In this document: positions 1 to 64,000 of the stretch, one piece after another | Position numbering within the stretch: the first letter of the stretch is position 1 | How the letters are laid out: every line of letters starts with the position of its first letter | Origin: Solirubrobacterales bacterium | GTDB lineage: Bacteria > Actinomycetota > Thermoleophilia > Solirubrobacterales > 70-9 | Assembly (NCBI GenBank): GCA_036266075.1 | Contig: DATANV010000015.1 | Coordinates: 52,686 to 116,685, forward strand | Length of the DNA: 64,000 nucleotides | Direction of reading: 5' to 3' | Translations under genes and position numbers: made by a program | The notes under the pieces: generated by a model | The model's database searches: none | The model's input: the letters and a program-made list of their open reading frames with translations, nothing else | What the model was told of the DNA's origin: nothing

Positions 1-190
1 GATTTCTGCACAAGTTTTCCTGCAGATGCACAAGTTTCCGCCAAGCTGTGCTACAAAATGCATACGCAACGCACGAGTTTCAGATCGCAGTGCATCGATC
101 TGAGGGCTTCAGTCGAAAGGAAGGGGAACAGGTCAATGGGCTTCCGTAACTAAATCTTTCGCGAACGCAAGGCGTTCGCTCCAGTTTGGG

Positions 191-224
191 GAAGGGCGCC
201 TTTGGGGCGCCCTTCGTCATTTTT
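191..224 (+). terminator. Rho-independent terminator-like hairpin with T-tract
   Basis: Perfect 10-bp stem GAAGGGCGCC (191-200) / GGCGCCCTTC (206-215) with a 5-nt loop, followed by GTCATTTTT. It closes the AT-richer leader at 1-190. Confidence 0.6.
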
Positions 225-417
225 GGGCACTATCCGGCTTCCGCCGGACGGGCAAATCTACGCTCTGGGAAGCGCCTCGCAATGCGGCCACCGAGCTTGC
301 CAGGCGTCGGCCACCCGAGTACCTTGGGCCGTCCAAGTTGCGTTAGGCGCAAGTTTCGTGATCGCGGCGCAGGGAATGGACTCTCGTTCATGAACCTGTA
401 GGCCAGGGTCTCGGCGC

Positions 418-1851
418 TTGCGCGCGATGCCTGGACCCAGATGGCCGATGGATGAGAAGCGTCCCACCCGTCCCGTGATTGCAGCCATGGGCCTAGCCCT
501 GGCGGCGACGCTTGCCGCCGCTGCATGGTGGGCGCCGGAATGCGACTGGAATATCCCGCTGTTCGCGGTCCTGCTCGCCTTCTCGGTCTTCAGCGACCTG
601 ACCGCCGTCTCCACCGAGTCGAGGGTCAAGGTCTCCGGCAGCTTCTTGGCGCTGGTGGTGGCAATGGTCTTCCTCGGCGGCACCCCGGCCAGCTTGATCG
701 GGGTCGCGACGATCGTCGTCGGCTGGCTGCGCTGGCACGACGAAGGGCACTACCTGCTCAACAATGTGCTGACCTACGCCTTCTTCCCGCTGGTCGGCGG
801 GATCGCCTTCATGGCGTTGATCGATGCGGCTCACCTGACCCAGGACGACGCCTACTTCTACCTGCTGGTCTTCGGGCTCTTCCAGTTCTCGCTGGCGATC
901 AACTTCGTGCTGGTCGCCGGCTACCGCGCCTACGTCGAGCGCGCAACCTTTGCCAGTCAGCTGAGGGTGCTGCCGCCGGTGCTGCCATCCGAGTTCGCCA
1001 GCGCGATGCTTGCCGTCGCGGTGGCCTTCGTCTACCACGTGATCGGCATCTCCGCGATCGCCCTCTTCGGCGTCGTCTTGATCACCTTCCAGTACCTGCT
1101 CGGCCAACTGCTGCTCTCCCAGCAGCGTGCCCATGAGCTGGAGCGGCGCAGCAAGCAGTTGGCCAGCTTCCAGGTGGGGATGTTGAGCGCGCTGCTGCGC
1201 ACGCTCGACCTGCGGGACCAGATGACCGCCCGCCACAGCGCCGCAGTCGCCCGCTACTCGCGGGCGATTGCCCAGCGGGCTGGCTACTCGCGCCGCGAGG
1301 AGGAGCTGGTCCACATCGCCGCATTGCTGCATGACATCGGCAAGTTCATCCTCCCCGACCGGATCCTGAAGGCCAACGTGCCGCTGACCGACGAAGACTG
1401 GATGCTGATCCGTCGCCACCCACAGCAGGGCGCTCGCGTCGTCTCCTCGCTCGACGGCTACGGGCCAGTGGCCGAGATCATCCTCGCCCACCACGAGCGG
1501 GTCGACGGCAAGGGCTACCCGCGCGGCCTCGAAGGCGACGACATCCCGGAGCTGGCGCGGATCATCTCCGTCGCCGATACCTACGACGTGATGACGGCCC
1601 GCGACTCCTACCGCGCGCCGGTCTCCAGCTACGAGGCGATTCAGGAGCTGCGGCGGGTCGCCGGCAAACAGCTCGACGCCCGCTTCGTCGAGGTCTTCAT
1701 CGAGCTGCTGGAGGGCAAGGACGTCTCCTTCCGCCACGGCGAGGAGGCCGACTTCGAGCGCGAGCTCGCGCTCGAAGCCCGGATTGCCGAGACCGCCAGC
1801 CCCGGCGTCGACGCCGGCCGCTTCCAGGTGCCCGGCGTCAGCGTCGGCTGA
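418..1851 (+). CDS. Membrane-anchored HD-GYP domain protein (c-di-GMP phosphodiesterase family)
   Basis: Multi-TM N-terminus. C-terminal motifs LLHDIGKF and HHERVDGKGYPRG (HD...GYP). The TTG start at 418 is uncertain (ATG alternatives at 427 and 448). Confidence 0.85.
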   Translation: MRAMPGPRWPMDEKRPTRPVIAAMGLALAATLAAAAWWAPECDWNIPLFAVLLAFSVFSDLTAVSTESRVKVSGSFLALVVAMVFLGGTPASLIGVATIVVGWLRWHDEGHYLLNNVLTYAFFPLVGGIAFMALIDAAHLTQDDAYFYLLVFGLFQFSLAINFVLVAGYRAYVERATFASQLRVLPPVLPSEFASAMLAVAVAFVYHVIGISAIALFGVVLITFQYLLGQLLLSQQRAHELERRSKQLASFQVGMLSALLRTLDLRDQMTARHSAAVARYSRAIAQRAGYSRREEELVHIAALLHDIGKFILPDRILKANVPLTDEDWMLIRRHPQQGARVVSSLDGYGPVAEIILAHHERVDGKGYPRGLEGDDIPELARIISVADTYDVMTARDSYRAPVSSYEAIQELRRVAGKQLDARFVEVFIELLEGKDVSFRHGEEADFERELALEARIAETASPGVDAGRFQVPGVSVG

Positions 1852-1927
1852 CCCCCCGCCGACGGGCCTAAAACCGGAGCCGGGGGTGTTTTCGGCCGGT
1901 CGGCGGGGGCGATACGGTTCGGGCCGA

Positions 1928-2962
1928 ATGCGCGCGGTCACCTTCCAGGCACCCGGCGAGGTTCGGATCGAGGAGAAGGCCGATCCTGAGCTGGTCGCTG
2001 CCGACGACGCGCTGGTGCGGGTCGAGGCGAGCGGCATCTGCGGCTCCGACCTGCACATCTTCCACGGCCGGGTCCCGGTCGAGCCGGGTTTTACGATCGG
2101 CCACGAGTTCGTCGGCACCGTGCTCGAGGCGGGCGCCGACGTCGAGCGGGTCGCCGCCGGCGATCGCGTGCTCGGCTGTTTCCACGTCGCCTGCGCGACC
2201 TGTACTGCCTGCCTGCGCGGCGACTACCATCGCTGCGAGCGCGGCCGCACTTTCGGCCACGGCTCGAAGCTCGGCGACCTGCAGGGCGCTCAGGCCGAGC
2301 TGCTCCTCGTGCCGCGCGCGAACCTGACCCTGCGCCGCGTGCCCGAGGGGATGGCCAACGAGGTGGCGCTCTTCGCCGGCGACGTGATGGGCACCGGTTA
2401 CCACGCCGTCGCCCACGCCGGCGTGCGGCCGGGGGACACGGTCGCCGTGCTCGGCCTCGGCCCGGTCGGGCTCTGCGCCGTGCAGGCGGCTCTCGCCGCC
2501 GGCGCGAGCGAGGTATTCGCGGTCGACTCGGTCGAGGACCGGCTGGCGATGGCCAAGCGCTTCGGCGCCGAGCCGCTGCACCTCAGCGAGGACGATCCGA
2601 AGCGCGGGGTGCGGAGTGCGACCGAAGGGCGCGGCGTCGACGTCGTCGTCGACGCGGTCGGCGATCCGGCGCCGCTGGCGATGGCGATCAGTCTGGCGCG
2701 CGATGCCGGCACCGTGTCGGGCATCGGAGCCTACGCCGGCCAGGCGGAAGTGCCGATGGGCCTGGCTTGGCTCAAGGGGTTGACGCTGCGGCTGGGTCTC
2801 GCCAACGTGATCGCCCACGTCGATCGCGTGCTGGGTCTGATCGAGGCTGGCAAGCTCGACCCCTCGCCGCTGGTCACCCATCGCATGAACCTCGACCAGG
2901 CTGCTGAGGCCTACGAGCTCTACGACAACCGCGAAGCGCTGAAGGTCGTGCTCACTCCCTAA
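1928..2962 (+). CDS. Zinc-dependent alcohol dehydrogenase (MDR family)
   Basis: The ATG at 1928 gives MRAVTFQAPGEV. Contains GICGSDLH and a GLGPVG Rossmann motif. The upstream part of the ORF is Pro/Arg-rich junk. Confidence 0.88.
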   Translation: MRAVTFQAPGEVRIEEKADPELVAADDALVRVEASGICGSDLHIFHGRVPVEPGFTIGHEFVGTVLEAGADVERVAAGDRVLGCFHVACATCTACLRGDYHRCERGRTFGHGSKLGDLQGAQAELLLVPRANLTLRRVPEGMANEVALFAGDVMGTGYHAVAHAGVRPGDTVAVLGLGPVGLCAVQAALAAGASEVFAVDSVEDRLAMAKRFGAEPLHLSEDDPKRGVRSATEGRGVDVVVDAVGDPAPLAMAISLARDAGTVSGIGAYAGQAEVPMGLAWLKGLTLRLGLANVIAHVDRVLGLIEAGKLDPSPLVTHRMNLDQAAEAYELYDNREALKVVLTP

Positions 2963-2968
2963 GTCGAT

Positions 2969-2996
2969 GGCGATTTGAGAATCGCCGCGTTTATCT
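2969..2996 (+). terminator. Weak terminator-like hairpin after the dehydrogenase gene
   Basis: GGCGATT-TGAG-AATCGCC stem-loop followed by GCGTTTATCTCT. The U-tract is poor. Confidence 0.35.
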
Positions 2997-3009
2997 CTAC
3001 AGTAGGGCG

Positions 3010-3486
3010 ATGGGAGCGCGGCGCCTGTTCGCTGCGGCAATCGTCGGCCTGGGCCTCCTGGTATTCACCGGGAGCGCTCAGGCCTGCACCTGCGCTTCCC
3101 TGCCGGCGAAGGCCGCGCTGAGGAGCGCGGACGCCGTGATCGTTGCCCGGCTGCTGGAGGTCGTCCCGCGAGACGCCTACCGGAGCGACTTTCGCTACCG
3201 GGTACAGCGTGTCTACAAGTCCGCTGCTGGACTTCGACCCGGTGCTGCGGTTCTCGTGCGCAGCTCGAGTGACGGCTCGGCTTGCGGTCTGCCCGACGCC
3301 GTCGGGCGTCGCTACGGGCTGCTTCTCAGCGCCGAAGACGAAGCTGTGGCGGGAGAGCCCTACGGCGCTGGCTGGCGGGGAGCAAGCTGCGGAGAGTTCT
3401 CCCCCGGGAGGCTTCGGTCGATGGTGCGCGAAGCGTCGGGCAGGGGCGGGCAAAGGATCGGGGCCCTGGCAAGCTGTGCTAGTTGA
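3010..3486 (+). CDS. Secreted TIMP/NTR-like protein (predicted mature N-terminus CTC...)
   Basis: Signal peptide MGARRLFAAAIVGLGLLVFTGSAQA, then CTCASLPAKAALRSADAVIVARLLEV...FRYRVQRVYKS...ACG...YGLLLSA...C. This parallels the human TIMP-1 N-domain [23 protein letters not shown]...YEIKMTKMYKG...VCG...FLIAG (recalled from memory). Confidence 0.6.
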   Translation: MGARRLFAAAIVGLGLLVFTGSAQACTCASLPAKAALRSADAVIVARLLEVVPRDAYRSDFRYRVQRVYKSAAGLRPGAAVLVRSSSDGSACGLPDAVGRRYGLLLSAEDEAVAGEPYGAGWRGASCGEFSPGRLRSMVREASGRGGQRIGALASCAS

Positions 3487-3506
3487 CTAACGCAGTCACA
3501 GGGACT

Positions 3507-3530
3507 ACTGTGCCTACTAGATGGCACAGT
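3507..3530. promoter_or_regulatory. Near-perfect 24-bp palindrome overlapping the GntR-family gene start (candidate auto-operator)
   Basis: ACTGTGCCTACT/AGATGGCACAGT, with 10 of 12 positions symmetric. It spans the ATG at 3521. Confidence 0.45.
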
Positions 3531-4249
3531 ACGTGGCTAGCGAACCGAACCCGTTCGCGACCGACCCAAGCGACGAGCTGCCGGTCGGCCTGCAGCTCAC
3601 CTGGCGTCTGCGGGCGCTGATTTCCAGCGGCCGGCTGGCGACGGGCGAGCGTCTGCCGAGCTTTCGGCAGCTCTCCGAGTGGGCCGGGGTAAATGTCAAC
3701 ACCGTGCGTGCCGTCTACGCGGGCCTCGAGGGCGAGGGATTGGTGGTCAGCCACCAGGGGCAGGGGACCTTCGTCGCCGAGGGAATCGAGGCGGCGCCGC
3801 AGCTCGAGCAGATCGCCACCGAGGCGCTGCGCCGGGCGAGCGAGGCCGGTCTCAGCCCGCGTGACCTGGCGATCGTCGCCTCGGCCTGCGCGAGCATGCC
3901 GGGGGGGCAGAGCGAGCCGCCTGCCGAGCCCGTGCCGGCTCGGCAGGCGGCGGAGGAGGGCGAGACGATCGAGGTCCGCCACGAGCTGCGGCGGCAGATC
4001 GCCCGCCTCGAGGCCGAGCTGTCCTCCTACACCCGCGACCTGCCCAGCGGCATGCCGACCGCGCCGCGCCGCGCGGAGCCGCATGTCGCCGGCGTCGAGG
4101 AGCTCGAGCAGACCCGCGACACCTTGATCGCCCAGCTCTCCGAGGCCCAGCGCGCCGCGGAGCAGCGAGCCCGCGAGAAAGGGCGGGAGCGAGCCCTGCA
4201 GACGAGTCCCCTCGAGCAGGCGATGAGCTGGTGGCGGCGCAAGTCCTAG
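3521..4249 (+). CDS. GntR-family transcriptional regulator
   Basis: N-terminal winged HTH: LPSFRQLSEWAGVNVNTVRAVYAGLEGEGLVVSHQGQGTFV. The C-terminus is coiled-coil-like and not a classical FadR/HutC effector domain. Confidence 0.8.
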   Translation: MAQYVASEPNPFATDPSDELPVGLQLTWRLRALISSGRLATGERLPSFRQLSEWAGVNVNTVRAVYAGLEGEGLVVSHQGQGTFVAEGIEAAPQLEQIATEALRRASEAGLSPRDLAIVASACASMPGGQSEPPAEPVPARQAAEEGETIEVRHELRRQIARLEAELSSYTRDLPSGMPTAPRRAEPHVAGVEELEQTRDTLIAQLSEAQRAAEQRAREKGRERALQTSPLEQAMSWWRRKS

Positions 4250-5037
4250 GGCGCTTCGCCCTCCCGCTGCGATCTGCCTTCGAGCAGACCGGCGAGATGA
4301 CCCTCCTCACCGCGCGGACGATCGTCTCCGCGATCCGGCCGCCGTATCCCTATGGCGAGGAGCTGGTCGACCAGGCGCTCTTCGTCCTCAAGCTCTCATG
4401 GTTTCCGATGTCGATCTCGACCTTCGCCCTCTGCCTCGGTGCGCCGGGCCTGCAGGCGGCGGGGATCCTCAATCTCTTCGGCGGGCTCGACCGGCTCGGT
4501 GGCTTCTTCGTAGTCACTGCGGTTCGCTTCATCGGGCCGGTCGTCACCGCGGTCGTGGTCGGCGGGGTGGCGGGCACCGCGATCACCGCCGACCTCGGCG
4601 CGCGCAAGATCCGCGAGGAGCTCGACGCCCTGCAGGTGCTCGGCGTCGATCCGATCAAGAACCTGGTCGTGCCGCGCTTCCTGGCGTTGATCGTGATCAC
4701 CGGCCTGCTCGACGTCTTCGCGATCGTCTTCGGGCTGACCGCCGGAATCGCCGCCGAGCTGCTCTATCACCAGTCGCTCGGCGGTTTCTTCGCGACCCTC
4801 TTCGCCAACGCCTCGATCACCGACGTTTGGGGCTCGGTGCTGATGTGCTCGCTGTTCGGCGGCATCATCGCCGTCGTCTGCTGCTTCAAGGGGATGACGG
4901 CTTCGGGTGGTGCCGCGGGGGTCGGGCGGGCCGTCAACCAGGCGGTGGTGATCTCGTTCATGGGGGTCTTCGCCTTCCTCTACGTCTTCACCACGGTCCT
5001 GCTCGCGACCAACCCCGAACTGCAGTCGATCCGGTGA
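4231..5037 (+). CDS. MlaE/YrbE-family ABC permease (YrbEA-like)
   Basis: Motif GARKIREELDALQVLGVDPIKNLVVPRF and a multi-TM profile. Overlaps the GntR gene stop. Confidence 0.85.
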   Translation: MAAQVLGRFALPLRSAFEQTGEMTLLTARTIVSAIRPPYPYGEELVDQALFVLKLSWFPMSISTFALCLGAPGLQAAGILNLFGGLDRLGGFFVVTAVRFIGPVVTAVVVGGVAGTAITADLGARKIREELDALQVLGVDPIKNLVVPRFLALIVITGLLDVFAIVFGLTAGIAAELLYHQSLGGFFATLFANASITDVWGSVLMCSLFGGIIAVVCCFKGMTASGGAAGVGRAVNQAVVISFMGVFAFLYVFTTVLLATNPELQSIR

Positions 5038-5831
5038 TCGGCTGGCTCGACGTGCCGCGTGGCTGGCTCGACGCCTTCGGCGAGATCGCTCGCTTCGGCT
5101 CGCGCGTCGCCGGGCTCGTCTATTCGGGCCGCGTCTTCAAGTTCTTCGGCGAGAGCATGCGCCAGGCGGGGATCCTGATCCTCGGCTCGGCGCTGATCAT
5201 CTGGGCCTTCGTCTTCATCCTCGGCCTCAACTGCGGCGTGATCGGCGCCTACTTCGTTCGCGCCCAGGGCGCTCCCGCCCTATCGGGGATCTTCTCCGCC
5301 TATTGCGATCTACGCGAGGGATTGCCCTATGCCTTCGGCTACATCCTCTCGGCCAAGGTCGGGACCGGGATCGTCGCCGAGATCGGGGCAATGCGGATCT
5401 CCGACGAGATCGACGCGCTCGAGGTGATGGGCATCCAGCCGGTGACGTTCCTCGCTGCCACCCGCCTGCTCGCCGCGTGGGTGGCGCTGCCGGTCACCTA
5501 TCTGGTTGCGGTCGGCGTCGCTTATCTGGCGAGCTACCTGGCTGTGGTCGAGCAGGTGGCCGACGTTTCCTCCGGCGGCTACCTGCTGATCTTCTGGATG
5601 TTCCAGGACCCGCTCGACGTGACCTTCAGCCTGATCAAGGCGATGGTGATGGCGACGACCATCGTGATCGTCGGCTGCTACTACGGCTATACCGCGAGCG
5701 GCGGGCCGGTGGGAGTGGGCACCGCGACCGCGCAGTCGATGGTGGTCAACATCATCCTCGTCCACATCATCGGCATGCTCGGCACGCTGGTCTTCTGGGG
5801 GCCGAATCCCCGGGCGCCGATCGGCGGTTAG
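5034..5831 (+). CDS. MlaE/YrbE-family ABC permease (YrbEB-like)
   Basis: The GTG at 5034 overlaps the TGA at 5035-5037 (GTGA). Motif GAMRISDEIDALEVMGIQPVTFLAATRL. Confidence 0.85.
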   Translation: MIGWLDVPRGWLDAFGEIARFGSRVAGLVYSGRVFKFFGESMRQAGILILGSALIIWAFVFILGLNCGVIGAYFVRAQGAPALSGIFSAYCDLREGLPYAFGYILSAKVGTGIVAEIGAMRISDEIDALEVMGIQPVTFLAATRLLAAWVALPVTYLVAVGVAYLASYLAVVEQVADVSSGGYLLIFWMFQDPLDVTFSLIKAMVMATTIVIVGCYYGYTASGGPVGVGTATAQSMVVNIILVHIIGMLGTLVFWGPNPRAPIGG

Positions 5832-6622
5832 GCGGAGACCGTCGTTGCCGCCGACTTGCCCGGCTTGCGGTGGCGGCGGAACATCTCTGCGACCCACTTG
5901 AAGCCTGGTCGCTCGCGCAGCGGCTCGCGGAACGCCTCGAAGCGCGCCGGCATCTCCTGGTCAGGGGGTAGCGGCGCTTCCGGCGGGCCCACGAGCGGGT
6001 AGAAGAGAGAGGCCGCGGTCAGGTCGGCGACGCTGAACCTGTTGCCGACGAGGTACTCGCCGCCGCCGCGCTCCAGCTCCGCGTCGAGTCGGTCGAGGGC
6101 GGCCAGCACCTTGGCGCGCGAGCGCTCCGCCTGCTCGGCGTTGCCGGCGCCGAAGCGCAGGCCGGTATAGGTGCGGGCGTAGCGGGCGGTGGCGCCGCTG
6201 ATGCGGGCCAGCGGCGGGGGCGCGACGCTGGCCATCACGCCGGCGAAGCGATCGACGTCGTTGCTCAGCTCGAACCAGGCGAGCTGGCGGATGTAGGGAC
6301 CGAGCTCCTCGTCGAAGAAGGACTCGAGGTCGAGCGCCCGCCAGCGTTGCTCGCGCTCGGCGGGATAGAGCGGCGGCTCCGGGTAGCGCTCCTCAAGGGC
6401 GGCGACGATCGCGCTGGAGTCGCCGATGTGGCGGCCGTCGAGGGTCAGCACCGGGAAAGTCGTCTGCGCGCCGCCGGTCAGCCAGAGGGCGACCGCCATG
6501 TGGGCGCCGGGGATCGGCGAGCGGCGCTTGTGCTCGATGCCCTTCCAGGCGAGTGCCCAACGCGCCTTCTCGCTGTAGTGCGAGACGTCGATCTGCCAGA
6601 GGGTGGGGAGGGAGTCGCTCAT
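5828..6622 (-). CDS. Glutathione S-transferase family protein
   Basis: Thioredoxin-like N-terminus (LWQIDVSHYSEKARWALAWKGIEH...FPVLTLDG) followed by a helical C-domain. Confidence 0.8.
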   Translation of the reverse strand: MSDSLPTLWQIDVSHYSEKARWALAWKGIEHKRRSPIPGAHMAVALWLTGGAQTTFPVLTLDGRHIGDSSAIVAALEERYPEPPLYPAEREQRWRALDLESFFDEELGPYIRQLAWFELSNDVDRFAGVMASVAPPPLARISGATARYARTYTGLRFGAGNAEQAERSRAKVLAALDRLDAELERGGGEYLVGNRFSVADLTAASLFYPLVGPPEAPLPPDQEMPARFEAFREPLRERPGFKWVAEMFRRHRKPGKSAATTVSA

Positions 6623-6657
6623 GTTCGTCCAGACCCTTCTGTGGGAGCATAGAAGCG

Positions 6658-6936
6658 ATGACCCCGCTGAGCGATTCCGAGGTCGAGGCTCGGCTCGAAG
6701 AGCACCCGGGCTGGTCGCGCGATGGCGACGCGATCCGCAAGCGCTTCAAGCGCGGCGACTTCGTCGGCTCGGTGAACTTCGTCGCCGCGCTCGTCGGGCC
6801 AGCCGAGGAGATGAACCACCACCCCGACGTCTCGATCTCCTGGGACGAGGTGACTGTCTCGCTCTCGACCCACTCCGAGGGCGGTATAACGGCGGCCGAC
6901 TTCGAGTTGGCGGCGAAGATCGACGGGCTCGCCTGA
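6658..6936 (+). CDS. 4a-hydroxytetrahydrobiopterin dehydratase (PCD/DCoH)
   Basis: The ATG at 6658 gives MTPLSDSEVEARLEEHPGW...EEMNHHPDVSISWDEVTVSLSTH. Confidence 0.88.
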   Translation: MTPLSDSEVEARLEEHPGWSRDGDAIRKRFKRGDFVGSVNFVAALVGPAEEMNHHPDVSISWDEVTVSLSTHSEGGITAADFELAAKIDGLA

Positions 6937-6955
6937 CGGCGGCTGGCTTGGCCGC

Positions 6956-7369
6956 GTGGCGGAAGAGCTGGAGATCGACGGTCGCCTCTCGATCCCACTG
7001 AGCGAGATCGAGCTGCGTGCGAGCCGCTCCTCCGGGCCGGGCGGGCAGCACGCGAACGTGACCGCATCGCGGGTCGAAGCGGTATTCGACGTAGTCGCCT
7101 CGACTGCGCTGGACGCGGCGCAGCGAGCACGGTTGAGCGAGCGGGCCGGGCCGGTGGTCACCGCCGTCGCACAGGAGGCGCGCGGGCAGGCGCGTAACCG
7201 CGAGCTGGCCCTGCAGCGACTGGCCGAGAAGATCGCGGCGGGCCTGCGGGTACCGCGCCGCCGCCGCGCGACCCGGCCAACCCCAGCGAGCCGCGCCCGC
7301 CGCCTCGAGCAGAAGCGCCGCACCGCCGAACGCAAGCGCACCCGCCGCCGCCCCGAAGCCGACGTCTGA
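6956..7369 (+). CDS. arfB: Alternative ribosome-rescue factor ArfB (peptidyl-tRNA hydrolase, GGQ)
   Basis: SSGPGGQHANVT GGQ motif plus a basic C-terminal tail. Confidence 0.88.
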   Translation: MAEELEIDGRLSIPLSEIELRASRSSGPGGQHANVTASRVEAVFDVVASTALDAAQRARLSERAGPVVTAVAQEARGQARNRELALQRLAEKIAAGLRVPRRRRATRPTPASRARRLEQKRRTAERKRTRRRPEADV

Positions 7370-7443
7370 TCGACGATCGGACGTGCCGGTGATTGACCGC
7401 CCACAGCGGTGTCTAACTACCGGCACGTGGCAGACTCGCGGCG

Positions 7444-7794
7444 ATGGCGAAGCGCAAGAAGCAACGCCGGCCGCGGCGGAAGGCCGAGACCGTCGACTAC
7501 ACCGACGCCGAGGGCAACGTCCTCACCCTGCGCCAGTCGCTCAGCCGCGGCACGATCGCCAAGATCGAAGTCGGCCCGGCGACCGCGGCGGCCACCCAGG
7601 ACGACGCCTGGCGTCGCCGCGTTGAGCTTCTTTTCGAGCGCCTGGCGGTCGGCTGGGAGGTGGCCGGCCTCCCAATCAGCGACCAGAAGATGCTCCTCGG
7701 TCGCTACCGGATGGCCGATCCCGCCACCCAGCAATGGGTTCGCGAAACGATCGACCAGCACATCGAGCGCTACATCCCCGAGCTGGCGCAGTGA
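7444..7794 (+). CDS. Hypothetical protein with basic N-terminus
   Basis: Protein-like composition (MAKRKKQRRPRRKAETVDYTDAEG...). No recognisable family. Confidence 0.55.
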   Translation: MAKRKKQRRPRRKAETVDYTDAEGNVLTLRQSLSRGTIAKIEVGPATAAATQDDAWRRRVELLFERLAVGWEVAGLPISDQKMLLGRYRMADPATQQWVRETIDQHIERYIPELAQ

Positions 7795-7796
7795 GC

Positions 7797-8987
7797 ATGG
7801 CTGTCGGCTTCGCGCGCCGCCGATGGCGATGGCTCGTGGCAGGCGCGGCGGCGATCGCCGTCCTGATTGGCGTCGGCGGGGCCGCCGCCTGGCATTTCTC
7901 CGACGCGGTGCTGGTGCCGGACCACTCGGGCTGGCCGCCGGAAGACGTGACCGTGGAGGGGCGCGCCCCTGGCCGAATCGTGCTGTCCCGCGACGAAGCA
8001 AGCGAGCGGCCGGGTGTGTACGGGCTCGACTGGAAGGCGGGCCACGCGATCGTCGGTGCGGTGACGAAATTAGAGGAGGACACGGTCACCCGCGAGCTGC
8101 GCGACGTGGGCGGCTATCTCGTGCCGGGAATGAGGGTCGCGATCGACTCCAAGGTCTATCCCGGCGACCCACGACAAGCATTCGGCCTGCGCTTCGCCGA
8201 CGTGCGCATTCCAGACGAGCTTGGTCCGATGCCAGCGTGGCGAATTCCCGGCCGCTCCTCCACCTGGGCGATCCTCGTCCACGGGATCAACGACGATCCG
8301 CGCTGCGGCCTGCGGATCGCCCCAACGCTTCATCGCCTGGGTTTGCCAGCCCTGCTCATCACCTACCGAGAGGACCTCGGCGCGCCGGCCAGCCCCGACG
8401 GCCTCCACCACATGGGCCTGACCGAGTGGCTCGACCTGGAAGCCGCCGCCCGCTATGCGCTCGGCCACGGCGCCCGCCGACTGGTCCTGGTCGGCTACTC
8501 AATGGGCGGCGCGATAGTGGCCCAGTTCATGGAGCGCTCCTCCCTGGCGCCAAAGGTTGCCGCTCTCATCCTGGATGCCCCAGCCCTCGATTGGCAAGAG
8601 GCTCTCTCCTTCAATACCACCCGTCTCGGCTTCCCCTCCATCGCTGCCCTTCCGCTTGAGTGGGCCATAGGCGCCCGCATCGACGTCGACTGGGACAGCC
8701 TCGACGCCCTCCAGCACCCAGAGGACTTCCACCTCCCGATACTCCTCTTCCACGGCACCGAGGACAGGGTCGTCCCGATCTCCACCAGCGACGCATTCGC
8801 CAAGGAGCTGCCCCGCTGGGTCTCCTACTACCGAGTCCCCGCCGCCGGCCACGTCGAGTCCTGGAACGTCGATCCAATTCTGTACGAAAGACGACTCGCT
8901 CGCTTTCTTACGGGCTCTGCTCGAATCTCGTCCACTAAGCTCAATCTCCTTGATGGCGGCGGAGTGGGAGTTAAAGCCAGGGGCTAG
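7797..8987 (+). CDS. Membrane-anchored alpha/beta hydrolase
   Basis: N-terminal TM segment, nucleophile elbow GYSMGG, and a C-terminal HG/H motif region. The last ~25 codons run into lower-GC DNA, so the 3' end may have been remodelled by an insertion. Confidence 0.75.
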   Translation: MAVGFARRRWRWLVAGAAAIAVLIGVGGAAAWHFSDAVLVPDHSGWPPEDVTVEGRAPGRIVLSRDEASERPGVYGLDWKAGHAIVGAVTKLEEDTVTRELRDVGGYLVPGMRVAIDSKVYPGDPRQAFGLRFADVRIPDELGPMPAWRIPGRSSTWAILVHGINDDPRCGLRIAPTLHRLGLPALLITYREDLGAPASPDGLHHMGLTEWLDLEAAARYALGHGARRLVLVGYSMGGAIVAQFMERSSLAPKVAALILDAPALDWQEALSFNTTRLGFPSIAALPLEWAIGARIDVDWDSLDALQHPEDFHLPILLFHGTEDRVVPISTSDAFAKELPRWVSYYRVPAAGHVESWNVDPILYERRLARFLTGSARISSTKLNLLDGGGVGVKARG

Positions 8988-9882
8988 CGTCCGACGAACC
9001 GCTCTTCACCGGGATTTCGGAGGACGCGGGCAGGGGGGAATTGGGCCATCTCGGATGACTCCCAACGTCTTTGTCTTTTCAGATCCAACTGCCGGCCAGC
9101 GACATGGTTATTACGACGGCTGGCTTGGTGATGGTTGCTTCCACTACACCGGGGAAGGCCAGCGTGGCGATCAGGAGCTGAAGTCTGGCAATGCGGCGAT
9201 CCTGAGTCACAAGTCCGAGGGCCGCGCGCTACGGGTGTTTAAAGGGGCATGGGGAACGGTGACCTATCTCGATGAGTTTGAGGTAGATGAGATGGAACCG
9301 TTCTACCGCACTGACGCGCACGAGACGGGAAATGGCCCCCGCCGGGAGGTAATTGTCTTTCGGCTCCGGCCCAAGAACATCGAGCCGGGAGAGCCGCAAT
9401 CCAAACTTGCTGCTGTTCTCACTGGTCCGAAGAGAACCAAGGTCCCAATTGAGCGGCGGCAGACTGAGAAGGCGTATGTAGCTCCGAGCAGTGAGCCATA
9501 TGAGGCTGAAAGGCGTGAGCAGAAGCTTGTACTCGAACTCGAGGAGCACTTGTTACGACTAGACCACGAAGTCTTCCGCCAGCGAATCCTTCCCCCAGGG
9601 GAGGCCCGGCCCCTATTTACGGATCTCTATGACGCAACCATTGGGATGCTCGTCGAGGCTAAGGGTACGGTGGAGCGAAATGCAATTCGGATGGCCATTG
9701 GCCAGCTTGCAGACTACAAACGATTCGTCGGCGACGGCCAACCAAATCATCTCGCCGTCCTCCTACCGTCTGAGCCCCGGAGTGACTTGTGTGAGTTGCT
9801 GATAAGCCAGAAGATTGATCTGATTTATCGCACGGAGGCTGGCTTCGAGGACTCAACGGGAGGGGCACTCGTTGGCAAATGA
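8953..9882 (+). CDS. SRA(YDG)-like domain fused to a PD-(D/E)xK nuclease: candidate type IV methyl-directed restriction endonuclease
   Basis: N-terminus GGIGPS...VFVFSDPTAGQRHGYYDGW...FHYTGEGQRGDQELKSGNAAIL...GRALRVFKG has the SRA/YDG pattern. C-terminus ELEEHL...FTDLYD...MLVEAKG...GQLADYKRF has the E..D..ExK pattern. GC is lower than the flanks. Confidence 0.7.
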   Translation: MAAEWELKPGASVRRTALHRDFGGRGQGGIGPSRMTPNVFVFSDPTAGQRHGYYDGWLGDGCFHYTGEGQRGDQELKSGNAAILSHKSEGRALRVFKGAWGTVTYLDEFEVDEMEPFYRTDAHETGNGPRREVIVFRLRPKNIEPGEPQSKLAAVLTGPKRTKVPIERRQTEKAYVAPSSEPYEAERREQKLVLELEEHLLRLDHEVFRQRILPPGEARPLFTDLYDATIGMLVEAKGTVERNAIRMAIGQLADYKRFVGDGQPNHLAVLLPSEPRSDLCELLISQKIDLIYRTEAGFEDSTGGALVGK

Positions 9883-9911
9883 TGGGCGCGGCTGGGTTCG
9901 AACCAGCGACC
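9880..9911. repeat. 32-bp direct repeat: duplicated 3' end of tRNA-Val (att-like)
   Basis: TGATGGGCGCGGCTGGGTTCGAACCAGCGACC is identical to 10842-10873. Confidence 0.9.
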
Positions 9912-9936
9912 ACGCATCCGCTGCTACCCTTTACCT

Positions 9937-10176
9937 ATGGCAGAGAAGGTAAAGAATCAGACCAGGGTGTCCAGCAAGCATCAGGTGACGATCCCGGCTG
10001 GTGCCTTCCGCACCGCGGGTTTCGAGCCCGGCGACACCCTGAAGGTCGAGGCCGAGGGAGCTGGTCGTGTTGTCCTGACGCGTATCGATGAGCTGATCGA
10101 TCGCTACTCCGGATGCCTGGACACCGGCGGCCATCTGGGCAGGCAGGTGGAAGGACTGCGCGAGGAGTGGCGGTAG
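9937..10176 (+). CDS. vapB: AbrB/SpoVT-family antitoxin (VapB-like)
   Basis: SSKHQVTIPAGAFRTAGFEPGDTLKVEAEGAGRVVL is a swapped-hairpin motif. Overlaps the downstream PIN gene. Confidence 0.8.
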   Translation: MAEKVKNQTRVSSKHQVTIPAGAFRTAGFEPGDTLKVEAEGAGRVVLTRIDELIDRYSGCLDTGGHLGRQVEGLREEWR

Positions 10177-10571
10177 TTCTCGACTCCGATGCGGCCGTGG
10201 GCTTCCTCGATCGCAAGGACACCCTCCACGATGCAGCGGACACGGCGATCCGCGACCTCATCCGCGATCAGCGACTCCTGGTTTCGGTCGTTACCTACGC
10301 CGAGGTTCTAACCGGCGCACGGCTAGGCCACCACGATGTGGACCAGGTCAGGGGGTTCTTTTCCGGGTTGATCTCGGAGGTGCTTTCCGTCGATGTGGCC
10401 GTGGCGGACATGGCGTCCGAGCTTCGCTCTCGGCGCAAGTCCCTGCAAATGCCGGATGCGTTGATCCTTGCGACGGCCGAGATCCACCCGGAGATCGATC
10501 TAATCGTGACCGGGGATATGCAGGTGGCGAAAGTCTCCGGTCTCAGCTGCAAGGTCCACTTGCTGCACTGA
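10167..10571 (+). CDS. vapC: PIN-domain toxin (VapC-like)
   Basis: The GTG at 10167 gives VAVVLDSDAAVGFL...YAEVL...MPDALILATAE...IVTGD. Acidic PIN residues are in the expected order. Confidence 0.8.
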   Translation: MAVVLDSDAAVGFLDRKDTLHDAADTAIRDLIRDQRLLVSVVTYAEVLTGARLGHHDVDQVRGFFSGLISEVLSVDVAVADMASELRSRRKSLQMPDALILATAEIHPEIDLIVTGDMQVAKVSGLSCKVHLLH

Positions 10572-10841
10572 GAAGAGGGTGGCGACTGCGCCGGGAGATC
10601 AACAGATCTCCCCTCCTGTCTACATCTGCAACTGGCGCTCAGAGAACAGGTTGAGATCTAGGATCGCGCGGCGAATTGATCGATAGTCGTCTACGGGAAC
10701 CTCGACCCACTGTCCGAACCGCTGTTGGCACTGACTCCTCCGGTTCGGAGGAGTCGTGAGGTTCCTACGGTTGAGCTGCAGAGCCACGTTCTCGACGGGT
10801 TTAGAACCACCGCCCGGATTTTGGCTCTACACCGGGAAGTC

Positions 10842-10873
10842 TGATGGGCGCGGCTGGGTTCGAACCAGCGACC
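10842..10873. repeat. 32-bp direct repeat (partner of 9880-9911), overlapping the tRNA-Val 3' half
   Basis: Exact match to 9880-9911. Confidence 0.9.
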
Positions 10874-10916
10874 TCTCGCGTGTGAGGCGAGCGCTCTCCC
10901 ACTGAGCTACGCGCCC
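10845..10916 (-). tRNA. tRNA-Val (anticodon CAC)
   Basis: The reverse complement folds as a cloverleaf: GGGCGCG-TA-GCTC-AGTGGGA-GAGC-G-CTCGC-CTCACAC-GCGAG-AGGTC-GCTGG-TTCGAAC-CCAGC-CGCGCCC-A. CCA is not encoded. Confidence 0.92.
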
Positions 10917-11124
10917 GGGAGGAGCGGATATTACGGGCCCGGGTGGGGCGCGGAGGCTGGGGTGGAGGGGTCTGACCCGTAGCCGCTGATGGGCAGTTCC
11001 GGAACGGCTGGGGTTTGCGCAATGGACCGCTGATCTAGAGCGAGTGGGGATATCCGTCCAAGCTGGCGCAGTGCGCGGGTCGAGCGGGGGAAGGTTCGTT
11101 GACCGAGCGCACGAGAGGAGCTTC

Positions 11125-12192
11125 ATGGGAGTGAACGGAACTCGATTGGCCACGACGGTTGTCCTGGTTGTCGGGGGCGCGGCCGTTTTCGTCCCGGGTG
11201 GCATGGCCTGGGCGGCGACCGCGACCTATCCGGCTGGGGGTAGCGGCTTCCAGGAAGACGCGGAAGGATGGAGCGTCGGCGGAGCGTCCTGCACCCCGGC
11301 CGAATTGCTCTGCTCATCTGCAGGCGTCTACGACATGACGGCTGGTAACCCGCCGGGGTCGATCGCCGCCAACACGACGGCGACGGTCAACCTCGTCGCT
11401 CTCTTCAAAGGAGCCGTCTCCTGGGTCTCGCCGCAGTTCACGATTCCCGTCGAGGCGATCACCGGGGCGGAACTGCACCTCGAACGCGCCTTCGATCCCG
11501 GCGGCCTGATCGACGTCGAACCGGTTGCCACCTACGACGTCGTGCTGGAAGACATCACCGCCGGCAGCTCGACCACCGCGCTGAGTGGCGAAGCAGACGA
11601 AGGGGACGAAGCCTTCGCGGGGAACGGCGCTCCCGTTGCGGTTGTGGCCGGCCACAACTACCGGCTGGCGATCGAATCGACGACGGTGCAGAGCACGCTG
11701 TCGCTCACGCCGCTGGGCGGCACCACCAGCCTCCGCTTCGACAACGTCGGGCTGAGCGTACAGTCGTCCGAACCCGCCTCGGGTGGAGGTGGAGGGGGCG
11801 GCGACGGAGGGAACGGCGATGGCACGAGCGCCGCTGCAGGGTCCGCGGGCACGCTGAGCTCAGAGGAGCTGCTGGCGTCCGTACGGCGCGAGGATCAAGC
11901 CTTGGCCGAGCTTCGCGCCCGCCGGGTCTTCGTCCGGGTCGGGTGTCCGCACCGTGCCCGGCGGTCGTGCCGGATCACCGTGCAAGGGGCGATCCGCAAG
12001 CACGTCCGGGTCACCCGGCGCACGACGGTCAAGGTCGCCAGCGGGAAGCGGCGTTTGGTCGGGCTCTGGGTCAAACCGCGCTTCCGCGACAAGGTTGCTG
12101 TCCGCAGACGCCTGCTGATCGTGCAGAAGGTCCGCGTCGGAAGCGTGACCGCTAGATTCGCCCGCAGCCGCGCGCTGGTGCGGCGCGGCTGA
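11125..12192 (+). CDS. Secreted hypothetical protein with basic beta-rich C-terminal module
   Basis: RBS GAGAGGAG lies before the ATG at 11125. Signal peptide ...GGMAWAATA. Contains a Gly-rich linker and an Arg/Lys-rich C-terminal ~95 aa. Confidence 0.7.
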   Translation: MGVNGTRLATTVVLVVGGAAVFVPGGMAWAATATYPAGGSGFQEDAEGWSVGGASCTPAELLCSSAGVYDMTAGNPPGSIAANTTATVNLVALFKGAVSWVSPQFTIPVEAITGAELHLERAFDPGGLIDVEPVATYDVVLEDITAGSSTTALSGEADEGDEAFAGNGAPVAVVAGHNYRLAIESTTVQSTLSLTPLGGTTSLRFDNVGLSVQSSEPASGGGGGGGDGGNGDGTSAAAGSAGTLSSEELLASVRREDQALAELRARRVFVRVGCPHRARRSCRITVQGAIRKHVRVTRRTTVKVASGKRRLVGLWVKPRFRDKVAVRRRLLIVQKVRVGSVTARFARSRALVRRG

Positions 12193-12205
12193 AGCTCACC
12201 GGAGG

Positions 12206-13432
12206 CTAAACCGGGGCTTCGGCCTCGGCGGGGATCGGCCCGTCGCTCGGCGAGTCGGTTTCGCCCGCCGCGATCGCCCGCTCCTGGAAGGCGCGGCCGA
12301 CGAAGGGGAAGACGAGGGTCGAAAGCATCGCCGCGCCGACCAGGCCCGCGGCGGTGGAGCTCTTCATGTGGCCGGTTTCGGTCGCGATCGTCGTGATCGC
12401 GACCACCAGCGGCAGCTCGGTCGACGAGTAGAAGGCCAATGCCGCCCGCTGCCGTGCGCCCAGCACGCTGCGGTAGAGCAGCATCGCTGGAGTCCCACGC
12501 ACCACCAGGAAGAGGACGAAGAACATCGCCAGCTTTGCCAGCGCTGCAGCCGAGCCGAGTGCGCCGAGGTCGAAGTCGATGCCGCTGGTGACGAAGAAGA
12601 ACGGCACGAAGAAGCCGAAGCCAACCGCGGTCAGCTTTGACTCGAAGACCGCCAACTCGTGCCCTTTCAGCGACAGCCTTACGATCATCCCGGCGACGAA
12701 GCCGCCCAGCAGGACGTCGAGGCCGAGCTTGCCGGCGAGCAGCACCAGGCCGAAGACGAGCACTACGGTCACCCGCACCGCCAGCTGGCTGCTCGCCTCG
12801 AAGGTCCGCTCCAGCGCCGGCCAGCCGCGCCAGGCGAGCCGCACCGAGACCAGCGCCACCGCCAGCGCCAGGGCGACGAAGGCGACCAGGATCGCCGCCT
12901 CGTGCAGCGGGTTGGCGGTCGAGAGCACCAGCGTCACCAACAGGATTGGACCGAACTCGCCGATCCCGCCCGCCGCCAGCAGGTAGGTGCCGAAGCGGGT
13001 CTTCAGCTCGCCGCCGTCGCGCAGGATCGGGATCAGCGTGCCGATTGCGGTGGTCGCCATCGCCGAGCCGGTGTAGAGGAAGGAGAGCACGATCCCGGCG
13101 GCTGCCAGAGCACCGCCGATTCCATAAGCGAGCGCTACTGAGAGCCCCCAACCGAGCGCGCCCAACTGCAGCGGTCGCCCCTTGATCCGCTCGAAGTCGA
13201 TCTCGTGGCCGGCGAAGAAGAAGAGCATTCCGAGGCCGAGGTTGGAGAAGAATTCGATGAAGCTGTCGGTCTCGGCGAGGTCGAGGACCTGCGGGCCGAC
13301 GAGGATCCCCAGCAGCAGCTCGACGACGACCACCGGTGGTACGAAGCGGCCCGGCACGGTGGCGACGGTTACGGCCGCGACCGCCGAGGCGAGGACGATG
13401 ACGAAGAAGGAGTCGGTGTCGACCTGGATCAC
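12206..13432 (-). CDS. Cation:proton antiporter (CPA2/Kef-type)
   Basis: A ~12-TM Na+/H+ exchanger-family profile (GILVGPQVL...FFFAGHEIDF). Confidence 0.82.
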   Translation of the reverse strand: MIQVDTDSFFVIVLASAVAAVTVATVPGRFVPPVVVVELLLGILVGPQVLDLAETDSFIEFFSNLGLGMLFFFAGHEIDFERIKGRPLQLGALGWGLSVALAYGIGGALAAAGIVLSFLYTGSAMATTAIGTLIPILRDGGELKTRFGTYLLAAGGIGEFGPILLVTLVLSTANPLHEAAILVAFVALALAVALVSVRLAWRGWPALERTFEASSQLAVRVTVVLVFGLVLLAGKLGLDVLLGGFVAGMIVRLSLKGHELAVFESKLTAVGFGFFVPFFFVTSGIDFDLGALGSAAALAKLAMFFVLFLVVRGTPAMLLYRSVLGARQRAALAFYSSTELPLVVAITTIATETGHMKSSTAAGLVGAAMLSTLVFPFVGRAFQERAIAAGETDSPSDGPIPAEAEAPV

Positions 13433-13483
13433 GCTGGCGATCCTATGCCGGGCACCGGGGCGCGCCCCCCGTGGGGCAGGTAG

Positions 13484-13772
13484 GATCGAGAGCGGACCGT
13501 GCTAGGCGGGGAATCAGCGGTGCCCTGTAACCCGCAATCCGCTCTAGCGGGGCCGAAAGCCGTTCTGAGGGGCTGGCCGTCGGGGTCGGTCCGCCGCAGG
13601 AGGCGTTGACGGCCGGGTCCTGCGCGACGTGGGCACGCGAACCAGGTCAGATCCGGAAGGAAGCAGCCTTAAGCGGAAGCCGCGGGTGCCGCAGGCGAGC
13701 CCGACCCGAGCCAAGCGCGGCGGATACGCCCGGGGACCACGTTTCGAAGGCGGTCGCACGGTCCATTTCATC
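13484..13772 (+). ncRNA. ffs: Signal recognition particle RNA, large Bacillus-type (with Alu domain)
   Basis: Domain IV core CCAGGTCAGATCCGGAAGGAAGCAGCC lies at about 13641-13667. The 5' segment GGACCGTGCTAGGCGGGGAATCAGCGGTGCCCTGTAACCCGCAATCCGCTCTAGCGGGGCCGAA resembles the B. subtilis scRNA Alu domain. The terminal helix is GGACCGTGC (13494) / GCACGGTCC (13756-13764). Confidence 0.8.
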
Positions 13773-13878
13773 CCAGGCCGCCGCCCGAGCCGATTGCGCG
13801 GATGCTGCCCCAGAGGGCCACGACGACGACGATCGGGGCGCCGATCAGCCGGAACCCGCCGTATAGGCCTGTCGGTGC

Positions 13879-14667
13879 TTAGTCGATCAACCGCGCCTGC
13901 ATGCGGTCGATCGCGATTCGCCACAAGACCAGTGCGAAGGCGACCAGGCCGGCGAAGCGGACGAGGTCGACTGGGTCGAAGCCAAAGGCACCCCCGCGCA
14001 CCAGTTCGACCAGCTGGTGCAGGGGGTTGAGCTCAGCGACGATCCGCACCCCCTCGGGCAGTTCGTCGATCGGGAAGAAGGCGCCGGAGACGAGGAAGAG
14101 CGGCGTGACGAAGAGCGCGGTGACGTAGTTGAACTGGTCGATCTTGGCGACGATCGCCGCCATCGCGATGCCGAAGCCGGCGAAGCCGAGTGCGGTGAAG
14201 AAGCAGAAGAGCGGCACCAGCAGCATGCCCGGCGCCGGGTCGAGGCCGAAGCCGATCGTCACCAGCAAGGGGAAGCAGCCATAGACGCTGGCCCGGGCGG
14301 CGATCCAGAGCATCTCGGCGCTGACCAGCTCTTCGACGTCGATCGGCGCGGCGAGCAGCGCGTCGTAGGTGTTCTGGAAGCGGTGCTTGACGAAGGTGCC
14401 GAACATCGCCGGCAGAGCGCTGGAGAAGATCACCGCCGTCGCCACCATGCCGGTGCCGACGAACTCGACGTAGGGCGTGCCGTTGACTTCGTCGACCAGG
14501 GTCGCGGAGAAGCCGAGGCCGAAGGCGAGCAGGTAGACGATCGGTTCCAGCACGCTGGAGAAAGTCGTGCCCTTCCAGTAGGTGCGGAAGTTGGCGACCT
14601 CGCGGCTGATCACCGCGCCGATTGCCGCCGGTTCGAGCCGCCCCAGCCGCTGTCGGCCGGCGCTCAT
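13879..14667 (-). CDS. ABC-2 type transporter permease (DrrB/NodJ-like)
   Basis: ATG at 14667 preceded by GGGAGG. Six-TM ABC-2 profile. The upstream part of the 572-aa ORF is out-of-frame junk over the ATPase gene. Confidence 0.8.
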   Translation of the reverse strand: MSAGRQRLGRLEPAAIGAVISREVANFRTYWKGTTFSSVLEPIVYLLAFGLGFSATLVDEVNGTPYVEFVGTGMVATAVIFSSALPAMFGTFVKHRFQNTYDALLAAPIDVEELVSAEMLWIAARASVYGCFPLLVTIGFGLDPAPGMLLVPLFCFFTALGFAGFGIAMAAIVAKIDQFNYVTALFVTPLFLVSGAFFPIDELPEGVRIVAELNPLHQLVELVRGGAFGFDPVDLVRFAGLVAFALVLWRIAIDRMQARLID

Positions 14668-14690
14668 AGGAGAACCTCCCCCTTGTTCTC

Positions 14691-15581
14691 TCATTCGGCC
14701 TCCTCGCCGGTCAGCAGGACGAAGACGTCCTCGAGCGATGCGGCACGCCGCACCGCGTCTTCGGGGATACTGCCGTCGCCGGCCCGCTCGGAGCCGACGA
14801 TCGCGATCGCCGGACCGGCCGGTCGTACCCGCAGCCCGACCGCCTCGGCGCTGAGCCGCACCTCGGCCAGCCGTTCGGGCGGCGCGTAGACCTCGACCGT
14901 CTCGCGCCCGGCGTGCTCGGCGATCAGCTCGGCCGGCCGGCCGCGGCTGATGATCCTGCCGCCGGCCATCACCGCGACTTCGTCGGCAAGGCGCTCGGCC
15001 TCCTCGATGTAGTGGGTCGACATCAGGATCGTCGTGCCGCGCGAGCGCAGGTCGTCGATCAGCGACCAGAGCTGGGTACGAATCTGCGGGTCGAGGCCGA
15101 CCGTCGGCTCGTCGAGCAGCACCAGCTTCGGCTCGTGGACGAGGCCGCGGGCGAGCAGCAGGCGGCGGCGCATCCCGCCGGAAAGCTCGTCGACCGCGTC
15201 GCGGCGGCGGTCGCGCAGCCGCGCCAGGTCGAGGGCCTTGTCGACCGCGGCGCCGACGTCCGGCACCCGGTAGAGGCGGGCGAAGACGGCGAGGTTGTCT
15301 TCGACGGTGACGTCGACGTCGAGGTTGTCGAGCTGGGGGACGACGCCCATCTCGGCCCGCGCCGCCTTCGAGTCGCCGGGCAGCTCGTGGCCCAGCGCGC
15401 GCAGCTCGCCCTCGTCGGGCAGGGCCTGGCCGGTCAGCAGGCGCATCGTCGTCGACTTGCCAGCTCCGTTGGGCCCGAGCAGGCCGAGGCAGATGCCCTC
15501 CGGCACGTCGAGGTCGAGACCGTCGACAGCCGTGATCGGGCCGAAGCGCTTGACCACGCCACGCAGTTCGATCGCCGCCAT
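14691..15581 (-). CDS. ABC transporter ATP-binding protein (DrrA/NodI-like)
   Basis: Walker A GPNGAGKST, signature LSGGMRRR and Walker B LVLLDEP. Confidence 0.9.
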   Translation of the reverse strand: MAAIELRGVVKRFGPITAVDGLDLDVPEGICLGLLGPNGAGKSTTMRLLTGQALPDEGELRALGHELPGDSKAARAEMGVVPQLDNLDVDVTVEDNLAVFARLYRVPDVGAAVDKALDLARLRDRRRDAVDELSGGMRRRLLLARGLVHEPKLVLLDEPTVGLDPQIRTQLWSLIDDLRSRGTTILMSTHYIEEAERLADEVAVMAGGRIISRGRPAELIAEHAGRETVEVYAPPERLAEVRLSAEAVGLRVRPAGPAIAIVGSERAGDGSIPEDAVRRAASLEDVFVLLTGEEAE

Positions 15582-15640
15582 GTCCCGATGCTTGCACGCC
15601 GCACCTCCCCGCCGCGGGCAGCGGTGCGAGACTGCGCGCC

Positions 15641-16423
15641 GTGCTGGACGAGCGCTGGATCCGGTCGCTTCACGTGGAGGCGCTGCGTGAGCGCGAACTC
15701 CACGCCGAGCGCGATCCTCACGTCCTCTTTCAGGCCTCGACGATAGGCGCCCTGATCGAGGGCGCCTACGAGGGCGACCTCAGCTTTGCCGAGCTGGCCG
15801 AGCACGGCGACCTCGGGCTCGGCACGCTGAACGGACTCGACGGCGAGATGATCGCCGTCGACGGCCGCTTCTTCCGTGCCGACGTCGACGGAGCCGTCAG
15901 CCCGATCCCCCCGCAGTCACGCACGCCCTTTGCCGTCGTGACGCGCTTTGCGCCGCAGGTCGAAGCGGAGCTGGAGGGACCGCTCGACCACGACGAGCTG
16001 CTGACGTCGCTAGACGAGCTGCTCCCTGCGGATGCCGCCTCCTGCGCGATCCGCCTCGATGGCCGCTTCGAGCTGGTCCGCGCGCGCTCGGTGCCGCGCC
16101 AGCACCCGCCCTACCGGCCGCTGACCGAGGTCGTCGCCGAGCAGCACGTCTTCGAGCTGCGGGGCGTCGCCGGCACGATGCTCGGCTTTCGCTTTCCCGG
16201 CTACGTCGAAGGGATCGAGGTCAGCGGCTACCACCTGCACTTCATCGACGAGAGCCGTAAGCGCGGCGGCCACGTTCTCGGCTCGCGCTCGGCGGGCCTG
16301 CGCGCACGCCTCGACCCGTCGAGCGAGCTGCGCGTCGAGCTGCCGCCCGGCGTCGACCTCGCCGATCCCGGCCTTGCCGCCGCCACTCATGCTGCGGTCG
16401 AGCGGGTCGAGCGCGACCGCTGA
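15641..16423 (+). CDS. budA: Alpha-acetolactate decarboxylase
   Basis: STIGALIEGAYEGDLSFAELAEHGDLGLGTLNGLDGEMIAVDGRFF and GYHLHFIDE are typical of the family. Confidence 0.82.
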   Translation: MLDERWIRSLHVEALRERELHAERDPHVLFQASTIGALIEGAYEGDLSFAELAEHGDLGLGTLNGLDGEMIAVDGRFFRADVDGAVSPIPPQSRTPFAVVTRFAPQVEAELEGPLDHDELLTSLDELLPADAASCAIRLDGRFELVRARSVPRQHPPYRPLTEVVAEQHVFELRGVAGTMLGFRFPGYVEGIEVSGYHLHFIDESRKRGGHVLGSRSAGLRARLDPSSELRVELPPGVDLADPGLAAATHAAVERVERDR

Positions 16424-17775
16424 CGACTTGGTCCAGCGCTGATGACCACGGTGACCTTGCCGCCTTCCTTCAGCCCCTTGCCTGCCCTGGGCTTTTGGGC
16501 GATCACCTTGCCCTTCGGCACTTTCCGCGAGTGGCGGCGCTTCACTTTCCGCAGCCCGCAGTTGCGCTTGTCGAGGGCTTTCCTTGCCGCCCTGAGCTTC
16601 TTGCCCTCGAGTTTCGGCACCCGGCAGCCGACCGTCTTCGCTTTGAGGGCGGTCGCCACGATCGGTTCCGCCAGGCCGCTGATCTTCACCGTCGCCCCGC
16701 CGATGCCGGCGGCGATCGTTTCGATCGTCAACGGGCTGCGGAAGTCGTGGAACTGGCGCCCCGGGGCGAGCGGCGCGTCGCCGAAGGTGCCCGTCTCCGG
16801 GTTCGTGTCGAGCAGCCGTGAGGGGCGCACGCCGATTCCCCAGCCGGCCGGGTCGAGATGGATAGCGACGCCGTGCACGGCGGGATCGTCGGCGGGATAG
16901 GTTTCGTCGAAGAAGCCGATTCGCTGGCGGAAATCGAGGTCGAGGAACTCGCCGGCCCCGTTCGGGATCCGCAGCAGGCGGACGCCGCTGCTCTGCTCGA
17001 GCGGGACGATCGTGTAGGTGCCGTTGCGGGCGATCGTCGCTGTGTCTGCCGGTGGGATCGCGCCGAGCTCGAACTTGCGCCAGGCCGACATCTCGACCGG
17101 CGGCGACAGCGGGCGGCCGCTGCCCATAGGGTCGAATGGGTCGCCGTACTCGCTGAATTCTTCTCCGGGCGGCCGCACTTCGGCGCACTCGCCGCTGTAG
17201 GCGACCGGCACGTGGCCGGGGCCGAGGCAGCGGTAGGCCGCCGCGTGGGGCGAGCCGAGGACGTGGCCCAGCTCGTGGGCGATCGTGAAGGGTTCGAGGT
17301 TGTTGACCCAGGCCATTTCGCCGCCGCCGATCCCGGATGAGCTGCAGGGGTTCGCCGGGCCCTCGTGCACGAAGATGTAGATGACCTGGCTGTAGTCGGA
17401 TCTGTTGAAGCCATCCTGCGCCGTCGCTTTGCCGGCAGCTTCGGCGTTCCAGGTGTTGAACGGACAGCCGGAGGACGTCGCGACTTCGTAGGGCCCGAAG
17501 ACCGAACCCCCGTCGCCGCTGAAGTCGACGCTGCCGAAGGTCTGGGTGAGGAAGTAGTTCTCGACCGTGAAGCCCCCGGGCGGGTGCCCCGGGTTGAACA
17601 TCGTTTCGGTCACTTCCTGCTCATAGCTGCTCGGCGGCGGGGGGTCGCCTGCCCTGAAGTAGAAGACGACGCCGGTCGGACCGCCACCCGCGGCGCTCAC
17701 CGGGACCGGCGCCGCCACGAGGCCGCAGAGAAGGCTCGCGAAGAGCGCGAGAACGATCCGTCCCGGGAACCCCAT
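16387..17775 (-). CDS. Secreted metzincin-type zinc metalloprotease with C-terminal PASTA-like domain
   Basis: The ATG at 17775 gives MGFPGRIVLALFASLLCGLVAAPVPVSAA. Zinc site HELGHVLGSPH (HExxHxxGxxH). C-terminus VPKLEGKKLRAARKALDKRNCGLRKV...KGKVIAQKPRAGKGLKEGGKVTVVIS matches the PASTA pattern. Confidence 0.75.
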   Translation of the reverse strand: MGFPGRIVLALFASLLCGLVAAPVPVSAAGGGPTGVVFYFRAGDPPPPSSYEQEVTETMFNPGHPPGGFTVENYFLTQTFGSVDFSGDGGSVFGPYEVATSSGCPFNTWNAEAAGKATAQDGFNRSDYSQVIYIFVHEGPANPCSSSGIGGGEMAWVNNLEPFTIAHELGHVLGSPHAAAYRCLGPGHVPVAYSGECAEVRPPGEEFSEYGDPFDPMGSGRPLSPPVEMSAWRKFELGAIPPADTATIARNGTYTIVPLEQSSGVRLLRIPNGAGEFLDLDFRQRIGFFDETYPADDPAVHGVAIHLDPAGWGIGVRPSRLLDTNPETGTFGDAPLAPGRQFHDFRSPLTIETIAAGIGGATVKISGLAEPIVATALKAKTVGCRVPKLEGKKLRAARKALDKRNCGLRKVKRRHSRKVPKGKVIAQKPRAGKGLKEGGKVTVVISAGPSRQRSRSTRSTAA

Positions 17776-17912
17776 CCAAGAGAACCCTAAGGCCCGCGGC
17801 GGGCAAGGCCTCTCGCCGGAATGCGCCCGGTTCGCGGCAGCTTTTGGGGGTCCATAGCGCACCAAGTCCTGCCACCAAACCCCCTCGAAGTCGATTGGTA
17901 GCGGTCTGGCGC

Positions 17913-19484
17913 TCAGCAGCGGCGGTAGAGGACCCAGGAGTCGTTGCCGGCCACGCGGTCGAAGCCGGGGGGGACGGCGGTGTCGAAGCGGGTGGGGTCG
18001 TTGGGGTCGAGGATGAAGTTGTGGATCACGAACGGGCTTGCCGGGTCGAGGAAGTAGCCCCGCGCTGCCGCACGCTGCTCGGAGGAGCTGACGATGCGGC
18101 TGGGGCGGACGTCGAGGTAGAAGGCGAGCCGGGGGACGGCGCGGTGGTTGGGGGCCGAGATCGGGCTGCAGAGCGGTTCGAAGGCGCCGGAGGTGGCGAG
18201 GTCGCTGAGGTCGCGCTCGATGCTGCCCTGGTTCGAGAGATCGCGGTGGACGGTCGAGTCGAGATCCCACTGGTTGGGCAGCCAGAGGACGAACATCAGG
18301 GCGACGATGCCGGCGAAGGCCTGCCAGCGGCGCCGCCAGGGATGGTCGCGCTCCAGCAGGCGCCAACCGAGCAGGGCGAGCGCCGCGAAGATCGCCAACA
18401 CGGCGGCGGCGAGCATCGTGTAGCGGGCGATGATCGCCAGCCCGGCGCCGCCGAGCAGGGCAAATGCGCCGATCGACAGCGCCGCCGCGGCAAGGCCGAG
18501 GGTCGAGCGGCGGCGCAGGAAGGCGAAGCCGAGTGCGGCGCCGCCGGCCCCGCCGACCATTCCCGGCCACTGCAGCACTTCGCCCAGCGCCCGCGGCCCA
18601 TAGAGCACGAGGTCGATCGGGCCGGTGTGGCGGGCCAGCGTGTCGACCGTTTCGCGCGTGCCGGTGAAGGAGTAGGTGGGGCTGCCGGCGGTGATCCAGT
18701 CGAACAGCGCCCAGAGGAGTGGGGCGGCGAGGGCAAGCGCCACTAGGGCGATGCCGTTGGGGGAGACGAGGGTGCCCCTCGCGCGGACAATCGCCGGCCT
18801 AATGAGGCCGGCGATTTGAGTATCCGCCCGCGCGAGGGGCACCCTCGTCCCCCCTCCGGGACCGTCTCGGCGGGGCGGGCCTGCGGGGTCGGCGGCCCTG
18901 TCTGGGGGGGCGGAAGCTTTGGTGGGGGCGAGCAGCAGATAGCTGAGGTAAGCGAGGGAGAAGAGCCAGGCCTCGGGGCGGAGGAGGCCGGCTAGTGCGA
19001 GCAGGACGAGCACGGGCCAGCCGGCGCGGGGGCGTTTCGTCTCCATGAGGAGCGCCCCGAGGACGAGGGCGATGTAGGGGAGATCGACGTAGGCGCGCAG
19101 GCCGTTGGAGAGGTAGGGGGCCCTGGTGAGGACGATCAACGCGGCGACGGCGCCGATCGGCCGGTCGAACCAGAGTGCTCCCAGCCGGTAGACGAGGTAG
19201 GCGATGAGGCCCAGCGAGGCGTAGGCGATTGCCATCGTCACGCCAACAGCTCCGTCGCCGAGCGGCGTCGTCACCAGACCCAGCAGGTCGGCCAGCGGGT
19301 GCGGAGTAGGGGGCAGCGCCGCGCCGTAATCGGGGCTCATGCCGTGGGCCAGTTCCCGCCCCCAGACGAGTGCGTAGATCGTGTCGTAGTTGGGAAAGCC
19401 GAGCGGAAAGACGAGCAGCAGCGTCGCTGCCACCGCGGCGATCCAGGCGAGTGGCGTCAGCCAGTTGCGCAGCTCCAATGGCAC
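17913..19484 (-). CDS. Polytopic membrane protein, GT-C-like glycosyltransferase candidate
   Basis: More than 10 predicted TM segments. An N-terminal loop with acidic residues (NYDTIYALVWGRE) resembles PMT/ArnT-type enzymes. The family assignment is tentative. Confidence 0.55.
   Translation of the reverse strand: MPLELRNWLTPLAWIAAVAATLLLVFPLGFPNYDTIYALVWGRELAHGMSPDYGAALPPTPHPLADLLGLVTTPLGDGAVGVTMAIAYASLGLIAYLVYRLGALWFDRPIGAVAALIVLTRAPYLSNGLRAYVDLPYIALVLGALLMETKRPRAGWPVLVLLALAGLLRPEAWLFSLAYLSYLLLAPTKASAPPDRAADPAGPPRRDGPGGGTRVPLARADTQIAGLIRPAIVRARGTLVSPNGIALVALALAAPLLWALFDWITAGSPTYSFTGTRETVDTLARHTGPIDLVLYGPRALGEVLQWPGMVGGAGGAALGFAFLRRRSTLGLAAAALSIGAFALLGGAGLAIIARYTMLAAAVLAIFAALALLGWRLLERDHPWRRRWQAFAGIVALMFVLWLPNQWDLDSTVHRDLSNQGSIERDLSDLATSGAFEPLCSPISAPNHRAVPRLAFYLDVRPSRIVSSSEQRAAARGYFLDPASPFVIHNFILDPNDPTRFDTAVPPGFDRVAGNDSWVLYRRC
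18765..18849. repeat. 85-bp nested palindromic element inside the membrane-protein ORF
   Basis: Outer perfect 22-bp arms GACGAGGGTGCCCCTCGCGCGG (18765-18786) / CCGCGCGAGGGGCACCCTCGTC (18828-18849). Inner perfect 12-bp hairpin AATCGCCGGCCT-AATG-AGGCCGGCGATT (18789-18816). Confidence 0.9.
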
Positions 19485-19568
19485 CGGCGCACGGTATCCG
19501 GAGGCAAGGCGCCTTAGTCGCCCTATGGACCGAAAAGGCGCCTACTCGGCGCAGATACACTGGCTGCG

Positions 19569-21257
19569 GTGCCGCCGTCCAGCGACTCGACCTCTCTATA
19601 CCGCCGCCATCGCCCGGGATCCTTCGACGAGGTGGTCGGCCAGCAGCACGTGGTCCGCACGCTGCGCAACGCGGTCGAGCAGGGCAAGGTCCACCACGCT
19701 TACCTTTTCGTCGGCTCGCGCGGGACCGGCAAGACCTCGATGGCAAAGATCCTCGCCCGCTCGCTCAACTGCGAGCGCGGCGGGCCCACCGTCACCCCCT
19801 GCGGCGAGTGCGAGTCCTGCCTGACGATCGCCGCCGGCACCTCGATGGACGTGATCGAGATGGACGCCGCCTCCAATCGCTCGGTCGACGACGTTCGCGA
19901 CCTGCGCGAGCGGGTCGCCTACGCCCCGGCCGGCGGCCACTGGAAGGTCTACATCCTCGACGAGGCGCACATGCTGACCAAAGAGGCGTGGAACGCCTTC
20001 CTCAAGACCCTCGAGGAGCCACCGCCCAACACGGTCTTCGTCCTCGCCACCACCGAGTCGCACAAGGTGATGGCGACGATCGCCGATCGCTGCCAGCGCT
20101 TCGACTTCCAGCGCCCCTCCCTCGAGCAGATCTCCGAGGTCCTGCAGCGCGTCGCCGCCGCGGAGGAGATCGAGATCGAGGACGGTGCGATCTCGCTGAT
20201 CGCCCGCTCCGCATCCGGCAGCTTCCGCGACGCCCTCGGCACCCTCGACCAGCTCGTTTCCTTCGGTGGGGCCGACTCCGGCGAGGCCCGGATCGGCGTC
20301 GACGCCGTGATCGACCTGCTCGGAGCCGCTGACGCCGACCTGCTCTTCGACGCCGTCGACGCGGTCGCCGCCGAAGACCCCAAGACCGTTCTCCTCAAGG
20401 TCGATGAGATGTCCCGCTCCGGCCGCGACCCGACCCAGTTCGCCCGCGACCTCCTCGCCCACCTCCGCCACCTGCTGGTCACGCAGACCGTCGGCGAGGC
20501 TCCCACTAGCTTCGTCATCACCGCCACCGACGCCGGCCGGCTCACCGCCCAAGCAACCGCGCTCGGCGCCGCAACCCTCGTCCGCACCATCGACGAGCTT
20601 TCCGCAGCCCTGACCGCCGTCCGCGAGGGCGACGACGCCCGCATGGCGGTAGAGATCGCCCTGCTGAAAGCAGCCCGCCCCGACCTCGACCCCTCGACCG
20701 AGGGCCTCCTCCGCCGCATCGAGCGACTAGAGCAGGGTTCTGGACAGCCGGCCAAGGCCCCGATCCCCGCCTCAGCTTCCCCCGTAGCGACGGAGCCTGC
20801 TTCGCCCGACCCGGAGGAGCGCGCAGCCCAAGCAGAGCCCCCCTCTCCATCCTCGACAGGCCCCGCGGCCCAAGCGCCTGCGGATCTGGACCTCGAGCAG
20901 GTTGTGCGCGTCTGGCCCGCCGTGCTCGATCAGTTGATGCAATCCGCTCCGGCTCTCGCCGCTTCGTTCGACGGCGCCCGTCCGATTGCGGTCGACGCCG
21001 GCGAGAAGACCGTGACTGTCGGCTTTCCAGCCGACCACACCTTCAACAAGCGCAAGGCCGAGGTGCCCGACAAGCGGGAGCAGCTCGCGGCGGCGCTCGA
21101 GACCGTGCTCGGCCAGAGGCTGGCGCCGGTCTACGAGGTGCTGGACGGCGAGGTCGGGCCTGAGGCAGAGGGCGCGGGCGAGAGCGGGAAGGACGTCGAT
21201 GCCGCATCCTTGGTGGAGCGGATCAAAAGCGAGTTCGACGCTGAGGAGGTCGGTTAG
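19569..21257 (+). CDS. dnaX: DNA polymerase III subunits gamma/tau
   Basis: YRRHRP..F.EVVGQQHVV..L, GSRGTGKTS, and the zinc module CGECESC. Confidence 0.93.
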   Translation: MPPSSDSTSLYRRHRPGSFDEVVGQQHVVRTLRNAVEQGKVHHAYLFVGSRGTGKTSMAKILARSLNCERGGPTVTPCGECESCLTIAAGTSMDVIEMDAASNRSVDDVRDLRERVAYAPAGGHWKVYILDEAHMLTKEAWNAFLKTLEEPPPNTVFVLATTESHKVMATIADRCQRFDFQRPSLEQISEVLQRVAAAEEIEIEDGAISLIARSASGSFRDALGTLDQLVSFGGADSGEARIGVDAVIDLLGAADADLLFDAVDAVAAEDPKTVLLKVDEMSRSGRDPTQFARDLLAHLRHLLVTQTVGEAPTSFVITATDAGRLTAQATALGAATLVRTIDELSAALTAVREGDDARMAVEIALLKAARPDLDPSTEGLLRRIERLEQGSGQPAKAPIPASASPVATEPASPDPEERAAQAEPPSPSSTGPAAQAPADLDLEQVVRVWPAVLDQLMQSAPALAASFDGARPIAVDAGEKTVTVGFPADHTFNKRKAEVPDKREQLAAALETVLGQRLAPVYEVLDGEVGPEAEGAGESGKDVDAASLVERIKSEFDAEEVG

Positions 21258-21587
21258 GTGGCTAGAGGCGGGCCCGGGGGCTTCGACGTGAACGCCCTGA
21301 TGAAACAGGCACAGCAGATGCAGCAACAGATGGAGCAGGCCCAGGAGCAGCTGAAGGACGAAGTCGTAGAGGCAAGCGCCGGTGGCGGCATGGTCAAGGT
21401 GAAGATGGGTGGCGACCTGACCCTGCGCGAGATCGTCATCGACCCCGAGGCGGTTGATCCGGAGGAGGCGGAGATCCTGGCCGACATGGTCCAGGCCGCG
21501 GTCAACGAGGCGCTGCGCGCCGCCCAGGACTTGGCCGGCTCGAAGATGGGCGGGATCACCGGCGGTCTCGGCCTCCCCGGACTCTGA
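21258..21587 (+). CDS. ybaB: Nucleoid-associated protein YbaB/EbfC
   Basis: MKQAQQMQQQMEQAQEQL...GGGMVKV. Sits in the conserved dnaX-ybaB-recR order. Confidence 0.9.
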   Translation: MARGGPGGFDVNALMKQAQQMQQQMEQAQEQLKDEVVEASAGGGMVKVKMGGDLTLREIVIDPEAVDPEEAEILADMVQAAVNEALRAAQDLAGSKMGGITGGLGLPGL

Positions 21588-21652
21588 GCGGTGCGGAGGA
21601 AGCGTGCATATCTGACTCTTCGCGACCGGAGCACCGGCGAAGTCCGGTTGCC

Positions 21653-22255
21653 ATGAGCGGCGAGGGCCCGGCCCCGCTCTCCCGCCTCGTCGCAGAGCTG
21701 TCGCGGCTGCCGGGGATCGGCCAGCGGACCGCGCAGCGACTCGCCTTCCATATCCTGCGGGCACCGGACGAAGAGGCGGATGCGCTGGCGACGGCGATCC
21801 GCGAGGTCAAGGAGAAGGTCGGCCTCTGCGAGCGGTGCTTCAACCTCGCCGAGGGTCCGCTCTGCCGGATCTGCTCGGACCCCAATCGCGACCAGGCGAC
21901 GATCTGCGTGGTCGAGGAGCCGGCTGACGTGATCCCGATCGAGCGCACGCACGAGTACCGCGGCCTTTACCACGTGCTGGGCGGTGCGCTCTCGCCGATC
22001 GACGGGATCGACGCCGGCGACATCAAGGTTGCCGAGCTCTTGCAGCGGGTCGAGGCGGGTGGCGTGCGCGAGGTCGTGCTCGCCACCAACCCGACCACCA
22101 CCGGCGAGGCGACGGCCCTGCACATCGCCGAGCTGCTACGCGGCAAGGCGGCGGTCACGCGCCTCGCCAGCGGGCTGCCGATCGGCGCCGACCTCGAGCA
22201 CGCCGACGAGGTCACCCTGGGTAAGGCGCTGACCGGCCGGCGCGCGCTGGACTGA
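21653..22255 (+). CDS. recR: Recombination protein RecR
   Basis: LPGIGQRTAQRLAFH, zinc finger C..C...C..C, and the Toprim segment ICVVEEPADV. Confidence 0.93.
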   Translation: MSGEGPAPLSRLVAELSRLPGIGQRTAQRLAFHILRAPDEEADALATAIREVKEKVGLCERCFNLAEGPLCRICSDPNRDQATICVVEEPADVIPIERTHEYRGLYHVLGGALSPIDGIDAGDIKVAELLQRVEAGGVREVVLATNPTTTGEATALHIAELLRGKAAVTRLASGLPIGADLEHADEVTLGKALTGRRALD

Positions 22256-22334
22256 TTCGAGCGTGCGGCGACGCTGGGCGGCGTTCCGCGCTGGCCGATG
22301 CCCCGAACTGGACATTTGGACTGGACGTCTCTGG

Positions 22335-22356
22335 ACCCGCAATTTGCGGGTTTTTG
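22335..22356 (+). terminator. Rho-independent terminator after recR
   Basis: ACCCGCAA-TT-TGCGGGT followed by TTTTTG. Confidence 0.7.
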
Positions 22357-22393
22357 ACTCACTGGCGTCCGGTCCCTCCGCGAAGGTCTGAGG

Positions 22394-23113
22394 GTGGCGA
22401 CGGGCGTTCCGATAGATACCGGCGCGGACGGGAGCTCGGCGGGCAAGCTCGCTCGCGAGGTCTCTGCGCTGCAGGCGGCCCTGCTCGGCAGGCTGCATGA
22501 CGAGCTTTCCGACGGCGACGCCGCCTTCGCTGCCGCTGCGCAGAAGCTGGCCGAGGAGTTCGGCGCGGTGACCGCGACCGCGATCGGCACGCTCTGGCCA
22601 ACCGATGCGCCGGTCGCCCCTGCCGATCCCGAGGACGGCCATCCCAGCCTCTACCGCCCGGGCCAGATGCGACGTCGCCTCGACCAGCTGCTGGAGGCGA
22701 GCCGCCGCTACGGCCATCCCTTCGCCCTTGTCGTCTTCGACGTGGACGGGCCGGGGGCGCGCAACGGCGACGGGGACGGGGATCGCGCCACCGCTCTGGC
22801 GGTCGTCGGTGCGGCGCTCTCCGAAAGCGTGCGATTGCTCGACGAGACCTTCCGCCTCGAGGAGGACGCCCTCTGCGTGCTGGCTCCCAATCAGGACACG
22901 GTCGGCGGCGTGCAGATGGCCGAGCGGCTGCTATGCCAGCTCGACGAGCTCGAAGCTGCGGGGGGTCTGCGGATCGGGATCACCGCCGGAGTCGTCGCCT
23001 GCCCGGACCACGGCAGCGACGCTGAGGCGCTGCTGCACAAGGCCGACGAGGCGATGTGGCGCGCCCGTGCCGTGGGCCAGCCGGTCGGGATCGGCGCCTT
23101 GCAAGATCGCTGA
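22394..23113 (+). CDS. GGDEF-domain protein with degenerate active site
   Basis: Has the GGDEF fold (FALVVFDVDG...ITAGVV...LLHKADEAMWRAR), but the signature position reads RLEEDAL instead of GGDEF/GGEEF. Confidence 0.7.
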   Translation: MATGVPIDTGADGSSAGKLAREVSALQAALLGRLHDELSDGDAAFAAAAQKLAEEFGAVTATAIGTLWPTDAPVAPADPEDGHPSLYRPGQMRRRLDQLLEASRRYGHPFALVVFDVDGPGARNGDGDGDRATALAVVGAALSESVRLLDETFRLEEDALCVLAPNQDTVGGVQMAERLLCQLDELEAAGGLRIGITAGVVACPDHGSDAEALLHKADEAMWRARAVGQPVGIGALQDR

Positions 23114-23167
23114 CAGATTCCCGAAATCTGTCCATAACCGGTGTAAACCTCGAATACGGCTGCCAGA

Positions 23168-24016
23168 ATGCTGCGCATGCCGGGGATCCGAACCAACGCC
23201 GCCGCAGAAGTTCTGGGGGTCAGCCCCAACACGCTGCGCAGCTGGGAGCGCCGTTACGGCTTCCCAGTGCCGAAGCGCACGCCCGGCAACCACCGCAACT
23301 ACGAGCTGGTCGAGCTGCAGACGCTGCGCGACGCCCTCGCCGAGACCGGCAACATCTCCTCGGCGATCGAGCTGGCGCGCCAGCGCCAGGCGGCACCGGC
23401 CAGCGGCGGCGGCCTGCTCTTCGCCTTCGAGGCCTTCGACGAGGACGCCGCCGACCGCGTCGTCGAGGAGAGCCTGGCGCTGCGTCCGCTGGAGCGCACG
23501 GTCGAGGAGATGCTGCTGCCGGCGGTCGACCGGCTCGCCGGCGCCCCCGACCGCGAGGCCGAGTTGGAGTTCGCCGCCCGCTGGGCGACCGGGTGGCTGC
23601 ACGGCGCCCGCCGCCTTGCCTCCACCGCCTCGCGCCCGGCCGGCATCCTGCTGCTCGACGCGAGCCGCGGCGCGGCCGCCGAGGAGGTCCACGCGCAGGC
23701 GCTCGACCTCGCTCTGCGCCGTGCCGGCTTCCGAGTCCTGATGCTTTCCGACGGGCTGGGGGAGGAGCGGATGGAGCGCGCGCTGCGCGCCCTCGACCCG
23801 ACCGCGATCGTCCTCTGCGGTCCCGGCGCCGACACCCCGACCGCAGTCCAGCTCGTCCGCAAGATCCGCGAGGCGGGCTTCGACGCGCCGCTCTTCGGCT
23901 TCCGCGCCAGCGGCCTGATCGGCGACGCGATTCCCAGCGCCGGCGAGCGTCCCAGCCAGGTCACCGGAATGCTCAACGCGGACCTCCGCCGCCGCGCCTC
24001 CCAGGCCTTCGCCTAG
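23168..24016 (+). CDS. MerR-family regulator with B12-binding-like C-terminal domain (LitR/CarH-like)
   Basis: N-terminal HTH AAEVLGVSPNTLRSWERRYGFPVPKRTPGNHRNY. C-terminal Rossmann-like segment ILLLDASRGAAAEEVHAQALDLALRRAGFRVLMLS...AIVLCG. Confidence 0.65.
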   Translation: MLRMPGIRTNAAAEVLGVSPNTLRSWERRYGFPVPKRTPGNHRNYELVELQTLRDALAETGNISSAIELARQRQAAPASGGGLLFAFEAFDEDAADRVVEESLALRPLERTVEEMLLPAVDRLAGAPDREAELEFAARWATGWLHGARRLASTASRPAGILLLDASRGAAAEEVHAQALDLALRRAGFRVLMLSDGLGEERMERALRALDPTAIVLCGPGADTPTAVQLVRKIREAGFDAPLFGFRASGLIGDAIPSAGERPSQVTGMLNADLRRRASQAFA

Positions 24017-24066
24017 CCGCCGCCTCTCCCCAAGCCGCCCGTGAGGCCTCGCCCCTTCGCGCCGAC

Positions 24067-24119
24067 GGGACGCGCCGGTAGTTAACCACCATATGGGTAG
24101 TTAACTACCGGCGCGTCCC
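24067..24119. repeat. 53-nt palindrome (20-bp perfect arms) in the MerR / PstS-like intergenic region
   Basis: GGGACGCGCCGGTAGTTAAC (24067-24086) / GTTAACTACCGGCGCGTCCC (24100-24119), with loop CACCATATGGGTA. Confidence 0.9.
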
Positions 24120-24157
24120 GCCCGTGGCGGGTCTCGGATGGCCGCTTTCGCTCCCAC

Positions 24158-24256
24158 GTAACCGTTCTGTCACCAAACGGCAACGATCCGGTGACACCGT
24201 GGATATGGCCATGTAACAGGCTCGTAGAAGTTCCGTGAACCGGCTTGACAGAGCCG
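24158..24256 (+). promoter_or_regulatory. Array of 11-nt phased direct repeats (GTnACn), PHO-box-like, with TTGACA at 24245-24250
   Basis: Consecutive 11-mers: GTAACCGTTCT, GTCACCAAACG, GCAACGATCCG, GTGACACCGTG, GATATGGCCAT, GTAACAGGCTC, GTAGAAGTTCC, GTGAACCGGCT, TGACAGAGCCG. The array ends ~50 nt upstream of the ATG at 24308. Confidence 0.55.
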
Positions 24257-24307
24257 TATTCCGCCTAGAACGCTGCCGCCGCAACCACGGTTCAGTCAAG
24301 AAAGGAA

Positions 24308-26197
24308 ATGACTCGGATGAGCCATATTCACAGTGTGCCTCGAAGAGGTGCGCACGGCGGCATGGCGGGATTGGTCGCCATCGCGGTGGCCGCGCTGGCG
24401 GCGATCGTTATGGCGCCTGCCGCCCAGGCCGAATTCAGCCTCGCCAAATGCGAGGGCACCAACATCACCGGCGAAGGCGCCTCTTTCCAGAAAGAAGCGC
24501 AGGAACTCTTCAACGAACACTTCGGTCCCGACTATTGCTTCGGCACCGGCGGCGAAGGTCTCAGCGTCACCTACAAACCGGAAGGCAGCGGCGCCGGCAT
24601 CAAAGCGGCCCAGCTGCGCGAACGGCCGGCGCGCTTCGGGGCGACCGACGACCCGCCGACCCCGGCGCAGGTCGCGATCATGAACTCGGGCGGTAAAGAA
24701 GAAGCCGGCAAAGTCGTCGCCGACACCGACCCGAATGACGATGCCAAAGTGCACGTCGTGCCGATCGCCGTCGGTGCCGTCGCGCCGTTGGTGAATCTGC
24801 CCGAGGGCTGCAACGTCGAACTGCTCAAAGACGAATACCGCACGGTTTCGAAAGCGGAAATCGAAGCGACGCCGGCCAAGAAAGGCCTGCTGCGGATCCG
24901 CATGCCGAAGACGGTGTTCGAGAAAGTCTGGGGCTTCGAAGCGGGCTTCCAGACCTGGGACACGGCCTTCCCCGAACTGGCGGCCGACAGCGACTGCCAG
25001 AAACCGATCATTCGCGTCGTCCGCTTCGACCAGTCCGGCACGACGTTTGCCTTCAAGAGCTACCTGAACGCGATCAACCCGAGCCGCAACTGGCTCACCA
25101 CCTACGCGACCGGCGCCAACGAAACCAAGGAGTGGCCCGGCGCCGAATACGGCTCGGGGGGGCAGTGCGGCGGAACCGCGGCTCCCGGCAAAGGCGCCGA
25201 TGCCACCGACCACCTGACCAGCGGTTGCGCCAACGGCAACGGCAAACTCGTGCCGGTCCTGCAGGCGACCGACGGCTCTATCGGCTATTCGGACCTGGCG
25301 ACTGCCCGCTCCCTGGGCGTGCTCGTCAACCCGGCCGGCGTCGAAGCGCCGACGACCCCCTACTGGACGCAGGTGCAGAACGGCGAAGGCAACTTCACCG
25401 AGCCGACCTTCTCGGCCACCGGTTATCAGACCGCTGGCGCGCGCGGGTCGAACTGCAAATCGGTGACCTTCACCGGCATTCCGAGCGGTGAACACGCGAC
25501 GTTCGAAGATTGGTCCAAAGCCAGCGGCGTCAACTCGCCGCAGGGCTTCGGGATCTGCACCCTGACCTACGCCCTGCTGTTCGACGACAACGCTGCCGCC
25601 TACGGCGCCAGCGGTGCCGAGGAAGCCAAGGCCCGCACGGCTAAGGACTACTTCGCGAACGTCGTCGGCGTTGGCATGCAGGGTCAGTTGTTCGGCCGCG
25701 ACTACGCCGCGCTGCCCGAATCGATCCGCCAGATCGCCCAAACCGGCGTCAACGAAATCGGCTGGAACAAGGCCAACGAAAAAGGCAACGAACCGGAAGA
25801 AACGCCGAAAGGCGGGGAGGAAAAAACGACCCCGACGCCCCCGCCTCCGGTCGCACCGCCGAGCAACGACATCACCCTCGGCCGCACGACGGTCTCCTCG
25901 AAAACCGGTTCGGCGAGCCTCTCGGTGAACCTGCCGGCTGCCGGCAAGCTAGACGTGCTCGGCACGGCAAGAGTCGGCAAAAAGAAGATCAAAGTGGGTC
26001 ATCTCGTTCTCACCGCCGCTGGCCCGGGCAACTACAAGGTGACGCTGAAGCCGAACGGCGCTGCCAAGCAGGCCCTGAGAAAAGCGGGCAAGCTGGCGGT
26101 GACGCTGACGCTCACCTTCACCCCCGACGGTGGCGCGGCGAGCACCAAGACGCAGAGCGTGATGCTGAAGCTGGCCGTCAAGAAAGGCCACGGATAG
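24308..26197 (+). CDS. Secreted PstS-family (phosphate/anion-binding PBP) protein fused to a basic C-terminal module
   Basis: Signal peptide ...APAAQA. PstS-like motifs EGSGAGIKAAQ...FGATDDPP and FDQSGTTFAFKSYL. Pro/Glu linker, then ...ASLSVNLPAAGKLDVLG...GNYKVTLKPNGAAKQALRKAGKLAVTLTLTFTPDGG. Confidence 0.75.
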   Translation: MTRMSHIHSVPRRGAHGGMAGLVAIAVAALAAIVMAPAAQAEFSLAKCEGTNITGEGASFQKEAQELFNEHFGPDYCFGTGGEGLSVTYKPEGSGAGIKAAQLRERPARFGATDDPPTPAQVAIMNSGGKEEAGKVVADTDPNDDAKVHVVPIAVGAVAPLVNLPEGCNVELLKDEYRTVSKAEIEATPAKKGLLRIRMPKTVFEKVWGFEAGFQTWDTAFPELAADSDCQKPIIRVVRFDQSGTTFAFKSYLNAINPSRNWLTTYATGANETKEWPGAEYGSGGQCGGTAAPGKGADATDHLTSGCANGNGKLVPVLQATDGSIGYSDLATARSLGVLVNPAGVEAPTTPYWTQVQNGEGNFTEPTFSATGYQTAGARGSNCKSVTFTGIPSGEHATFEDWSKASGVNSPQGFGICTLTYALLFDDNAAAYGASGAEEAKARTAKDYFANVVGVGMQGQLFGRDYAALPESIRQIAQTGVNEIGWNKANEKGNEPEETPKGGEEKTTPTPPPPVAPPSNDITLGRTTVSSKTGSASLSVNLPAAGKLDVLGTARVGKKKIKVGHLVLTAAGPGNYKVTLKPNGAAKQALRKAGKLAVTLTLTFTPDGGAASTKTQSVMLKLAVKKGHG

Positions 26198-26198
26198 C

Positions 26199-28220
26199 GT
26201 GAGCAATAGCGCCGGAAGCAGTCGGCGCCCGGCGCTGAAGAAGCCCCAGGTGGACTTCCGCGACGTCGCCCGTAGCATGGGCGGCGTCGCGGCCTCCGCC
26301 GGGCGCTGGCTCGCACGGGACCCGATCAACACGGTCCTGATCGTCGCCTCGATCGGGTTGACGATCCTCTTCTTCACCCTGCTCGGCGACATCCAGCCGA
26401 GCTCCAGCGGCACCCGGGTGCCGCTCAGTCGCGTCGAAAAGCTCGCCAAGGAAAAGCAGATCGAACTGGCGACGCTCCTCGACCAGGACTCGCGGGTCGT
26501 GGTCGACACCAAGGAAGGCCTCGAACTCTACGCCGCCTACCCGAAGTCCGATGCGGAGACCTCCAATCTTCTGAAGCAGCTGACCAGCGGCGGTGCTGTG
26601 GTCGAGATCGACCAGCAGTCCGACAAGCCGTCGAAGCAGATCATGGTCCAGTTCCTGATCCCGATCCTGCTGTTGGTCTGCCTCTTCGTGCTCTTCACCC
26701 GCCTCGGTCAGGACGCGGGAGCGGGCGCCTTCGCGGGCTTCTCGAAATTCACCGGCAAGGGCCGCAAGCGCAAGGCTGGCGCCCCCGGGCGCACGACCTT
26801 CGAAAACGTCGCCGGCGCCGGCGAAGCGGTGGCCGAGCTGCGTGAGATCCGCGACTACCTGGCCGAACCGGGCAAATACGCGAAAGTCGGCGCCCGTGCG
26901 CCGAAGGGCGTGCTGCTGGTCGGCCCCCCTGGCACCGGCAAGACGTTGCTCGCCAAGGCGACCGCCGGCGAGGCCGACGCCGCGTTCTTCTCGCTTTCCG
27001 GCTCGGACTTCGTCGAGTCGCTGGTCGGCGTCGGCGCTGCCCGCGTCCGCGACCTCTTCGCCAAAGCCCGCAAGCAGGCGCCGGCGCTGGTCTTCATCGA
27101 CGAGCTCGACGCCGCCGGGCGAAAGCGCGGCGCCGGCGTCGGCCAGGGCAACGACGAGCGCGAGCAGACGCTGAACGCGCTCCTCGTCGAGATGGACGGC
27201 TTCGGCGGCGACGCCGGCATCGTCGTCCTTGCCGCCACCAATCGCCCGGATGTCCTCGATCCGGCGCTGCTGCGCCCCGGTCGCTTCGATCGCCAGGTGA
27301 CGGTCGACGTGCCCGACGTCCACGGCCGCCTCGACATCCTCGCCTTGCACTGCGGCAACCGGCCGCTGGCGCCGGGTACCTCGCTGGAGGAGATCGCCAA
27401 GCTGACCTCGGGCTTCAGCGGTGCCGAGCTGGCCAACGTGATCAACGAGGCGGCGCTGCTGACGGTGCGCGAAGGGCGGGTCGAGATGGACCAGCCGACG
27501 CTCGAGGAGGCGATCGACCGAGTCGTTGCCGGCCCGGCCCGTAAGAGCCACGTGCTGAGCGCCGAGGAGCGCTGGGTGATCGCGATCCACGAGTCGGCGC
27601 ACGCGGTTGTCACCCGCTCGATCGGCCAGAAGGTCTCGGCCCAGAAGCTCTCGATCGTCGCCCGCGGGCGCCAGCTCGGCACCGCCGCCCACATGCTGAC
27701 CGACCGCGACGCGGTCGTTATGCAAGAGCCCGACTTGCGCCGCCACCTGATCGCGATCGTCTCCGGCTTCGCCGCCGAGCTGCTCGAGTTCGGCGTTGTC
27801 TCCAGCGGTGTCCACGACGACCTGCATGCGGCCACCGGGTTGGCGCGGCAGATGGTCACCTCCTACGGCATGTCGCCGGCACTCGGCCCGGTGACGATTG
27901 GCGAGAAAGCCGGCGAGGTTTTCCTCGGCGCCTCGCTGCAGGAGCTGGGCTCGGTCGGCCCGGCGACGCTGGAGTTGATCGACCGCGAGGTCGAGCGCCT
28001 CGTCAAGGACTCGGTCGCGCAGGCGGAGGACATCCTGCGACGCAACTGGAACGCGGTGTATGAGACCGCCAACGCACTGGTCGAGCAGGAGACGCTTTCG
28101 GGCGTCGCCCTCGACGCCGTCCTCTCGACGGTGCAGCCGACGCTGCTCTCCTTTGCCCGGGAGGAGGACGGCGAGACCGGCGAAGGCGCCGAGAGGGAGG
28201 CGCAGGCCAAGCGTGAGTAG
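26199..28220 (+). CDS. ftsH: ATP-dependent zinc metalloprotease FtsH
   Basis: Two TM segments flank a periplasmic domain. Walker A GPPGTGKT, Walker B FIDELD, SRH region, zinc site HESAHAV. The GTG start is 1 nt after the upstream stop. Confidence 0.92.
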
Positions 28221-29841
28221 ATCGGCGACACTGGCGCTCGCGTCGGTCGCCGCCATCGTTCTTGCGGCATTGGTCGCCCCCGGCATGGCGTCGGGGGCGC
28301 TGATCTGGCGCCTGGAGCAGCCGCCTCCGCCGGCGGGAGTGCCGTTCAAGGTGCCTCTGGGGGCGCCGGGAGACCTCTCCTTCTGGGCTCCCAACAGGGG
28401 CCTGCTCAGCGTCGAAGGCAACAGCACGATCCCGCGCGGCCTCTTCAGCTGGAACGGTCAGAGCTGGCATCAGCTGGCGACCGTCTGCGGCGGGCCGGGA
28501 GACACGGCGCGGATCGCCTGGGCGGGCCCCGACGAGTTCTGGGTCCTCAGCGAACCGAGCCAGCCCCGGGCCGGCTCCGGCCTGGCTCTTTGCCGCTTCA
28601 AGGATGGCCAGGTGGTGGGCTCGTGGAGCACCCGGGTCGACGCCGCCGACCCATTCCGACAGATGCGCTCGGCCGCCTGCAACGGTGCAAACGACTGTTG
28701 GTTCGGCGGGGTCGGCTCCCAGGACGCCCTGGGCGAGCGGGTCGGCGCCTTTCACCTGCACTGGAACGGCAGCACGCTGGAAACCGTCTACGGGCCTCAG
28801 GGCCGGGCGGTCAGCGACATGGAGTTCCAGGCGGGCACGCTCTACGAGAGCACCTATGTCGGCAAGGCGGCCGAAGATCGCGTCGACCCGGTCGACCTCG
28901 CTGATCCGGAGCCGGTGCCGAGCCTTATCCACACCGTCGCCGGTCACAGCTTCGCGAACGATCCCTTCCTGCCGGCGCCCCACCCGGGCGTGCCCGAAGA
29001 CGGCACCGAGCTGCTGGCTCTCGACGGCGACGGCACCGACCTCTGGGCGGTTGGCGGCGGCGCTGCCTCGGGCCCTTCGGCGCCATCCGAAGGGGCGGTC
29101 GAACGCGCGCCCCTGGCCGCTCGCCTGGTCGCTGGCTCGTTCCAGGAGCTGAGCTTGAGCGGCGACGCCACCTTCGGGCCGACCGATCGCTTCGGTGACG
29201 TCGCCGCGATGCCCGGCAGCAGCGACGCGATGGTCACCGTCGTCCCCTACGACGAGCGGCGCAGCACCAACAGCAAGGCGATCGTCGCCAGCGTCGCCGC
29301 CGACGGGACCGTCTCGACGACAACGCTGCCCGCTTCGGGTGCCGGCCGCGGCAGCGCCGCCCGGATCGCCTGCCCGGCGCCGAACGACTGCTGGCTGGCG
29401 ACCTGGGCCGGTTGGCTCTTCCACTACGGCGATGGCACTCCGCAGCCGCTCGACACCGATCCCTTCTTCGAAGGCACGATCGAGTTCCGCCCCAACGAGG
29501 CGGCCGAACAGTTCATCCCCGACGTCCTGCCCGAAGACGACTCCCAGCTCTTCGCGCCGCCGCCGGTCGAACTCGAACAGGCGGCCGAATCGAGAACCCA
29601 CGTCAAGCGCCTGCCGCCGCTGCTGCGCAACGTGCATTCGCGACTGCGGGGCCTGACGTTGATCGTCACCTTCACGGTGACCCGCCGCGCCCGCGTCCAG
29701 CTGCTCGCCAAGCGCCGTGGCAAGACCGTGGCGCGGACGCCTCAGCGCACCTTCGCGCCTGGGCACCGGCGGCTGAGCCTGCATCTGAGTCGCGACCGCT
29801 ACCCGACTAACCTCGCCTTCCGCGTGAAGGCCCTCAAGTGA
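28213..29841 (+). CDS. Secreted protein with propeller-like (Ycf48/BNR-type) repeats and basic C-terminal module
   Basis: The GTG at 28213 overlaps the ftsH stop by 8 nt. Signal peptide [29 protein letters not shown]-terminus ...LTLIVTFTVTRRARVQLLAKRRGKTVA...GHRRLSLHLSRDR. Confidence 0.7.
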   Translation: MSRSATLALASVAAIVLAALVAPGMASGALIWRLEQPPPPAGVPFKVPLGAPGDLSFWAPNRGLLSVEGNSTIPRGLFSWNGQSWHQLATVCGGPGDTARIAWAGPDEFWVLSEPSQPRAGSGLALCRFKDGQVVGSWSTRVDAADPFRQMRSAACNGANDCWFGGVGSQDALGERVGAFHLHWNGSTLETVYGPQGRAVSDMEFQAGTLYESTYVGKAAEDRVDPVDLADPEPVPSLIHTVAGHSFANDPFLPAPHPGVPEDGTELLALDGDGTDLWAVGGGAASGPSAPSEGAVERAPLAARLVAGSFQELSLSGDATFGPTDRFGDVAAMPGSSDAMVTVVPYDERRSTNSKAIVASVAADGTVSTTTLPASGAGRGSAARIACPAPNDCWLATWAGWLFHYGDGTPQPLDTDPFFEGTIEFRPNEAAEQFIPDVLPEDDSQLFAPPPVELEQAAESRTHVKRLPPLLRNVHSRLRGLTLIVTFTVTRRARVQLLAKRRGKTVARTPQRTFAPGHRRLSLHLSRDRYPTNLAFRVKALK

Positions 29842-32800
29842 GCGGACCCGGGCAGGCCGGGCGCCTGATCGGCGCCGGGCTCGCCTTCCTGCTGGCAATC
29901 GCGCTCGCCCTGGCGACGGCCACCCAGGGCAGCGGTGCCGCCGCCCCCGGCGGCGTCGGTCCGCTGCCGCTGCTCGGCGTCGCCGATGCGCAGATGAGGC
30001 TGATGGGCACGGCGTCGGGGGGCGAGGCTTGGGGCTATCGGCAGCTGCCGCTCGCAGTCGGCGGGGTCGAAGCCGGCACGCGCCAAGTCCCCTTCGGCCC
30101 CCCGCAGGACAGCTCCGGCACGTCCCTGCAGCTCGCCTTCTTGCGCTACACGGAGGGCAACGGCTGGCGGGTCTTCGAGACGCCGGTCGACCGCAACGGC
30201 AACCCCTACCGGGGACCCGTCCCCAACCCGCTTTCGGCGCGGATCACGCCAAACGGGGGAGGGGTCCTGCTGGGCCGCGACGCGCACCGGCTGCCGAGCG
30301 ACCAGGTCGTCGTCCTCGATCACGACCCGGGCGGCTCGTGGCGGGCGCTGCCGACGCCGCCGTCCTCGGTGCTGTTGCCGGCCGAAGGCGAACGGCCGGC
30401 CGAGGCGCTCGCCGCCGATCACGGCTCGGGGGCCGTCGCGGCTGCCGCCTTCGACGAAGGCGGCCACACGGGGCTCTTCTTTGCCCCCCAGGAACGCTCG
30501 GTCGCCGATGCGGTGATCCATTTCGACGGCAGCGAATGGACTCGCGAGAAGGTCAAAGTGCCGGCGGGCTCCGAATCCGAATTCCATATCCTGGCGATCG
30601 CAGCCACCGGAGCCGGCAACGCTTGGGCGATCGCCGCGGCGGCCCCGATGCTCAAACGCTCCTTCGTCCTGCTGCAGCGCACCGCCGGCCCGGAAGGTCC
30701 CGAATGGGTCGAGCGCGGGATCGGCGCCGCGCGCTTCGCCGACGCCGACACACCGGAATTCGGGATCGAAGGTCTGGCGCCGATCGGGGGCGCCGCCCAA
30801 CCCCTGACCGTCACCCAGGACGGTGTCTGGATCGACCTCACGGCGAAGTTCGAAGGCGTCTCCAGCGACGCGACGGTCTACTACGACATCGGCGCCGGCG
30901 CGGTGATCGGCTCGTGGTGCGACGCGGACGCCTGCGACGAAGCCTTCGGGGCGAAGCTCTCGCGGCAGAGTGGCTATCGCAGCTTCGCCTGGCCCGGCTC
31001 GGGCTTCGGAACGCGGATCGTCACCAATCCGCTCGAACCTGGCGGCGGCGAAGAAAGCAACCGCGGCACCTACCTGCGGTTCGACGGTGGGGCATTCGCT
31101 CGGGTCCCCGGCGGCGGCGGCAACTTCCACGCGGGCGGGGCCTTCTCGAGCGTCGACAGCGGCTGGCTCGAGGGACCGGTCGAGATCTCCGCCAAGCGCG
31201 CGCCGGAAGCGCTGCGGCCCTGGCCGGTGACCCTGCGGGCGCCGCTCGCCGACGTCACCGGCGCCCCCGGGCAGCCGCCGGGGGCGCTCGGGTCGCAGGC
31301 GCTGGCGGTGGGCGCGAACGGCGCGGTCGCCCGCTACACGCCGGGGCGCGGCTGGCGGCGCGAGTACCTGACCACCGCCAGCGGCTCGGTCAGCAAGGCG
31401 ACGCTGCGCGGCGTCGCCTGGCCCGAACCGAATCACGCCTACGCCGTCGGCGACCTCGGCGCGATGTGGCAGTGGAACGCCGACGACGGCCTCTGGATCG
31501 CCGATCCCGGCGTGCCGATCGGCTTCGAAGGCAACCTGATGGACATCGCCTTCGATCCGGCCGACGCCAGCCGCGGCTACGCCGTCGGCAAGCACGGCGT
31601 CCTGTTGCGCTTCGAAAAGAGCTGGGAACCGCAGGCGCTGCCGCCGGGCTTCGACAGCGCCGATCTGACTTCGATCGCCTTCGCCGGCCGCGAGGCGATC
31701 GTCGCCGCCGGTGGCGATCTGCTGGTCAACGAGGGGGGCGTTTGGCAGGTCGATCCCTCCGCCCAGGCGTTGCTGGACAGCGTCCGCGCCGGCAATCCGA
31801 AGCTGCTTGCCGTCGCCGGCCTGCCCGACGGCGGAGCCGTCGCCGCAGGGCGCGACATCGTCATCGAGCGCGACGGCGGGCCGGGTTCGCCCTGGCGCTT
31901 TTCCAAGCAGCCGATCCTCGGCTCGACTGCGATTGCCGCCGCCGCGGTGCGGACCGACGCCGGCGTACGGGCGATCCTCTCCGTCGTGCCCCAGCTGGCC
32001 TACCCGCCGGCCGACGAACTGCCGCCCGAAGACCCCAACGTGCCGCCGCCGATCCTGCCGCCGTTCGCCCTGCCTGGTGACGGATACGTCCTGCGCGAGA
32101 CCTTCGACGGCTGGCAGGACGAGCAGCGCACCGCCTTCGCCGGCACCGGCTCGGACCGGCCGATCAAGAGCGACCCGACGACCGCCTTCCTGCTCGACTC
32201 GGCCGGCAACGGCTGGGCGGTAGGCGGCTGGAGCGGCGACGGCGACGCCAGCGGGCGCGGCTCCTCGGCCCGCGGTGGCGAAGGCGGCGCCCTGCGGGCC
32301 CGCGTGCGAACTGCGTCGATCGCCCGCTTTGGCGACGGTGCCGCCCCGCCGCCCGTCGAGCGCTCGGCGCCGGTGGCAGTGCCCGCCGGTCCAGCCCGCT
32401 TCGCCGTCGCCGGCAACGCTCAGTGCGAGCAGCCCTGCGCCGACCTGGCGCCCGAGGCTCTCGGGCCCGACCGCACGCTGGCTGTCGCCCTCGCCATGAT
32501 CAACGCGATGCGCGGCGGTGCCGGCCCGCGAGCCCTTCTCTACACCGGGAACCGCGTCGCGACCGGCCTCGACTTCGCCGACGGCGAACGCTACGCGGCC
32601 CTGCTGGGTGGGGTGCCGGGCCTGCCCGTCTTCCCGGCGCTGGGCTCCAGCGACGTCGGCGACGGCACTGGCAGCGACGCCTTCGCAGCTTCCTTTGCCG
32701 GCTTCCCGGCGCCGCTGGGCTCCGGCGCATCGCCACCGGGGATCTCCGTCGCAGGCATCCCCGGCGCCGCGCCAGGCCCTGGCGCCCGCACCCACTACGC

Positions 32801-34277
32801 CTTCGACAGCAGCGGCGACGGCGGCACCGTACGGATCGTCGTGATCGACAACTCGCGCGGCTCGCTGGCCGCCAGCGATCCCTTCCAGAACCCGTCCGAG
32901 GCACAGCTGCCCTGGCTCGAATCGGTGCTCGCCGATGCCCGAGCCAAGGGCATCCCGGTCGTCGTGATGGGCAACCGCAGCCTCAACTCCAGCTTCACGC
33001 CGAAGCTGAACGTGGCCAGCGACGCCGGCACTGTGGCGCGGGCACTGGTCGACGGCGGCGCCTCGGCCTACCTCTTCGATCGCCCGGAAGAGAACCGGGC
33101 GATGAGCATCCCGGCCGGTGGCTCGACGACGATCCCCAGCTGGGGCACGGGCACGCTCGGTTACCGCTCGCCGATCTCCGGCGCCGTCGGCCTCGAAGCC
33201 GCCGACTCGCTGTTCGGCGACAGCGGTTTCCTGTTGCTCGAAGTGAACGCCGCCCAGCGCGACCCCGCCAGCAACCGGGCGCCGGTAGGGGTGCGGCTGG
33301 TCCCGGTGATCCAGGACCTCTCGCTGGAAGCGATCGACGGCACCCTTCTGCACCGCTCGATCCCGGCGCTGTTCAGCGGCCTCGGCCGCCGGCCGCTCGG
33401 CGGCGACCGCTGGGGCGCCGCCGCTGCGGGCTCCTCGATCCCCAGCCCGGCCGGCGGCGACCCCTACACGCTCTTCCCGCCTGAGCCCTGCCTGGTCGCC
33501 GGCTGCGCCAACCGAGTCTCGCCGGAATACAGCTTCACCTCCTCGGATCCCGATATCGCCGACTTCGTCCGCCAGGACCCGAACTCGAACAACCTGCGCA
33601 AGCCCTTCCTCGACGCCAACGGCAAGGTCGCCACCGACAACTCCTCAGGCCTGCTCTGCCCGTTCAACGCCGGCACGACGACGGTCACCGTCAGCGCCGG
33701 CGGGCTCTCCTACTCCGAACAGGTGACTGTCCAGGGCGGCAGCGTGCAGCGCCCCTGCGGCACCCGGCCGCTGCGACCTGACCGCTTCGCGCGCAACGCG
33801 CCGGCTGCCGCGCCGCCGGCGCCCCCGCCGGCTCCCGCCCCCGCCGGCAGCCCGCCGGTCGAGTTCACGCCGCCGTCGCCTCCGCCCGCCTCGCCGGCGC
33901 CCCCGCCTCCGCCTAACCCAGTCCACGTCGTTCCGAACCCGCCCCTGGCGCCCGCCTTCTTGCCGGTCACCGCGGGCCTGATCGCCACCGTGCCGGCGGC
34001 GCTGTTGCCGCCGCCGCCGCCGGTAGTGCGGCCGCTGCCGCCAGGCGGCGCCCCGGCCCGCACCTACCAGGTCGAGGAACGCCGCGAAGAGGAGGCGGCG
34101 ACCGAGGAGTCGCAGGCCTTCTCACGGCACGAGCCCGGCGGCGAGGGCGCCGCCGTGCCGCCCTACCTGCCGGCGCTCGTCCTGCTGCTGGCACTCGGCG
34201 CCGCCTCGGTCCGCGGCGGCGGCGGCCGCCGCCGCGCGGTCGCAACAGCCAACGCTGCCTCTTTCCGTCGTCGCTGA
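29838..34277 (+). CDS. 1479-aa exported multidomain protein: propeller-like repeats, degenerate metallophosphoesterase-like domain, Big_2 Ig-like domain, Pro-rich stalk, C-terminal TM anchor
   Basis: GTGA overlap with the upstream stop. Signal peptide present. The metallophosphoesterase-like region FAVAGNAQ...LLYTGNRV...PALGSSD...HYAFD...VVIDNS...QLPWLE...VVVMGNRS has ligand positions substituted. Big_2-like SFTSSDPDIADF...NAGTTTVTVSAGG. Then PPAPPPAP... and PPYLPALVLLLALGAASVRGGGGRRR. Confidence 0.75.
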   Translation: MSGPGQAGRLIGAGLAFLLAIALALATATQGSGAAAPGGVGPLPLLGVADAQMRLMGTASGGEAWGYRQLPLAVGGVEAGTRQVPFGPPQDSSGTSLQLAFLRYTEGNGWRVFETPVDRNGNPYRGPVPNPLSARITPNGGGVLLGRDAHRLPSDQVVVLDHDPGGSWRALPTPPSSVLLPAEGERPAEALAADHGSGAVAAAAFDEGGHTGLFFAPQERSVADAVIHFDGSEWTREKVKVPAGSESEFHILAIAATGAGNAWAIAAAAPMLKRSFVLLQRTAGPEGPEWVERGIGAARFADADTPEFGIEGLAPIGGAAQPLTVTQDGVWIDLTAKFEGVSSDATVYYDIGAGAVIGSWCDADACDEAFGAKLSRQSGYRSFAWPGSGFGTRIVTNPLEPGGGEESNRGTYLRFDGGAFARVPGGGGNFHAGGAFSSVDSGWLEGPVEISAKRAPEALRPWPVTLRAPLADVTGAPGQPPGALGSQALAVGANGAVARYTPGRGWRREYLTTASGSVSKATLRGVAWPEPNHAYAVGDLGAMWQWNADDGLWIADPGVPIGFEGNLMDIAFDPADASRGYAVGKHGVLLRFEKSWEPQALPPGFDSADLTSIAFAGREAIVAAGGDLLVNEGGVWQVDPSAQALLDSVRAGNPKLLAVAGLPDGGAVAAGRDIVIERDGGPGSPWRFSKQPILGSTAIAAAAVRTDAGVRAILSVVPQLAYPPADELPPEDPNVPPPILPPFALPGDGYVLRETFDGWQDEQRTAFAGTGSDRPIKSDPTTAFLLDSAGNGWAVGGWSGDGDASGRGSSARGGEGGALRARVRTASIARFGDGAAPPPVERSAPVAVPAGPARFAVAGNAQCEQPCADLAPEALGPDRTLAVALAMINAMRGGAGPRALLYTGNRVATGLDFADGERYAALLGGVPGLPVFPALGSSDVGDGTGSDAFAASFAGFPAPLGSGASPPGISVAGIPGAAPGPGARTHYAFDSSGDGGTVRIVVIDNSRGSLAASDPFQNPSEAQLPWLESVLADARAKGIPVVVMGNRSLNSSFTPKLNVASDAGTVARALVDGGASAYLFDRPEENRAMSIPAGGSTTIPSWGTGTLGYRSPISGAVGLEAADSLFGDSGFLLLEVNAAQRDPASNRAPVGVRLVPVIQDLSLEAIDGTLLHRSIPALFSGLGRRPLGGDRWGAAAAGSSIPSPAGGDPYTLFPPEPCLVAGCANRVSPEYSFTSSDPDIADFVRQDPNSNNLRKPFLDANGKVATDNSSGLLCPFNAGTTTVTVSAGGLSYSEQVTVQGGSVQRPCGTRPLRPDRFARNAPAAAPPAPPPAPAPAGSPPVEFTPPSPPPASPAPPPPPNPVHVVPNPPLAPAFLPVTAGLIATVPAALLPPPPPVVRPLPPGGAPARTYQVEERREEEAATEESQAFSRHEPGGEGAAVPPYLPALVLLLALGAASVRGGGGRRRAVATANAASFRRR

Positions 34278-34284
34278 CGACGCG

Positions 34285-34740
34285 GTGAGCAAATCGCCGC
34301 GAAATCTTAGTGAGGGAGGCTTCGCGCTAGATCTGCGCTTGACCGTGCGGGCAAGGAGTACAAGAGACGTCGACATCGAGTGGCGTGCCAACGAGGCCGA
34401 GTTGCTCGATGCACTGCTCGACGCGACGAGTCACGATGCAGGCGACTTCTTCGTTTATCTCATTGAGAGGGTCGGCGCACCCGAGGACCTCCTGGGCGGC
34501 AGTCACCGCTTCCGGGTTTCGGCATCCTTGGCAGGACGTCCCTTCGAGATGTTCCTGCTCGATGTCGGCTTCCGAGCCGATGACGCGCTTGCCACCGAGA
34601 TCCTTCGCACCGAAGATCTCCTCAGCTTTGCGGGAATCGAGCCAGTCGAGGTCGACGCGATCTTGGCTGGTGATGTCCCAGCCGGGAGATGGGATTCCGA
34701 CGGCCGACGCTGGGTGCTCAGCGAATCCGCTCGGGGCTGA
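34285..34740 (+). pseudogene. Truncated AbiEii/AbiGii-family nucleotidyltransferase toxin fragment
   Basis: EGGFALDLRL...RSTRDVDIEW resembles the GGTAL...R.T.DiD motif. It is only 151 aa, lacks the usual N- and C-terminal parts, has lower GC, has no AbiEi partner, and overlaps the convergent gene's 3' end. Confidence 0.5.
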
Positions 34741-35065
34741 AGCGGTAGCCGATGCCGAAGTGGGTGTGGATGTAGCGCCAGTCGGGGGCGACGCTCTCCA
34801 GCTTGCTGCGCACGCGGCGTACGAGGACGTCCACCGAGCGGTCGCGGCGGCGCATCTCGCCGCCCCACATCAGCTCGTAGATCTCGGGCCGCTGGACGAC
34901 GCTGTCTAGACGCTCGGCGAGCAGGAAGAAGAGCTGGAACTCGCGCACGGTGAGGCCAGCGCGGCGCCCCTCGACCAGCACCTGGAGCTCCGTCGGGCGG
35001 ATCTCGACGTTGGCGATCCTCTGCCTGCCCTCGGGCGACGCCTGTGCCGATGGTGGAACGGCCAT
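34718..35065 (-). CDS. Stand-alone OmpR/PhoB-type winged-helix DNA-binding protein (no receiver domain)
   Basis: LTVREFQLFFLLAERLDSVVQRPEIYELMWGGEMRRRDRSVDVLVRRVRSKLE...IHTHFGIGYRF is a Trans_reg_C pattern. Total length is 115 aa. Confidence 0.8.
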   Translation of the reverse strand: MAVPPSAQASPEGRQRIANVEIRPTELQVLVEGRRAGLTVREFQLFFLLAERLDSVVQRPEIYELMWGGEMRRRDRSVDVLVRRVRSKLESVAPDWRYIHTHFGIGYRFSPERIR

Positions 35066-35146
35066 GTCGCCATAGCGTTTCTGACCCGTCTGGCGATGCG
35101 GTGAACCCGGTGTGTCGAAATTGAGAAAATTTGGATAACTGCGGGC

Positions 35147-37165
35147 CTAATGCCGGGCGAAAATCACGGCAACGGAGCCGTGGAGCCGCTTTCCGCCTCC
35201 CGCGAAGCCGACCTTGGCCCGGGCATGGAGTTCCGTGCCGCCGGCGACCTGCGCCCGCGCCTTGCCGTGCAGGCGCAGGACCAGACGCGCTTTGCCTTTG
35301 CGCCGCGGTCGGCTCCCGTCCTGCGCCAGCTTGCGTCCCTTCTTGCGGACGGTGGCCGTGAGGCGCCCGGCACCCGGCACCGAGACGGTCAGCACCACGG
35401 TCCCGTTGGCTGCCGAGCGCGCGCGCACCGACAGGCGGCGGCGGCCGAATTCTTCGATCGAGGCCGCGCCGCCGCGGCGTGCCGACGGCGGTGGGCCTTG
35501 CGCTGGCGGTTCGCTCTCGCGGGTGACGACGAAAGCATCGGGCCGGTCGTTGGCATCGCCGACGAACATGTTGGCTGCGAAGGACGAGAAGGCGATTAGC
35601 CCGGCATCGGAGGACAGCGTCATGTGCGGGTCGACGTCGCCGTTCGCGTCGCCGTCTTCAACCGAGTGGGTGACGCGTTCGACGGTATGTTCTTCGAGGT
35701 CGATCGCGTAGAGGTCGCGGACGTCGGCGATCGAGCGCGGTTCGCCGACGAGCTGCAGGACCGGCAGGGTGAAGGTCGTGCGCACGGTGGCCAGCGCCAG
35801 GTGGCGGCCATCCGCGGTCATCGCCAGTCCCTCGATCGAGGCGGCCAGCGCCGGGCTGGTCGAGGTGCCGTCGCGGGTCAGCTCGGTGGTCGCCGCCTTG
35901 CGGCTGAGGCCGGGCTTCATGCTGGTCAGGTAGAGGTCGAGGCCCGAGCCGGTGGTCACGTCCGGGCGCGGGCCGGAGCCGGTCAGGAAGGCGACGGTAT
36001 TGCCGTCGCCGCTCAGCACCGGCAGCTGCGAGGCGATGCTGGCCGGCAGCGACTCCTGGTCGGTCAGCGGCCCGTAGCAGGGGCCCGTCGAGGTCTGGTT
36101 GAAGCTCGTCGTCATCCCCGGGTTGGCCGCTTCCATCGCCGCACAGGTCGGGTCGTCGGGGTCGGCGATGCCGGTTATGCGCCGCGTCGGCGCCCCCGGT
36201 CCCGCCGCGATGCGGCGCCAGAGGTAGTAGTCCTCGCTCGCCGAGGTCGGCTCGCCGCGCAGGAAGCGCGTCTGAGCGCTTGCGTTGTCGCCGGTCCAGG
36301 CGACCGTCGTGCCGTCGGCGCTGATCGCCCCGCCGAGCGCGCCACCCGCCGGCTGTTGGGTCATCTGGCCCGTTTCGGGGTCGCGGCTGGCGGTGACGAG
36401 CGTCGTCCGCTGGGTCGCCAGGTCGCGGACGAAGAGCTGGCCGGCGGGAACGTCGGTCGTGGCCTCGGCCGGCAGGTCGGTGGGGGCGTCGGTGCGGAAG
36501 ACGACTCGGTTCCCGTCGGCGCTGATCGCCCCGCCTCGCGCGACCTCGGCGCCCGGATTGCTCCCGGGCAGCGAGACCGTTGGAGGCCCGTAGCTCGCCG
36601 GCGCTTCGCTGCCGTCGCGCGCCGAGACGAGGCGGTACGCGCACTGGCCGCCGCCGCTGCAGGCGCCGCCAGGGGGCAGCGGCAGGTTCATGTCGCGCAC
36701 GTAGGCGTCAACGTTTTCGTTGCCGTCGGCCGGGACCAGTTGCTGGGCGGTGGAGAAGGCGACGTAGCGACCGTCGCCGCTGACCGAGGGATTCGCCGCG
36801 CCGCGCCGTAGGAAGGCGTTGGTGCCTTCTTCGAAGAGGTTGCCGTCGGCGACCTTCTGTAACGCTCGAGTCCCCAGGTCGAAGCGGAAGACTCCGCCCG
36901 CGCGGTAACGGCCGGCCGGGTCGGCGTCCTCGTCGGCGAAGAAGTTGCGCGCTCGGGTCTGGAAGACGACGTAGCGCCCGTCGGCTGAGATCGCCGCAAA
37001 GCTCGTCGCGTCATCGCCCTCTTCGAGGCGGTTGTAGTCGGCGGATACCAGGAAGGCGCCGGGAACGGCGTCGAAACCGTTGTCGTAGAAGGCCGCCGCG
37101 GTCGGCGGGGTGAGGGCGCTGAGCAGGACGGCAAGCGCCAGGCCGGCCTTGCGGCGGCGCCTCAC
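35147..37165 (-). CDS. Secreted PD40/TolB-like beta-propeller repeat protein with basic C-terminal module
   Basis: Signal peptide MRRRRKAGLALAVLLSALTPPTAAA. Repeats ISADGRYVVF, VSGDGRYVAF, ISADGNRVVF, ISADGTTVAW, LSGDGNTVAF, MTADGRHLAL. C-terminus VVLTVSVPGAGRLTATV...GKARLVLRLHGKARAQV. The GTGA start overlaps the upstream stop. Confidence 0.75.
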   Translation of the reverse strand: MRRRRKAGLALAVLLSALTPPTAAAFYDNGFDAVPGAFLVSADYNRLEEGDDATSFAAISADGRYVVFQTRARNFFADEDADPAGRYRAGGVFRFDLGTRALQKVADGNLFEEGTNAFLRRGAANPSVSGDGRYVAFSTAQQLVPADGNENVDAYVRDMNLPLPPGGACSGGGQCAYRLVSARDGSEAPASYGPPTVSLPGSNPGAEVARGGAISADGNRVVFRTDAPTDLPAEATTDVPAGQLFVRDLATQRTTLVTASRDPETGQMTQQPAGGALGGAISADGTTVAWTGDNASAQTRFLRGEPTSASEDYYLWRRIAAGPGAPTRRITGIADPDDPTCAAMEAANPGMTTSFNQTSTGPCYGPLTDQESLPASIASQLPVLSGDGNTVAFLTGSGPRPDVTTGSGLDLYLTSMKPGLSRKAATTELTRDGTSTSPALAASIEGLAMTADGRHLALATVRTTFTLPVLQLVGEPRSIADVRDLYAIDLEEHTVERVTHSVEDGDANGDVDPHMTLSSDAGLIAFSSFAANMFVGDANDRPDAFVVTRESEPPAQGPPPSARRGGAASIEEFGRRRLSVRARSAANGTVVLTVSVPGAGRLTATVRKKGRKLAQDGSRPRRKGKARLVLRLHGKARAQVAGGTELHARAKVGFAGGGKRLHGSVAVIFARH

Positions 37166-39159
37166 CCGACCCGCACCTTGCGCCTCAGCGTTGCCGTGTT
37201 GCCGGCCCGGTCTTTCGCCTTGACGACGATCGTGTAGAGGCCGGGCTTGGCGTAGGAGTGGTGGCGCGCGACCGCGTTGGGCCCTTTGGCCTTGCCCCGC
37301 CCGCGCCGCCGCGACGCGGCGGCGCGGTGTGGCGCAGACCCCGAGGCACTGGCACCGCGGTCGCCGAAGGAGATCTTCACTCCACCCCGCTTGAAGCCCG
37401 AGCTTGCGCGGCGGGCGCCGTCGAGGACCCGGATAGCGACCCGGCTGCCGCGGCGACGCAGCCGCACCCGCGGCGCCCGGCGGTCGATCAGCAAGGCCTG
37501 CTCACGGCTACCGGTTTCCTGCCTCGCGTCGTCGATCGCGAAGACCTGCAGGCGGTGCCGCCCTTCGCCGGCCTTGCCGCTGGAGAAGACGGTGTGCAGC
37601 TTCCTGGTCGGCTTGCTCACCGGCTGGTCATCGATGCTGACCGAGTACCTCAGCCCGCCGATCGCGTTGGCCGCCGCTTCCCAGGAGACTCGCAGCTCCT
37701 TCTTGCGCTGCCAGCCTTCCGGCGCTTCGACCAGCATCGGCTCGGGTGGTGCGTCGATCGTCGCCGCGGCGATCTGCGCCGCGGCACCGCTTCCTTGCTG
37801 CCAGGCGACGATCGCGTCGCCGAGGCCCGAGCCGGCCAGGGCAAGTCCGCCGACCGTGCCGCCGACCGGGGTGCTGAGCGGGGCCGATTCGCTGCGACCG
37901 TCGGCCGCGACTTCGCGCGCCGCGACGGCGCCGCTGCCACCGCGCTGCTCCTGCCAGGCGATCGCCGCGGCACCGCTCTCGGCGACGTCGAGCTGCGGTT
38001 CGCCGGCGATCGCGCTGCCGCCGTCGTCGATTCGCGCCGTCGGCCCGATCGCGGCGTTGTCGCCGCTCGTCCAGAGCGTGGCGGCGCCGCCGGCAAAAGC
38101 AGTGCCGAAGCCTCCTTCGGGGTCGACGGCGACGCTTGGAACGCCGAGGCCGCCCCGTTCGCCACCGTCGGCGAGACGCGGGCCGAGGAAGGCGGCGGCC
38201 CCTTCCGCGAAGGCGTCGGGGATCTCGTTGACGAATGCCCGCGGACCGCCGATCTTTCCCGCCTGCCCGGGGAGCTGGCGCAGCGCCACCGCCGCCTGGC
38301 CGAAGCCGGCGACGTCGAGCGAGAAGGCGTCGGCGGCGCCGCGCAAGGGGACTCCTTCCCAGCTGGATGGGCTGACCAGCAGCGGCACGCCGAAGGTCCC
38401 GCCGAAGACCCGCCGGGCCCAGACCCGGTTGACGAATTCATCGTCGGGCTCGCGCCAGGCGACGAGCGCGTTGCCGTTGACGTCGACCCCGATCTTCGGC
38501 CCGGCGGCGGCGGTCGGCACCGGCATCGGGATCGCCGGGTTGCGGTCGAGGGAATTGCCGAGGACCGACCAGAGGCGGTCTTTGTAGCGGGCGACGCGCA
38601 CGTCGATGCCCAGGTAGCCGGGGGGGTTCGCCGTGCTGTTGTCGGTGATCACCAGATAGGTCAGATACGCCTGGCCGCCGGCGTTCATCGCCAGGTCGGG
38701 GAAGCTGGCGGTCGCTTCACCGACGTTGAGGTCGACCGGAACCGGCGCCTCGAACCCGGTTGCGCCGGGGTCGAGCGTCGCCGAGAACATGCGGTCGTTG
38801 CCGGCGCCGAACTCCTGCACCCAGGTGAGGAGCAGGCGACCGCCGTCGCCGGCCGCTATCCGCGCCCAGCTCGAGTCGAATTTCTGGCCAATGTCGACCC
38901 GCTGCGGTGCGCTCCAGCCGGCGCCGAAGCGGGCGACGAAGACGTGGTTGCGGCCGCCTTCCTTGCGCAGGTAGACGAGGCCGCCGGTCCCGTCTTCTGC
39001 CATCGCCGCGTCTTCGATCGCCACCACGTCACCGCTTGGCCCGTCCACCATGTGGACCGGGGAGATCGCCGCCGCGGCACGCGATGGGGCGACGAGGCAC
39101 GCCACCACTAGCAAAGCCGTCAGGAGCGGCGGCAAGCGCAGCGGTACGCGGTCGCGCAT
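37162..39159 (-). CDS. Secreted repeat protein with C-terminal PKD-like Ig domain
   Basis: The ATG at 39159 gives MRDRVPLRLPPLLTALLVVACLVAPSRAAAA. Recurrent ...A(L/I)VAW(R/Q)E... strands. C-terminus HHSYAKPGLYTIVVKAKDRAGN (PKD signature). Confidence 0.7.
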   Translation of the reverse strand: MRDRVPLRLPPLLTALLVVACLVAPSRAAAAISPVHMVDGPSGDVVAIEDAAMAEDGTGGLVYLRKEGGRNHVFVARFGAGWSAPQRVDIGQKFDSSWARIAAGDGGRLLLTWVQEFGAGNDRMFSATLDPGATGFEAPVPVDLNVGEATASFPDLAMNAGGQAYLTYLVITDNSTANPPGYLGIDVRVARYKDRLWSVLGNSLDRNPAIPMPVPTAAAGPKIGVDVNGNALVAWREPDDEFVNRVWARRVFGGTFGVPLLVSPSSWEGVPLRGAADAFSLDVAGFGQAAVALRQLPGQAGKIGGPRAFVNEIPDAFAEGAAAFLGPRLADGGERGGLGVPSVAVDPEGGFGTAFAGGAATLWTSGDNAAIGPTARIDDGGSAIAGEPQLDVAESGAAAIAWQEQRGGSGAVAAREVAADGRSESAPLSTPVGGTVGGLALAGSGLGDAIVAWQQGSGAAAQIAAATIDAPPEPMLVEAPEGWQRKKELRVSWEAAANAIGGLRYSVSIDDQPVSKPTRKLHTVFSSGKAGEGRHRLQVFAIDDARQETGSREQALLIDRRAPRVRLRRRGSRVAIRVLDGARRASSGFKRGGVKISFGDRGASASGSAPHRAAASRRRGRGKAKGPNAVARHHSYAKPGLYTIVVKAKDRAGNTATLRRKVRVG

Positions 39160-39249
39160 TGGCAGAAGCTTGCTCGCCGCCGGCGCGAAAGATGTGACCA
39201 AGGAGATACCAAGTGGTTACGCGCGCGGCCACGCCTGCCGTGCGGCTGC

Positions 39250-39293
39250 GTTACCAGTTCTTATCCGGACAGTCACGTCGCGTTCACCTCCCT
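39250..39293 (+). promoter_or_regulatory. Four 11-nt phased PHO-box-like direct repeats in the divergent region between pstS and the 39159<-37162 operon
   Basis: GTTACCAGTTC, TTATCCGGACA, GTCACGTCGCG, TTCACCTCCCT. The last unit contains the exact GTTCACC core (39282-39288). The array ends 70 nt upstream of the pstS ATG. Confidence 0.6.
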
Positions 39294-39362
39294 GCCGCTG
39301 GCCGACTCGACACTTGCTTCGCTGCCCACTGTCCCGAACCCGTCACCAGGAGTGACCATCAG

Positions 39363-40175
39363 ATGAACTTCCCACGCCCGCTGGCCGTCTTCGCGGCCCT
39401 GGCTCTCGGCGCTTCGCTGCTGGCTCCAGCCGGAGCCACCGCCAAGCCGACCATCACGATGAGCGGCTCGACCTCGGTCGCGCCGCTCGCTTCGCTGCTT
39501 GCCAAGAGGTACCTGCAGGTCTGCGGCCACTGCGTCAACTTCAAGCTGCTGCAGGGGGGCTCCGACATCGGCGTCGCCGACGCCGCCGCCGGCCGGGTGA
39601 CGATCGGCAACTCCTCGCGCGATCCGAAACCGAGCGATCCGGGCGGGCTCGTCTTCACCAAAATCGCCCGCGACGCGGTCTGCATCGTCACCAACAACGC
39701 CAACCCAGTCCCGACCATCGACCAGGCGGGAGTGCAGGCGATCTTCGGCGGCGGCATCCGCACCTGGAGCAGCGTTCCGGGGGCGACCCAGCGCGGCACG
39801 ATCGACATCTCCGTCCGCACCCCCGGCTCAGGTACCCAGGACGCCTTCCAGCGCATCTTCATGGGCACGACCAAGGTGTTCGGCGGCGCCAGCCAGAAAA
39901 CGTCGAACGGACTGGTCCAGCAGGTGGTCAAATCGGACCCTGCGGCTGTCGGCTACGTCTCGCTCTTCTTCACCCAGGGCGTGCACGCGATCCCCTACCA
40001 GGGCGTCCCCTGCACGTTGCGCAACGCCAAGTCCGGCCAGTACGGCGGCTCGCGCAACTTCTACATGGTTACCCGCGGCGCACCGAAGGGCGCAGCCAAG
40101 GCGTGGATCAGCTGGATCACGCACAACAGCGCCGCGGCATCGGTGATCGGCACGAACTGGGTACCGCTTCACTAG
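39363..40175 (+). CDS. pstS: Phosphate ABC transporter substrate-binding protein PstS
   Basis: AGGAG lies before the ATG at 39363. Signal peptide present. Motifs ITMSGSTSVAPL, GGSDIGV, RTPGSGTQDAF. Confidence 0.9.
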   Translation: MNFPRPLAVFAALALGASLLAPAGATAKPTITMSGSTSVAPLASLLAKRYLQVCGHCVNFKLLQGGSDIGVADAAAGRVTIGNSSRDPKPSDPGGLVFTKIARDAVCIVTNNANPVPTIDQAGVQAIFGGGIRTWSSVPGATQRGTIDISVRTPGSGTQDAFQRIFMGTTKVFGGASQKTSNGLVQQVVKSDPAAVGYVSLFFTQGVHAIPYQGVPCTLRNAKSGQYGGSRNFYMVTRGAPKGAAKAWISWITHNSAAASVIGTNWVPLH

Positions 40176-41173
40176 TGAGCGCGGGCGGCGCGGACGCGGG
40201 GCAGGCGGACCGCACGGACAGGCGCGCCGAGCTGATGCTCGGCGCGCTCTCCGCGGTGGTTTTGCTGCTGATCGCGTTCATGATCGTCTTCGTCTTCTCG
40301 AAGGCCTGGCCGTCCTTCTCGCACAACGGTCTCGCCTGGTTCGGCCCCGGCGGCAACGTCGACGAACAGCTGACTGCGATCTTCAACTCGCCGTCGAACC
40401 CCAGCCAGTACGTCTACGCCCTGCACGCCTGGCCGCTGCTCTACGCAACGGCGCTGATCACCGGCGCTGCCGTCTTCCTGGCGACGGCGATCTCGCTGCT
40501 CTCGGCGATGTTCATCGTCGAGTTCGCACCGGCCTGGCTGGCCGGGATCCTGCAGCCGGTCATCCGCCTGTTGGCCGCGGTCCCGTCGGTGATCTACGGC
40601 CTGATCGGCCTGCTGGTGCTGGTGCCCTTCGTCGGCAACCAGGTGATCTCCGGCGCCGAAAAGGAATCGGTGCAGTTCGTGATCCAGCTCGACGGCACCA
40701 GCGTGTTGGTCGGGGTGCTCGTCCTCACCGTGATGATCACGCCGATCATGGTCGCGATCGTCAGCGACGCGCTGCGCTCGGTTCCGCGCGGCTGGACCGA
40801 GGGCGCCGCGGCGCTCGGCGTCAACCGCTGGCGGGCATTGCGCACGGTTGGGCTGCGGGCCGCCCGCCCCGCGATCGTCGCCGCCGCGGTGCTCGCCACG
40901 GCGCGGGCGCTGGGTGAGGCGATCATGCTTTCGATGGTCTCGGGCTCGGTCGGCTTCGCGCCGAACCCGCTTGATGGCGTCACCTTCTTCTTCGAGCCGG
41001 CGCGCACCTTGGCGGCGACGATCGTCGACCACGCCGACGAGCTCTCGGTGACGCCCTCCGGCCAGACGATCTACGCCTTCGCGGCGATCCTGCTGATCTC
41101 CAGCGCCTTCCTTTCCTTCGCCGGCTGGGCGGCGCGGCGCTCGATGCGCAAATACACGCTGCAGGCGCACTAG
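40175..41173 (+). CDS. pstC: Phosphate ABC transporter permease PstC
   Basis: The GTG overlaps the pstS stop by 1 nt. Six-TM permease with an EAA-type loop (EGAAALGVNRWRAL). Confidence 0.88.
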   Translation: MSAGGADAGQADRTDRRAELMLGALSAVVLLLIAFMIVFVFSKAWPSFSHNGLAWFGPGGNVDEQLTAIFNSPSNPSQYVYALHAWPLLYATALITGAAVFLATAISLLSAMFIVEFAPAWLAGILQPVIRLLAAVPSVIYGLIGLLVLVPFVGNQVISGAEKESVQFVIQLDGTSVLVGVLVLTVMITPIMVAIVSDALRSVPRGWTEGAAALGVNRWRALRTVGLRAARPAIVAAAVLATARALGEAIMLSMVSGSVGFAPNPLDGVTFFFEPARTLAATIVDHADELSVTPSGQTIYAFAAILLISSAFLSFAGWAARRSMRKYTLQAH

Positions 41174-41175
41174 CC

Positions 41176-42144
41176 ATGAGCGCCTACGCCGAAAGGATCC
41201 GCCTCACCGGGCTCCTCGATCGCCTGCGAGGCAACGACTCATGGAGCATCGGCGACCGCGTCGGCCTGGCGCTCGCCTGGGCGGCGGGGATCCTGCTCTG
41301 CCTGATCGCCGCCGCGATTGTCCTCTACATGCTCTTCCGCGGCCTGCAGTACCTCAGCCTCGAAGACCTCTTCAGCCACCCTGAGGCCGGCCTCGGTGGG
41401 GGCAGCAGCGGCGGTTTCCTCGACGCGGTCGAGGGGACGCTGCTGGTCGCCGCCCTCGGCACCGTGCTGGCGGCGCCGCTCGGTGTCTCGATCGCCGTCT
41501 GGCTGAGCGAGTACGGCCGTCCGGGCTGGCTGGCGCGGGCCGTCGAGTCGGGGGTCGAGATCGTCGCCGGCACGCCCAGCATCGTCCTCGCGATCTTCGG
41601 CCTGTTGGTCTTCCAGCAGAGCTTCTTCGGCCTCTTCTCGCCGGTCGGCGAAGGGGCGACGCCGCTGGGTCGCTCCTTCGTGATTGCCGGGGCGATGATG
41701 TCGCTGATCGCGCTGCCGCTGGTCGTCGGCGCCACCCGCGAGGCGCTGCAGGCGATCCCGCGGCACCTGCGCGAGGCCTCCTACGCACTCGGCAAGGACC
41801 GGGCCTCGACCATCCGCCGCGTGCTGCTGCCGGCCTCGCGGCGCGGCATCGGCACCGGGATCACGCTCGGCATGGGGCGGATCGTCGGCGATACGGCGAT
41901 CGTCTTCATCCTGCTCGGGGCGACGCTGCGCTTCGAACCGAACGGCGGCGTGCCGGTCTGGGACGTGCTGACCGGCAACGGCAGCACGCTGACCACCTTC
42001 GTCTACAACAACTCGCCGGCGGGCGAAGGCGGCGCCCCGGAGAAGGCCTACGCCGCGGCCTTCGTGCTGCTGCTGATCGTCCTGGTGCTGAACTTCATCG
42101 TCGACCTGATCACCCGTGGTAGGGGGGCCTCGTGGACTCGATGA
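41176..42144 (+). CDS. pstA: Phosphate ABC transporter permease PstA
   Basis: EAA loop REASYALGKDRASTIRRVLLP. Position in the pst operon. Confidence 0.88.
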   Translation: MSAYAERIRLTGLLDRLRGNDSWSIGDRVGLALAWAAGILLCLIAAAIVLYMLFRGLQYLSLEDLFSHPEAGLGGGSSGGFLDAVEGTLLVAALGTVLAAPLGVSIAVWLSEYGRPGWLARAVESGVEIVAGTPSIVLAIFGLLVFQQSFFGLFSPVGEGATPLGRSFVIAGAMMSLIALPLVVGATREALQAIPRHLREASYALGKDRASTIRRVLLPASRRGIGTGITLGMGRIVGDTAIVFILLGATLRFEPNGGVPVWDVLTGNGSTLTTFVYNNSPAGEGGAPEKAYAAAFVLLLIVLVLNFIVDLITRGRGASWTR

Positions 42145-43037
42145 GCGTGCCGCCGCCGGTGCGGCGGATTCGCGTCGAGGAGGCGCCGACCGTCGTCCCG
42201 CCGCCCGCCGGGGGAAACGGCCATGGGCCGGCCGGGCAGCCGGCGCCGCAACTGCGCCGCATGGCCCGCGCCGAGACGGTGCCCGTCGAGCGCATGCGGA
42301 CCGAGGAGCTGAGCATCGCCTACGGCAGCAAGCTGGCCGTCGACCGGGTCTCGTTGAGCGTCCGCCAAGGTGAGGTGCTGGCCCTGATCGGGCCCTCGGG
42401 TTGCGGCAAGACGACGCTGCTGCGTTCGCTCAACCGCCTCGTCGACTTGACCCCCGGAGCGGTGCGCGGTGGCCGCATCCTGCTCGACGGCGAGGACGTC
42501 GACCTCTACGACGCGACCTTTCTGCGGCGTCGCGTCGGGATGCTCTTCCAGCAGCCGAACCCCTTCCCGATGAGCATCTTCGACAACGTCGCCTACGGCC
42601 TGCGCGAGCGCGGCTCGAAGAAGCCGGCAAAGCGCGAGCTGGAGCCGGCGGTGAGTGAGGCTCTGCACCGCGCCGGCCTCTTCGAGGAGGTCAAGGACAA
42701 CCTCGACCACCCGGCGCTGGCGCTCTCGGGTGGCCAGCAGCAGCGCCTCTGCATCGCCCGCTCGCTGGCCGTGCGCCCGGAGGTACTACTGCTCGACGAG
42801 CCCTGCTCGGCGCTCGACCCGATCTCGACCCAGACGATCGAGGAGACGATCGTCGCGCTGCGCAGCGAGATCGCGATCGTGATCGTCACCCACAACCTGC
42901 AGCAGGCCCAGCGGGTCGCCGACCACGTCGCCTTCATGTACCTGGGCGAGATGGTCGAGTACGGCGAGGCGGCGCAGGTCTTCAGCTCGCCGGTCGTCGA
43001 GCGCACCCGCGAGTACGTCAGCGGGGGCTTCGGATGA
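42141..43037 (+). CDS. pstB: Phosphate ABC transporter ATP-binding protein PstB
   Basis: ATGA overlap with pstA. GPSGCGKTT, LSGGQQQRLCIAR, LLLDEPCSALDP. An alternative GTG start lies at 42132. Confidence 0.92.
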   Translation: MSVPPPVRRIRVEEAPTVVPPPAGGNGHGPAGQPAPQLRRMARAETVPVERMRTEELSIAYGSKLAVDRVSLSVRQGEVLALIGPSGCGKTTLLRSLNRLVDLTPGAVRGGRILLDGEDVDLYDATFLRRRVGMLFQQPNPFPMSIFDNVAYGLRERGSKKPAKRELEPAVSEALHRAGLFEEVKDNLDHPALALSGGQQQRLCIARSLAVRPEVLLLDEPCSALDPISTQTIEETIVALRSEIAIVIVTHNLQQAQRVADHVAFMYLGEMVEYGEAAQVFSSPVVERTREYVSGGFG

Positions 43038-43786
43038 CCGCCCAGCTGCTCGCCGCCGCCGGCCTCGCCGCGCTGGCGCTCGGCCTCAGCGCCTGTCAGT
43101 CGACCCAGGACAAGAGCGCCGAGCTCGAAAAGGAGGGCGCCGGCACCCTGATCGCCGAAAAGGGCCTCGAGATCAAGAAGCGGAACCCCGACGTCGAAGT
43201 CGTCTTCAAGGCCCTGCTCGGCAACGCCGAAGGCAACGCGGTCGTCGTCGCAGTGCACAACGACTCCGACGCCGACCTGGTCGACGTGCCGATCCTGATC
43301 GACGTGCGCGATGCCAAGGGCAAGACCGTCTACAGCAACGACATCCCCGGCATCGAGCCGGCGCTTGCCTCGATCTCCTTCATCCCCGCCAACGGCAACG
43401 CCGAATGGGTAGACGACCAGGTCTTCACCACTGGCAAGCCGAAGTCGGTCGACGTGAAGGTCGGCGCCGGCGGCTCGACCTTCCGCGGCGAGATGCCTGC
43501 CATCGAGGTCTCGCAGCCGCACCTGGAAGGCGATCCGGTGTCGGGGATCTCGGCCACCGGCACGGTCGTCAACCGCACCGGCAGCGATCAGGGGCGGCTG
43601 CTGCTCTACGTGGTCGCCCGGCGCGGCGACGAGGTCGTCGCCGCCGGTCGTGGCGCGATCGAACACCTGAAGCCCGAGACTAAAGCGCTGAAATACACCG
43701 TCTTCTTCATCGGCGACCCGAGCGGAGCCGAGCTAAAGCTGACCGAGCTGCCGACGCTCTCCGGGTCGGAGGGGGGCCCGGGATGA
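43034..43786 (+). CDS. Lipoprotein of unknown function (two beta-sandwich-like halves)
   Basis: ATGA overlap with the pstB stop. Lipobox LGLSAC. Confidence 0.7.
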   Translation: MTAQLLAAAGLAALALGLSACQSTQDKSAELEKEGAGTLIAEKGLEIKKRNPDVEVVFKALLGNAEGNAVVVAVHNDSDADLVDVPILIDVRDAKGKTVYSNDIPGIEPALASISFIPANGNAEWVDDQVFTTGKPKSVDVKVGAGGSTFRGEMPAIEVSQPHLEGDPVSGISATGTVVNRTGSDQGRLLLYVVARRGDEVVAAGRGAIEHLKPETKALKYTVFFIGDPSGAELKLTELPTLSGSEGGPG

Positions 43787-44532
43787 CGGAGACTCCGATC
43801 TCGGCGACGCCAGGCCAGACGCAATCTCGGCCCGCTCTGGAGCTGCCTGCCGACCGTGGCCAGCACGGCGAGCCCTGCCAGGAGTGCGGCGCGCCGCTCG
43901 CCGCCGACCAGCGCTACTGCCTCAACTGCGGCCGGCGCCGGGGCGGGGCCCGCGTCGACTATCGCCACTACATGGCGACGGCGGCCGACGCAGGCGAAGC
44001 CGAAGAGCAGGCCTCCCCTCGCTCGGGCCCACTCCCCCCTCAGACAACATCGCCGTCGCAGCCAGCGGCCGACGGGGACGAACCGCAGCGCGACTACGCG
44101 CCACTCGCCGCGGTCGGCGGGATCGCGGTGCTGGGCTTGATGCTGCTTGTCGGCGTCCTGATCGGCAGGGGGGGCGACAGCTCCACCCCGGCGCCGGCGC
44201 CGATTGTCGTTCACGGGAGCGGTGAAGGGGCGGAAGCGTCCACCGCCAAAGAGGGCGGAGCGGGCGCCGGAAAGTCGCCTGCAACGGTGGCCCCGGAGCC
44301 CGGTGGCAAGCAGAAGGGCGGCAGCCTGGCCGGGAGCGGCTCGGCGAAGAGCGAGGAACCGGTCGAAGCCAGCGACGAAGCGCTCGAATCGCTGCACTCC
44401 CAGAGTGGCGCCAGCTACGAGGAACAGAGCAAGAAGCTGCCCAACGAAATCGCCACGCCAGGCAAGCCGCCGCCGATCGACAAGACCACGGCTCCCGGCG
44501 GGGGCGAAGGCGGAGGGGAAGTGATCAAGTGA
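43783..44532 (+). CDS. Zinc-ribbon membrane protein (N-terminal CxxC..CxxC, one TM, low-complexity exterior)
   Basis: ATGA overlap. CQECGAPLAADQRYCLNCG. TM segment LAAVGGIAVLGLMLLVGVLIG. Confidence 0.7.
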   Translation: MTETPISATPGQTQSRPALELPADRGQHGEPCQECGAPLAADQRYCLNCGRRRGGARVDYRHYMATAADAGEAEEQASPRSGPLPPQTTSPSQPAADGDEPQRDYAPLAAVGGIAVLGLMLLVGVLIGRGGDSSTPAPAPIVVHGSGEGAEASTAKEGGAGAGKSPATVAPEPGGKQKGGSLAGSGSAKSEEPVEASDEALESLHSQSGASYEEQSKKLPNEIATPGKPPPIDKTTAPGGGEGGGEVIK

Positions 44533-44858
44533 GCAGCGACCTCGAGAGGCGCCGCGACCGGCTCGCGCGCGAGCTGGTCGACCTGCAGTGGGATCTTGGC
44601 GGCATCGCCTACGAGATGGCGATCCGCGATCACTTCCGGCTCGACGTGCTGACCCGCCGGGCGGCGAAGCTGCAGCAGGTCGAGGCCGAGCTGAGCGAGG
44701 TCGAGCGGATGCTGAGGCTCGACCAGGCCGGCGCCGCCGGCGCCTGCGGCAACTGCGGCGCGCTCTACGCCCAGGGTGCGGCCTTCTGCTGGCAGTGCGG
44801 CAAGGACCTGATGCCGAGTGCCGCTGCTGCCCTGGGTGCGACGGCGGTCGGCCCGTGA
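44529..44858 (+). CDS. Coiled-coil protein with C-terminal zinc ribbon
   Basis: GTGA overlap. Contains CGNCGALYAQGAAFCWQCG. Confidence 0.65.
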   Translation: MSSDLERRRDRLARELVDLQWDLGGIAYEMAIRDHFRLDVLTRRAAKLQQVEAELSEVERMLRLDQAGAAGACGNCGALYAQGAAFCWQCGKDLMPSAAAALGATAVGP

Positions 44859-46039
44859 AGCGGCTGCTGCGCCGGGGACCGGCGGCCGACCGACTGATCC
44901 GCTGGGCGGCGCTGCCGATCACCAACCGCCGTTGGGCGGCGCCGCTCTCCGCCGTCGCACTCGGCTTCGGGCTCTTCATCGGCGTCGCCATCGGGCCGGG
45001 TGCCTCCGGCACCTTCGCCGGCGCCAGGCAGGTGATCGAAATCCCCGATCTCGGCGGCGAGGGTGAAGCGGAAGCCGGCGAAACGCGCGCGGGCGGCCCG
45101 TCTCCCGCTGGTGGCTCGGCGCTCGGCGCCACCGGCGGCGAAGCCGCGCCCTTCCCGGAAGCCGCACCCCTCGCGGAAGAACCGCTACCGACTTTGACCC
45201 CAGTGGAGGGGGGTCAAAGTCGGTCGGGCGCGCCGGCATCCGCCGACGAAGGCGATGCACCCGCCGAGCCAGAGTCCCAGGATGGCGAGTCGGAAGAGCC
45301 GCTGCTCGGCGGCACGGTCGTCCACGTCAACCCCGCCGCCGGCAGCTACACGGTCGCCGAAGAAGGCGGCGTGATGAGCGCCGTCCACGCCGGCAAGCGG
45401 CCGGCGCTGGGGACACAGGTGGAAGTGCCGATCCGCACGCTCGCGAACGGCACTCTGGTCGAGGCTGGCAAGCGCAAGGCGACCGGCGACGCCGACACGG
45501 TCAGCCTCGCGGGGATCGTCACCTTTGTCGACCCCAACCCTGCCGCACCGGCCTACGCGCTGTCGAATCGTGGCACCTCGCCCTTGATCCGCGTCCATCC
45601 CGACCCGAACGGCGTCCCGGTAGCGTTGCCGGCACTCGGCGCCTACGCGACGGTCAGCGCCGAAATCGAAAAGCCGCAGCCGGGTGCCTCCGTCGGCGGG
45701 CTCTGGCAGAGCAGCCTCAGCACCGGCGGCGCGCCCTTTACCCACGCCGACCTGGCGGGGATCGTCGCCGCGATCCACCCCGAAACCGCCCAGCTGGCGA
45801 TCTCCGCCGACGACGTCCGCGCCGACGGCCAGGACCTGCTGCTCGCCGTGCCGCCGACGATCGACGTCTCGAGGGTCGCGGTCGGCGAATCGGTCCTGGC
45901 AGGTGCCGACATCGGTCCCGGCGGCTCGCTCGTCCTGACTGGCTTGGCCAGCGACGAGCACGCCAAGGGCGCCGACGACGAAGCCCCAATCCAGGGCGAT
46001 CTGGTTCCCGCCAAAGTCAACGAAGGAGCGTCCCGATGA
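44855..46039 (+). CDS. Membrane-anchored exported protein of unknown function
   Basis: GTGA overlap. N-terminal TM segment WAAPLSAVALGFGLFIGVAIG. Acidic linker followed by a beta-rich domain. Confidence 0.65.
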   Translation: MKRLLRRGPAADRLIRWAALPITNRRWAAPLSAVALGFGLFIGVAIGPGASGTFAGARQVIEIPDLGGEGEAEAGETRAGGPSPAGGSALGATGGEAAPFPEAAPLAEEPLPTLTPVEGGQSRSGAPASADEGDAPAEPESQDGESEEPLLGGTVVHVNPAAGSYTVAEEGGVMSAVHAGKRPALGTQVEVPIRTLANGTLVEAGKRKATGDADTVSLAGIVTFVDPNPAAPAYALSNRGTSPLIRVHPDPNGVPVALPALGAYATVSAEIEKPQPGASVGGLWQSSLSTGGAPFTHADLAGIVAAIHPETAQLAISADDVRADGQDLLLAVPPTIDVSRVAVGESVLAGADIGPGGSLVLTGLASDEHAKGADDEAPIQGDLVPAKVNEGASR

Positions 46040-46830
46040 GCTCGATGCCGATCTTCACCTCGACGCGGCGCCCGGACCCGGTTCCGCGGCTGCTCTCCGC
46101 CGCCGCGCTGCTCGTCTCGCTGCTGGCGCTGGTCTTCTCGATGGGCGGCGCCGCGCCGGCCAAGAAGGGCGGGGGAGGGGGTGCGCTGGTGCGCCTCGAC
46201 AAGCACGGCAAGATCCCGGCGCGTTACCTGCCGGCAGTCAAGTTCGCGAAGCAGTCCAAGCGGCTCGGCAACGCGACCAAGAAGGACCTGACGGTCAACT
46301 GCCCGATCCCCGATGCGGTCGACCTCGGCACCTGGTGCTTGGAATCCGGCCTCAACCCGGTCCCACCCAAAGACACCGGCAAGAACGACTTCGTCTACGC
46401 GGCGCAGAAATGCGTCCGCGAAGGCGGCTGGCTGCCGACCGCGGCGCAGCTGATCGGCGCCGCGCCGAAGGTCAAGCTGCAGAGCAAGATCGACGACAGC
46501 CCGCTGACCTCCGGCGTCGACGAATTCGCCACCCCGAAAAACGGGATCAAGGACGCCCGCGAGATGAGCGGCGACCTGACGACGACCACCGCCGGCGGTC
46601 GCGCCGCCGGCTCGGAGGGGGTCACGGTCGGCTCCAAAGGGAACGGCAACCTCGGCGAGCCCGACCCGGTGCCGATGCCTGCCGACCCACTGCCCGACAC
46701 GCTCAACTACATCACCGTCTACGACAACTACAACCACGGCGGCTTTGCCGGCGGCGCCCCGGTGGGCGCGCCGGAGAAGTTCCGCTGCGCCTACGCCAAG
46801 GGCTCTCAGGGAACCAAGTTCGGCGACTGA
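46036..46830 (+). CDS. Membrane-anchored protein with DUF1566/Lcl-C-terminal-like domain
   Basis: ATGA overlap. TM segment LLSAAALLVSLLALVFSMGG. YAAQKCVREGGWLPTAAQLIGA and a terminal FRCAY resemble the DUF1566 pattern (tentative). Confidence 0.6.
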   Translation: MSSMPIFTSTRRPDPVPRLLSAAALLVSLLALVFSMGGAAPAKKGGGGGALVRLDKHGKIPARYLPAVKFAKQSKRLGNATKKDLTVNCPIPDAVDLGTWCLESGLNPVPPKDTGKNDFVYAAQKCVREGGWLPTAAQLIGAAPKVKLQSKIDDSPLTSGVDEFATPKNGIKDAREMSGDLTTTTAGGRAAGSEGVTVGSKGNGNLGEPDPVPMPADPLPDTLNYITVYDNYNHGGFAGGAPVGAPEKFRCAYAKGSQGTKFGD

Positions 46831-48938
46831 GACTCGCTGATCCCGAAGCGCTCGTGCAGGCGTCGCAGCGGTGCCGGCGCCCACCAGTTCCACTTGCCGA
46901 GCAGCTCCATCAAGGAGGGGACCAGCAGCGCCCGGATGATGCTGGCATCGATCAGGACCGCCAGCGCGGTGCCTATCCCGTTCTGCTTGACGAAGATGAT
47001 TTTCGAAGTGGCGAAGGCGCCGATCGCGACGGCGAACATCAGCGCCGCCGCGGTGACGATCCGCCCGGTCCGCTCCAGGCCGATCGCCACCGACTCGGAG
47101 TCCGAGGCGCCGTTGTCGCGCGCCTCTTTGATCCGCGAGAGCAGGAAGACGGCGTAGTCGGTGGAGAGACCGAAGGCGACGGCGAAGAGCAGGATCGGCA
47201 TCGTCTGCTCGAGCGCTCCCTGACTGGTGTAGTCGAAGACGCTTTCCAGTCGTCCTTCCTGGAAGATCAGCACCAGCAACCCGAAGACGGCGCTGAGGTT
47301 GAGGAAGTTCATGATCAGCGACTTGATCGGCAGGACGACCGAGCCGGTCATCAGGAAGAGGATCACGAGCGTCGCCAAGACGATGATCGCGGCGGCGATC
47401 GGCAGGTGGCGGGCGAGACTGCTCTGGAAGTCGACGAAGTCCGCGGTGGCGCCGCCCACCCGCAGTCTGGCGCCGGGCACCGCGATCTCGCGGAGCGCTT
47501 CGACCGTCGACTGGCTGGCCTCGGAGCGGAAGCTGTCCGCGGAGATCGTCTCGATCAAACCGAGTCGCGGGGCGATGCGCTGCGGAGGCAGCGCCGCGGC
47601 GACGCCCTCCACCTTCGACACCTGCGCCCGCGTCTTTGCCAGTGCCGCCGGCCCGCCGCCTTCGACGGTGACCCAGATCGGCGTGTCGCGGTAGGGCGGG
47701 AATTCCTCCTGCATCGCGTCGTAGACCTGGCGCGCGCTCGCCTCCTCGGGCAGGATCTGCGGGTCGGCCGAGGTGAACTTGATGCCGAAGAAAGGGATCC
47801 CGAGGACGATCAAAAAGAGCGCGCTCAGCGTCGCCACCGGCGCCGGGCGACGCATCACGAAGCGCGACAGCCGGTACCAGAAGCCCTGCGCGTCGGGTCG
47901 CGTCTCAGCTTCCGCTCGGCGGCGCAGCGCCTTCGGCGCCAGCGAGTCGACGCGGGTACCGAGCAGGGTCAGGACGGCCGGCAGGACGGTCAGCGAGACC
48001 GCAGCCGCCAGCAGCGTCACCAGCGAGCCGCCGAAGCCCATTGAGTAGAGGAAGCGTTGCGGGAAGACGATCAGCGAGGCGAGCGCCGCCGCCACCGTCA
48101 GCGAAGAGAAGAAGACCGTTCGCCCGGCAGTCGCCATCACGCGCCGCATTGCCGCCAGGCCGGGGCCGTCCTTGGCGATCTCCTCGCGGTAGCGGGAGAC
48201 GATGAAGAGGCTGTAATCGATCGCCAGGCCGAGGCCGAGGCCGGTGGTCAGGTTGAGGGCGAAGATCGAGATCGAGCCCACCTCGCTCAGCCCGCGCAGC
48301 ACCAGGAAGGTGCCGATGATCGCCAGCACCCCGATCATCACCGGCAGCAGCGCCGCGACGAGGCTGCGGAAGAAGAGGAAGGAGAAGAAGAAGAGCAGCG
48401 GGACGGCGAGCATCTCGGCCAGTTTCAGGTCTTCCTCGACCTGCTTGTTGACCTGCTCCAGAGAAACCGCGCCGCCGCCGACAATGACGCCGGGCCTGCC
48501 GCTCATCTGCTCGACGACGCTGTCGCCAGCTTCCTGCCACTGCTTGTCGCCGGTCGGCTTCAGGCCGATCGCTAAGTAGGTCGAGTGGCCGTCCCTGGAG
48601 ACGAAGGCCCGCGAGCGCGTCTGGTAGTAGCCGCTGACGTTGGCCACCTCGGGGTTGCTGCGGATCTGCCGCGCGATCGATTCGACCCGCGCTCGGGTGG
48701 CGGGCGAGGAGACCGGTGCGTTGCGGACGATCGCAATCGCCCCGGGGCCGCGAAAGCCGGCGTCGAGCAGCGCCTCGCGGGCTTTGACGCTCTCGGTCGC
48801 CGGGTCGTCGGCGCCGTAGGGGTCGAGGCGCGAGGCGACCGAGCCGCCGAGCGCCCCGGCCAGGACGAAGAAGAGGATCGCGAAGAGGCCGATACGGCGA
48901 GGGTTGCGATCGGTGAAACGGGCGAGCGCGTCGAACAT
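46806..48938 (-). CDS. MMPL-family (RND superfamily) transporter
   Basis: Strong SD GGAGGAAGGGAG before the ATG at 48938. Two 6-TM bundles with large loops, typical MMPL layout. Confidence 0.85.
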   Translation of the reverse strand: MFDALARFTDRNPRRIGLFAILFFVLAGALGGSVASRLDPYGADDPATESVKAREALLDAGFRGPGAIAIVRNAPVSSPATRARVESIARQIRSNPEVANVSGYYQTRSRAFVSRDGHSTYLAIGLKPTGDKQWQEAGDSVVEQMSGRPGVIVGGGAVSLEQVNKQVEEDLKLAEMLAVPLLFFFSFLFFRSLVAALLPVMIGVLAIIGTFLVLRGLSEVGSISIFALNLTTGLGLGLAIDYSLFIVSRYREEIAKDGPGLAAMRRVMATAGRTVFFSSLTVAAALASLIVFPQRFLYSMGFGGSLVTLLAAAVSLTVLPAVLTLLGTRVDSLAPKALRRRAEAETRPDAQGFWYRLSRFVMRRPAPVATLSALFLIVLGIPFFGIKFTSADPQILPEEASARQVYDAMQEEFPPYRDTPIWVTVEGGGPAALAKTRAQVSKVEGVAAALPPQRIAPRLGLIETISADSFRSEASQSTVEALREIAVPGARLRVGGATADFVDFQSSLARHLPIAAAIIVLATLVILFLMTGSVVLPIKSLIMNFLNLSAVFGLLVLIFQEGRLESVFDYTSQGALEQTMPILLFAVAFGLSTDYAVFLLSRIKEARDNGASDSESVAIGLERTGRIVTAAALMFAVAIGAFATSKIIFVKQNGIGTALAVLIDASIIRALLVPSLMELLGKWNWWAPAPLRRLHERFGISESQSPNLVP

Positions 48939-49082
48939 CAGAGTCTCCCTTCCTCCACCGTTCAGGTGGCTCAACGCCCCGCCACGTATACCGCCACTGT
49001 ATGTAGCGCAGTGTGACCTGGCTCACGCCCTCCGTGGGGCTCCTCGCGACTGGCCCTGCCGGACTATCCTCAACCGTTCTCT

Positions 49083-50378
49083 ATGAATGAGGCGAAGTCC
49101 GACATCGTGGTGATGAAGTTCGGCGGCACCTCCGTCGCCGGCGCCGAGGAGATCAAGCGCGCGGCGCGGCGGATCGTCGCCGCCCGCGAGGCCGGCAGCC
49201 GGGTCGTCGCCGTGCTCTCCGCCCGCGGCAAGACGACCGACGAGCTGGTCGCCCAGGCGATGGAGATCTCCGATCGCCCGGTGGCCCGCGAGATGGACAT
49301 GCTGCTCTCGACGGGCGAGCGCATCTCCTGCGCGCTCTGCGCGATGGCGATCCACGACATGGGGCACGACGCGATCTCGCTGACCGGCTCGCAGGCGGGG
49401 ATCGTCACCGACTCCTCGCACACGCGGGCGAAGATCATCGACGTGCGCGCCGACCGCATCCGCGAGACCCTCGCCGAGCGGATCGTGCTCGTCGCCGGCT
49501 TCCAGGGGGTCTCGACCGACAGCCGCGACGTGACCACGCTCGGCCGCGGCGGCTCCGACACGACCGCCGTCGCCCTCGCCGCCGCGCTCGACGCAGCAGT
49601 CTGCGAGATCTACACCGACGTCGCCGGCGTCTACAGCGCCGACCCGCGGATCGTGCCGGAGGCGCGCAAGCTGCCGGTCGCCTCCTACGAGGAGATGCTC
49701 GAGATGTCGGCCTCCGGTGCCCGCGTATTGCAGCTGCGCTCGGTCGAGTACGCCCGCAACCACGGCGTCCGCATCCACTGCCGCAGCAGCTTCGAGGACG
49801 GCCCCGGTACCCTCGTGGTCAGCGAAGAGGAGAGCGAGCAGCAGACCGTGGAGCAACCTTTCGTAACCGCAGTGACCCACTCCGACGGGGAGGCTCGGGT
49901 CACGTTGACCGGCGTCAGCGACGAGCCGGGCGTGGCCGGGCGGATCTTCACCGCGCTGGCCGACGCCGGCATCAACGTCGACGTGATCATCCAGAACGAG
50001 CCGGTCGGCGACGACGCGCTGGCCGACCTCTCCTTCACCGTCGACCGCTCCGATCTGGCAGCCGCCACCGACACGGTCGGCGGCCTCGGCGTCAGCCAGG
50101 GGGTCCGCACCGACGAGCGTATCGGCAAGGTCTCGATCGTCGGCGCCGGCATGCGCTCGCATCCCGGTGTCGCCGCCAAGGTCTTCGCCGTGCTCGGCGG
50201 CGAGGGGATCAACATCGAGATGATCTCCACCTCGCCGATCAAGATCTCCTGCGTCATCTCCGCGGATCGCGTCCCCGACGCGGTTCGCGCCCTGCACGAG
50301 GCCTTCGATCTCGGCGCCGAGTCGGTGCGGCCCGAGAATCCGATGGGCACTGAGCAGCGTCCCACGGTCAGCGGCTGA
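49083..50378 (+). CDS. ask: Aspartate kinase
   Basis: [10 protein letters not shown], and C-terminal tandem ACT domains. Confidence 0.93.
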
Positions 50379-50398
50379 GCGGCCGTCATACTCGGCCG

Positions 50399-51424
50399 AT
50401 GGCGGGCGACGGATACAGAGTCGGGGTTCTGGGGGCGACCGGGCTGGTCGGCACGACGATCCTCGAGCTGCTCGACCGCCGCGAATTCCCGGCCGCCGAG
50501 GTGGTGCCCTTCGCCTCGGAGCGCTCCGTTGGCAAGGAGCTGGAGTGGAACGGCTCGCGACTTGCCTGTCGGGCCCTGAGTGAGGACGCGATCCAGGGGC
50601 TTGACCTCGTCCTCTCCTCGGCTGGCGGCACGGTCAGCGCCGAGTGGACGCCGAAGCTGGTCGCTGCCGGCGCGGTCGTCGTCGACAACACCAGCTACTG
50701 GCGGATGCACGACGACGTGCCGCTGGTTGTCGCCGAGGTCAATCCCGACGCCCTCGAGGGGCACAGGGGCATCGTCGCCAACCCCAACTGCTCGACCATG
50801 CAGATGGTCGTCGCGCTGAAACCGCTCTACGACGAGGCCGGCATCGAGCGGCTGGTGATCTCCACCTACCAGGCGGTCTCCGGCACCGGCAAGGCGGCGA
50901 TCGACGAGCTGCTGGCCGAGTCGCGGGCGGCGCTCGACGGCGGTAGCCCAGCCGCCTCGGTCTATCCCCACCAGATCGCCTTCAACGCGCTGCCACAGGC
51001 CGGCAGCTTCGCCGCGGGGGACGACCACACTGACGAGGAGCGCAAGCTGATCAACGAGACCCGCAAGATCCTCGGCGACGAGGAGATCCGGGTCAGCGCG
51101 ACCTGCGTGCGGGTGCCGGTCCTTACCGGCCACTCGGAGGCGGTCAACGTCGAGACCCGCAAGCCACTCTCGCCCGAGCGGGCCCGCGAGATGCTCGCCG
51201 CGGCGCCGGGGGTGACCGTGCTCGACGACCCCGCGGCTGCGAGCTACCCGATGGCGATCGAGGCGGCCGGCAGCGACGAGGTCTTCGTCGGCCGCATCCG
51301 CCGCGACCCCGGCAACGAGCGCGCGCTCGACCTCTGGGTCGTCTCCGACAACCTGCGCAAGGGCGCGGCGACCAACACCGTCCAGCTCGCCGAGCTGCTG
51401 GTCGAGCGCGGCCTGCTGGGTTGA
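50399..51424 (+). CDS. asd: Aspartate-semialdehyde dehydrogenase
   Basis: VGVLGATGLVG, active-site NPNCST, and ask-asd synteny. Confidence 0.93.
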   Translation: MAGDGYRVGVLGATGLVGTTILELLDRREFPAAEVVPFASERSVGKELEWNGSRLACRALSEDAIQGLDLVLSSAGGTVSAEWTPKLVAAGAVVVDNTSYWRMHDDVPLVVAEVNPDALEGHRGIVANPNCSTMQMVVALKPLYDEAGIERLVISTYQAVSGTGKAAIDELLAESRAALDGGSPAASVYPHQIAFNALPQAGSFAAGDDHTDEERKLINETRKILGDEEIRVSATCVRVPVLTGHSEAVNVETRKPLSPERAREMLAAAPGVTVLDDPAAASYPMAIEAAGSDEVFVGRIRRDPGNERALDLWVVSDNLRKGAATNTVQLAELLVERGLLG

Positions 51425-51466
51425 ACGACCCGACGCAGGCGCCGCCCGACCCCATATAAGGGCAGC

Positions 51467-52666
51467 ATGGATATCGGCTTCGGCGACGCGGTCCTGCTCT
51501 TCGGCGGCGTGCTGGCCCTGGTCGCCGCGCTCTCGGGGCTGATGCGGGGAACCGTGCTCTCAGCCTCGGTGCTGTCCGTAGGGCTCGGGATCGGCCTCGC
51601 CGCGGCCGGTGTGGTCGACGTCGAGGCCGGCGACGAATCGATCGTCGAGCTGATCGAGCTGGCGCTGATCCTCACCCTCTTCGCCGACGGGATGTTCGTC
51701 GAGCGCGAGCTGCTGCTGCGTCACTGGAGCCCCGTCGCCCGCTCGCTGGTGATCTCGCTGCCGATCACGATGGGGCTCCTTGGCCTGGCGGCCAAAGTGC
51801 TCTTCCCGAGCCTCAGCTGGGCCGAGGCCTTCTTGGTGGGTGCCGTGCTATCGCCCACCGATCCGGTGGTCACCTCGGCGGTGGTCACCTCGCGTCTCGT
51901 CCCACCGGCGGTCCGCCACACGCTCAACCTCGAGTCCGGCCTCAACGACGGCCTGGCCCTTCCCTTCGTCCTCTTCTTCCTGGTCTTCGCCTCGCCGACC
52001 GGCGACGCCCAGACCGAAGCTGCGAAGCTCGCCGGCGAGGCGCTGGTCGGCGGCGCCATCGGCCTCGCCCTCGGCGGCCTCGGCGGCCGCTTGCACCACC
52101 GCCTTCCCGGCGGTGGCATCACGCCGCGCTACGAGGGGATCTACGCGGTCGGCTTCGCCCTTGCCGCCTTCGGTCTCGCCGACGTCACCTTCGGCAACGG
52201 CCTGATCGCCGCCTTCCTCTGCGGGATCGCGATGGGTGCCACCGAGCGCGAAGTCCCACAGGGATTCATCGAGTTCGCCGAGAACGCCGGCACGATCCTC
52301 CAGGTCGTCACCTTCTTCGTCTTCGGCGGCCTCATCGTCGCAACTGGTTTCGAGCACAGCATCCCGCCGCTGGTGATCTTCGTCGTCTTCGCCCTCGTCG
52401 TCGCCAGGCCGGCCGCGGTCCTGCTGTCGTTCATGCGTACCGGCATCCCGCGCGACGAGAAGCTGTTCATGGCCTGGTTCGGGCCGAAGGGGGTGGCCTC
52501 GATGCTGTTCGCCCTCTTCGTGCTCAAGTCAAACGTCGGCGAACGCGAGCTGGTCTTCGACGTCGCCGCGATCGTCGTGATCGTCTCGATCGTCGCCCAC
52601 GGCCTGACCGACACGCTCGGCACCCGCTGGCTGGCGCGGCGCACCGATCTCGGGTCACACCACTGA
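51467..52666 (+). CDS. Cation/H+ antiporter (Na+/H+ exchanger family, CPA1-like)
   Basis: Polytopic profile with LSPTDPV and ESGLNDG motifs. Confidence 0.82.
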   Translation: MDIGFGDAVLLFGGVLALVAALSGLMRGTVLSASVLSVGLGIGLAAAGVVDVEAGDESIVELIELALILTLFADGMFVERELLLRHWSPVARSLVISLPITMGLLGLAAKVLFPSLSWAEAFLVGAVLSPTDPVVTSAVVTSRLVPPAVRHTLNLESGLNDGLALPFVLFFLVFASPTGDAQTEAAKLAGEALVGGAIGLALGGLGGRLHHRLPGGGITPRYEGIYAVGFALAAFGLADVTFGNGLIAAFLCGIAMGATEREVPQGFIEFAENAGTILQVVTFFVFGGLIVATGFEHSIPPLVIFVVFALVVARPAAVLLSFMRTGIPRDEKLFMAWFGPKGVASMLFALFVLKSNVGERELVFDVAAIVVIVSIVAHGLTDTLGTRWLARRTDLGSHH

Positions 52667-52668
52667 GG

Positions 52669-54051
52669 TCAGGCGGGCGGCGTCGCGCGCTGCGACCCGA
52701 GCAGCGGCCAGGCGAGCGCCGCGCCGAACAGTGCGACCAGGGCAGCGACCAACAGCACCGCGTCGAGGCCGGCGACGATCGCCTCCCTGCCGCTCGGGCC
52801 GCCGGCCAGGTGGTGCGCGAAGATCGCGCCCAGGCCGGCGACGCCCGTAGCGATCCCGAGCTGGCGGAAGGTGTTGTTGATACCCGAGGCGAGGCCGCTG
52901 CGCTCGACCGGCAGGACGCTGACCATCGCCGCCGCCAGGGCGGGGCTGATCGTCCCCACCGCCAGGCCACCGACCAGCAGGCCGGGGAGCAGGGCGGTCC
53001 AATCGGAGCTGCCGTTGGCGGTGCGCATCAACAGCAGCGAGAGGCCGATTAGCACGAGCCCGGCGGTCAGCGGGATGCGCAGCGGCAGGCGGCCGGTGAG
53101 GCGCCCCGAGATCGGCGCGACGACGACCAGGACCAGGGTCAGGGGCAGGATGCGCAGGCCGGCGCCGGTCGCCGAGAGGCCGAGGCCGACCTGCAGGTAG
53201 ATCGCCAGGAAGAGAAGCAACGGGTAGAGGGCGACCGATTGCGCGAAGGCAACCAGCGCGGTGCCGCTGAAGGCCGGGATCCGGAACAAGTGCAGGGGCA
53301 GCATCGGCGCCCGCGAGCGCATCTCGATCGCGATGAAGACGAGCGCCAGCACCGCGCCGCCGGCCAGCGCAGCGACTATCGGGGCGCTGCCCCAGCCATC
53401 CTCGTTGCCGCGAATCAGGCCATAGGTCAGGAGAAAGCAGGCCGCGCCGAAGCTCGCCATGCCGGCGAGGTCGAGCGGCGGCGCTGAGCTGTCCTGCGAC
53501 TCGGGCAGCCTGCGGGCGGTCTGCCAGACGAGCAGCGCGGCGACGGGCAGGTTGACGAAGAAGATCCAGCGCCAGGAGAGCGTGTCGGTCAGCAGGCCGC
53601 CGACCAACGGGCCGATGGCCAGGGAGGCGCCGGTGATCCCGCCCCAGACGCCGAGGGCGAAGCCGCGCTCGGCTCCCCGGAACTCGTCGGCGAGGATCGC
53701 CAGCGAGGAGGCGAACATCGCCGCCGCGCCGACTCCCTGGGCGGCGCGCGAGAGATCGAGGACGAGCGCGGAGGGAGCGACGCCGCAGAGCGCCGAGAAG
53801 GTGGCGAAGGCGACGAGCCCGCCGGCGAAGATTCGCCGGCGACCGACGCGGTCGGCGAGCGATCCCCAGCCGAGTAGCGTCGCCGCCAGGGCCAGCGCGT
53901 AGGCATCGATCACCCACTGCAGCTCACCGAAGCTGGCGCCGAGGTCGGTACGGATCGCCGGCAGGGCTACGTTGACGACGGTTACGTCGAGCAGCAGGAT
54001 CGCCGTCGCCGCCGAGACGACGATCAGCGTCGTCCAGCGGGCCCGGCTCAC
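52669..54051 (-). CDS. MFS transporter, DHA2 (EmrB/QacA, 14-TMS) type
   Basis: LLDVTVVNVALP and GSLADRVGRRR motifs. Length is consistent with 14 TMS. Confidence 0.85.
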   Translation of the reverse strand: MSRARWTTLIVVSAATAILLLDVTVVNVALPAIRTDLGASFGELQWVIDAYALALAATLLGWGSLADRVGRRRIFAGGLVAFATFSALCGVAPSALVLDLSRAAQGVGAAAMFASSLAILADEFRGAERGFALGVWGGITGASLAIGPLVGGLLTDTLSWRWIFFVNLPVAALLVWQTARRLPESQDSSAPPLDLAGMASFGAACFLLTYGLIRGNEDGWGSAPIVAALAGGAVLALVFIAIEMRSRAPMLPLHLFRIPAFSGTALVAFAQSVALYPLLLFLAIYLQVGLGLSATGAGLRILPLTLVLVVVAPISGRLTGRLPLRIPLTAGLVLIGLSLLLMRTANGSSDWTALLPGLLVGGLAVGTISPALAAAMVSVLPVERSGLASGINNTFRQLGIATGVAGLGAIFAHHLAGGPSGREAIVAGLDAVLLVAALVALFGAALAWPLLGSQRATPPA

Positions 54052-54079
54052 CGCTGCCGTCCGCCCCTCTCGGTTTCGC

Positions 54080-54979
54080 TCAGGCCGGGGCGCCGGCGAC
54101 GAGTCGCTCCTCGACCCAGCCGGTCGAGGCGATGTGCTTGCTCATCCCGAGCTGCTTCGGTTCGGCGCCGAGCGCCAGGCCAACCAGCTGCGGCAGGTGC
54201 AGAACCGCGAGGCCCAGCTCGCGATTGACCGCCTTCGCCGCCTCGGGCTGCTGCATGTCGAGGTTCAGGTGGCAGAGCGGGCAGGGGGTGACCAGGCAGT
54301 CGGCCCCGGCGTCGAGGGCGTCGCCGACGTGGGTGCCGGCCTGGCGCAGCGAGGTCTCGCGGTTCATCGTGATCACCGGGAAGCCGCAGCACTTGCGGGC
54401 GCCGTCGTACTCGACGACCTCGCCGCCGAGAACCTCGATCAGCTTCTCCAGGTAGAGGTCGCGCTCCGGGAACTCCTCGTAGCCGAGCCGCTCCTTGGGG
54501 CGCACGATGTAGCAGCCGTAGAAGGGACCGACGCGCAGGCCGGAGAGCGGCCGCACGACCTTTTCGGCCAGCTGGTCGAGCCCGTAGTCCTCGACCAGCA
54601 GCCAGAGGAAGTTTTTGTTGGTGAAGCCGTCCTTGCCCTTCTCGTAGGCGAGGCCCTGGCCGCTCAGCACCTCATTGATGTGGGCGCGGTAGGCCGAGTC
54701 GGCGTCGAGCCGCTGCTGGCACTCCGACTGCGCCCCCTGGCAGGTCGAGCAGATGTTCATCATCGCCAGGCCGGTCTGCTGGGCGAGGGCGAAGGTGCGG
54801 GCGTTGAGCGTATCGGCGAGCTCCTGGTTGTGCTCGGCGATGATCCCGGCGCCGCAGCAGTTGGCGCGGTCGAGTTCGACCAGCTCGATCCCGAGCTTCT
54901 CGGCCACGATCGCCATCGAGCCGTGCAGCTCCGTGGTGAAGCCGCGCGAGACGCAGCCGGGCCAGTAGGCGAGCTTCAT
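54080..54979 (-). CDS. CCG-domain (HdrB-like) subunit of non-classical succinate dehydrogenase (SdhE/SdhC type E)
   Basis: Two Cys-rich CCG motifs (NCCGAG and KCCGFP, each followed by CxxC). ATGA overlap with the sdhB stop. Confidence 0.8.
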
Positions 54980-56121
54980 GACTCCTCGCTTTCCGCGGCG
55001 GCTGCTGCCTCCGCCACCATCGTCTCGTCGCTGGGCTCGTCGGGCTCCGGTTCGACGTCCTCCTCGCCCCGGATGTAGATGTTGAATTCCTCGCGGTGCT
55101 CCTCGGTGTGCTTGTAGATCGCCTTGACCTCGTCCTGGGCGGTGCCGGGCAGCTTCGGGTGGATGCCGGGGATCAGCTTGGAGAGCGACCGTGCCTTGCC
55201 GGTTTTGATCGCCCGCAGCACGGTCGGCAGCGAGACGATCAGCTCTTTGATCCCCTGGGGTTTGAGCTTGCCTTTGAGGCCGGGGGCGTAGGACTCCTGG
55301 ATCAGCAGCGACTCGTCGTTGGTGCCGAATTTCTCGATGATCTTGGTCATCGCGGTCACATGGTTGTGGCCGTTGTTGGGGTCGTCGACTCCCTCCTCGC
55401 CGGCTTTGCGGCGCAGGCGCATGATCTGGTCCATCGGCGCGACCCCCTTCGGGCAGGCGTCGATGCAGCTGAAGCAGTGGGTGCAGTCGTAGATCCCGTG
55501 CGGATCCTCGGCCAGGTCGTGCAGGCGCTCCTTGGTCTCCGCGTCGCGCGGGTCGCCGACGAAGCGGTAGGCCTTGGCCAGCGCGGCGGGGCCGATGAAG
55601 TCGGGGTCGGCCTCCATCGAGAGGCAGGAGGAGACGCAGGCGCCGCACTGGATGCAGGCCATCGACTGGGTGATGTCGATCATCGACTCGGGCTCGACCA
55701 CGTACTCGCGCTCGGGCGCCTCGCCGTGCGGCAGCAGCCATGGGGTGACGCGGCGGATCTTGGTCCAGTGCGTCGACTCCATGTCGGTGATCAGGTCCTT
55801 GATCACGGGCATGTTGCCCATCGGCTCGACGACGATCGGCTCGCCGCCGCCGTTGCGCCGGTTGGCCGCCTCGTGCGCCTCGCCGATCTGCGTCTTGCAG
55901 GCCAGCGTCGAGGAGCCGTTGACCTTCATCCCGCAGGAGCCGCAGATCGCCGCCCGGCAGGAGCAGCGCACCGCGAGCGAGCCGTCGTCGCGGTCCTTGG
56001 CCTGCAGGATCCCGTCGAGCACTGACAGCGAGGGGTCGAGGTCGACCTTGAACTCCTCCCAGTACGGTCCCTCGCCGCTCTCGGGCTGGTAGCGGCGGAC
56101 TTTCAAGGTGTAGGAGGCCAT
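54976..56121 (-). CDS. sdhB: Succinate dehydrogenase/fumarate reductase iron-sulfur subunit with ~130-aa C-terminal extension
   Basis: Clusters [23 protein letters not shown] and [12 protein letters not shown]. Acidic C-terminal tail. Confidence 0.88.
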
Positions 56122-56125
56122 CGTC

Positions 56126-57838
56126 CTAGTACTTCCTCTCTTCGGGTTCCCACTGGGTGATCGTCACCTCTGAGTATGAGATCTCCGGCCCGTCGGCACC
56201 CAGCTGCAGGTCGATGTGTTTCAGCCACTCCTCGTCGTTGCGCTCGGGGAAGTCGGTCCTGTACTGGGCGCCACGGCTCTCCTTGCGCTCCAGCGCGGCG
56301 AGGCAGGTGCACTCGGCGTTGTCGAGCATGTAGCCCAGCTCGATCGCGCCCAGCAGGTCCTGGTTGAAGATGCTGCCCTTGTCGTCGACGTAGGCCGAGG
56401 CGGCCTCCTCTTTCAGGCGGCGGACGATCTCCAGCGCTTCCTGGATGCCGGCCTCGTCGCGGAAGACGGCGACCTTGGCGTCCATCGTCTCGCCAAGCTC
56501 GAGCTTGATCTCTGAGACGCGGCGGCCCGAGCCCTTCTCGCGGGCTGCGATCGCGTCGATGCCAGCCTGCTCCTCCTCGAGCATCGCACCGCTGGGGCGG
56601 GCGCCCTCGATCCGCTTGGCGCGGGCCGCGGCGTCGATGCCCGAACGGCGGCCGAAGATCAGCGTGTCGAGCAGCGAGTTGGCGCCCAGCCGGTTGCCGC
56701 CGTGGACCGAGACGCAGGCGACCTCGCCGGCGGCGTAGAGGCCGGGGATCTCGGTGCGGCCGTCGACGTCGGTCTTGACGCCACCCATCGTGTAGTGGTT
56801 GCCGGGCTTGATGCGGATCGGTTCCTTGGTGATGTCGACGCCGGCGAAGTCGCGGCCGACGAGGACGATCTCGCGCAGCGCCTCGTGGATTCGCTTCTTC
56901 GGCACCACCGTGATGTCGAGTGCGACGGTGCCGTCGGGGAAGCCGCGGCCCTCGTTGATCTCGGTCTGCTCGGCGCGGGAGACGACGTCGCGCGAGGCGA
57001 GTTCCATCTTGTTTGGCGCGTAGCGCTCCATGAAGCGTTCGCCCTTGGCATTCAGCAGGTGCGCGCCCTCGCCGCGTGCCCCCTCGGTGATCAGGAAGCC
57101 CTTGCCGGCGAGCGTCGTCGGGTGATACTGGATCATCTCCATGTCCATCAGCTTTGCCCCGGCGCGGTAGGCCATCGCGATCCCGTCGCCGGTGCAGATC
57201 AAGGCGTTGGTCGTCGGCTTCCAGGCCTGGCCGTTGCCGCCGCTGGCGAGGATCACCGCCTTGGCGCTGAAGAGCTGCATCGAGCCGTCGGCGATGTTGC
57301 GGGTGACGACCCCGCAGCACTCGCCCTGCTCGTCGAGCGCCAGCGCCGTGCAGAACCACTCCTCGTAGCGGGCGATCTGCTCGCCGTGCTTCATCAGCTG
57401 CTCGTAGAGGACATGCATGATCGCCTGGCCGGTGATGTCGGCGACGTAATAGGTGCGGGCGGCCGAGGCTCCGCCGAAGGCGCGGGTGCCGAGCTTGCCT
57501 TCCTCGTTGCGGTGGAAGGTGACGCCGAGGTGCTCGAGGTGGAGGATCTCCTCCGGTGCCTCGCGGCACATGATCTCGATCGCGTCCTGGTCGCCGAGGT
57601 AATCGGAGCCCTTGACCGTGTCGAAGGCGTGCGACTCCCAGGAGTCGCCCGGGTTCAGCGCCGCATTGATCCCGCCTTGGGCCGCGTTGGAATGCGAGCG
57701 CACGGGGTGGACCTTGCTGAGGATCCCGACCGATACGCCATGCTCGGCGGCCGCCAGAGCCGCCCTCTGGCCGGCTAGGCCGGCGCCGATCACCAGTACG
57801 TCATGCGTGGGCACGGGCGCGCACTCTATAGAGCCCAA
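56126..57838 (-). CDS. sdhA: Succinate dehydrogenase flavoprotein subunit
   Basis: [22 protein letters not shown] (FAD-linking His), and the catalytic region. The start could instead be the GTG at 57814. Confidence 0.92.
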
Positions 57839-57861
57839 ATCCGACTTCGCGGTCGGATTTT
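57837..57861. terminator. Hairpin AAATCCGAC-TTCGCG-GTCGGATTT between islet and sdhA (bidirectional terminator-like)
   Basis: 9-bp stem with A/T-rich flanks. Lies downstream of the 57896 stop on the minus strand. Confidence 0.4.
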
Positions 57862-57895
57862 CGACCGGGTTACCGGCCGGTCGAGGCCGCTTCCC

Positions 57896-58192
57896 TCAGA
57901 GCTGGGAAAAGGCGACGTACAGCGAGCCAACCGCGAGGAGCAGCAGGGCCAGAGCCCGCATGAACGCGGTCAGCACGGCAAGCGCCGCGAGCAGCAGCTC
58001 GGCGAGACCCCTCTCGTCGCGGAGGGTGAACAGGAGCTGCACCACCCGATCTCGTGGGCCTACGACCAACATCCGGCAGAGGCGCCGCGCGTTGCGGTCG
58101 AAGGCTTGGCCGGTCGTCAGATAGATCAGCCGGGGGAAGACCCATCTGTCGCGCAGGTCTCGCAGGAACAGTGTTCGCAGGATCACGACCAT
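57896..58192 (-). CDS. Small tail-anchored membrane protein (98 aa), unknown function
   Basis: The ATG at 58192 overlaps the upstream gene's stop by 10 nt. C-terminal TM LAELLLAALAVLTAFMRALALLLLAVGSLYVAF. Lower GC. Confidence 0.5.
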   Translation of the reverse strand: MVVILRTLFLRDLRDRWVFPRLIYLTTGQAFDRNARRLCRMLVVGPRDRVVQLLFTLRDERGLAELLLAALAVLTAFMRALALLLLAVGSLYVAFSQL

Positions 58193-58755
58193 CGGACCGT
58201 TACGCGCCCGTGGGCTTCTGCCGCTCGGAAGCGGTTCTGGCAGATGACGATCGGCTGCGCGAGCTTGATCCGTGCGGCTTGCGCCTCGACTACCGAGCTC
58301 ATCGGGAGTTCGACCACGTCGACGCCGAGGCTTTCCAGTTCTCTCAGCCGTCGGAGCTGGATCGGCACGTCTGCATGCTCGCCACTCAGCTTCCAGCGTT
58401 TGAAGTCGCGCAACAGACGGGGCTGGCCGCCGAAGAAAGCCGGGTCGGAGCGACCATCGGCTATGCGGATCCTGCCGTGAGCGATGGCGGTGCGGGTTCG
58501 ATCTCTCTCGAGGCGAAACGACTCGCTCAATTGACCCAGCTCGCTCGCACACGCCCGCGCCTCCAGCACCTGCGCGAGGGTTGCCTCGAACTCTGTTCGC
58601 GCGTACGTCGCCAAGCAGTAAGCGTCCACCGTCGGCAGCGCGCTGCAGAGGTCCTCGGCTGGACTGTCGTTGACGAGGACGACGGCGATTCGATTGCAAT
58701 CCCGGGCATGTGCGGATGAGGCTCCGGCCTGAACGACCTGCCATCGGTCCCGCAA
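58183..58755 (-). CDS. Hypothetical 190-aa protein, unknown family
   Basis: The only frame here with protein-like composition; the other frames are Arg-rich. Has a C-terminal RAAEAH (Rx4H-like) motif. No confident family assignment. Confidence 0.5.
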   Translation of the reverse strand: MRDRWQVVQAGASSAHARDCNRIAVVLVNDSPAEDLCSALPTVDAYCLATYARTEFEATLAQVLEARACASELGQLSESFRLERDRTRTAIAHGRIRIADGRSDPAFFGGQPRLLRDFKRWKLSGEHADVPIQLRRLRELESLGVDVVELPMSSVVEAQAARIKLAQPIVICQNRFRAAEAHGRVTVRWS

Positions 58756-58981
58756 TCCAATCTCCTCTCCCTAGCCTGATCCTTTTGGTACGTATCTGTT
58801 AGCCGACTGGTCCCTCCCGAGACTCGGGAAGCTATCAGCGCTTTGTCGGCCTGTCAATAAACCTCTAATGACCGTCCAATGGTGGAATTGTGCCTGCCTA
58901 TCGACGTTCTTGTGTTAGAGTTCCGAACTACGTGGTATTTCATATGACGATCATGAAGCAGCTATCGAAGCAACATTTGCT

Positions 58982-59482
58982 ATGAACCACGACGAGGCGC
59001 GCGCAGCTCTGCTGACCGTCGGTCAGCCGCCCGTGGTCGTCTTGCGCGCGCTTCGCTCCGAGCTCAACCTGAGCGACTTCGTCCTCAGCGGGGTCGTCGG
59101 CCGGAGCGCCCAGACCGTGCGCCGCTGGCGTCGCACGGAGGACAGCGTCGACGTGCCCGACATGGCCGCGAACGCGATCGACGACTTACGGACGATCGTC
59201 GCCATGCTCCTGCGAGCGGGCTTCGACGGCCCGATGGTCAAGAGCTTCCTGCTGTCGCGCAACACGGGGCTTGGGCAGGACCGGCCGCTGGATGGGCTGC
59301 GGGCGGGTGTCGGCGCGTTCCGGCGAGTCGAGTACGTCGCCGAATGCTTTGCCATCGGGATCGCTTCCGAGCCGGGCCCGGCTCTCTCCGTGGATGACCG
59401 CGAGGAGCGCGAGCCCGTCACCGCCGCTCGTTCGCAGGTTGCCCCGGACTCGGCTCACCAGCCGGTGGCCGTCCGGCGCTGA
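58982..59482 (+). CDS. Xre-like HTH plus DUF2384 (MbcA/ParS-type antitoxin) domain protein
   Basis: HTH LSGVVGRSAQTVRRWRR. C-terminus FLLSRNTGLGQDRPLDGLRAG...RVEYVAECFAIG matches the DUF2384 pattern (from memory). Confidence 0.65.
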   Translation: MNHDEARAALLTVGQPPVVVLRALRSELNLSDFVLSGVVGRSAQTVRRWRRTEDSVDVPDMAANAIDDLRTIVAMLLRAGFDGPMVKSFLLSRNTGLGQDRPLDGLRAGVGAFRRVEYVAECFAIGIASEPGPALSVDDREEREPVTAARSQVAPDSAHQPVAVRR

Positions 59483-59498
59483 GCCGGGGACGGTCCGG

Positions 59499-60674
59499 CT
59501 ACAACCAGCGTTGGTCGAGCCGCCTGATCGCGGCTTCGGCGAGGCAGATGCCGTCGGCGACCGTGTCGAAGTCGACGTTCTCGGCGAGGTCGTGCCACCA
59601 GTGGTAGTTGGCCGGCTGCTTGAGGTCGGTGCAGCTGGCGATCACGGCCGTCTGGTAGCCGGCCGCCAGCGACTCGAGGCCGTCGGTGCCGTTGCGCAGG
59701 CGCAGGTTGGGATAGAGCCATATGCCCAGCTCCTCCGCCAGGCCGTCGAGCAGAGCTAGCGCCTGCGGCGAGTACTCGCGCATCTTCAGAAAACCCTCGC
59801 CACGCAGGACCAGCAGGTGCGGCGAGCCGATCGACTCCAGGCAGAGAAAGACCGTGCTCTCGCGCGGCAGCCGCGGGAAGTGGCGCTCGCCGAAGGCCTT
59901 GATGCCCTCGCTGAAGGACTCCTCCGAGCCGACCGAGAGGAGGACGACGCGCAGGTCCTCGGGCGGCTCGGCGAGCAGCCGTTCGGCCAGGGCGAGCAGG
60001 GCGACGACGGCGGTGCCGTTGTCGTTGGCGCCGGGGACGACGTCGCGCAGGCCGATCTCGGTCATCGCCGCCGCCGAGCCGGCGCCGAGCAGCACCCCGA
60101 GCCTGGCAAGCACGCGCCGGCCGGTCAGCGCGCCCAGCGCCGCCAGGACCGGCCCGCCGAGCACCGGCGCCATCAGCGGCGGGCTGGTGTCGCTGCGCTC
60201 GATCAACCCCAGCCGGTCGCCGATCTCGGGCAGCCGCGGGTGGAAGACGAGGCCCGAGTGGGCGGCGTCGTGGTGCGCGATGAGGACGACGGTGCGCTCG
60301 GCGTCTGCCGCACCCAGCTCGCAGACAACGTTGTAGGTGGTGCGTCGTGGCAGGGCGCGGCGCAGCAGGCGCTTGCCGGGTGGGAAGTCGGTTGCCATGG
60401 CAGCTGCGGCTGCGGCGGCGATCGCGCCGCCAAGCAGCCGCCGCCCGCGCAAGGCCAGCGTTCCGCCCAGTGCCCCCAGGGCAGCGCCGATGCCGAGCGG
60501 CCACCAGTACGTGCCGTGGGCTGGCTCGGCCTCGATCCGTGCCTCGGCGCCCAGCTCGGCAAAGCGCTCGAGGAGCCACTCGGCCGCGCGCCGCTCTCCC
60601 TCTGAGGCGGAGGGGCGGTCGATCTGCTCGAGCTGCTCGAGCCGGCGGCGCAGAAGACCTTTGTCTACATGCAT
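59499..60674 (-). CDS. M28-family zinc aminopeptidase
   Basis: VVLIAHHDAAH, NDNGTAVVALLALAE and SVGSEESFSEG metal-ligand blocks. Confidence 0.82.
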   Translation of the reverse strand: MHVDKGLLRRRLEQLEQIDRPSASEGERRAAEWLLERFAELGAEARIEAEPAHGTYWWPLGIGAALGALGGTLALRGRRLLGGAIAAAAAAAMATDFPPGKRLLRRALPRRTTYNVVCELGAADAERTVVLIAHHDAAHSGLVFHPRLPEIGDRLGLIERSDTSPPLMAPVLGGPVLAALGALTGRRVLARLGVLLGAGSAAAMTEIGLRDVVPGANDNGTAVVALLALAERLLAEPPEDLRVVLLSVGSEESFSEGIKAFGERHFPRLPRESTVFLCLESIGSPHLLVLRGEGFLKMREYSPQALALLDGLAEELGIWLYPNLRLRNGTDGLESLAAGYQTAVIASCTDLKQPANYHWWHDLAENVDFDTVADGICLAEAAIRRLDQRWL

Positions 60675-60708
60675 CCGCCCGACCCTATCTGCCGCTTACC
60701 ATTCGCTC

Positions 60709-61872
60709 ATGCTCGGCGGCAAGGCGATCACCCTCTTCCACGTCGGCCGGATCCGGATCGAGGTCGACTGGTCGTGGTTCTTCGTGCTCTTCCTCTTCAT
60801 CGTCTGGCAATCTCAGTACTACGGCGACGTGCTGGGGGAAGCCGGCTCCTCCTCGACGCCCTTCCTGCTGGCGGTCCTTGCCGCGTTCGGTTTCTTCGGC
60901 TCGATCGTGCTGCACGAGTTGGGACACGCCTGGGTGGCGCTGCGCAATGGGATCGGCATCTCCAGCATCCGCCTCTGGATCTTCGGCGGGATGGCGCGGA
61001 TGGATCGTGAGTCAGATACGCCCAGGGCCGAGTTCGACGTGGCCGTCGCCGGGCCGTTGGTCACCCTGGCGATCGTCGTCGCTCTGCTCGCGGCCGAGTT
61101 TGTCGCCGCCGGCGCACAGGGCCTCGCGGACTCGATCCCGCTGGGCAAGGTGCCGGACACCAGCGGTGTCCTGGCGATGCTCGGCTGGCTGGCCTTTTTC
61201 AACTTCCTGATCCTGATCTTCAACCTGCTGCCCGCTTTCCCGATGGATGGCGGGCGCATCGTGCGGGCGATCGCCTGGTGGCGGACCGGAGACCGCGGTT
61301 CTGCGACCCGCTTCGCCGCCGGCCTTGGCCGCGTCTTCGGCTACCTCTTCGTCGCCGGCGGTCTCCTGCTGATTGCGCTGGGCGAAATCTTCGGCGGCAT
61401 CTGGCTGGCGCTGATCGGCACCGTGATTAACGGCTCGGCCCGCGCTGCCTCCGCGCAGACGGCGATCACCGGCCGCCTCGAGGGCATGCGCGTCGCCGAC
61501 ATCATGGACCGCGAACCCGTCGCGATCTCCAGCGACCTGAGCGTCGAGCGGGCACTCGACGAGTACTTCCTGCGCTACCGCTGGCCCTGGTTCCCGGTTG
61601 TCGACGCCGCCCATCGCTTCATCGGCCTGGTCGCTCGCGACAAAGCCGACGAGATCCCGGAGACCTCCCGTGCCACGTCCCTCGTCTCCGACGTGGTCGA
61701 GCTGGACGACGGCACCTTCCAGGTCCGCGACGACGCGCCACTCGACACCGTTCTCGCCAATCGCGCTCTGCGCCGAGTCGGCGCCGTGATGGCGGTCGAC
61801 GCCGAAGGCCGCCTCTGCGGGGTGATCACCGCCGAGCAGGTCGGCCGGGCGCTCAGGGATGCCGCCTCCTAG
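60709..61872 (+). CDS. Site-2 protease family (M50) metalloprotease with CBS pair
   Basis: The ATG at 60709. HELGHA, NLLPAFPMDGGR, and C-terminal tandem CBS-like segments. Confidence 0.85.
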   Translation: MLGGKAITLFHVGRIRIEVDWSWFFVLFLFIVWQSQYYGDVLGEAGSSSTPFLLAVLAAFGFFGSIVLHELGHAWVALRNGIGISSIRLWIFGGMARMDRESDTPRAEFDVAVAGPLVTLAIVVALLAAEFVAAGAQGLADSIPLGKVPDTSGVLAMLGWLAFFNFLILIFNLLPAFPMDGGRIVRAIAWWRTGDRGSATRFAAGLGRVFGYLFVAGGLLLIALGEIFGGIWLALIGTVINGSARAASAQTAITGRLEGMRVADIMDREPVAISSDLSVERALDEYFLRYRWPWFPVVDAAHRFIGLVARDKADEIPETSRATSLVSDVVELDDGTFQVRDDAPLDTVLANRALRRVGAVMAVDAEGRLCGVITAEQVGRALRDAAS

Positions 61873-62654
61873 TGGCGGTGCGGCGTGCTCACTCTGACAA
61901 AGCGCTTCGACGAGCGGCCCAGCCGATACGGATATCCGTTCTGCGCCGGCACGACGATCCAGAAGACGAACTTCCTCGGCCTGGCGACGGGGCTGAAGGC
62001 ATAGCCGATCCGGAAATGGCCGAAGACGTCGGTCCTGGCCCTTTTGACCAGCTGCCTGCGTGGCGCCCCCGGCATGGTGCCCCGCAGGATCACCACCCGC
62101 TTGGCCGGTTGCGGGCCCGGGATGTGACCGGAGAGGTAGATGCGGCGGTGAGGACGGGCGTGGTGAGAGCTCAGGTGGAGCGTCGCATGCGCCCTGACCC
62201 CGAGGTCGAGGAAGGTCGCTACCGCTACCGGATCGCCGCCATACAGCACTCTGATCGACCGCGACGAACCGCTCGGGAGCTTGAAGGACCAGCTGCCGTC
62301 CGCGCGCGTGGTCGTCATGCCGGAGAAGGCGTAGGGCCAGTGAGCGATCCGCGGCCGTTCTTCGATGCAGACCGGTTCGCCCGGAAGCCCGAAGCCGCGC
62401 GGGTCGACGAGCTGCCCGTGGATCAGGCTGCGGCGGCCGTAGTTCAGCGTGCGGCTGGGCGTTTCGACGCCGGCGAAGGCGGCGGTGACGCGGGCGTCCT
62501 CGTTGAGCGGCATCACCGGGCAGACGACCGGCGAAGCGACAACCGCCGGGCTGGCGGCCGAGCCGGTGCCGGCCGCCGCGGCGGCGAGGGCGACCAGGAC
62601 GGTAACGGTCAGGACTATCTGGAAGAGCTGAGCTTTTAGCGAAGTTTTATGCAA
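61869..62654 (-). CDS. Secreted hypothetical protein (carboxypeptidase-regulatory/Ig-like beta domain)
   Basis: The TTG at 62654 gives LHKTSLKAQLFQIVLTVTVLVALAAAAAG. Beta-rich body (DGSWSFKLPSGSSRSIRVLYGG). The start is uncertain. Confidence 0.55.
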   Translation of the reverse strand: MHKTSLKAQLFQIVLTVTVLVALAAAAAGTGSAASPAVVASPVVCPVMPLNEDARVTAAFAGVETPSRTLNYGRRSLIHGQLVDPRGFGLPGEPVCIEERPRIAHWPYAFSGMTTTRADGSWSFKLPSGSSRSIRVLYGGDPVAVATFLDLGVRAHATLHLSSHHARPHRRIYLSGHIPGPQPAKRVVILRGTMPGAPRRQLVKRARTDVFGHFRIGYAFSPVARPRKFVFWIVVPAQNGYPYRLGRSSKRFVRVSTPHRH

Positions 62655-62707
62655 AAGCGCCGCGAGAATAGCCGATTCTGCACAGGATTTGCAAGGTCGC
62701 CCTCCCC

Positions 62708-64000
<1,293 letters not shown>

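Follow-up and report, generated by a model that had tools for sequence, protein, structure and literature searches.

The window (the whole stretch of DNA analysed, 64,000 nucleotides) encodes four secreted proteins that share one layout, in which a signal peptide at the N-terminus, identified by eye in each case, is combined with a C-terminal tail located behind a linker. The sequences quoted for these proteins in an earlier note on this DNA were all found where that note had placed them, and the four genes are real, each having conserved orthologues. The four tails are highly basic, as the note had described (net charges in the list below), whereas the non-tail part of every protein is acidic (-3 to -20). 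The features are as follows.

24308..26197, + strand: PstS-like (PBP_like_2) secreted protein P0001, 629 aa (PF12849 at 8.6e-12)
25775..25864, + strand: acidic Pro-rich linker NEKGNEPEETPKGGEEKTTPTPPPPVAPPS of P0001, from the binding-protein fold to the tail (read from the translation)
25865..26194, + strand: tail T1 of P0001, main family, Lys-rich type (K15, R3, net +15; HMM E=1e-34)
35147..37165, - strand: secreted PD40/TolB-like propeller protein P0002, 672 aa (PF07676 at 9.8e-7)
35150..35461, - strand: tail T2 of P0002, main family, Arg-rich type (R17, K8, net +21; profile matches)
28213..29841, + strand: highly conserved secreted protein P0003/P0186, 542 aa, in an FtsH operon (135 orthologues found)
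29596..29838, + strand: tail T3 of P0003/P0186, a basic (+20), beta-strand-patterned extension specific to one orthologue family
11125..12192, + strand: secreted protein P0004, with signal peptide, head of about 200 aa and Gly-rich linker (from the translation; five orthologues aligned)
11899..12189, + strand: tail T4 of P0004, Cys-pair (CPxxxxxxC) polycationic family, net +29 (tail-family profile)

The signal peptide of P0001 reads …APAAQA/EF, and the protein scored 70 bits with TIGR00975, which is under the cut-off of that model. No lipobox was found in P0001 or its orthologues, and the tail is kept in 30 of 30 orthologues. P0003/P0186 showed 69-83% identity to the 40 of its 135 orthologues that were aligned. 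P0004 has no Pfam or NCBIfam match, and its head is without a family match.

Relationships among the four tails

The E-values of 1e-34 for T1 and 1.6e-13 for T2 were obtained with a profile of the best 149 database matches, and T1 also matched a profile of six tails from three other genomes (2.2e-14). T2 was recovered with a profile from which it had been left out, which avoids circularity, among 19,141 six-frame ORFs of this genome with at least 70 residues (E=8.6e-4, then 9.7e-13 after one iteration). Smith-Waterman alignment of T1 with T2 gave z=4.7, a score that was reached by 1 of 500 shuffles. Additional main-family copies were detected in the same genome at C33:130066-130455 and C24:7823-8140, and a copy on C38 is a weak match. 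The C24 protein (approximately 680 aa) bears its tail without any Pfam match and is similar in length to P0002. The heads of P0004 and the C33 protein showed no BLASTP similarity to each other, which excludes a common head as the cause of a common tail in these two proteins. T1, T2 and two further tails of this genome are copies of one uncatalogued domain, the main family.

T4 belongs to a second family, marked by a Cys pair, whose members were detected on frames of 345-869 aa in 7 of the 121 genomes of the order. The main-family HMM did not detect T4 itself (0.2 bits), and when T4 was compared by hhalign together with its six orthologues only, 33 of 60 shuffles reached the score, which is nothing beyond composition. 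A signal between the two families arose only after adding tails from other genomes. The 16-sequence Cys-pair profile then aligned with the main family from end to end (hhalign score 18.0 over 93 collinear columns), a score reached by none of 60 column-shuffled controls (mean 8.6, sd 1.4, maximum 12.3; z about 6.7); hhalign's own values for this comparison were a probability of 3% and E=0.014. A bridging tail (L029) matches both HMMs, with 18.3 bits against the main one. Because the Cys-pair profile aligns end to end and beats 60 of 60 shuffles, T4 and its family are probably related, at a distance, to the main family.

T3 is seen only on proteins of approximately 540 aa that form a single orthologue family. 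It scored 8.6 bits against the main HMM, and hhalign against the main family gave E=0.022 and a score of 16.4 over 51 columns that 2 of 60 shuffles reached. Smith-Waterman alignment of T2 with T3 gave z=4.2, and comparison of T3 with the Cys-pair family produced no signal (11 of 60 shuffles reached the score). As read from its sequence, T3 is without the E-F helix segment and without the TFTPTGG motif. The resemblance of T3 to the family may be only compositional, a reading favored by scores that barely exceed those of shuffled controls, and membership of T3 is at this stage unproven. The profile-profile comparison proposed in the earlier note exceeded every shuffled control for the Cys-pair family of T4 and was marginal for T3, and the claim of one module common to the four proteins stands for T1 and T2, probably extends to T4 as a distant relative, and does not yet extend to T3.

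Size and distribution of the main family

A profile built from four tails and run against public data, a search of the kind that the earlier note had suggested, recovered a recurrent family of 3,905 cluster representatives at E<=1e-3, 345 of them at E<=1e-10. The main-family tail is approximately 105 residues long and has the consensus …PSNxFxxGKxKxNxKxGTATLTVxVPGPGxL…AGTVKLTLKPSxAAKKxLKKKGKLKVKVKVTFTPTGG…VTLKxKR. In 133 of the 149 best matches, the match ended at most 5 residues from the C-terminal end of the protein. The region from -20 to +8 residues around the tail start is enriched in Pro (16%) and Gly (14%) family-wide.

Occurrence of the tail depended on the clade, a correlation that the earlier note had proposed to examine. 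At E<=1e-5, main-family tails were present in 66 of 121 Solirubrobacterales genomes, with a maximum of 22 copies per genome; none was detected in the 277 genomes that represented other Actinomycetota classes. The remaining 55 of the 121 genomes of the order have no such tail, and the tail would thus be no essential envelope feature. Searching for related loci with T1 alone as the query gave no match; a tail from another genome returned 12 loci, all of them in Solirubrobacterales or Thermoleophilia MAGs. The named sources of family members are environmental MAGs of uncultured Solirubrobacterales or Thermoleophilia, which we presume from the isolate names to be of soil origin. Judged by these sequence searches, the main family is a domain restricted to Thermoleophilia, chiefly Solirubrobacterales.

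The expected association with signal peptides was likewise observed. All four main-family copies of this genome carry one, and among six frames examined from other genomes a signal peptide was present on the five full-length frames, the sixth looking 5'-cut or disrupted. In database proteins, 51 of 93 were positive by a strict heuristic; many of the others start partway through a domain, which points to gene calls truncated at the 5' end. A lipobox-like pattern was present in just 5 of the 93 proteins. The partner domains are diverse and extracytoplasmic, and include PBP_like_2, propellers, PKD, trypsin and CBM domains, among others.

No relative of the tails was found among the Pfam, NCBIfam and PDB sequence profiles (in the PDB profile search, none below E=0.16), so the statement of the earlier note that no family could be named for them remains valid. 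We found no account of the main-family tail domain in the literature.

Predicted fold and comparison with known C-terminal domains

AlphaFold2 produced confident models for T1 (pLDDT 89.6) and T4 (pLDDT 82), and these support the beta-sandwich-type domain suggested in the earlier note for both tails. In the T1 model, seven strands form an Ig-like sandwich and a helix lies between strands E and F; the order of elements is the same in T4. The main family is predicted from such models to be a seven-strand Ig-like sandwich with a short E-F helix. Foldseek searches with the two models returned generic Ig-like matches alone (TM 0.45-0.63). Domains 2-3 of Vibrio cholerae GbpA (PDB 2xwx) were the best structural match of T1 (TMq 0.63) and were also among the matches of T4. 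These GbpA domains and the bacterial Ig-like domains (Big_1, Big_5, PKD, CARDB, choice-of-anchor D) have a seven-strand sandwich like the tail; unlike the tail, generic Ig-like domains usually occur as internal repeats without polycationic character. None of the models Big_1 to Big_13, PKD, CARDB and choice-of-anchor D scored above its curated cut-off on the tails, the sub-threshold values being E 0.025 and 15.7 bits for Big_5 (cut-off 23.6), E 0.27 and 11.8 bits for Big_1 (cut-off 34.9), and E 0.023 and 15.2 bits for choice_anch_D (cut-off 45).

The C-terminal domain of the T9SS of Bacteroidota (Por_Secre_tail, PF18962/TIGR04183) resembles the tails in being a small Ig-like sandwich at the extreme C-terminus that occurs on many unrelated signal-peptide proteins, in multiple copies and within one lineage. 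It differs in that the tails are polycationic, contain the E-F helix and come from a Sec-exporting actinobacterium; this Solirubrobacterales host is not known to have a T9SS. Such formal features (an Ig-like domain of approximately 100 aa, extreme C-terminal, multi-copy, in one lineage) would also be expected if the tail were a sorting or secretion tag that is recognized, and maybe cleaved or linked, by dedicated machinery, or that docks to an S-layer or a protein partner, and the conservation of the tail does exceed charge (PSNxF, VPGPG and TFTPTGG motifs). We nevertheless regard this explanation as unlikely. What is conserved in the motifs are Gly, Pro and residues of the hydrophobic core, as fold maintenance predicts, and PF18962 and TIGR04183 gave no match at E<=1 on the tails or on short tail-only proteins. 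Furthermore, these proteins of an actinobacterial host have ordinary Sec signal peptides, we identified no partner gene, and T9SS C-terminal domains are not known to be polycationic.

Among known systems, the GW modules (SH3-8, PF13457; Listeria InlB, Ami) and the SLAP domain (PF03217; Lactobacillus S-layer) are C-terminal, basic and non-covalent, and retain secreted proteins on monoderm envelopes via anionic polymers (PMC5817068, PMC3666127). An SH3-like fold is described for GW modules and considered possible for the SLAP domain (PMC5817068). Whereas these are tandem repeats of Firmicutes, the tail is a single Ig-like domain in Thermoleophilia. With the catalogue of non-covalent wall-binding modules (PMC5817068) as reference, the four proteins and the isolated tails gave no Pfam match at E<=1 to LysM, SLH, CWB1, CWB2, GW/SH3b, WxL, SLAP or SPOR. 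The tail also shares a C-terminal position, a surface-display role as proposed below and occurrence on diverse secreted proteins with LPXTG/sortase, PEP-CTERM and MYXO-CTERM signals; those have a membrane helix, whereas the tail is a folded domain with no motif and no sign of covalent linkage.

Charge, partner domains and a proposed role in envelope retention

The net charge of the tails ranges from +13 to +29. Among the best 149 matches, which were collected with a K/R-rewarding profile so that weaker members may be less basic, the mean was +20.7 per tail, compared with -5 per 100 aa for the passengers. The alignment contains 20 columns with at least 50% K/R, and D+E amount to 3.4%. Lys makes up 13.6% of T1 and 1.4% of long ORFs, spurious frames among them, in this genome of 70% G+C. 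This Lys-rich composition at such a G+C content suggests selection for charge. A six-frame-ORF background of C-terminal charge was discarded because spurious Arg-rich frames prevailed in it. In the main-family alignment, neither an aromatic nor a polar pocket was seen to be conserved.

These features bear on the possibility that the tail is a structural end domain without a ligand, serving as a spacer, as an oligomerization unit or as charge balance for acidic passengers. Structural matches to generic Ig-like domains only, and the fact that no conserved functional residues were seen, would fit this explanation, as would the lack of signal from T4 when taken with its own orthologues alone. A spacer, however, is expected neither to be confined to the extreme C-terminus (133/149) nor to keep about 20 K/R columns and 3.4% acidic residues across thousands of proteins, and the Lys enrichment at 70% G+C argues for charge selection. 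We therefore consider a purely structural role very improbable.

Taking architecture and charge together, we lean towards reading the uncatalogued C-terminal Ig-like domain as a non-covalent, charge-based envelope retention module. The approximately 20 conserved, presumably outward-facing Lys/Arg residues, with almost no acidic ones, would give the tail its net charge of about +20, and through this positive charge it would adhere to some anionic constituent of the monoderm envelope. Candidate partners are a wall glycopolymer attached via LCP ligases or anionic membrane lipids. The flexible linker would keep the acidic passenger (a binding protein, propeller, protease or lectin-like head) tethered, and in the PstS-like protein the tail would take the place of the lipid anchor that monoderm substrate-binding proteins normally need. 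The extreme C-terminal position, the Pro/Gly-rich linker, the diverse extracytoplasmic heads, the acidic passengers and the missing lipobox of P0001 are consistent with such an anchor, an idea already raised in the earlier note. That Ig-like domains are generic spacers and that the Foldseek matches are generic counts against it.

The same charge features would also serve adhesion or targeting to polyanions outside the cell (extracellular DNA, acidic polysaccharides, polyphosphate or the clay and humic surfaces of soil, for example), which would bring the secreted proteins to particles or the matrix and not to the envelope of the producer. The environmental MAGs in which the family occurs (of soil origin, going by isolate names) and the lectin- or CBM-like heads, proteases and propellers, typical of extracellular scavenging, point in this direction. 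But a substrate-binding protein like P0001 is useful only beside the membrane of its own cell, and the tail of P0001 is kept in 30/30 orthologues; in addition, there is no conserved aromatic platform of the kind present in carbohydrate-binding modules. Adhesion to external material is for these reasons improbable, and envelope retention remains the reading we prefer.

With respect to other anchoring routes, no sortase (PF04203) was found in this 94.5%-complete genome, and neither an LPXTG-like motif nor a hydrophobic helix was seen in the tails. The idea that the tail replaces sortase was rejected: over the 121 genomes of the order, the cross-tabulation of tail and sortase gave 48/18/43/12, and the presence of the two was independent (odds ratio 0.74, p=0.53). 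The genome encodes two LCP wall-polymer ligases, and no TagF-type polymerase (PF04464) was found in it. The missing TagF-type polymerase weakens a teichoic-like polymer as the ligand, although LCP ligases are encoded.

We tentatively raise the broader possibility that Solirubrobacterales possess a surface-display system of their own, made up of at least two related polycationic Ig-like end domains that have an anionic envelope polymer as their target. It is conceivable, if doubtful, that the PGPG/TFTPTGG and Cys-pair types jointly address thousands of unrelated proteins, substrate-binding proteins included, and such a system might, equally speculatively, run alongside or without sortase and define the surface proteome. 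Solirubrobacterales are abundant soil bacteria with few cultured members, and our literature search found nothing on their cell surface. A domain that marks a large share of the secreted proteins would permit sequence-based prediction of the surface proteome. If the retention reading is true, the few non-covalent anchors of monoderm bacteria would gain a new fold, and the domain would account for how a binding protein free of a lipid anchor stays at the cell. The tail could further be usable as a display tag. Family members are at present annotated by NCBI as "hypothetical protein", and the family merits a Pfam or NCBIfam model.

Family membership of the tails

The window (C15:52686-116685) lies in a genome of 2.49 Mb, assembled in 38 contigs, with ~70% G+C and 94.5% completeness. 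Four of its proteins start with a Sec-type signal peptide and end in a basic, beta-strand-patterned stretch that follows a Pro- or Gly-rich linker (tails T1 to T4). The tail sequences quoted in an earlier note were found exactly at the positions assigned to them there:

11125-12192, + strand: P0004, head without family match (tail T4)
24308-26197, + strand: P0001, PstS-like PBP_like_2 protein (tail T1)
28213-29841, + strand: P0003 (also P0186), strongly conserved, without family match (tail T3)
35147-37165, - strand: P0002, PD40-type propeller (tail T2)

When the four tails were aligned pairwise by Smith-Waterman and each alignment was scored against 500 shuffles, T1-T2 (z=4.7) and T2-T3 (z=4.2) stood out, and T1-T3 and all T4 pairs were at noise level. 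Searching the six-frame ORFs of the genome with T1 (phmmer) gave two further tails, C33:130066-130455 (1.1e-7) and C24:7823-8140 (3.3e-3), both of which align well with T1 and T2. A profile built from T1, T2, and the C33 and C24 tails obtained 3,905 matches at E<=1e-3 among 1.84 billion representative proteins (345 at E<=1e-10), and the best 149 of these matches were used to rebuild the main HMM. This HMM scored the C33 tail at 1e-38, T1 at 1e-34, the C24 tail at 7e-24, T2 at 1.6e-13, and a fifth candidate on contig C38 at 0.009; T3 and T4 obtained 8.6 and 0.2 bits, respectively. As a control for circularity, we used a T2-free profile, which recovered T2 in a genome-wide scan at 8.6e-4 and, after one iteration, at 9.7e-13. 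T1 was recovered at 2.2e-14 by a profile of six tails from three other genomes only. Because independent profiles recover both, T1 and T2 are, as judged by sequence, true members of one family.

The C38 candidate is the end of a 1,372-aa frame (L003, C38:53459-57574, + strand) that contains the zinc-protease motif HELGHTLGLEH; two fibronectin-like repeats and an extended Gly-rich region are discernible by eye. The match of the last 105 residues to the tail HMM is weak (E=0.009 to 2.4), and they may be a fifth, divergent copy in this genome.

At least one copy of the main family (E<=1e-5) was detected in 66 of the 121 genomes of the order, with a maximum of 22 in one genome. Among 301 genomes sampled from the phylum, matches were confined to the order and two genomes of the same class, and none of 277 genomes from other classes had one. 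The named orthologues and family members come from MAGs labelled "Solirubrobacterales bacterium" or "Thermoleophilia bacterium", and NCBI labels the members "hypothetical protein".

Fold and composition of the domain

The AlphaFold2 model of T1, produced from 16 tails (pLDDT 89.6, pTM 0.78), has seven strands, with a helix inserted between E and F. Foldseek against the PDB found nothing below E=1e-3, returning generic Ig-like folds only (best TMq 0.63, GbpA). Pfam, NCBIfam, and PDB sequence profiles did not cover the tail in the window proteins, the short tail-only proteins, or the long members, in line with the earlier statement that no family could be named for it.

The match ends at most 5 residues from the C-terminus in 133 of the 149 best matches. 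Mean net charge of the tail is +20.7, and that of the remainder of the protein -5 per 100 aa. Twenty alignment columns contain at least 50% K/R, D+E amounts to 3.4%, and those non-basic positions that are conserved hold Gly, Pro, or hydrophobic residues of the core. Among the 149 representative tails, 77 are of the Lys type and 39 of the Arg type; Lys makes up 13.6% of T1 versus 1.4% of the long ORFs of this genome. Tails of the PstS-like protein orthologues are Lys-rich even at 70% G+C. Partner domains are varied and extracytoplasmic. Many-copy genomes contain recurrent families of small tail-bearing proteins, sometimes in tandem, composed of a signal peptide, a ~170-aa beta-rich head, and a Lys-type tail. 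Each of the three stretches read (L004-L006, in G065:C1, G112:C2, and G075:C1) encodes two adjacent small secreted proteins of 250-350 aa.

The tails of P0004 and P0003

The T4 tail is conserved in five orthologues, and when T4 and these orthologues only were compared with the main family by hhalign, 33 of 60 column-shuffled controls reached the score. Searching the T4 alignment against the 121 genomes of the order detected T4-like tails in 7 of them, on frames of 345-869 aa (five in one genome), with a common CPxxxxxxC hairpin where the main family has VPGPG (Cys-pair family). A bridging tail, L029, matched the T4 HMM at 2e-8 and obtained 18.3 bits with the main HMM. The alignment of the widened 16-sequence Cys-pair profile to the main family spans 93 collinear columns and has an hhalign score of 18.0, to which hhalign itself assigns a probability of just 3%; none of 60 shuffles reached this score (mean 8.6, sd 1.4, max 12.3). 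Without L029 the score was 16.4, which none of the 60 shuffles reached either. The AlphaFold2 model of T4 (pLDDT 82) consists of strands A to E, a helix, and strands F and G, in the same order as the T1 model, and the Foldseek matches common to both models (GbpA, RhoGDI, Fsx1, and a pilus chaperone) are all generic. Both predicted models are Ig-like, which agrees with the beta-sandwich-type domain proposed earlier. T4 is thus probably a member of a sister subfamily homologous to the main family, a homology that falls short of proof because of hhalign's own 3%.

T3 was seen only in the P0003 orthologue family (135 proteins, ~540 aa); it is shorter than the other tails, and neither the helix segment nor the TFTPTGG motif is present in it. 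Its similarity to the main family was marginal (2 of 60 shuffles reached the score), and there was no signal against the Cys-pair family (11 of 60). Of the single module that the earlier note had placed on all four proteins, the T1 and T2 part therefore stands as one family, whereas T4 belongs there only probably, as a sister, and the sequence relationship of T3 is unproven.

Proposed envelope retention and neighbouring C-termini

The family members share an architecture of signal peptide, acidic passenger, flexible linker, and polycationic folded end domain, from which we infer that the tail may retain the protein electrostatically and non-covalently on an anionic component of the envelope. 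Consistent with this, P0001 and its orthologues are binding-protein-like and without lipobox, few family members show a lipobox-like pattern (5 of 93), sortase (PF04203) was not found in this 94.5%-complete genome, and two LCP wall-polymer ligases are present. Sortase was not found either in four sampled genomes from a neighbouring genus of the same family. Against this reading, or neutral to it, are the lack of a TagF-type polymerase in this genome and the presence of sortase in 91 of 121 genomes of the order, independently of the tail. The tail could alternatively be a binder of external polyanions, a purely structural end domain, or a sorting tag for a putative machinery. In form, the T9SS C-terminal domain is closest to it; in the proposed function of retention, the closest are GW and SLAP, which are basic wall-binding modules (PMC5817068, PMC3666127). 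The HMMs of these three do not match the tail domain. The description that fits the tail best is that of an undescribed Ig-like domain family, which would be another variant of non-covalent surface anchor.

Two other secreted proteins encoded nearby have distinctive ends. Four closely packed genes (24308-34277, + strand) encode the PstS-like protein, an FtsH-type AAA protease, P0003, and the 1,479-aa P0313; P0314 is encoded beyond them:

26199-28220, + strand: FtsH-type AAA protease
~33900-34277, + strand: C-terminus of P0313, with a long Pro-rich stretch, the hydrophobic helix PPYLPALVLLLALGAASV, and an Arg cluster
37162-39201, - strand: P0314, 679 aa, ending in a basic PKD/Big-like Ig domain

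By its sequence features, the P0313 end is like a C-terminal membrane anchor or sorting signal without LPXTG motif; this putative anchoring style is unlike that of the tails and occurs in the same operon as P0001 and P0003. The P0314 end was not detected by the tail-family HMM, and its Pfam matches, to Bact_surface_Ig-like, PKD, and Big_13, are sub-threshold; this makes three kinds of basic Ig-like terminus near the T1 and T2 genes.

Follow-up and report, generated by a model that had tools for sequence, protein, structure and literature searches.

The window analysed here, a 64,000-nucleotide stretch of DNA from a Solirubrobacterales bacterium, was found in its source DNA metagenome only and in no RNA data set. 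It contains three genes on the minus strand, encoding a 115-aa winged-helix protein (hereafter wHTH) and two larger exported proteins, and a second phosphate transporter operon on the plus strand (Table 1). The gene of the 665-aa exported protein is divergent from pstS (39364-40175), itself followed by pstC, pstA and pstB. The annotation of the pst genes was based on PBP_like_2, the TIGR02136 PstS family and ABC_tran, and the permeases, of the BPD_transp_1 type, were assigned by their homology to pst loci of relatives that had been scanned with Pfam.

Table 1. Genes and promoter elements of the locus (positions in the window).
Feature	Position	Strand	Remarks
PstS-like 629-aa / FtsH / 541-aa / 1479-aa genes	24308-34277	+	
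Phased arrays upstream of the PstS-like/FtsH/541-aa/1479-aa genes	24157..24250	both strands	leave-one-out rank 13
115-aa wHTH gene	34718..35065	-	stand-alone OmpR/PhoB-type winged-helix protein, without receiver domain
Putative -10 hexamer AACGCT of the wHTH gene	35074..35079	-	16 nt past the last unit, 8 nt before the ATG
4-unit array before the wHTH gene: GTTATCCAAAT, TTTCTCAATTT, CGACACACCGG, GTTCACCGCAT	35096..35139	-	11-nt direct repeats
672-aa exported protein, weak PD40/TolB-like repeats	35147..37165	-	Pfam PD40 29 bits
665-aa exported protein	37162..39159	-	sub-threshold PKD/Ig-like matches at C-terminus
3-unit array facing the 665-aa gene: CGTAACCACTT, GGTATCTCCTT, GGTCACATCTT	39189..39221	-	11-nt units
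4-unit array facing pstS: cgTTACCagtt, cTTATCCggac, aGTCACGtcgc, gTTCACCtccc	39249..39292	+	
pstS-pstC-pstA-pstB, second phosphate ABC transporter without phoU	39364..43037	+	Pfam/TIGR matches and homology

A previous sequence-only reading of this DNA was essentially right in its observations, the three minus-strand ORFs, the GTGA overlap and the phased units being all present. The 4-nt overlap, read directly at 37162-37165, joins the TGA of the 665-aa gene to the GTG of the PD40 gene. The first of the two overlapping ORFs does encode an exported protein, but a length of 665 aa is likelier than the 666 aa announced: the full ORF covers 37162-39201 on the minus strand and its likeliest start is the ATG at 39159, kept in loci L001 and L003. 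The 672-aa ORF was also correctly delineated, with an N-terminus (MRRRRKAGLALAVLLSALTPPTAAA) resembling a signal peptide and a PD40 score above the cut-off of 20.9 bits. The names given to the two proteins, “PKD-like” and “PD40-like”, are nevertheless weakly supported because the PKD/Ig-like Pfam matches of the former are sub-threshold and confined to the last ~30 residues, and no individual PD40 repeat of the latter passes alone.

A conserved receiver-less effector protein

OmpR/PhoB proteins form the largest family of response regulators, and their textbook mode of control is phosphorylation of the receiver domain. In the Pfam scan, Trans_reg_C (PF00486) was the sole match of wHTH (68.1 bits for a cut-off of 26.2; residues 34-109, covering positions 2-77 of the 77 of the model) and no Response_reg domain was detected, which bears out the previous description of a protein made of a Trans_reg_C domain only. 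Solved effector domains (VicR, WalR, PhoB) aligned over residues 14-111, starting at 14-17, with the PhoB DNA-binding-domain structures 1GXP/1QQI reaching an E-value of about 4e-8; only about 17 residues precede the effector domain. The frame upstream of the gene is closed after 27 codons and the promoter array occupies that stretch. With this closed frame and no N-terminal receiver match, we rejected the classification of wHTH as a two-component response regulator. We also rejected its assignment as a PhoB/PhoP orthologue, the NCBIfam equivalog cut-offs being far from reached (TIGR02154, 42.3 bits for a cut-off of 296; NF053854, 51.9 for 270; NF007546, 38.6 for 471), as a SARP (no BTAD, and the protein ends 6 residues past Trans_reg_C in Pfam), and as a ToxR/CadC-type protein (115 aa, ending in ...GYRFSPERIR, with no hydrophobic segment). 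wHTH is a genuine, conserved, receiver-less OmpR/PhoB-type effector.

We found 1,747 homologues of wHTH, the best 120 of which were nearly all about 115 aa long, with 74-97% identity. wHTH and a second small paralogue formed a stand-alone clade (support 98/96) that broadly tracked taxonomy across four families. The presence of a full-length paralogue in the same genome could suggest that the gene is the leftover of a two-domain response regulator after receiver loss, an outcome that the sequence-only reading had named as fatal to its proposal. However, the lengths of these best homologues, the support and distribution of the stand-alone clade and the low dN/dS (0.15-0.32) lead us to reject a decaying remnant. 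The GC3 of the gene (0.91) is that of its neighbours and the DNA upstream corresponds to a conserved promoter, not to receiver-coding debris, leaving such an origin practically no credit. wHTH is instead an old, selectively maintained receiver-less paralogue of an orphan regulator that we call aRR.

aRR is an orphan OmpR/PhoB-type response regulator of Solirubrobacterales (the C37 regulator in this genome) and the best paralogue of wHTH in the genome, with 51% identity over the whole DNA-binding domain. It is encoded directly upstream of pstS2-pstC-pstA-pstB-phoU-ppx, and this position of the nearest relative substantiates the previously proposed tie to the Pho system. wHTH, the second small paralogue and aRR grouped in a single clade, separate from the other five OmpR-type regulators (support 94/90). 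All five have an adjacent kinase whereas aRR has none, and four kinase-paired regulators score about equally well as PhoB or MtrA. A match to aRR was present in nearly all genomes of the order (119 out of 121); wHTH is accessory. The clade consensus sequences of the recognition helix (DRSVDVfVRKVRrKL) and of the wing (YIHTHFGvGYRF) are nearly identical between wHTH and aRR. It is thus reasonable to infer that both read the same boxes, and wHTH should bind 11-bp-phased direct repeats of the (G/T)T(T/C)AC(C/A) type (PHO-type boxes). The main differences between the consensus sequences concern the helix 2-3 loop, WGGxMxxRD in wHTH versus WGYxMAHGD in aRR, and helix 1; the loop is consistently different and more basic in wHTH. 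Since it contacts the sigma factor in PhoB, wHTH may not activate transcription at all.

Repeat arrays and promoter layout

PHO boxes consist of direct repeats of an 11-nt unit, whose core is GTTCACC in Streptomyces (PMC4415409). Arrays of three to five units precede pstS, pstS2, the PstS-like gene, aRR, the 665-aa gene and wHTH, and display the sequence hallmarks of PHO boxes: at least two in-phase 11-nt units with a conserved core of 6-7 nt, located before phosphate-uptake genes at the -35 region or further upstream. We infer the phosphate responsiveness of the boxes solely from the genes that they precede. The boxes also resemble GlnR-type GTnAC sites. Arrays were ranked among ~5 million genome positions with a position matrix built from the arrays located elsewhere in the genome (leave-one-region-out). 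The pstS array ranked 7th and the wHTH array 4-5, left-out arrays ranging from 1st to 13th; the arrays cannot be ascribed to chance because sites left out of the matrix still rank near the top. The array before the 665-aa gene scored 17.3 in the genome scan.

The sequence-only reading had attributed four phased units to a control region shared by pstS and the secreted-protein operon. These units are real, their cores GTTACC, TTATCC, GTCACG and TTCACC starting at 39250, 39261, 39272 and 39283, exactly 11 bp apart, but they belong to the pstS promoter, where they are followed by 16 nt and the hexamer GACACT (39309-39314). A different array faces the secreted-protein operon and is followed by 16 nt, CAAGCT (39167-39172), 7 nt and the ATG at 39159, so that the intergenic region contains two arrays, one per direction. 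Both this 3-unit array (39221 to 39189) and the 4-unit array before wHTH (35139 to 35096) had been overlooked. The pstS array block is near-identical in L001 and L003 although the flanks diverge, and the 665-aa array block is conserved too, the two arrays being 0.4-2.2 kb apart in these loci.

The 4-unit array was kept in 22 of the 23 wHTH orthologues, from four families, the exception lying 50 nt after phoU. An nAnnnT hexamer occurred exactly 16 nt past the array in 19/23 (chance is ~2% per position), and an in-frame start codon 5-10 nt past the hexamer in 18/23. The same geometry was recovered before the 665-aa gene, with scores of at least 13, in 9 of the 14 loci compared, the window included. 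The 665-aa and wHTH promoters also share a succession of strong unit, weak TTCTC unit and strong unit, with equal hexamer spacing. Among 80 further loci, arrays scoring at least 20 were present before 32 of 42 wHTH-type and 33 of 37 ambiguous stand-alone matches. About a fifth to a quarter of the wHTH-type genes in this wider sample had no detectable array, and none was detected in Svornostia abyssi, the only cultured example of wHTH that we found. The wHTH array occupies the position expected of a class II activator site, and the transcript is predicted to be leaderless; with transcription starting ~7 nt past the hexamer, the proximal box pair would be centred near -41.5.

The array, hexamer and start-codon module of wHTH is carried by the 81-nt gap that separates it from the PD40 gene on the same strand. 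Its geometry is unchanged behind uppP, the orphan regulator aRR, the aspartate kinase gene and other neighbours; wHTH lies behind the PD40 gene in this lineage only, through a lineage-specific inversion. We found no terminator-like hairpin in the gap, so that read-through from the PD40 gene is possible. This feature, the common orientation of the three genes, the shortness of the gap and an arrangement common to L001 and L003 would fit the earlier three-gene operon, in which wHTH would be co-transcribed as third gene after the 665-aa and PD40 genes, all under the single shared pstS control region. However, the gap is filled by a conserved promoter module also present behind unrelated neighbours, the adjacency results from the inversion, and the control region is composed of two separable arrays. 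Furthermore, in 7/12 cluster loci (L055-L061) it is the PstS-like/FtsH genes, and not wHTH, that come after the PD40 gene. The three-gene operon thus appears improbable; from its promoter sequence, the wHTH gene seems to form its own transcription unit with a conserved box-dependent promoter, and not to be simply the last gene of the operon.

Genomic linkage and proposed circuit

The second pstSCAB, the 665-aa, PD40, PstS-like, FtsH, 541-aa and 1479-aa genes form an accessory island, the last two also coding for exported proteins. In relatives, the PstS-like/FtsH/541-aa/1479-aa genes directly adjoin the 665-aa and PD40 genes, and the 665-aa gene was divergent from a pstS operon and followed by the PD40 gene in 7 of the 12 cluster loci examined. 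Orthologues of the PD40 protein were detected in 22 of the 121 genomes of the order, strong 665-aa orthologues in about 20 of the 121, and the 541-aa protein in nearly the same 21 genomes as the PD40 orthologues. The phylogenetic profile suggested by the sequence-only reading turned out positive: 15 genomes carry a strong PD40 orthologue and 14 of these have the wHTH clade as well, counts that are not phylogenetically independent. wHTH was located 1-9 kb beyond the 1479-aa gene in 13/23 loci, and aRR and/or the pst-phoU genes were within ~12 kb of it in 14/23 (four families); it directly followed phoU in L038 and L046, and aRR in L037. Eight genomes had the wHTH clade and no island; in these, the gene either was next to uppP in the vicinity of aRR-pst-phoU or came immediately after phoU.

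The response to phosphate starvation probably gains a signal-independent layer through wHTH, because the promoter of wHTH itself carries the 11-base boxes of the phosphate-uptake genes. A signal-dependent regulator, aRR or another PhoP-like protein, would switch the wHTH promoter on. Having no receiver to hold it inactive, wHTH would then fill the same boxes in proportion to its amount and would sustain or amplify the expression of the phosphate-uptake genes and of the exported island, by feed-forward and positive autoregulation; alternatively, it would tune their expression via competition with aRR. We favour, with some confidence, a role of wHTH as a phosphorylation-independent, dosage-controlled co-regulator acting on the same PHO-type boxes. 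The boxes could also be read by aRR on its own, or by one of the above four kinase-paired regulators.

Two other roles of wHTH have to be weighed against this co-regulator. wHTH could be dedicated to the island, travelling with it and using the arrays as its own operators, their likeness to aRR boxes reflecting common descent. The co-occurrence of the clade with strong PD40 orthologues and the nearly identical distribution of the 541-aa protein, the proximity to the 1479-aa gene, and the distinctive unit pattern common to the 665-aa and wHTH promoters all point in this direction. However, the clade also occurs in genomes devoid of the island, the co-occurrence counts lack phylogenetic independence, and a separate operator specificity is unlikely with a recognition helix and wing so close to those of aRR; we consider a dedicated island regulator rather unlikely.

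At a similarly low level of probability, wHTH could be a competitive antagonist that cannot recruit RNA polymerase and competes with phosphorylated aRR, a delayed negative feedback capping the response. A reading head nearly identical in consensus combined with a more basic, consistently different helix 2-3 loop would suit such a role, as would a box-dependent promoter, through which wHTH would be induced by the response that it then damps. The overlap and competition of AfsR and PhoP at Streptomyces PHO boxes provide a known parallel (PMC4415409). On the other side, the W and G of the loop and the D before the recognition helix, important for activation by PhoB, are kept in wHTH. The isolated effector domain of PhoB, moreover, activates and does not repress.

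More speculatively, and with a small probability in our view, the phosphate response of Solirubrobacterales may not depend on a dedicated pair of kinase and regulator. aRR would nucleate on long arrays, from which one or both of the receiver-less copies of its DNA-binding domain, wHTH and the second small paralogue, would build mixed filaments, head to tail, over arrays of three to eight units, the size of the response being set by the dosage of a self-activating DNA-binding domain translated from a leaderless mRNA and not by phosphorylation stoichiometry. Signal and output would then be allotted to paralogous genes, a naturally “split” response regulator.

Neither the protein nor the DNA element is of a new kind; the interest lies in the circuit. 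Solirubrobacterales keep a natural bare effector domain, paralogous to the local phosphate-linked regulator and with a nearly identical DNA-reading surface, whose gene sits under boxes presumably bound by its own product. This gene shows linkage with the two pst loci as well as with an island of exported proteins, FtsH included, that is probably controlled by Pho boxes. If wHTH binds the boxes, it would provide a simple example of a two-component output combined with a signal-independent, dosage-driven element (memory, amplification or capping). Such binding would also give a defined regulon and a promoter grammar (array, 16 nt, -10, leaderless start) in abundant, almost uncultured soil actinobacteria.

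Comparison with known systems

The isolated effector domain of PhoB binds DNA and activates transcription without phosphorylation, i.e., it is constitutively active. This laboratory truncation has the domain content of wHTH and provides a mechanistic precedent for the proposed function, to which the sequence-only reading had also referred, but it was engineered, whereas wHTH occurs naturally as a conserved gene whose own promoter is predicted to be regulated. PhoB (E. coli), PhoP (Streptomyces, Bacillus) and RegX3 (mycobacteria) have the winged-helix effector domain in common with wHTH. Their PHO boxes resemble the arrays described here, with 11-nt units and a GTTCACC/TTCACA-like core located over the -35 region before pstS (PMC4415409). 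In contrast to these regulators, wHTH has neither receiver nor partner kinase, is an accessory paralogue and not the primary regulator, and its gene would be among the targets controlled by the boxes.

In Streptomyces, the binding of AfsR overlaps and competes with that of PhoP at the afsS, pstS, phoRP and glnR promoters; if wHTH binds as predicted, AfsR and wHTH would each be a second protein with a receiver-less OmpR-type DNA-binding domain at PHO-box pst promoters (PMC4415409). AfsR, a SARP, is however large and multidomain (BTAD, NB-ARC, TPR), is under the control of Ser/Thr kinases and recognises a sequence of its own, whereas wHTH is a bare domain whose recognition helix is nearly identical to that of the local regulator, its close paralogue. 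Finally, GlnR (actinobacteria) and ChxR (Chlamydia) are OmpR/PhoB effectors binding phased direct repeats without phosphorylation (PMC10235972, PMC3960148). GlnR structures are not the closest solved relatives of wHTH, and both GlnR and ChxR keep a (degenerate) receiver for dimerisation, whereas wHTH has none.

The stand-alone winged-helix family and its nearest relative

The 115-aa OmpR/PhoB-type winged-helix protein (hereafter wHTH) matched the full Trans_reg_C model of Pfam with 68 bits and carried no other Pfam domain, in agreement with its sequence-only reading as an effector domain devoid of receiver. Among solved structures, the effector domains of VicR, WalR and PhoB aligned to its residues 14-17 through 109-111. 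At the sequence level, the domain is assigned without ambiguity. A homologue search limited to proteins of 63-201 aa returned 1,747 sequences, the best 120 of which were almost all 111-127 aa long, with 74-97% identity. Close homologues carry the label Solirubrobacterales, and hardly any carrier has been cultured. Searching the class beyond this order gave full-length regulators only, with at most 47% identity. The best 80 genome matches included a single cultured organism, Svornostia abyssi J379, whose stand-alone homologue (NZ_CP088295.1:2687324-2687608, locus L117) is about 133 aa long and 59% identical; no phased array was found upstream of it, which makes this organism a poor promoter model. 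Sequencing runs containing the region are restricted to the source soil DNA metagenome.

In the maximum-likelihood tree of 48 DNA-binding domains, the stand-alone proteins formed one clade (support 98/96), made up of the wHTH group (98/93, 23 rows), whose branching broadly tracked taxonomy, and its sister clade, the group of a second small paralogue. Together with aRR, an orphan OmpR/PhoB-type response regulator of 261 aa, this clade was set apart from the five other OmpR-type regulators of the genome (94/90). Clade support, the existence of homologues of about 115 aa and a dN/dS of 0.15-0.32 against seven orthologues exclude that wHTH is the truncated remnant of a longer regulator. We found no description of this stand-alone Trans_reg_C family in the searchable literature. 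The second paralogue, also receiver-less, lies between aRR and pstS2 in several genomes, with a phased array upstream.

The source genome (2.49 Mb, 94.5% complete) contains eight Trans_reg_C regions, and the nearest relative of wHTH among them is that of aRR (51% identity across the whole domain), encoded on contig C37 (6680-7465, minus strand) in a second phosphate locus, where the pstS2 promoter spans 6531-6690. The consensus recognition helices of the two clades are nearly equal (DRSVDVfVRKVRrKL in wHTH, DRSVDVFVRKLR.KL in aRR) and the wing YIHTHFGvGYRF is common to both; systematic differences affect helix 1 and the loop joining helices 2 and 3. The receiver of aRR is divergent (24 bits, under the Pfam cut-off); in its orthologues the receiver Asp and Lys are kept, and the Thr usually so. 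An adjacent histidine kinase is present for all five other OmpR-type regulators and absent for aRR. Matches resembling aRR were recovered in 119 of the 121 sampled genomes of the order. NCBIfam scoring of the five kinase-paired regulators did not separate PhoB, MtrA, YycF and RpaB, all scores being below the cut-offs. Orthology of aRR with GlnR seems unlikely, its best solved relatives being PrrA, BaeR, RpaA, RegX3 and PhoP rather than GlnR.

Phased repeat arrays and putative promoters

Units phased at 11 bp, with a core resembling TTCAC(A/C)/GTnAC, recur at six sites of the genome. With each region left out of the scoring matrix, its array still came between 1st and 13th place out of about 5 million genome positions; the arrays are thus a coherent, non-random motif family. 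The four phased units noticed before pstS were confirmed, with their 11-bp phase and a non-random rank. PHO boxes are made of 11-nt direct repeat units, with the core GTTCACC in Streptomyces (PMC4415409), a definition that the present arrays fit in sequence. An independent array match was obtained just past ppx (C37:883). A four-unit array (GATAACC, GTTCACC, GTTCCCC, TTTCACA; C37 about 850-900, minus strand) precedes an ORF without annotation there (C37:2-793, minus strand), a candidate further member of the regulon.

Genes and repeat arrays (window positions unless a contig or locus is named)
Feature	Position	Strand	Remarks
115-aa ORF (wHTH)	34718-35065	-	
672-aa ORF (PD40 gene)	35147-37165	-	signal-peptide-like N-terminus
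665-aa ORF	37162-39159	-	signal-peptide-like N-terminus; start at conserved ATG
pstSCAB	39364-43037	+	divergent from minus-strand ORFs
pstS array	39249-39292	+	four units
665-aa gene array	39221 to 39189	-	three units
wHTH array	35139 to 35096	-	four units
PstS-like 629-aa gene arrays	~24157-24250	both	
aRR-pstS2-pstC-pstA-pstB-phoU-ppx	C37 (G000, L004) 955-7465		second phosphate locus
pstS2 array	C37		TTCACA x3 and more, 11-bp spacing, near perfect
aRR array	C37		two units, inverted, before aRR gene
Second small paralogue	L035:6495-6824	-	
Second small paralogue	L036:13220-13528	+	
Second small paralogue	L051:9674-9964	-	
Second small paralogue	L052:1108-1395	-	

The control region between pstS and the 665-aa gene had been considered as shared. 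The divergent arrangement stands, but alignment with the related loci L001 and L003 resolved the two arrays as separately conserved blocks, lying 0.4 and 2.2 kb apart in these loci, so that the region is better described as two putative promoters. Between the array and the ATG of the 665-aa gene lie 16 nt, the hexamer CAAGCT and a further 7 nt; 9 of 14 loci, window included, score at least 13 and share this array/hexamer/start geometry. In L003, an inserted phosphoesterase gene (L003:1841-3700; PF04185, phospholipase C-type) separates the two arrays and carries a further phased array itself, and a PF04185 gene is also found near wHTH in L002.

The same reading had placed wHTH as the last gene of an operon behind the 665-aa and PD40 genes. 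The coupling of these two genes by a GTGA overlap is indeed present. Simple operon membership of wHTH was not supported, given the conserved promoter-like module found in the 81-nt gap that separates it from the PD40 gene. On the coding strand, GTTAWCC-N4-YTTCYCM-N4-CGWCACM-N4-GTTCACC precedes wHTH at 22 of the 23 orthologous loci, which come from four families; the exception is a wHTH locus situated 50 nt after phoU. An nAnnnT hexamer follows exactly 16 nt past the fourth 11-mer at 19 of the 23 loci; it reads AACGCT in the window and TAGNTT in one family. At 18 loci, an in-frame start codon occurs 5-10 nt after the hexamer (chance about 2% per position). This geometry predicts a leaderless wHTH mRNA, and the promoter-proximal box pair would lie near -41.5, a class II activator position. 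Among 80 further public loci, arrays scoring at least 20 precede 32 of 42 wHTH-type and 33 of 37 ambiguous stand-alone matches. Since the module remains unchanged whether the gene ahead is the PD40 gene, uppP, aRR or an aspartate kinase gene, the 81-nt gap is a putative wHTH promoter rather than an operon spacer. This gap showed no terminator, and read-through from the PD40 gene into wHTH may occur. Scans with consensus promoters and terminators (34500-35400 and 39050-39450) gave nothing, being uninformative for an actinobacterium at 70% GC, the approximate value of the window.

The accessory exported-protein/FtsH island

In relatives, the genes run from pstBACS into a divergent series of the 665-aa, PD40, PstS-like 629-aa, FtsH, 541-aa and 1479-aa genes, these six being co-directional and divergent from the pstS operon in L055-L061. 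There, wHTH lies 1-9 kb past the 1479-aa gene, usually in convergent orientation and often with aRR-pstS2CAB-phoU as the next neighbour. Compared with L055-L061, positions 24308-39159 of the window display a single inversion of the block running from the 629-aa gene to wHTH, common to the window, L001 and L003, and it is this inversion that brought wHTH directly behind the PD40 gene.

The PD40 label of the 672-aa protein rests on a 29-bit Pfam match, which supports it but thinly, no single repeat passing alone. As for the PKD-like C-terminus attributed to the 665-aa protein, the location was correct, PKD/Ig-like matches being confined to the final 30 residues or so, but these were all sub-threshold. 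In the 1479-aa protein (29838-34277, plus strand), one stretch resembles a metallophosphoesterase with its metal ligands replaced (VVVMGNRS, YLFDRPEEN); Pfam gave nothing for this protein beyond one sub-threshold BNR/Ycf48-like match. The convergent 1479-aa and wHTH genes have an AbiEii-like fragment between them (34285-34740, plus strand; 23.8 bits in Pfam), 23 nt of which are shared with the wHTH 3' end; L001 has no such fragment, the two genes being just 8 nt apart there. In four long-read assemblies (L003, L041, L048, L062), the large exported-protein genes are split into many frame-shifted pieces, probably assembly indels rather than pseudogenes.

Confinement of the 665-aa and PD40 proteins to the closest relatives was rejected, whole-genome searches placing both at the far end of the relatives' cluster. 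Across the 121 sampled genomes, the exported-protein/FtsH cluster is patchy and spread over five families, the PD40 and 541-aa proteins occurring in essentially identical genomes (22 and 21, respectively). The phylogenetic profile of wHTH against the secreted proteins is positive, since 14 of the 15 genomes in which PD40 has a strong orthologue carry the wHTH clade, these counts being phylogenetically non-independent. Eight genomes encode wHTH without the island.

Possible role of wHTH at PHO-type boxes

We consider it fairly probable, from sequence comparison, that wHTH is a phosphorylation-independent, dosage-controlled putative partner of aRR on PHO-type boxes. In this scheme, wHTH would itself be expressed from a PHO-type box promoter. 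The boxes may answer to phosphate, with aRR or one of the kinase-paired regulators as their primary reader. Neither the Trans_reg_C domain nor this type of box is new, and the constitutive effector fragment is an established concept. What is new is a conserved bare effector paralogue located within, and apparently controlled by, the putative regulon of its full-length sibling across the order, together with a fixed promoter grammar and the linkage to an accessory exported-protein/FtsH island. The effector fragment of PhoB is constitutively active, and by analogy wHTH could amplify the response through feed-forward or autoactivation. Alternatively, it could compete at the boxes, as AfsR competes with PhoP (PMC4415409).

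Follow-up and report, generated by a model that had tools for sequence, protein, structure and literature searches.

In the mycobacterial mce operons, an ABC importer is extended by co-transcribed single-pass membrane proteins and lipoproteins (Mam/Mas, OmamA, LucA), and these Mce-associated proteins stabilise or assemble the Mce transporter. Pst operons without phoU are ordinary: phoU is missing altogether from Bacillus subtilis, and that of Streptomyces is linked to the phoR-phoP operon (PMC4415409). In Streptomyces, the PHO box consists of direct repeats of 11 nt around the core GTTCACC, and a PhoB effector domain binds DNA constitutively when the receiver is missing (PMC4415409). We analysed a pst locus in the genome of an uncultured soil actinobacterium (Solirubrobacterales); the window, i.e., the whole stretch of DNA under analysis, covered 64 kb and was compared with ~165 related loci (designated by L numbers). 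The operon comprised nine genes, pstS-pstC-pstA-pstB-g1-g2-g3-g4-g5, and its 3' half (43034-46830) consisted of g1-g5 (Table 1). We report, in short, a pst operon with five extra membrane or envelope genes, whose functions we infer below.

Table 1 Features of the pst operon and of the region upstream of it, in order of position in the 64-kb window
Feature	Coordinates	Strand	Evidence and remarks
Second PHO-box-like site	24158..24185	+	GTAACCGTTCT / GTCACCAAACG / GCAACG; ~125-150 nt 5' of the gene for the PstS-like 629-aa protein
PstS-like/FtsH-like/fam5/fam4 cluster	24308..34277	+	Pfam, synteny; just upstream of pst here
Stand-alone OmpR/PhoB-type winged-helix protein, 115 aa	34718..35065	-	PF00486 E 7e-19, residues 34-109
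Two large secreted proteins	35147..39159	-	fam3 with PD40 repeats; fam1 with C-terminal Ig/PKD-like domain
PHO-box-like operator	39250..39292	+	Four direct repeats, 11-nt period, ~70-110 nt 5' of the pstS start
pstS (PstS1 type)	39363..40175	+	PF12849 E 4.8e-28; signal-peptidase-I type signal, no lipobox
pstC, permease	40103..41173	+	TIGR02138 194.2 bits vs cutoff 196.45; same call in source contig
pstA, permease	41176..42144	+	TIGR00974 193.1 bits vs cutoff 193.45
pstB, ATPase	42141..43037	+	TIGR00972 E 2e-100, 335.2 bits vs cutoff 343.2
g1, lipoprotein with two Ig-like beta-sandwich domains	43034..43786	+	LSAC lipobox, AF2 model, synteny
g2, zinc ribbon and one TM	43783..44532	+	Pfam Zn_Ribbon_1 E 3e-5, TM prediction, conservation
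g3, small cytoplasmic helical protein	44529..44858	+	C-terminal four-cysteine zinc ribbon
g4, single-pass membrane protein	44855..46039	+	Alignment, TM 27-52, 657 homologues
g5, single-pass membrane protein	46036..46830	+	1246 homologues, alignments, synteny; TM 15-43

The identity of pstSCAB was backed by both Pfam and NCBIfam. The genes stood in S-C-A-B order with a PstS-type phosphate-binding protein encoded first, and the best matches of PstB, PstC and PstA were Pst equivalog models, each with a score just under its cutoff. PstS scored 135 bits with TIGR02136, under the cutoff of 206.6, and the pstB product presented a proline-rich N-terminal extension of ~50 aa. The signal of PstS ended in ...PAGATAK without a cysteine, and this PstS had a lipobox in none of the 35 related loci. 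A lipobox is present in the canonical PstS2 from these genomes, and the PstS2 operon has no g1.

The five ORFs after pstB are real genes: all of them showed the coding signature of a 70% G+C genome (third-position GC 0.82-0.92), an independent gene caller run on the source contig gave identical calls, and homologues of g1, g4 and g5 were found in hundreds each. The 4-nt overlaps listed in the preliminary description (ATGA at 43034, ATGA at 43783, GTGA at 44529, GTGA at 44855 and ATGA at 46036) were exact, with the g5 stop at 46830, and the run was longer than first noted, including each junction from pstA to g5: pstB may start at the ATG at 42141, which overlaps pstA by 4 nt, so that six consecutive junctions overlap. 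Such an overlap could be read in 8 of the 30 same-strand gene pairs of the window; six of the 8 form the pstA-to-g5 run, and the other 24 pairs contributed 2. Relatives kept the overlap at pstB/g1 (26/29 loci), g2/g3 (25/29) and g3/g4 (27/29), g4/g5 being the sole variable junction (10/29 only). A search for an internal promoter or terminator that would separate the five genes from pstB revealed no such site above chance within the run, which has no intergenic space. A translationally coupled operon, kept in relatives, is supported by the overlapping stop and start codons; these, the lack of internal signals and the PHO-box-like operator 5' of pstS also support the earlier suggestion that the five proteins would be co-produced with Pst.

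The gene g1 is a constant partner of pstB, almost never separated from it across the order. In 50 of 52 loci pstB was located directly 5' of g1, even where the g1 copies were only 33-39% identical; the loci without a detectable pstB upstream were L032, a frameshift-ridden assembly, and L112. The reading of its product as a lipoprotein with an LSAC lipobox held up: the sequence is LGLSAC, C21 is kept in at least 90% of 125 diverse homologues, and lipidation is predicted. The AF2 model of g1 had a pLDDT of 92, Foldseek returned generic tandem beta-sandwich matches only (TM-scores near 0.2), and the family amounted to 590 clusters at 50% identity. The g1 product would serve this Pst variant as an accessory subunit outside the cytoplasm, most plausibly as a lipid-anchored dock for a PstS without lipid anchor, a role suggested by the correlation of an unanchored PstS with an anchored g1 and by an assumed single membrane. 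An uncleaved PstS signal peptide could itself act as an anchor.

For the zinc ribbons noted previously in g2 and g3, the PF13240 scores were just under the cutoff of 25, at 24.1 and 21.1 bits, respectively; all four ribbon cysteines were invariant in the alignments of both proteins. The single TM segments assigned to g2, g4 and g5 were found. The g2 protein has a cytoplasmic zinc ribbon, a TM segment (residues 104-132) and a disordered ectodomain, with the conserved C-terminal motif LPxxIATPGxPPPIDK, and distant copies of it occur in L086 and L087. The g3 protein has no TM segment and is the most conserved of the five (~80% identity within the clade, and 57-59% where g1 is ~33% identical), with at least 371 metagenomic relatives. 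The N-terminal and TM segment of g4 hardly varies, the acidic linker behind it is variable, and the folded ectodomain (~240 aa) is again conserved; neither Pfam nor PDB gave a match to g4. The TM and juxtamembrane segments are the most conserved parts of g2 and g4, and no functional domain was recognisable in g2-g5.

The genes g2-g3-g4 are a portable trio that is usually located behind pstB-g1; it also stands by itself or follows the g5 of a different cluster. Among 29 informative loci, g3 followed pstB-g1 in 18, g5 in 3, g1 alone in 1 and neither of them in 7; a g4-like gene also follows g3 in contexts other than pstB-g1. The trio occurred without pst in 10 of these 29 loci, about a third, sometimes directly 3' of g5 from another cluster, and its role therefore need not concern phosphate. 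Together with g5, the trio may constitute a membrane-spanning scaffold whose cytoplasmic zinc ribbons are linked to wall-spanning ectodomains, and this scaffold would act with the neighbouring large envelope proteins.

The last gene, g5, is normally the terminal gene of another cluster, and this sub-clade alone has acquired it as the 3' end of its pst operon. In dozens of loci it closes a fam1-fam3-fam5-fam4 or a PBP-FtsH-fam5-fam4 cluster, its paralogues lie mostly away from pst, and relatives whose pst operon is without it include L085, L033 and L036; L085 carries pstSCAB-g1-g4 at the same chromosomal site, without g5 and without the large cluster. Four proteins are encoded by the cluster upstream of pst in the window: one with a PstS-like domain (629 aa), an FtsH-like protease (673 aa), fam5 (~530 aa) and fam4 (1479 aa). 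The terminal gene of this cluster in loci of the Conexibacter type is g5, and the same order with g5 behind it was observed in L061, L062, L066 and L077, with fam5 and fam4 50-55% identical. The large proteins of the g5-type cluster are beta-propeller proteins. The fam3 and fam1 genes are divergent from pstS, with an intergenic region common to both sides, and in many relatives members of the two families are located 5' of g5 paralogues. The g5 ectodomain is highly conserved, with four cysteines and the motif GGWLPxAAQLIGAA; a PDB sequence search with g5 gave no match, and its AF2 model was unusable (pLDDT 43.6). The DUF1566-like label previously attached to g5 was not borne out by profile searches: none of 49 family members matched DUF1566/Lcl_C (PF07603) at E<=10, nor did the query alone at E<=0.1. 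The resemblance is a short motif (GGWLP-x-AAQL after a cysteine) and an extracytoplasmic location in both cases.

The units of the operator in front of pstS are GTTACCAGTTC / TTATCCGGACA / GTCACGTCGCG / TTCACC (GTTCAC-type), with the PHO-box core of S. coelicolor, GTTCACC, within the last unit. The operator block of 40 nt was conserved in 23 relatives, with variable flanks, and is an indirect pointer to phosphate as the putative substrate of the transporter and to putative induction by Pi limitation. The three-unit repeat pattern had 3 matches in the 64-kb window against 0.03 expected; the site at 24158, known from this window alone, was the only other location to match it. In Solirubrobacteraceae, GTTCACA-N4-CGTCACA repeats are located between pstS and the FtsH-like gene. 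The winged-helix protein was rejected as a full OmpR/PhoB response regulator, i.e., one with receiver and winged helix: no receiver domain was found in it, only Trans_reg_C, in a reading frame of at most 143 codons. The receiver is also missing in its 199-aa homologue in L081. Homologues consisting of the winged helix only adjoin pst in every arrangement, including directly 5' of pstS2CAB-phoU in L023. By repeat pattern and position, the protein is a candidate binder of the PHO-box-like operator. No histidine kinase was found in the 64-kb window.

The absence of PhoU from the window, noted at the outset, was confirmed by Pfam, which detected no PhoU or PhoU_div domain in any called gene, and by tblastn with PhoU and PhoU_div, which found nothing in these 64 kb of a roughly 3-Mb genome; as a positive control, the search retrieved PhoU in L023 and PhoU_div in L076-L082. 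None of g1-g5 matched PhoU (PF01895). The claim that the five genes stand in place of phoU is unsupported, because relatives hold a PhoU or PhoU-like gene along with g1-g5 or g1. L023 presents g1-g5 plus a second pstSCAB-phoU operon with a canonical PhoU, and in Solirubrobacteraceae pstSCAB-g1 is next to a PhoU_div gene (L076, L079-L082; DUF47, PF01865, E 6e-19), so a PhoU-type partner exists in this order. In these relatives PhoU_div is a neighbour of g1; it is homologous to none of the five genes g1-g5.

Gene order and conservation indicate that g1-g5 are three evolutionary modules (g1; g2-g3-g4; g5) joined over time, and not a PhoU replacement. As to whether the five-gene block always follows pstB in relatives, g1 did so in 50 of 52 loci and the trio stood behind pstB-g1 in 18 of 29, whereas g5 is in the pst operon only in this sub-clade; independence from pst was observed for g2-g4 and the g5 paralogues. 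We consider the best overall explanation, with a probability of roughly 0.55, to be a three-module nine-gene operon within a phosphate-starvation island, with g1 as dock and g2-g5 as scaffold, alongside PhoU-type regulation. The island would correspond to the 23-kb region from 24.1 to 46.8 kb, with the PHO-box-like sites as its switch and the receiver-less PhoB-type winged-helix protein encoded nearby as the probable activator, and g1-g5 would accompany PhoU-type regulation instead of replacing PhoU. The preliminary description proposed a single membrane complex of all five proteins co-produced with Pst, with signalling to the Pho regulator among its possible functions; in the full form of this model, the complex is stoichiometric with Pst and signals transporter status in the missing PhoU's stead. 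The unbroken overlaps from pstA to g5 and the lack of PhoU in the window agree with such a complex, the small, very conserved, cytoplasmic g3 could touch PstB, and the nearby Pho-type regulator, having no receiver, therefore needs other input. We nevertheless regard it as improbable: three different histories lie behind the five genes, with g1 tracking pstB, g2-g4 occurring also without pst and g5 usually elsewhere; g4 and g5 are coupled in a minority of relatives; relatives combine PhoU or PhoU_div with g1-g5 or g1; no PhoU match exists among the five proteins; and the absence of PhoU covers only a small part of the genome.

A different signalling role would make g2-g3-g4 a transmembrane sensor whose zinc ribbons hold or release the winged-helix protein, a non-phosphorelay substitute for both PhoR and PhoU. 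Its basis is purely architectural, namely a candidate regulator without receiver domain in a window without histidine kinase, conserved cytoplasmic zinc ribbons in g2 and g3, and the strong conservation of the TM and juxtamembrane parts of g2 and g4. Some loci with the trio, however, have neither pst nor the winged-helix gene in the vicinity, and the Solirubrobacteraceae loci that combine operator-like repeats with the winged-helix gene have no neighbouring g2-g4. Profile searches detected no known anti-sigma or anti-activator motif, and we hold this role to be very doubtful. Somewhat unlikely, and still to be given weight, is that g2-g3-g4 and g5 are an autonomous envelope module without a role in phosphate uptake, e.g., in wall or surface-layer organisation, g1 alone being tied to Pst. 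Trios of the g2-g3-g4 type with no pst gene within 8 kb (L107, L125, L129, L150) or behind fam5-fam4-g5 (L145, L164) argue for this, as do the g5 paralogues and the Solirubrobacteraceae, which retain pstSCAB-g1 without g2-g4. For the position behind pstB-g1, this reading appeals to operon fusion being cheap in a compact, high-GC lineage. Yet that attachment by 4-nt overlaps persists at g1 identities from 33% to 100%, and the pstB-g1 context is the majority; non-operon copies adjoin another pst operon in L135, L143, L144, L156, L161 and L139, and the large cluster of g5, preceded by a PHO-box-like site, opens with a PstS-like protein.

Compared with pstSCAB-phoU of E. coli, the locus shares the S-C-A-B order of a high-affinity phosphate ABC importer, 11-nt direct-repeat PHO boxes 5' of it and extra co-transcribed genes behind pstB. 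Here, however, the lipoprotein gene g1 and then four membrane or zinc-ribbon genes follow pstB, and not a gene for the cytoplasmic helical-bundle PhoU, and PstS has no lipid anchor despite the Gram-positive lineage. As in B. subtilis and Streptomyces, the pst operon has no phoU, and its operator repeats, every 11 nt, the core GTTCAC(C) of the S. coelicolor PHO box. The pst operons of those bacteria end at pstB, whereas this one continues; a PhoR-PhoP pair was not seen at this locus, where the 115-aa receiver-less effector domain is the sole OmpR/PhoB-type protein in the vicinity. The mce operons differ in substrate class and transporter type and have no sequence relationship to this locus, where the additional proteins are zinc-ribbon and Ig-like; the likeness is that of an actinobacterial ABC importer operon with co-transcribed membrane protein and lipoprotein genes.

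The five ORFs that follow pstB, g1 to g5, join the operon through the overlaps ATGA, ATGA, GTGA, GTGA and ATGA, in that order; the start points and 4-nt junctions proposed in the preliminary description matched the sequence exactly. An independent gene caller returned the same five ORFs, and their third-position GC was 0.82-0.92, values not seen in ORFs on the opposite strand (G+C of the window, 70%). PstB, PstC and PstA each scored a few bits under the curated NCBIfam equivalog cutoffs and PstS well under. The ATG at 42141 is most likely the start of pstB, in which case the run of 4-nt overlaps spans six junctions, from pstA to g5. A 4-nt overlap was readable in only 8 of the 30 same-strand neighbour pairs of the window: the six of this run and two inside the neighbouring large-protein cluster. 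The junctions and the operon are real and exceed chance. A scan of 38.8-47.4 kb found no promoter-like sites and no terminator-like sites above chance, hence no signal of an internal promoter or terminator separating pstB from g1-g5. Together with the overlap run, this supports well the co-production of g1-g5 with Pst. The operon ends with g5, since an MMPL gene converges on it. No RNA family was found in the pst leader by an Rfam search. In PstB itself, about 50 proline- and glycine-rich residues (42141-42300) extend the N-terminus ahead of the ABC domain; the PstB model match begins at residue 55 and leaves them outside.

Coordinates of the main features in the window
Feature	Position	Strand	Remarks
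SRP RNA	13497-13761
Second PHO-box-like triple repeat	24158-24185		Just 5' of the PstS-like gene opening the large cluster; seen in this window, no relative locus reaches it
Conexibacter-type cluster	24308-34277	+	fam5 and fam4 50-55% identical to Conexibacter-type copies
OmpR/PhoB-type winged-helix protein	34718-35065	-	115 aa; effector domain without receiver
fam3 and fam1	35147-39159	-	Inverted
PHO-box-like block	39250-39292		GTTACCAGTTC / TTATCCGGACA / GTCACGTCGCG / TTCACC; four direct repeats, 11-nt period
pstS, pstC, pstA, pstB	39363-43037		Basis: Pfam and NCBIfam
g1	43034-43786	+
g2	43783-44532	+
g3	44529-44858	+
g4	44855-46039	+
g5	46036-46830	+
MMPL gene	46806-48974	-	Converges on g5

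Relatives were gathered by a g5 profile scan with one genome per species (80 loci), a g3 profile scan of metagenomes (80 further loci) and individual homologue look-ups; a search for literature on pst biology in Solirubrobacterales found nothing specific. The window lacks a PhoU-like ORF, as previously claimed: no called gene had a PhoU or PhoU_div domain, and a tblastn control with PhoU gave no match within it. The same control recovered a canonical PhoU in the close relative L023, directly after a second pstCAB, and, in Solirubrobacteraceae, PhoU_div genes neighbouring pstSCAB-g1 (PF01865, E 6e-19). Because a PhoU-type gene coexists with g1 in these relatives, and with all of g1-g5 in L023, PhoU and the extra genes are not alternatives to each other, and the idea that the latter stand in place of phoU is not supported. 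Operons of pst without phoU are ordinary; B. subtilis has no phoU, and in Streptomyces phoU has been linked to phoR-phoP (PMC4415409). The second operon of L023 (10311-14767, about 4 kb 3' of g5) consists of a winged-helix-only gene, a gene for a lipobox-bearing PstS2 (the PstS of the canonical operon), pstC, pstA, pstB and phoU; its position is occupied in the window by the MMPL gene and ask-asd.

The five genes do not always follow pstB as a block. This position is nearly constant for g1, which lay directly 3' of pstB in 50 of the 52 loci with enough flank; it held for g3 in 18 of 29 loci, and g5 is mostly terminal in other clusters. The 4-nt pstB/g1 overlap was found in 26 of 29 close relatives and also in distant copies, e.g., L086 and L087, and Solirubrobacteraceae keep pstSCAB-g1 and lack g2-g3-g4. 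The assignment of g1 as a lipoprotein with the lipobox LSAC was borne out by its cysteine, kept across 125 homologues of only 29-55% identity; a Pfam scan of these diverse homologues gave no consistent family, and an exhaustive profile search placed the g1 family in 590 clusters at 50% identity. A model built from a deep alignment (pLDDT 92) presented a short helix followed by two beta-sandwich domains, for which Foldseek returned only generic tandem Ig-like/beta-sandwich matches with TM-scores near 0.2, including transglutaminase C-terminal barrels, WxLIP and RbmA, and no functional lead.

Binding proteins of Gram-positive bacteria are normally lipid-anchored. In all 35 loci examined, the PstS encoded with g1 had a signal of the signal-peptidase-I type (...PAxAxAK) and lacked a lipobox; a lipobox was present, in 6 loci, in the canonical PstS2 of these genomes, whose operon is without g1. 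Solirubrobacter is described as Gram-positive staining (PMC10722151). Because the lipoprotein g1 is always made alongside an anchor-less PstS, it is a plausible dock for it; the association is a correlation, and we put the chance that g1 would act in this way at roughly one in three.

The next three genes encode a zinc-ribbon/TM protein, a soluble zinc-ribbon protein and a single-pass membrane protein. In g2 an N-terminal zinc ribbon precedes the only TM segment (residues 104-132) and a low-complexity ectodomain with a conserved motif at its end; g3 has no TM segment and terminates in a four-cysteine ribbon; in g4 the N-terminus and TM segment are nearly invariant, and an acidic linker of variable sequence leads to a conserved ectodomain. 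Among the five, conservation is highest in g3, with ~80% identity in the clade and 57-59% where g1 is down to ~33%. Homologues numbered 657 for g4, 1246 for g5 and more than 371 for g3. Pfam and NCBIfam had no matching family for g1, g4 or g5, and PDB sequence and profile searches with g1, g3, g4 and g5 gave nothing significant. In the 29 loci with at least 2.6 kb of sequence upstream of g3, the preceding genes were pstB-g1 (18 loci), a g5 gene (3), g1 alone (1) or neither (7). A g4-like protein with the same N-terminal TM motif, linker and ectodomain still lay 3' of g3 in the non-pst contexts, and this retained pairing makes the trio portable.

The product of the last gene, g5, has a single TM segment; its ectodomain is very conserved and includes four invariant cysteines. 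The "DUF1566-like" domain formerly ascribed to it was rejected, as none of its 49 family members gave a match even with the threshold relaxed to E<=10; an AF2 model from the 49-sequence alignment was unusable (pLDDT 43.6). Through most of the order, g5 closes one or other of two same-strand clusters, in which fam1, fam3, fam4 and fam5 are large secreted or envelope protein families: fam1-fam3-fam5-fam4-g5, or the Conexibacter type with a PstS-like protein, an FtsH-like protease, fam5, fam4 and g5. For about 40 g5-paralogue loci the 10-kb flank ends at fam1. In the window, the region just 5' of pst (24308-39159) encodes a PstS-like-domain protein of 629 aa, an FtsH-like protease, fam5, fam4 (1479 aa, with a BNR/Ycf48-like propeller match) and inverted fam3 (with PD40 repeats) and fam1. 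A degenerate metallophosphoesterase domain, suspected by eye in the 1479-aa protein, had no Pfam match even at E<=1.

In the window g5 has been displaced to the 3' end of the pst operon, as three further observations support. At the same chromosomal site, L085 reads dnaX-ybaB-recR-GGDEF-MerR-pstSCAB-g1-g2-g3-g4 followed by a convergent MMPL gene, and both the large cluster and g5 are absent; in L033 and L036 g5 is placed upstream of pstS; and g4/g5 is the only loose junction, with the 4-nt overlap in 10 of 29 loci and, in the remainder, a gap of 55-112 nt or one of 520-680 nt with an extra ~170-aa gene. The extra gene (family 40) occurs in L012, L016, L025, L028 and L084 and has no Pfam match on record. 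The dnaX-ybaB-recR-GGDEF-MerR order is common to the window (19569-24016) and L085 (1-3635). In L085 this block runs straight into pstS; the 15-kb cluster accordingly seems to be an insertion at this site, or its absence a deletion. In L145 and L164 the order is fam5-fam4-g5-g2-g3-g4-like; this recurrence of g5 beside the trio in a different arrangement is some evidence that they may work together, independently of Pst.

A 40-nt block 5' of pstS was kept in 23 relatives between variable flanks. PHO boxes are built of 11-nt direct-repeat units, with the core GTTCACC in S. coelicolor (PMC4415409). A three-unit degenerate pattern matched in the 64 kb only this block and one more place, versus 0.03 matches expected; in Solirubrobacteraceae, GTTCACA-N4-CGTCACA repeats fill the region between divergent pstS and FtsH-like genes. 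The winged-helix protein is the sole OmpR/PhoB-type protein nearby, and its homologues adjoin pst in every arrangement throughout the order, in L023 directly 5' of the canonical pstS2CAB-phoU operon. The PhoB effector domain without its receiver binds DNA constitutively (reviewed in PMC4415409), and the 115-aa protein may be a Pho regulator without phosphorelay. We infer that a co-regulated island of Pho type may span 24.1-46.8 kb. Another conserved element, TGTGACCAAGGAGATACCAAGTGGTTA (39193-39219), lies in the fam1/pstS intergenic region and recurs in ~10 relatives as GTAACTAGGGCGCTACCAGGTGGTTAAGC; the divergently transcribed fam1 operon may have part of its promoter here. About 50 nt 3' of the MerR-family gene (23168-24016) lie the two 20-nt arms of a perfect inverted repeat, GGGACGCGCCGGTAGTTAAC ... 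GTTAACTACCGGCGCGTCCC, 13 nt apart (24067-24119), perhaps an operator or a terminator hairpin that lacks a T-tract. Elsewhere, the segment 7800-11040, adjoining a tRNA gene (10845-10916, negative strand), is lower in G+C (0.62), and none of its ORFs shows the codon signature of the genome; it may be an integrated element.

Of the five-protein complex in place of PhoU put forward in the preliminary description, co-production with Pst is well supported; the single complex and the PhoU replacement are not, comparative genomics resolving three modules. The locus is best described as a pst operon, fronted by a Pho box, onto which have accreted a fixed accessory lipoprotein, a portable membrane trio with zinc ribbons and the last gene of the neighbouring envelope cluster. 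What the five proteins do we can only infer. A joint reading, to which we give a probability of about 0.12, would make g1-g4 new dedicated Pst subunits in a major actinobacterial order of soils: g1 would dock the secreted, anchor-less PstS, and the g2-g3-g4 trio would signal the state of the transporter or envelope directly to the receiver-less PhoB-type regulator; together they would give Pho signalling without a PhoR-type phosphorelay and couple Pst physically to an envelope machine for phosphate starvation (PstS-like protein, FtsH-like protease, beta-propeller proteins and g5).

The Solirubrobacterales, abundant in soil, have hardly been studied, and acquiring phosphate is a central process there. 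Five sizeable unannotated protein families are now defined and placed in a 23-kb candidate phosphate-starvation island, which offers concrete targets to annotators and experimenters. The chief interest lies in the pairing of g1 with an anchor-less PstS and in the receiver-less PhoB-type regulator. The latter, taken with a conserved PHO-box-like operator, points to a form of Pho control that dispenses with the textbook two-component switch; and if g1 were a required partner of a PstS without lipid anchor, it would represent a new mode of construction for a binding-protein-dependent importer in a Gram-positive lineage.
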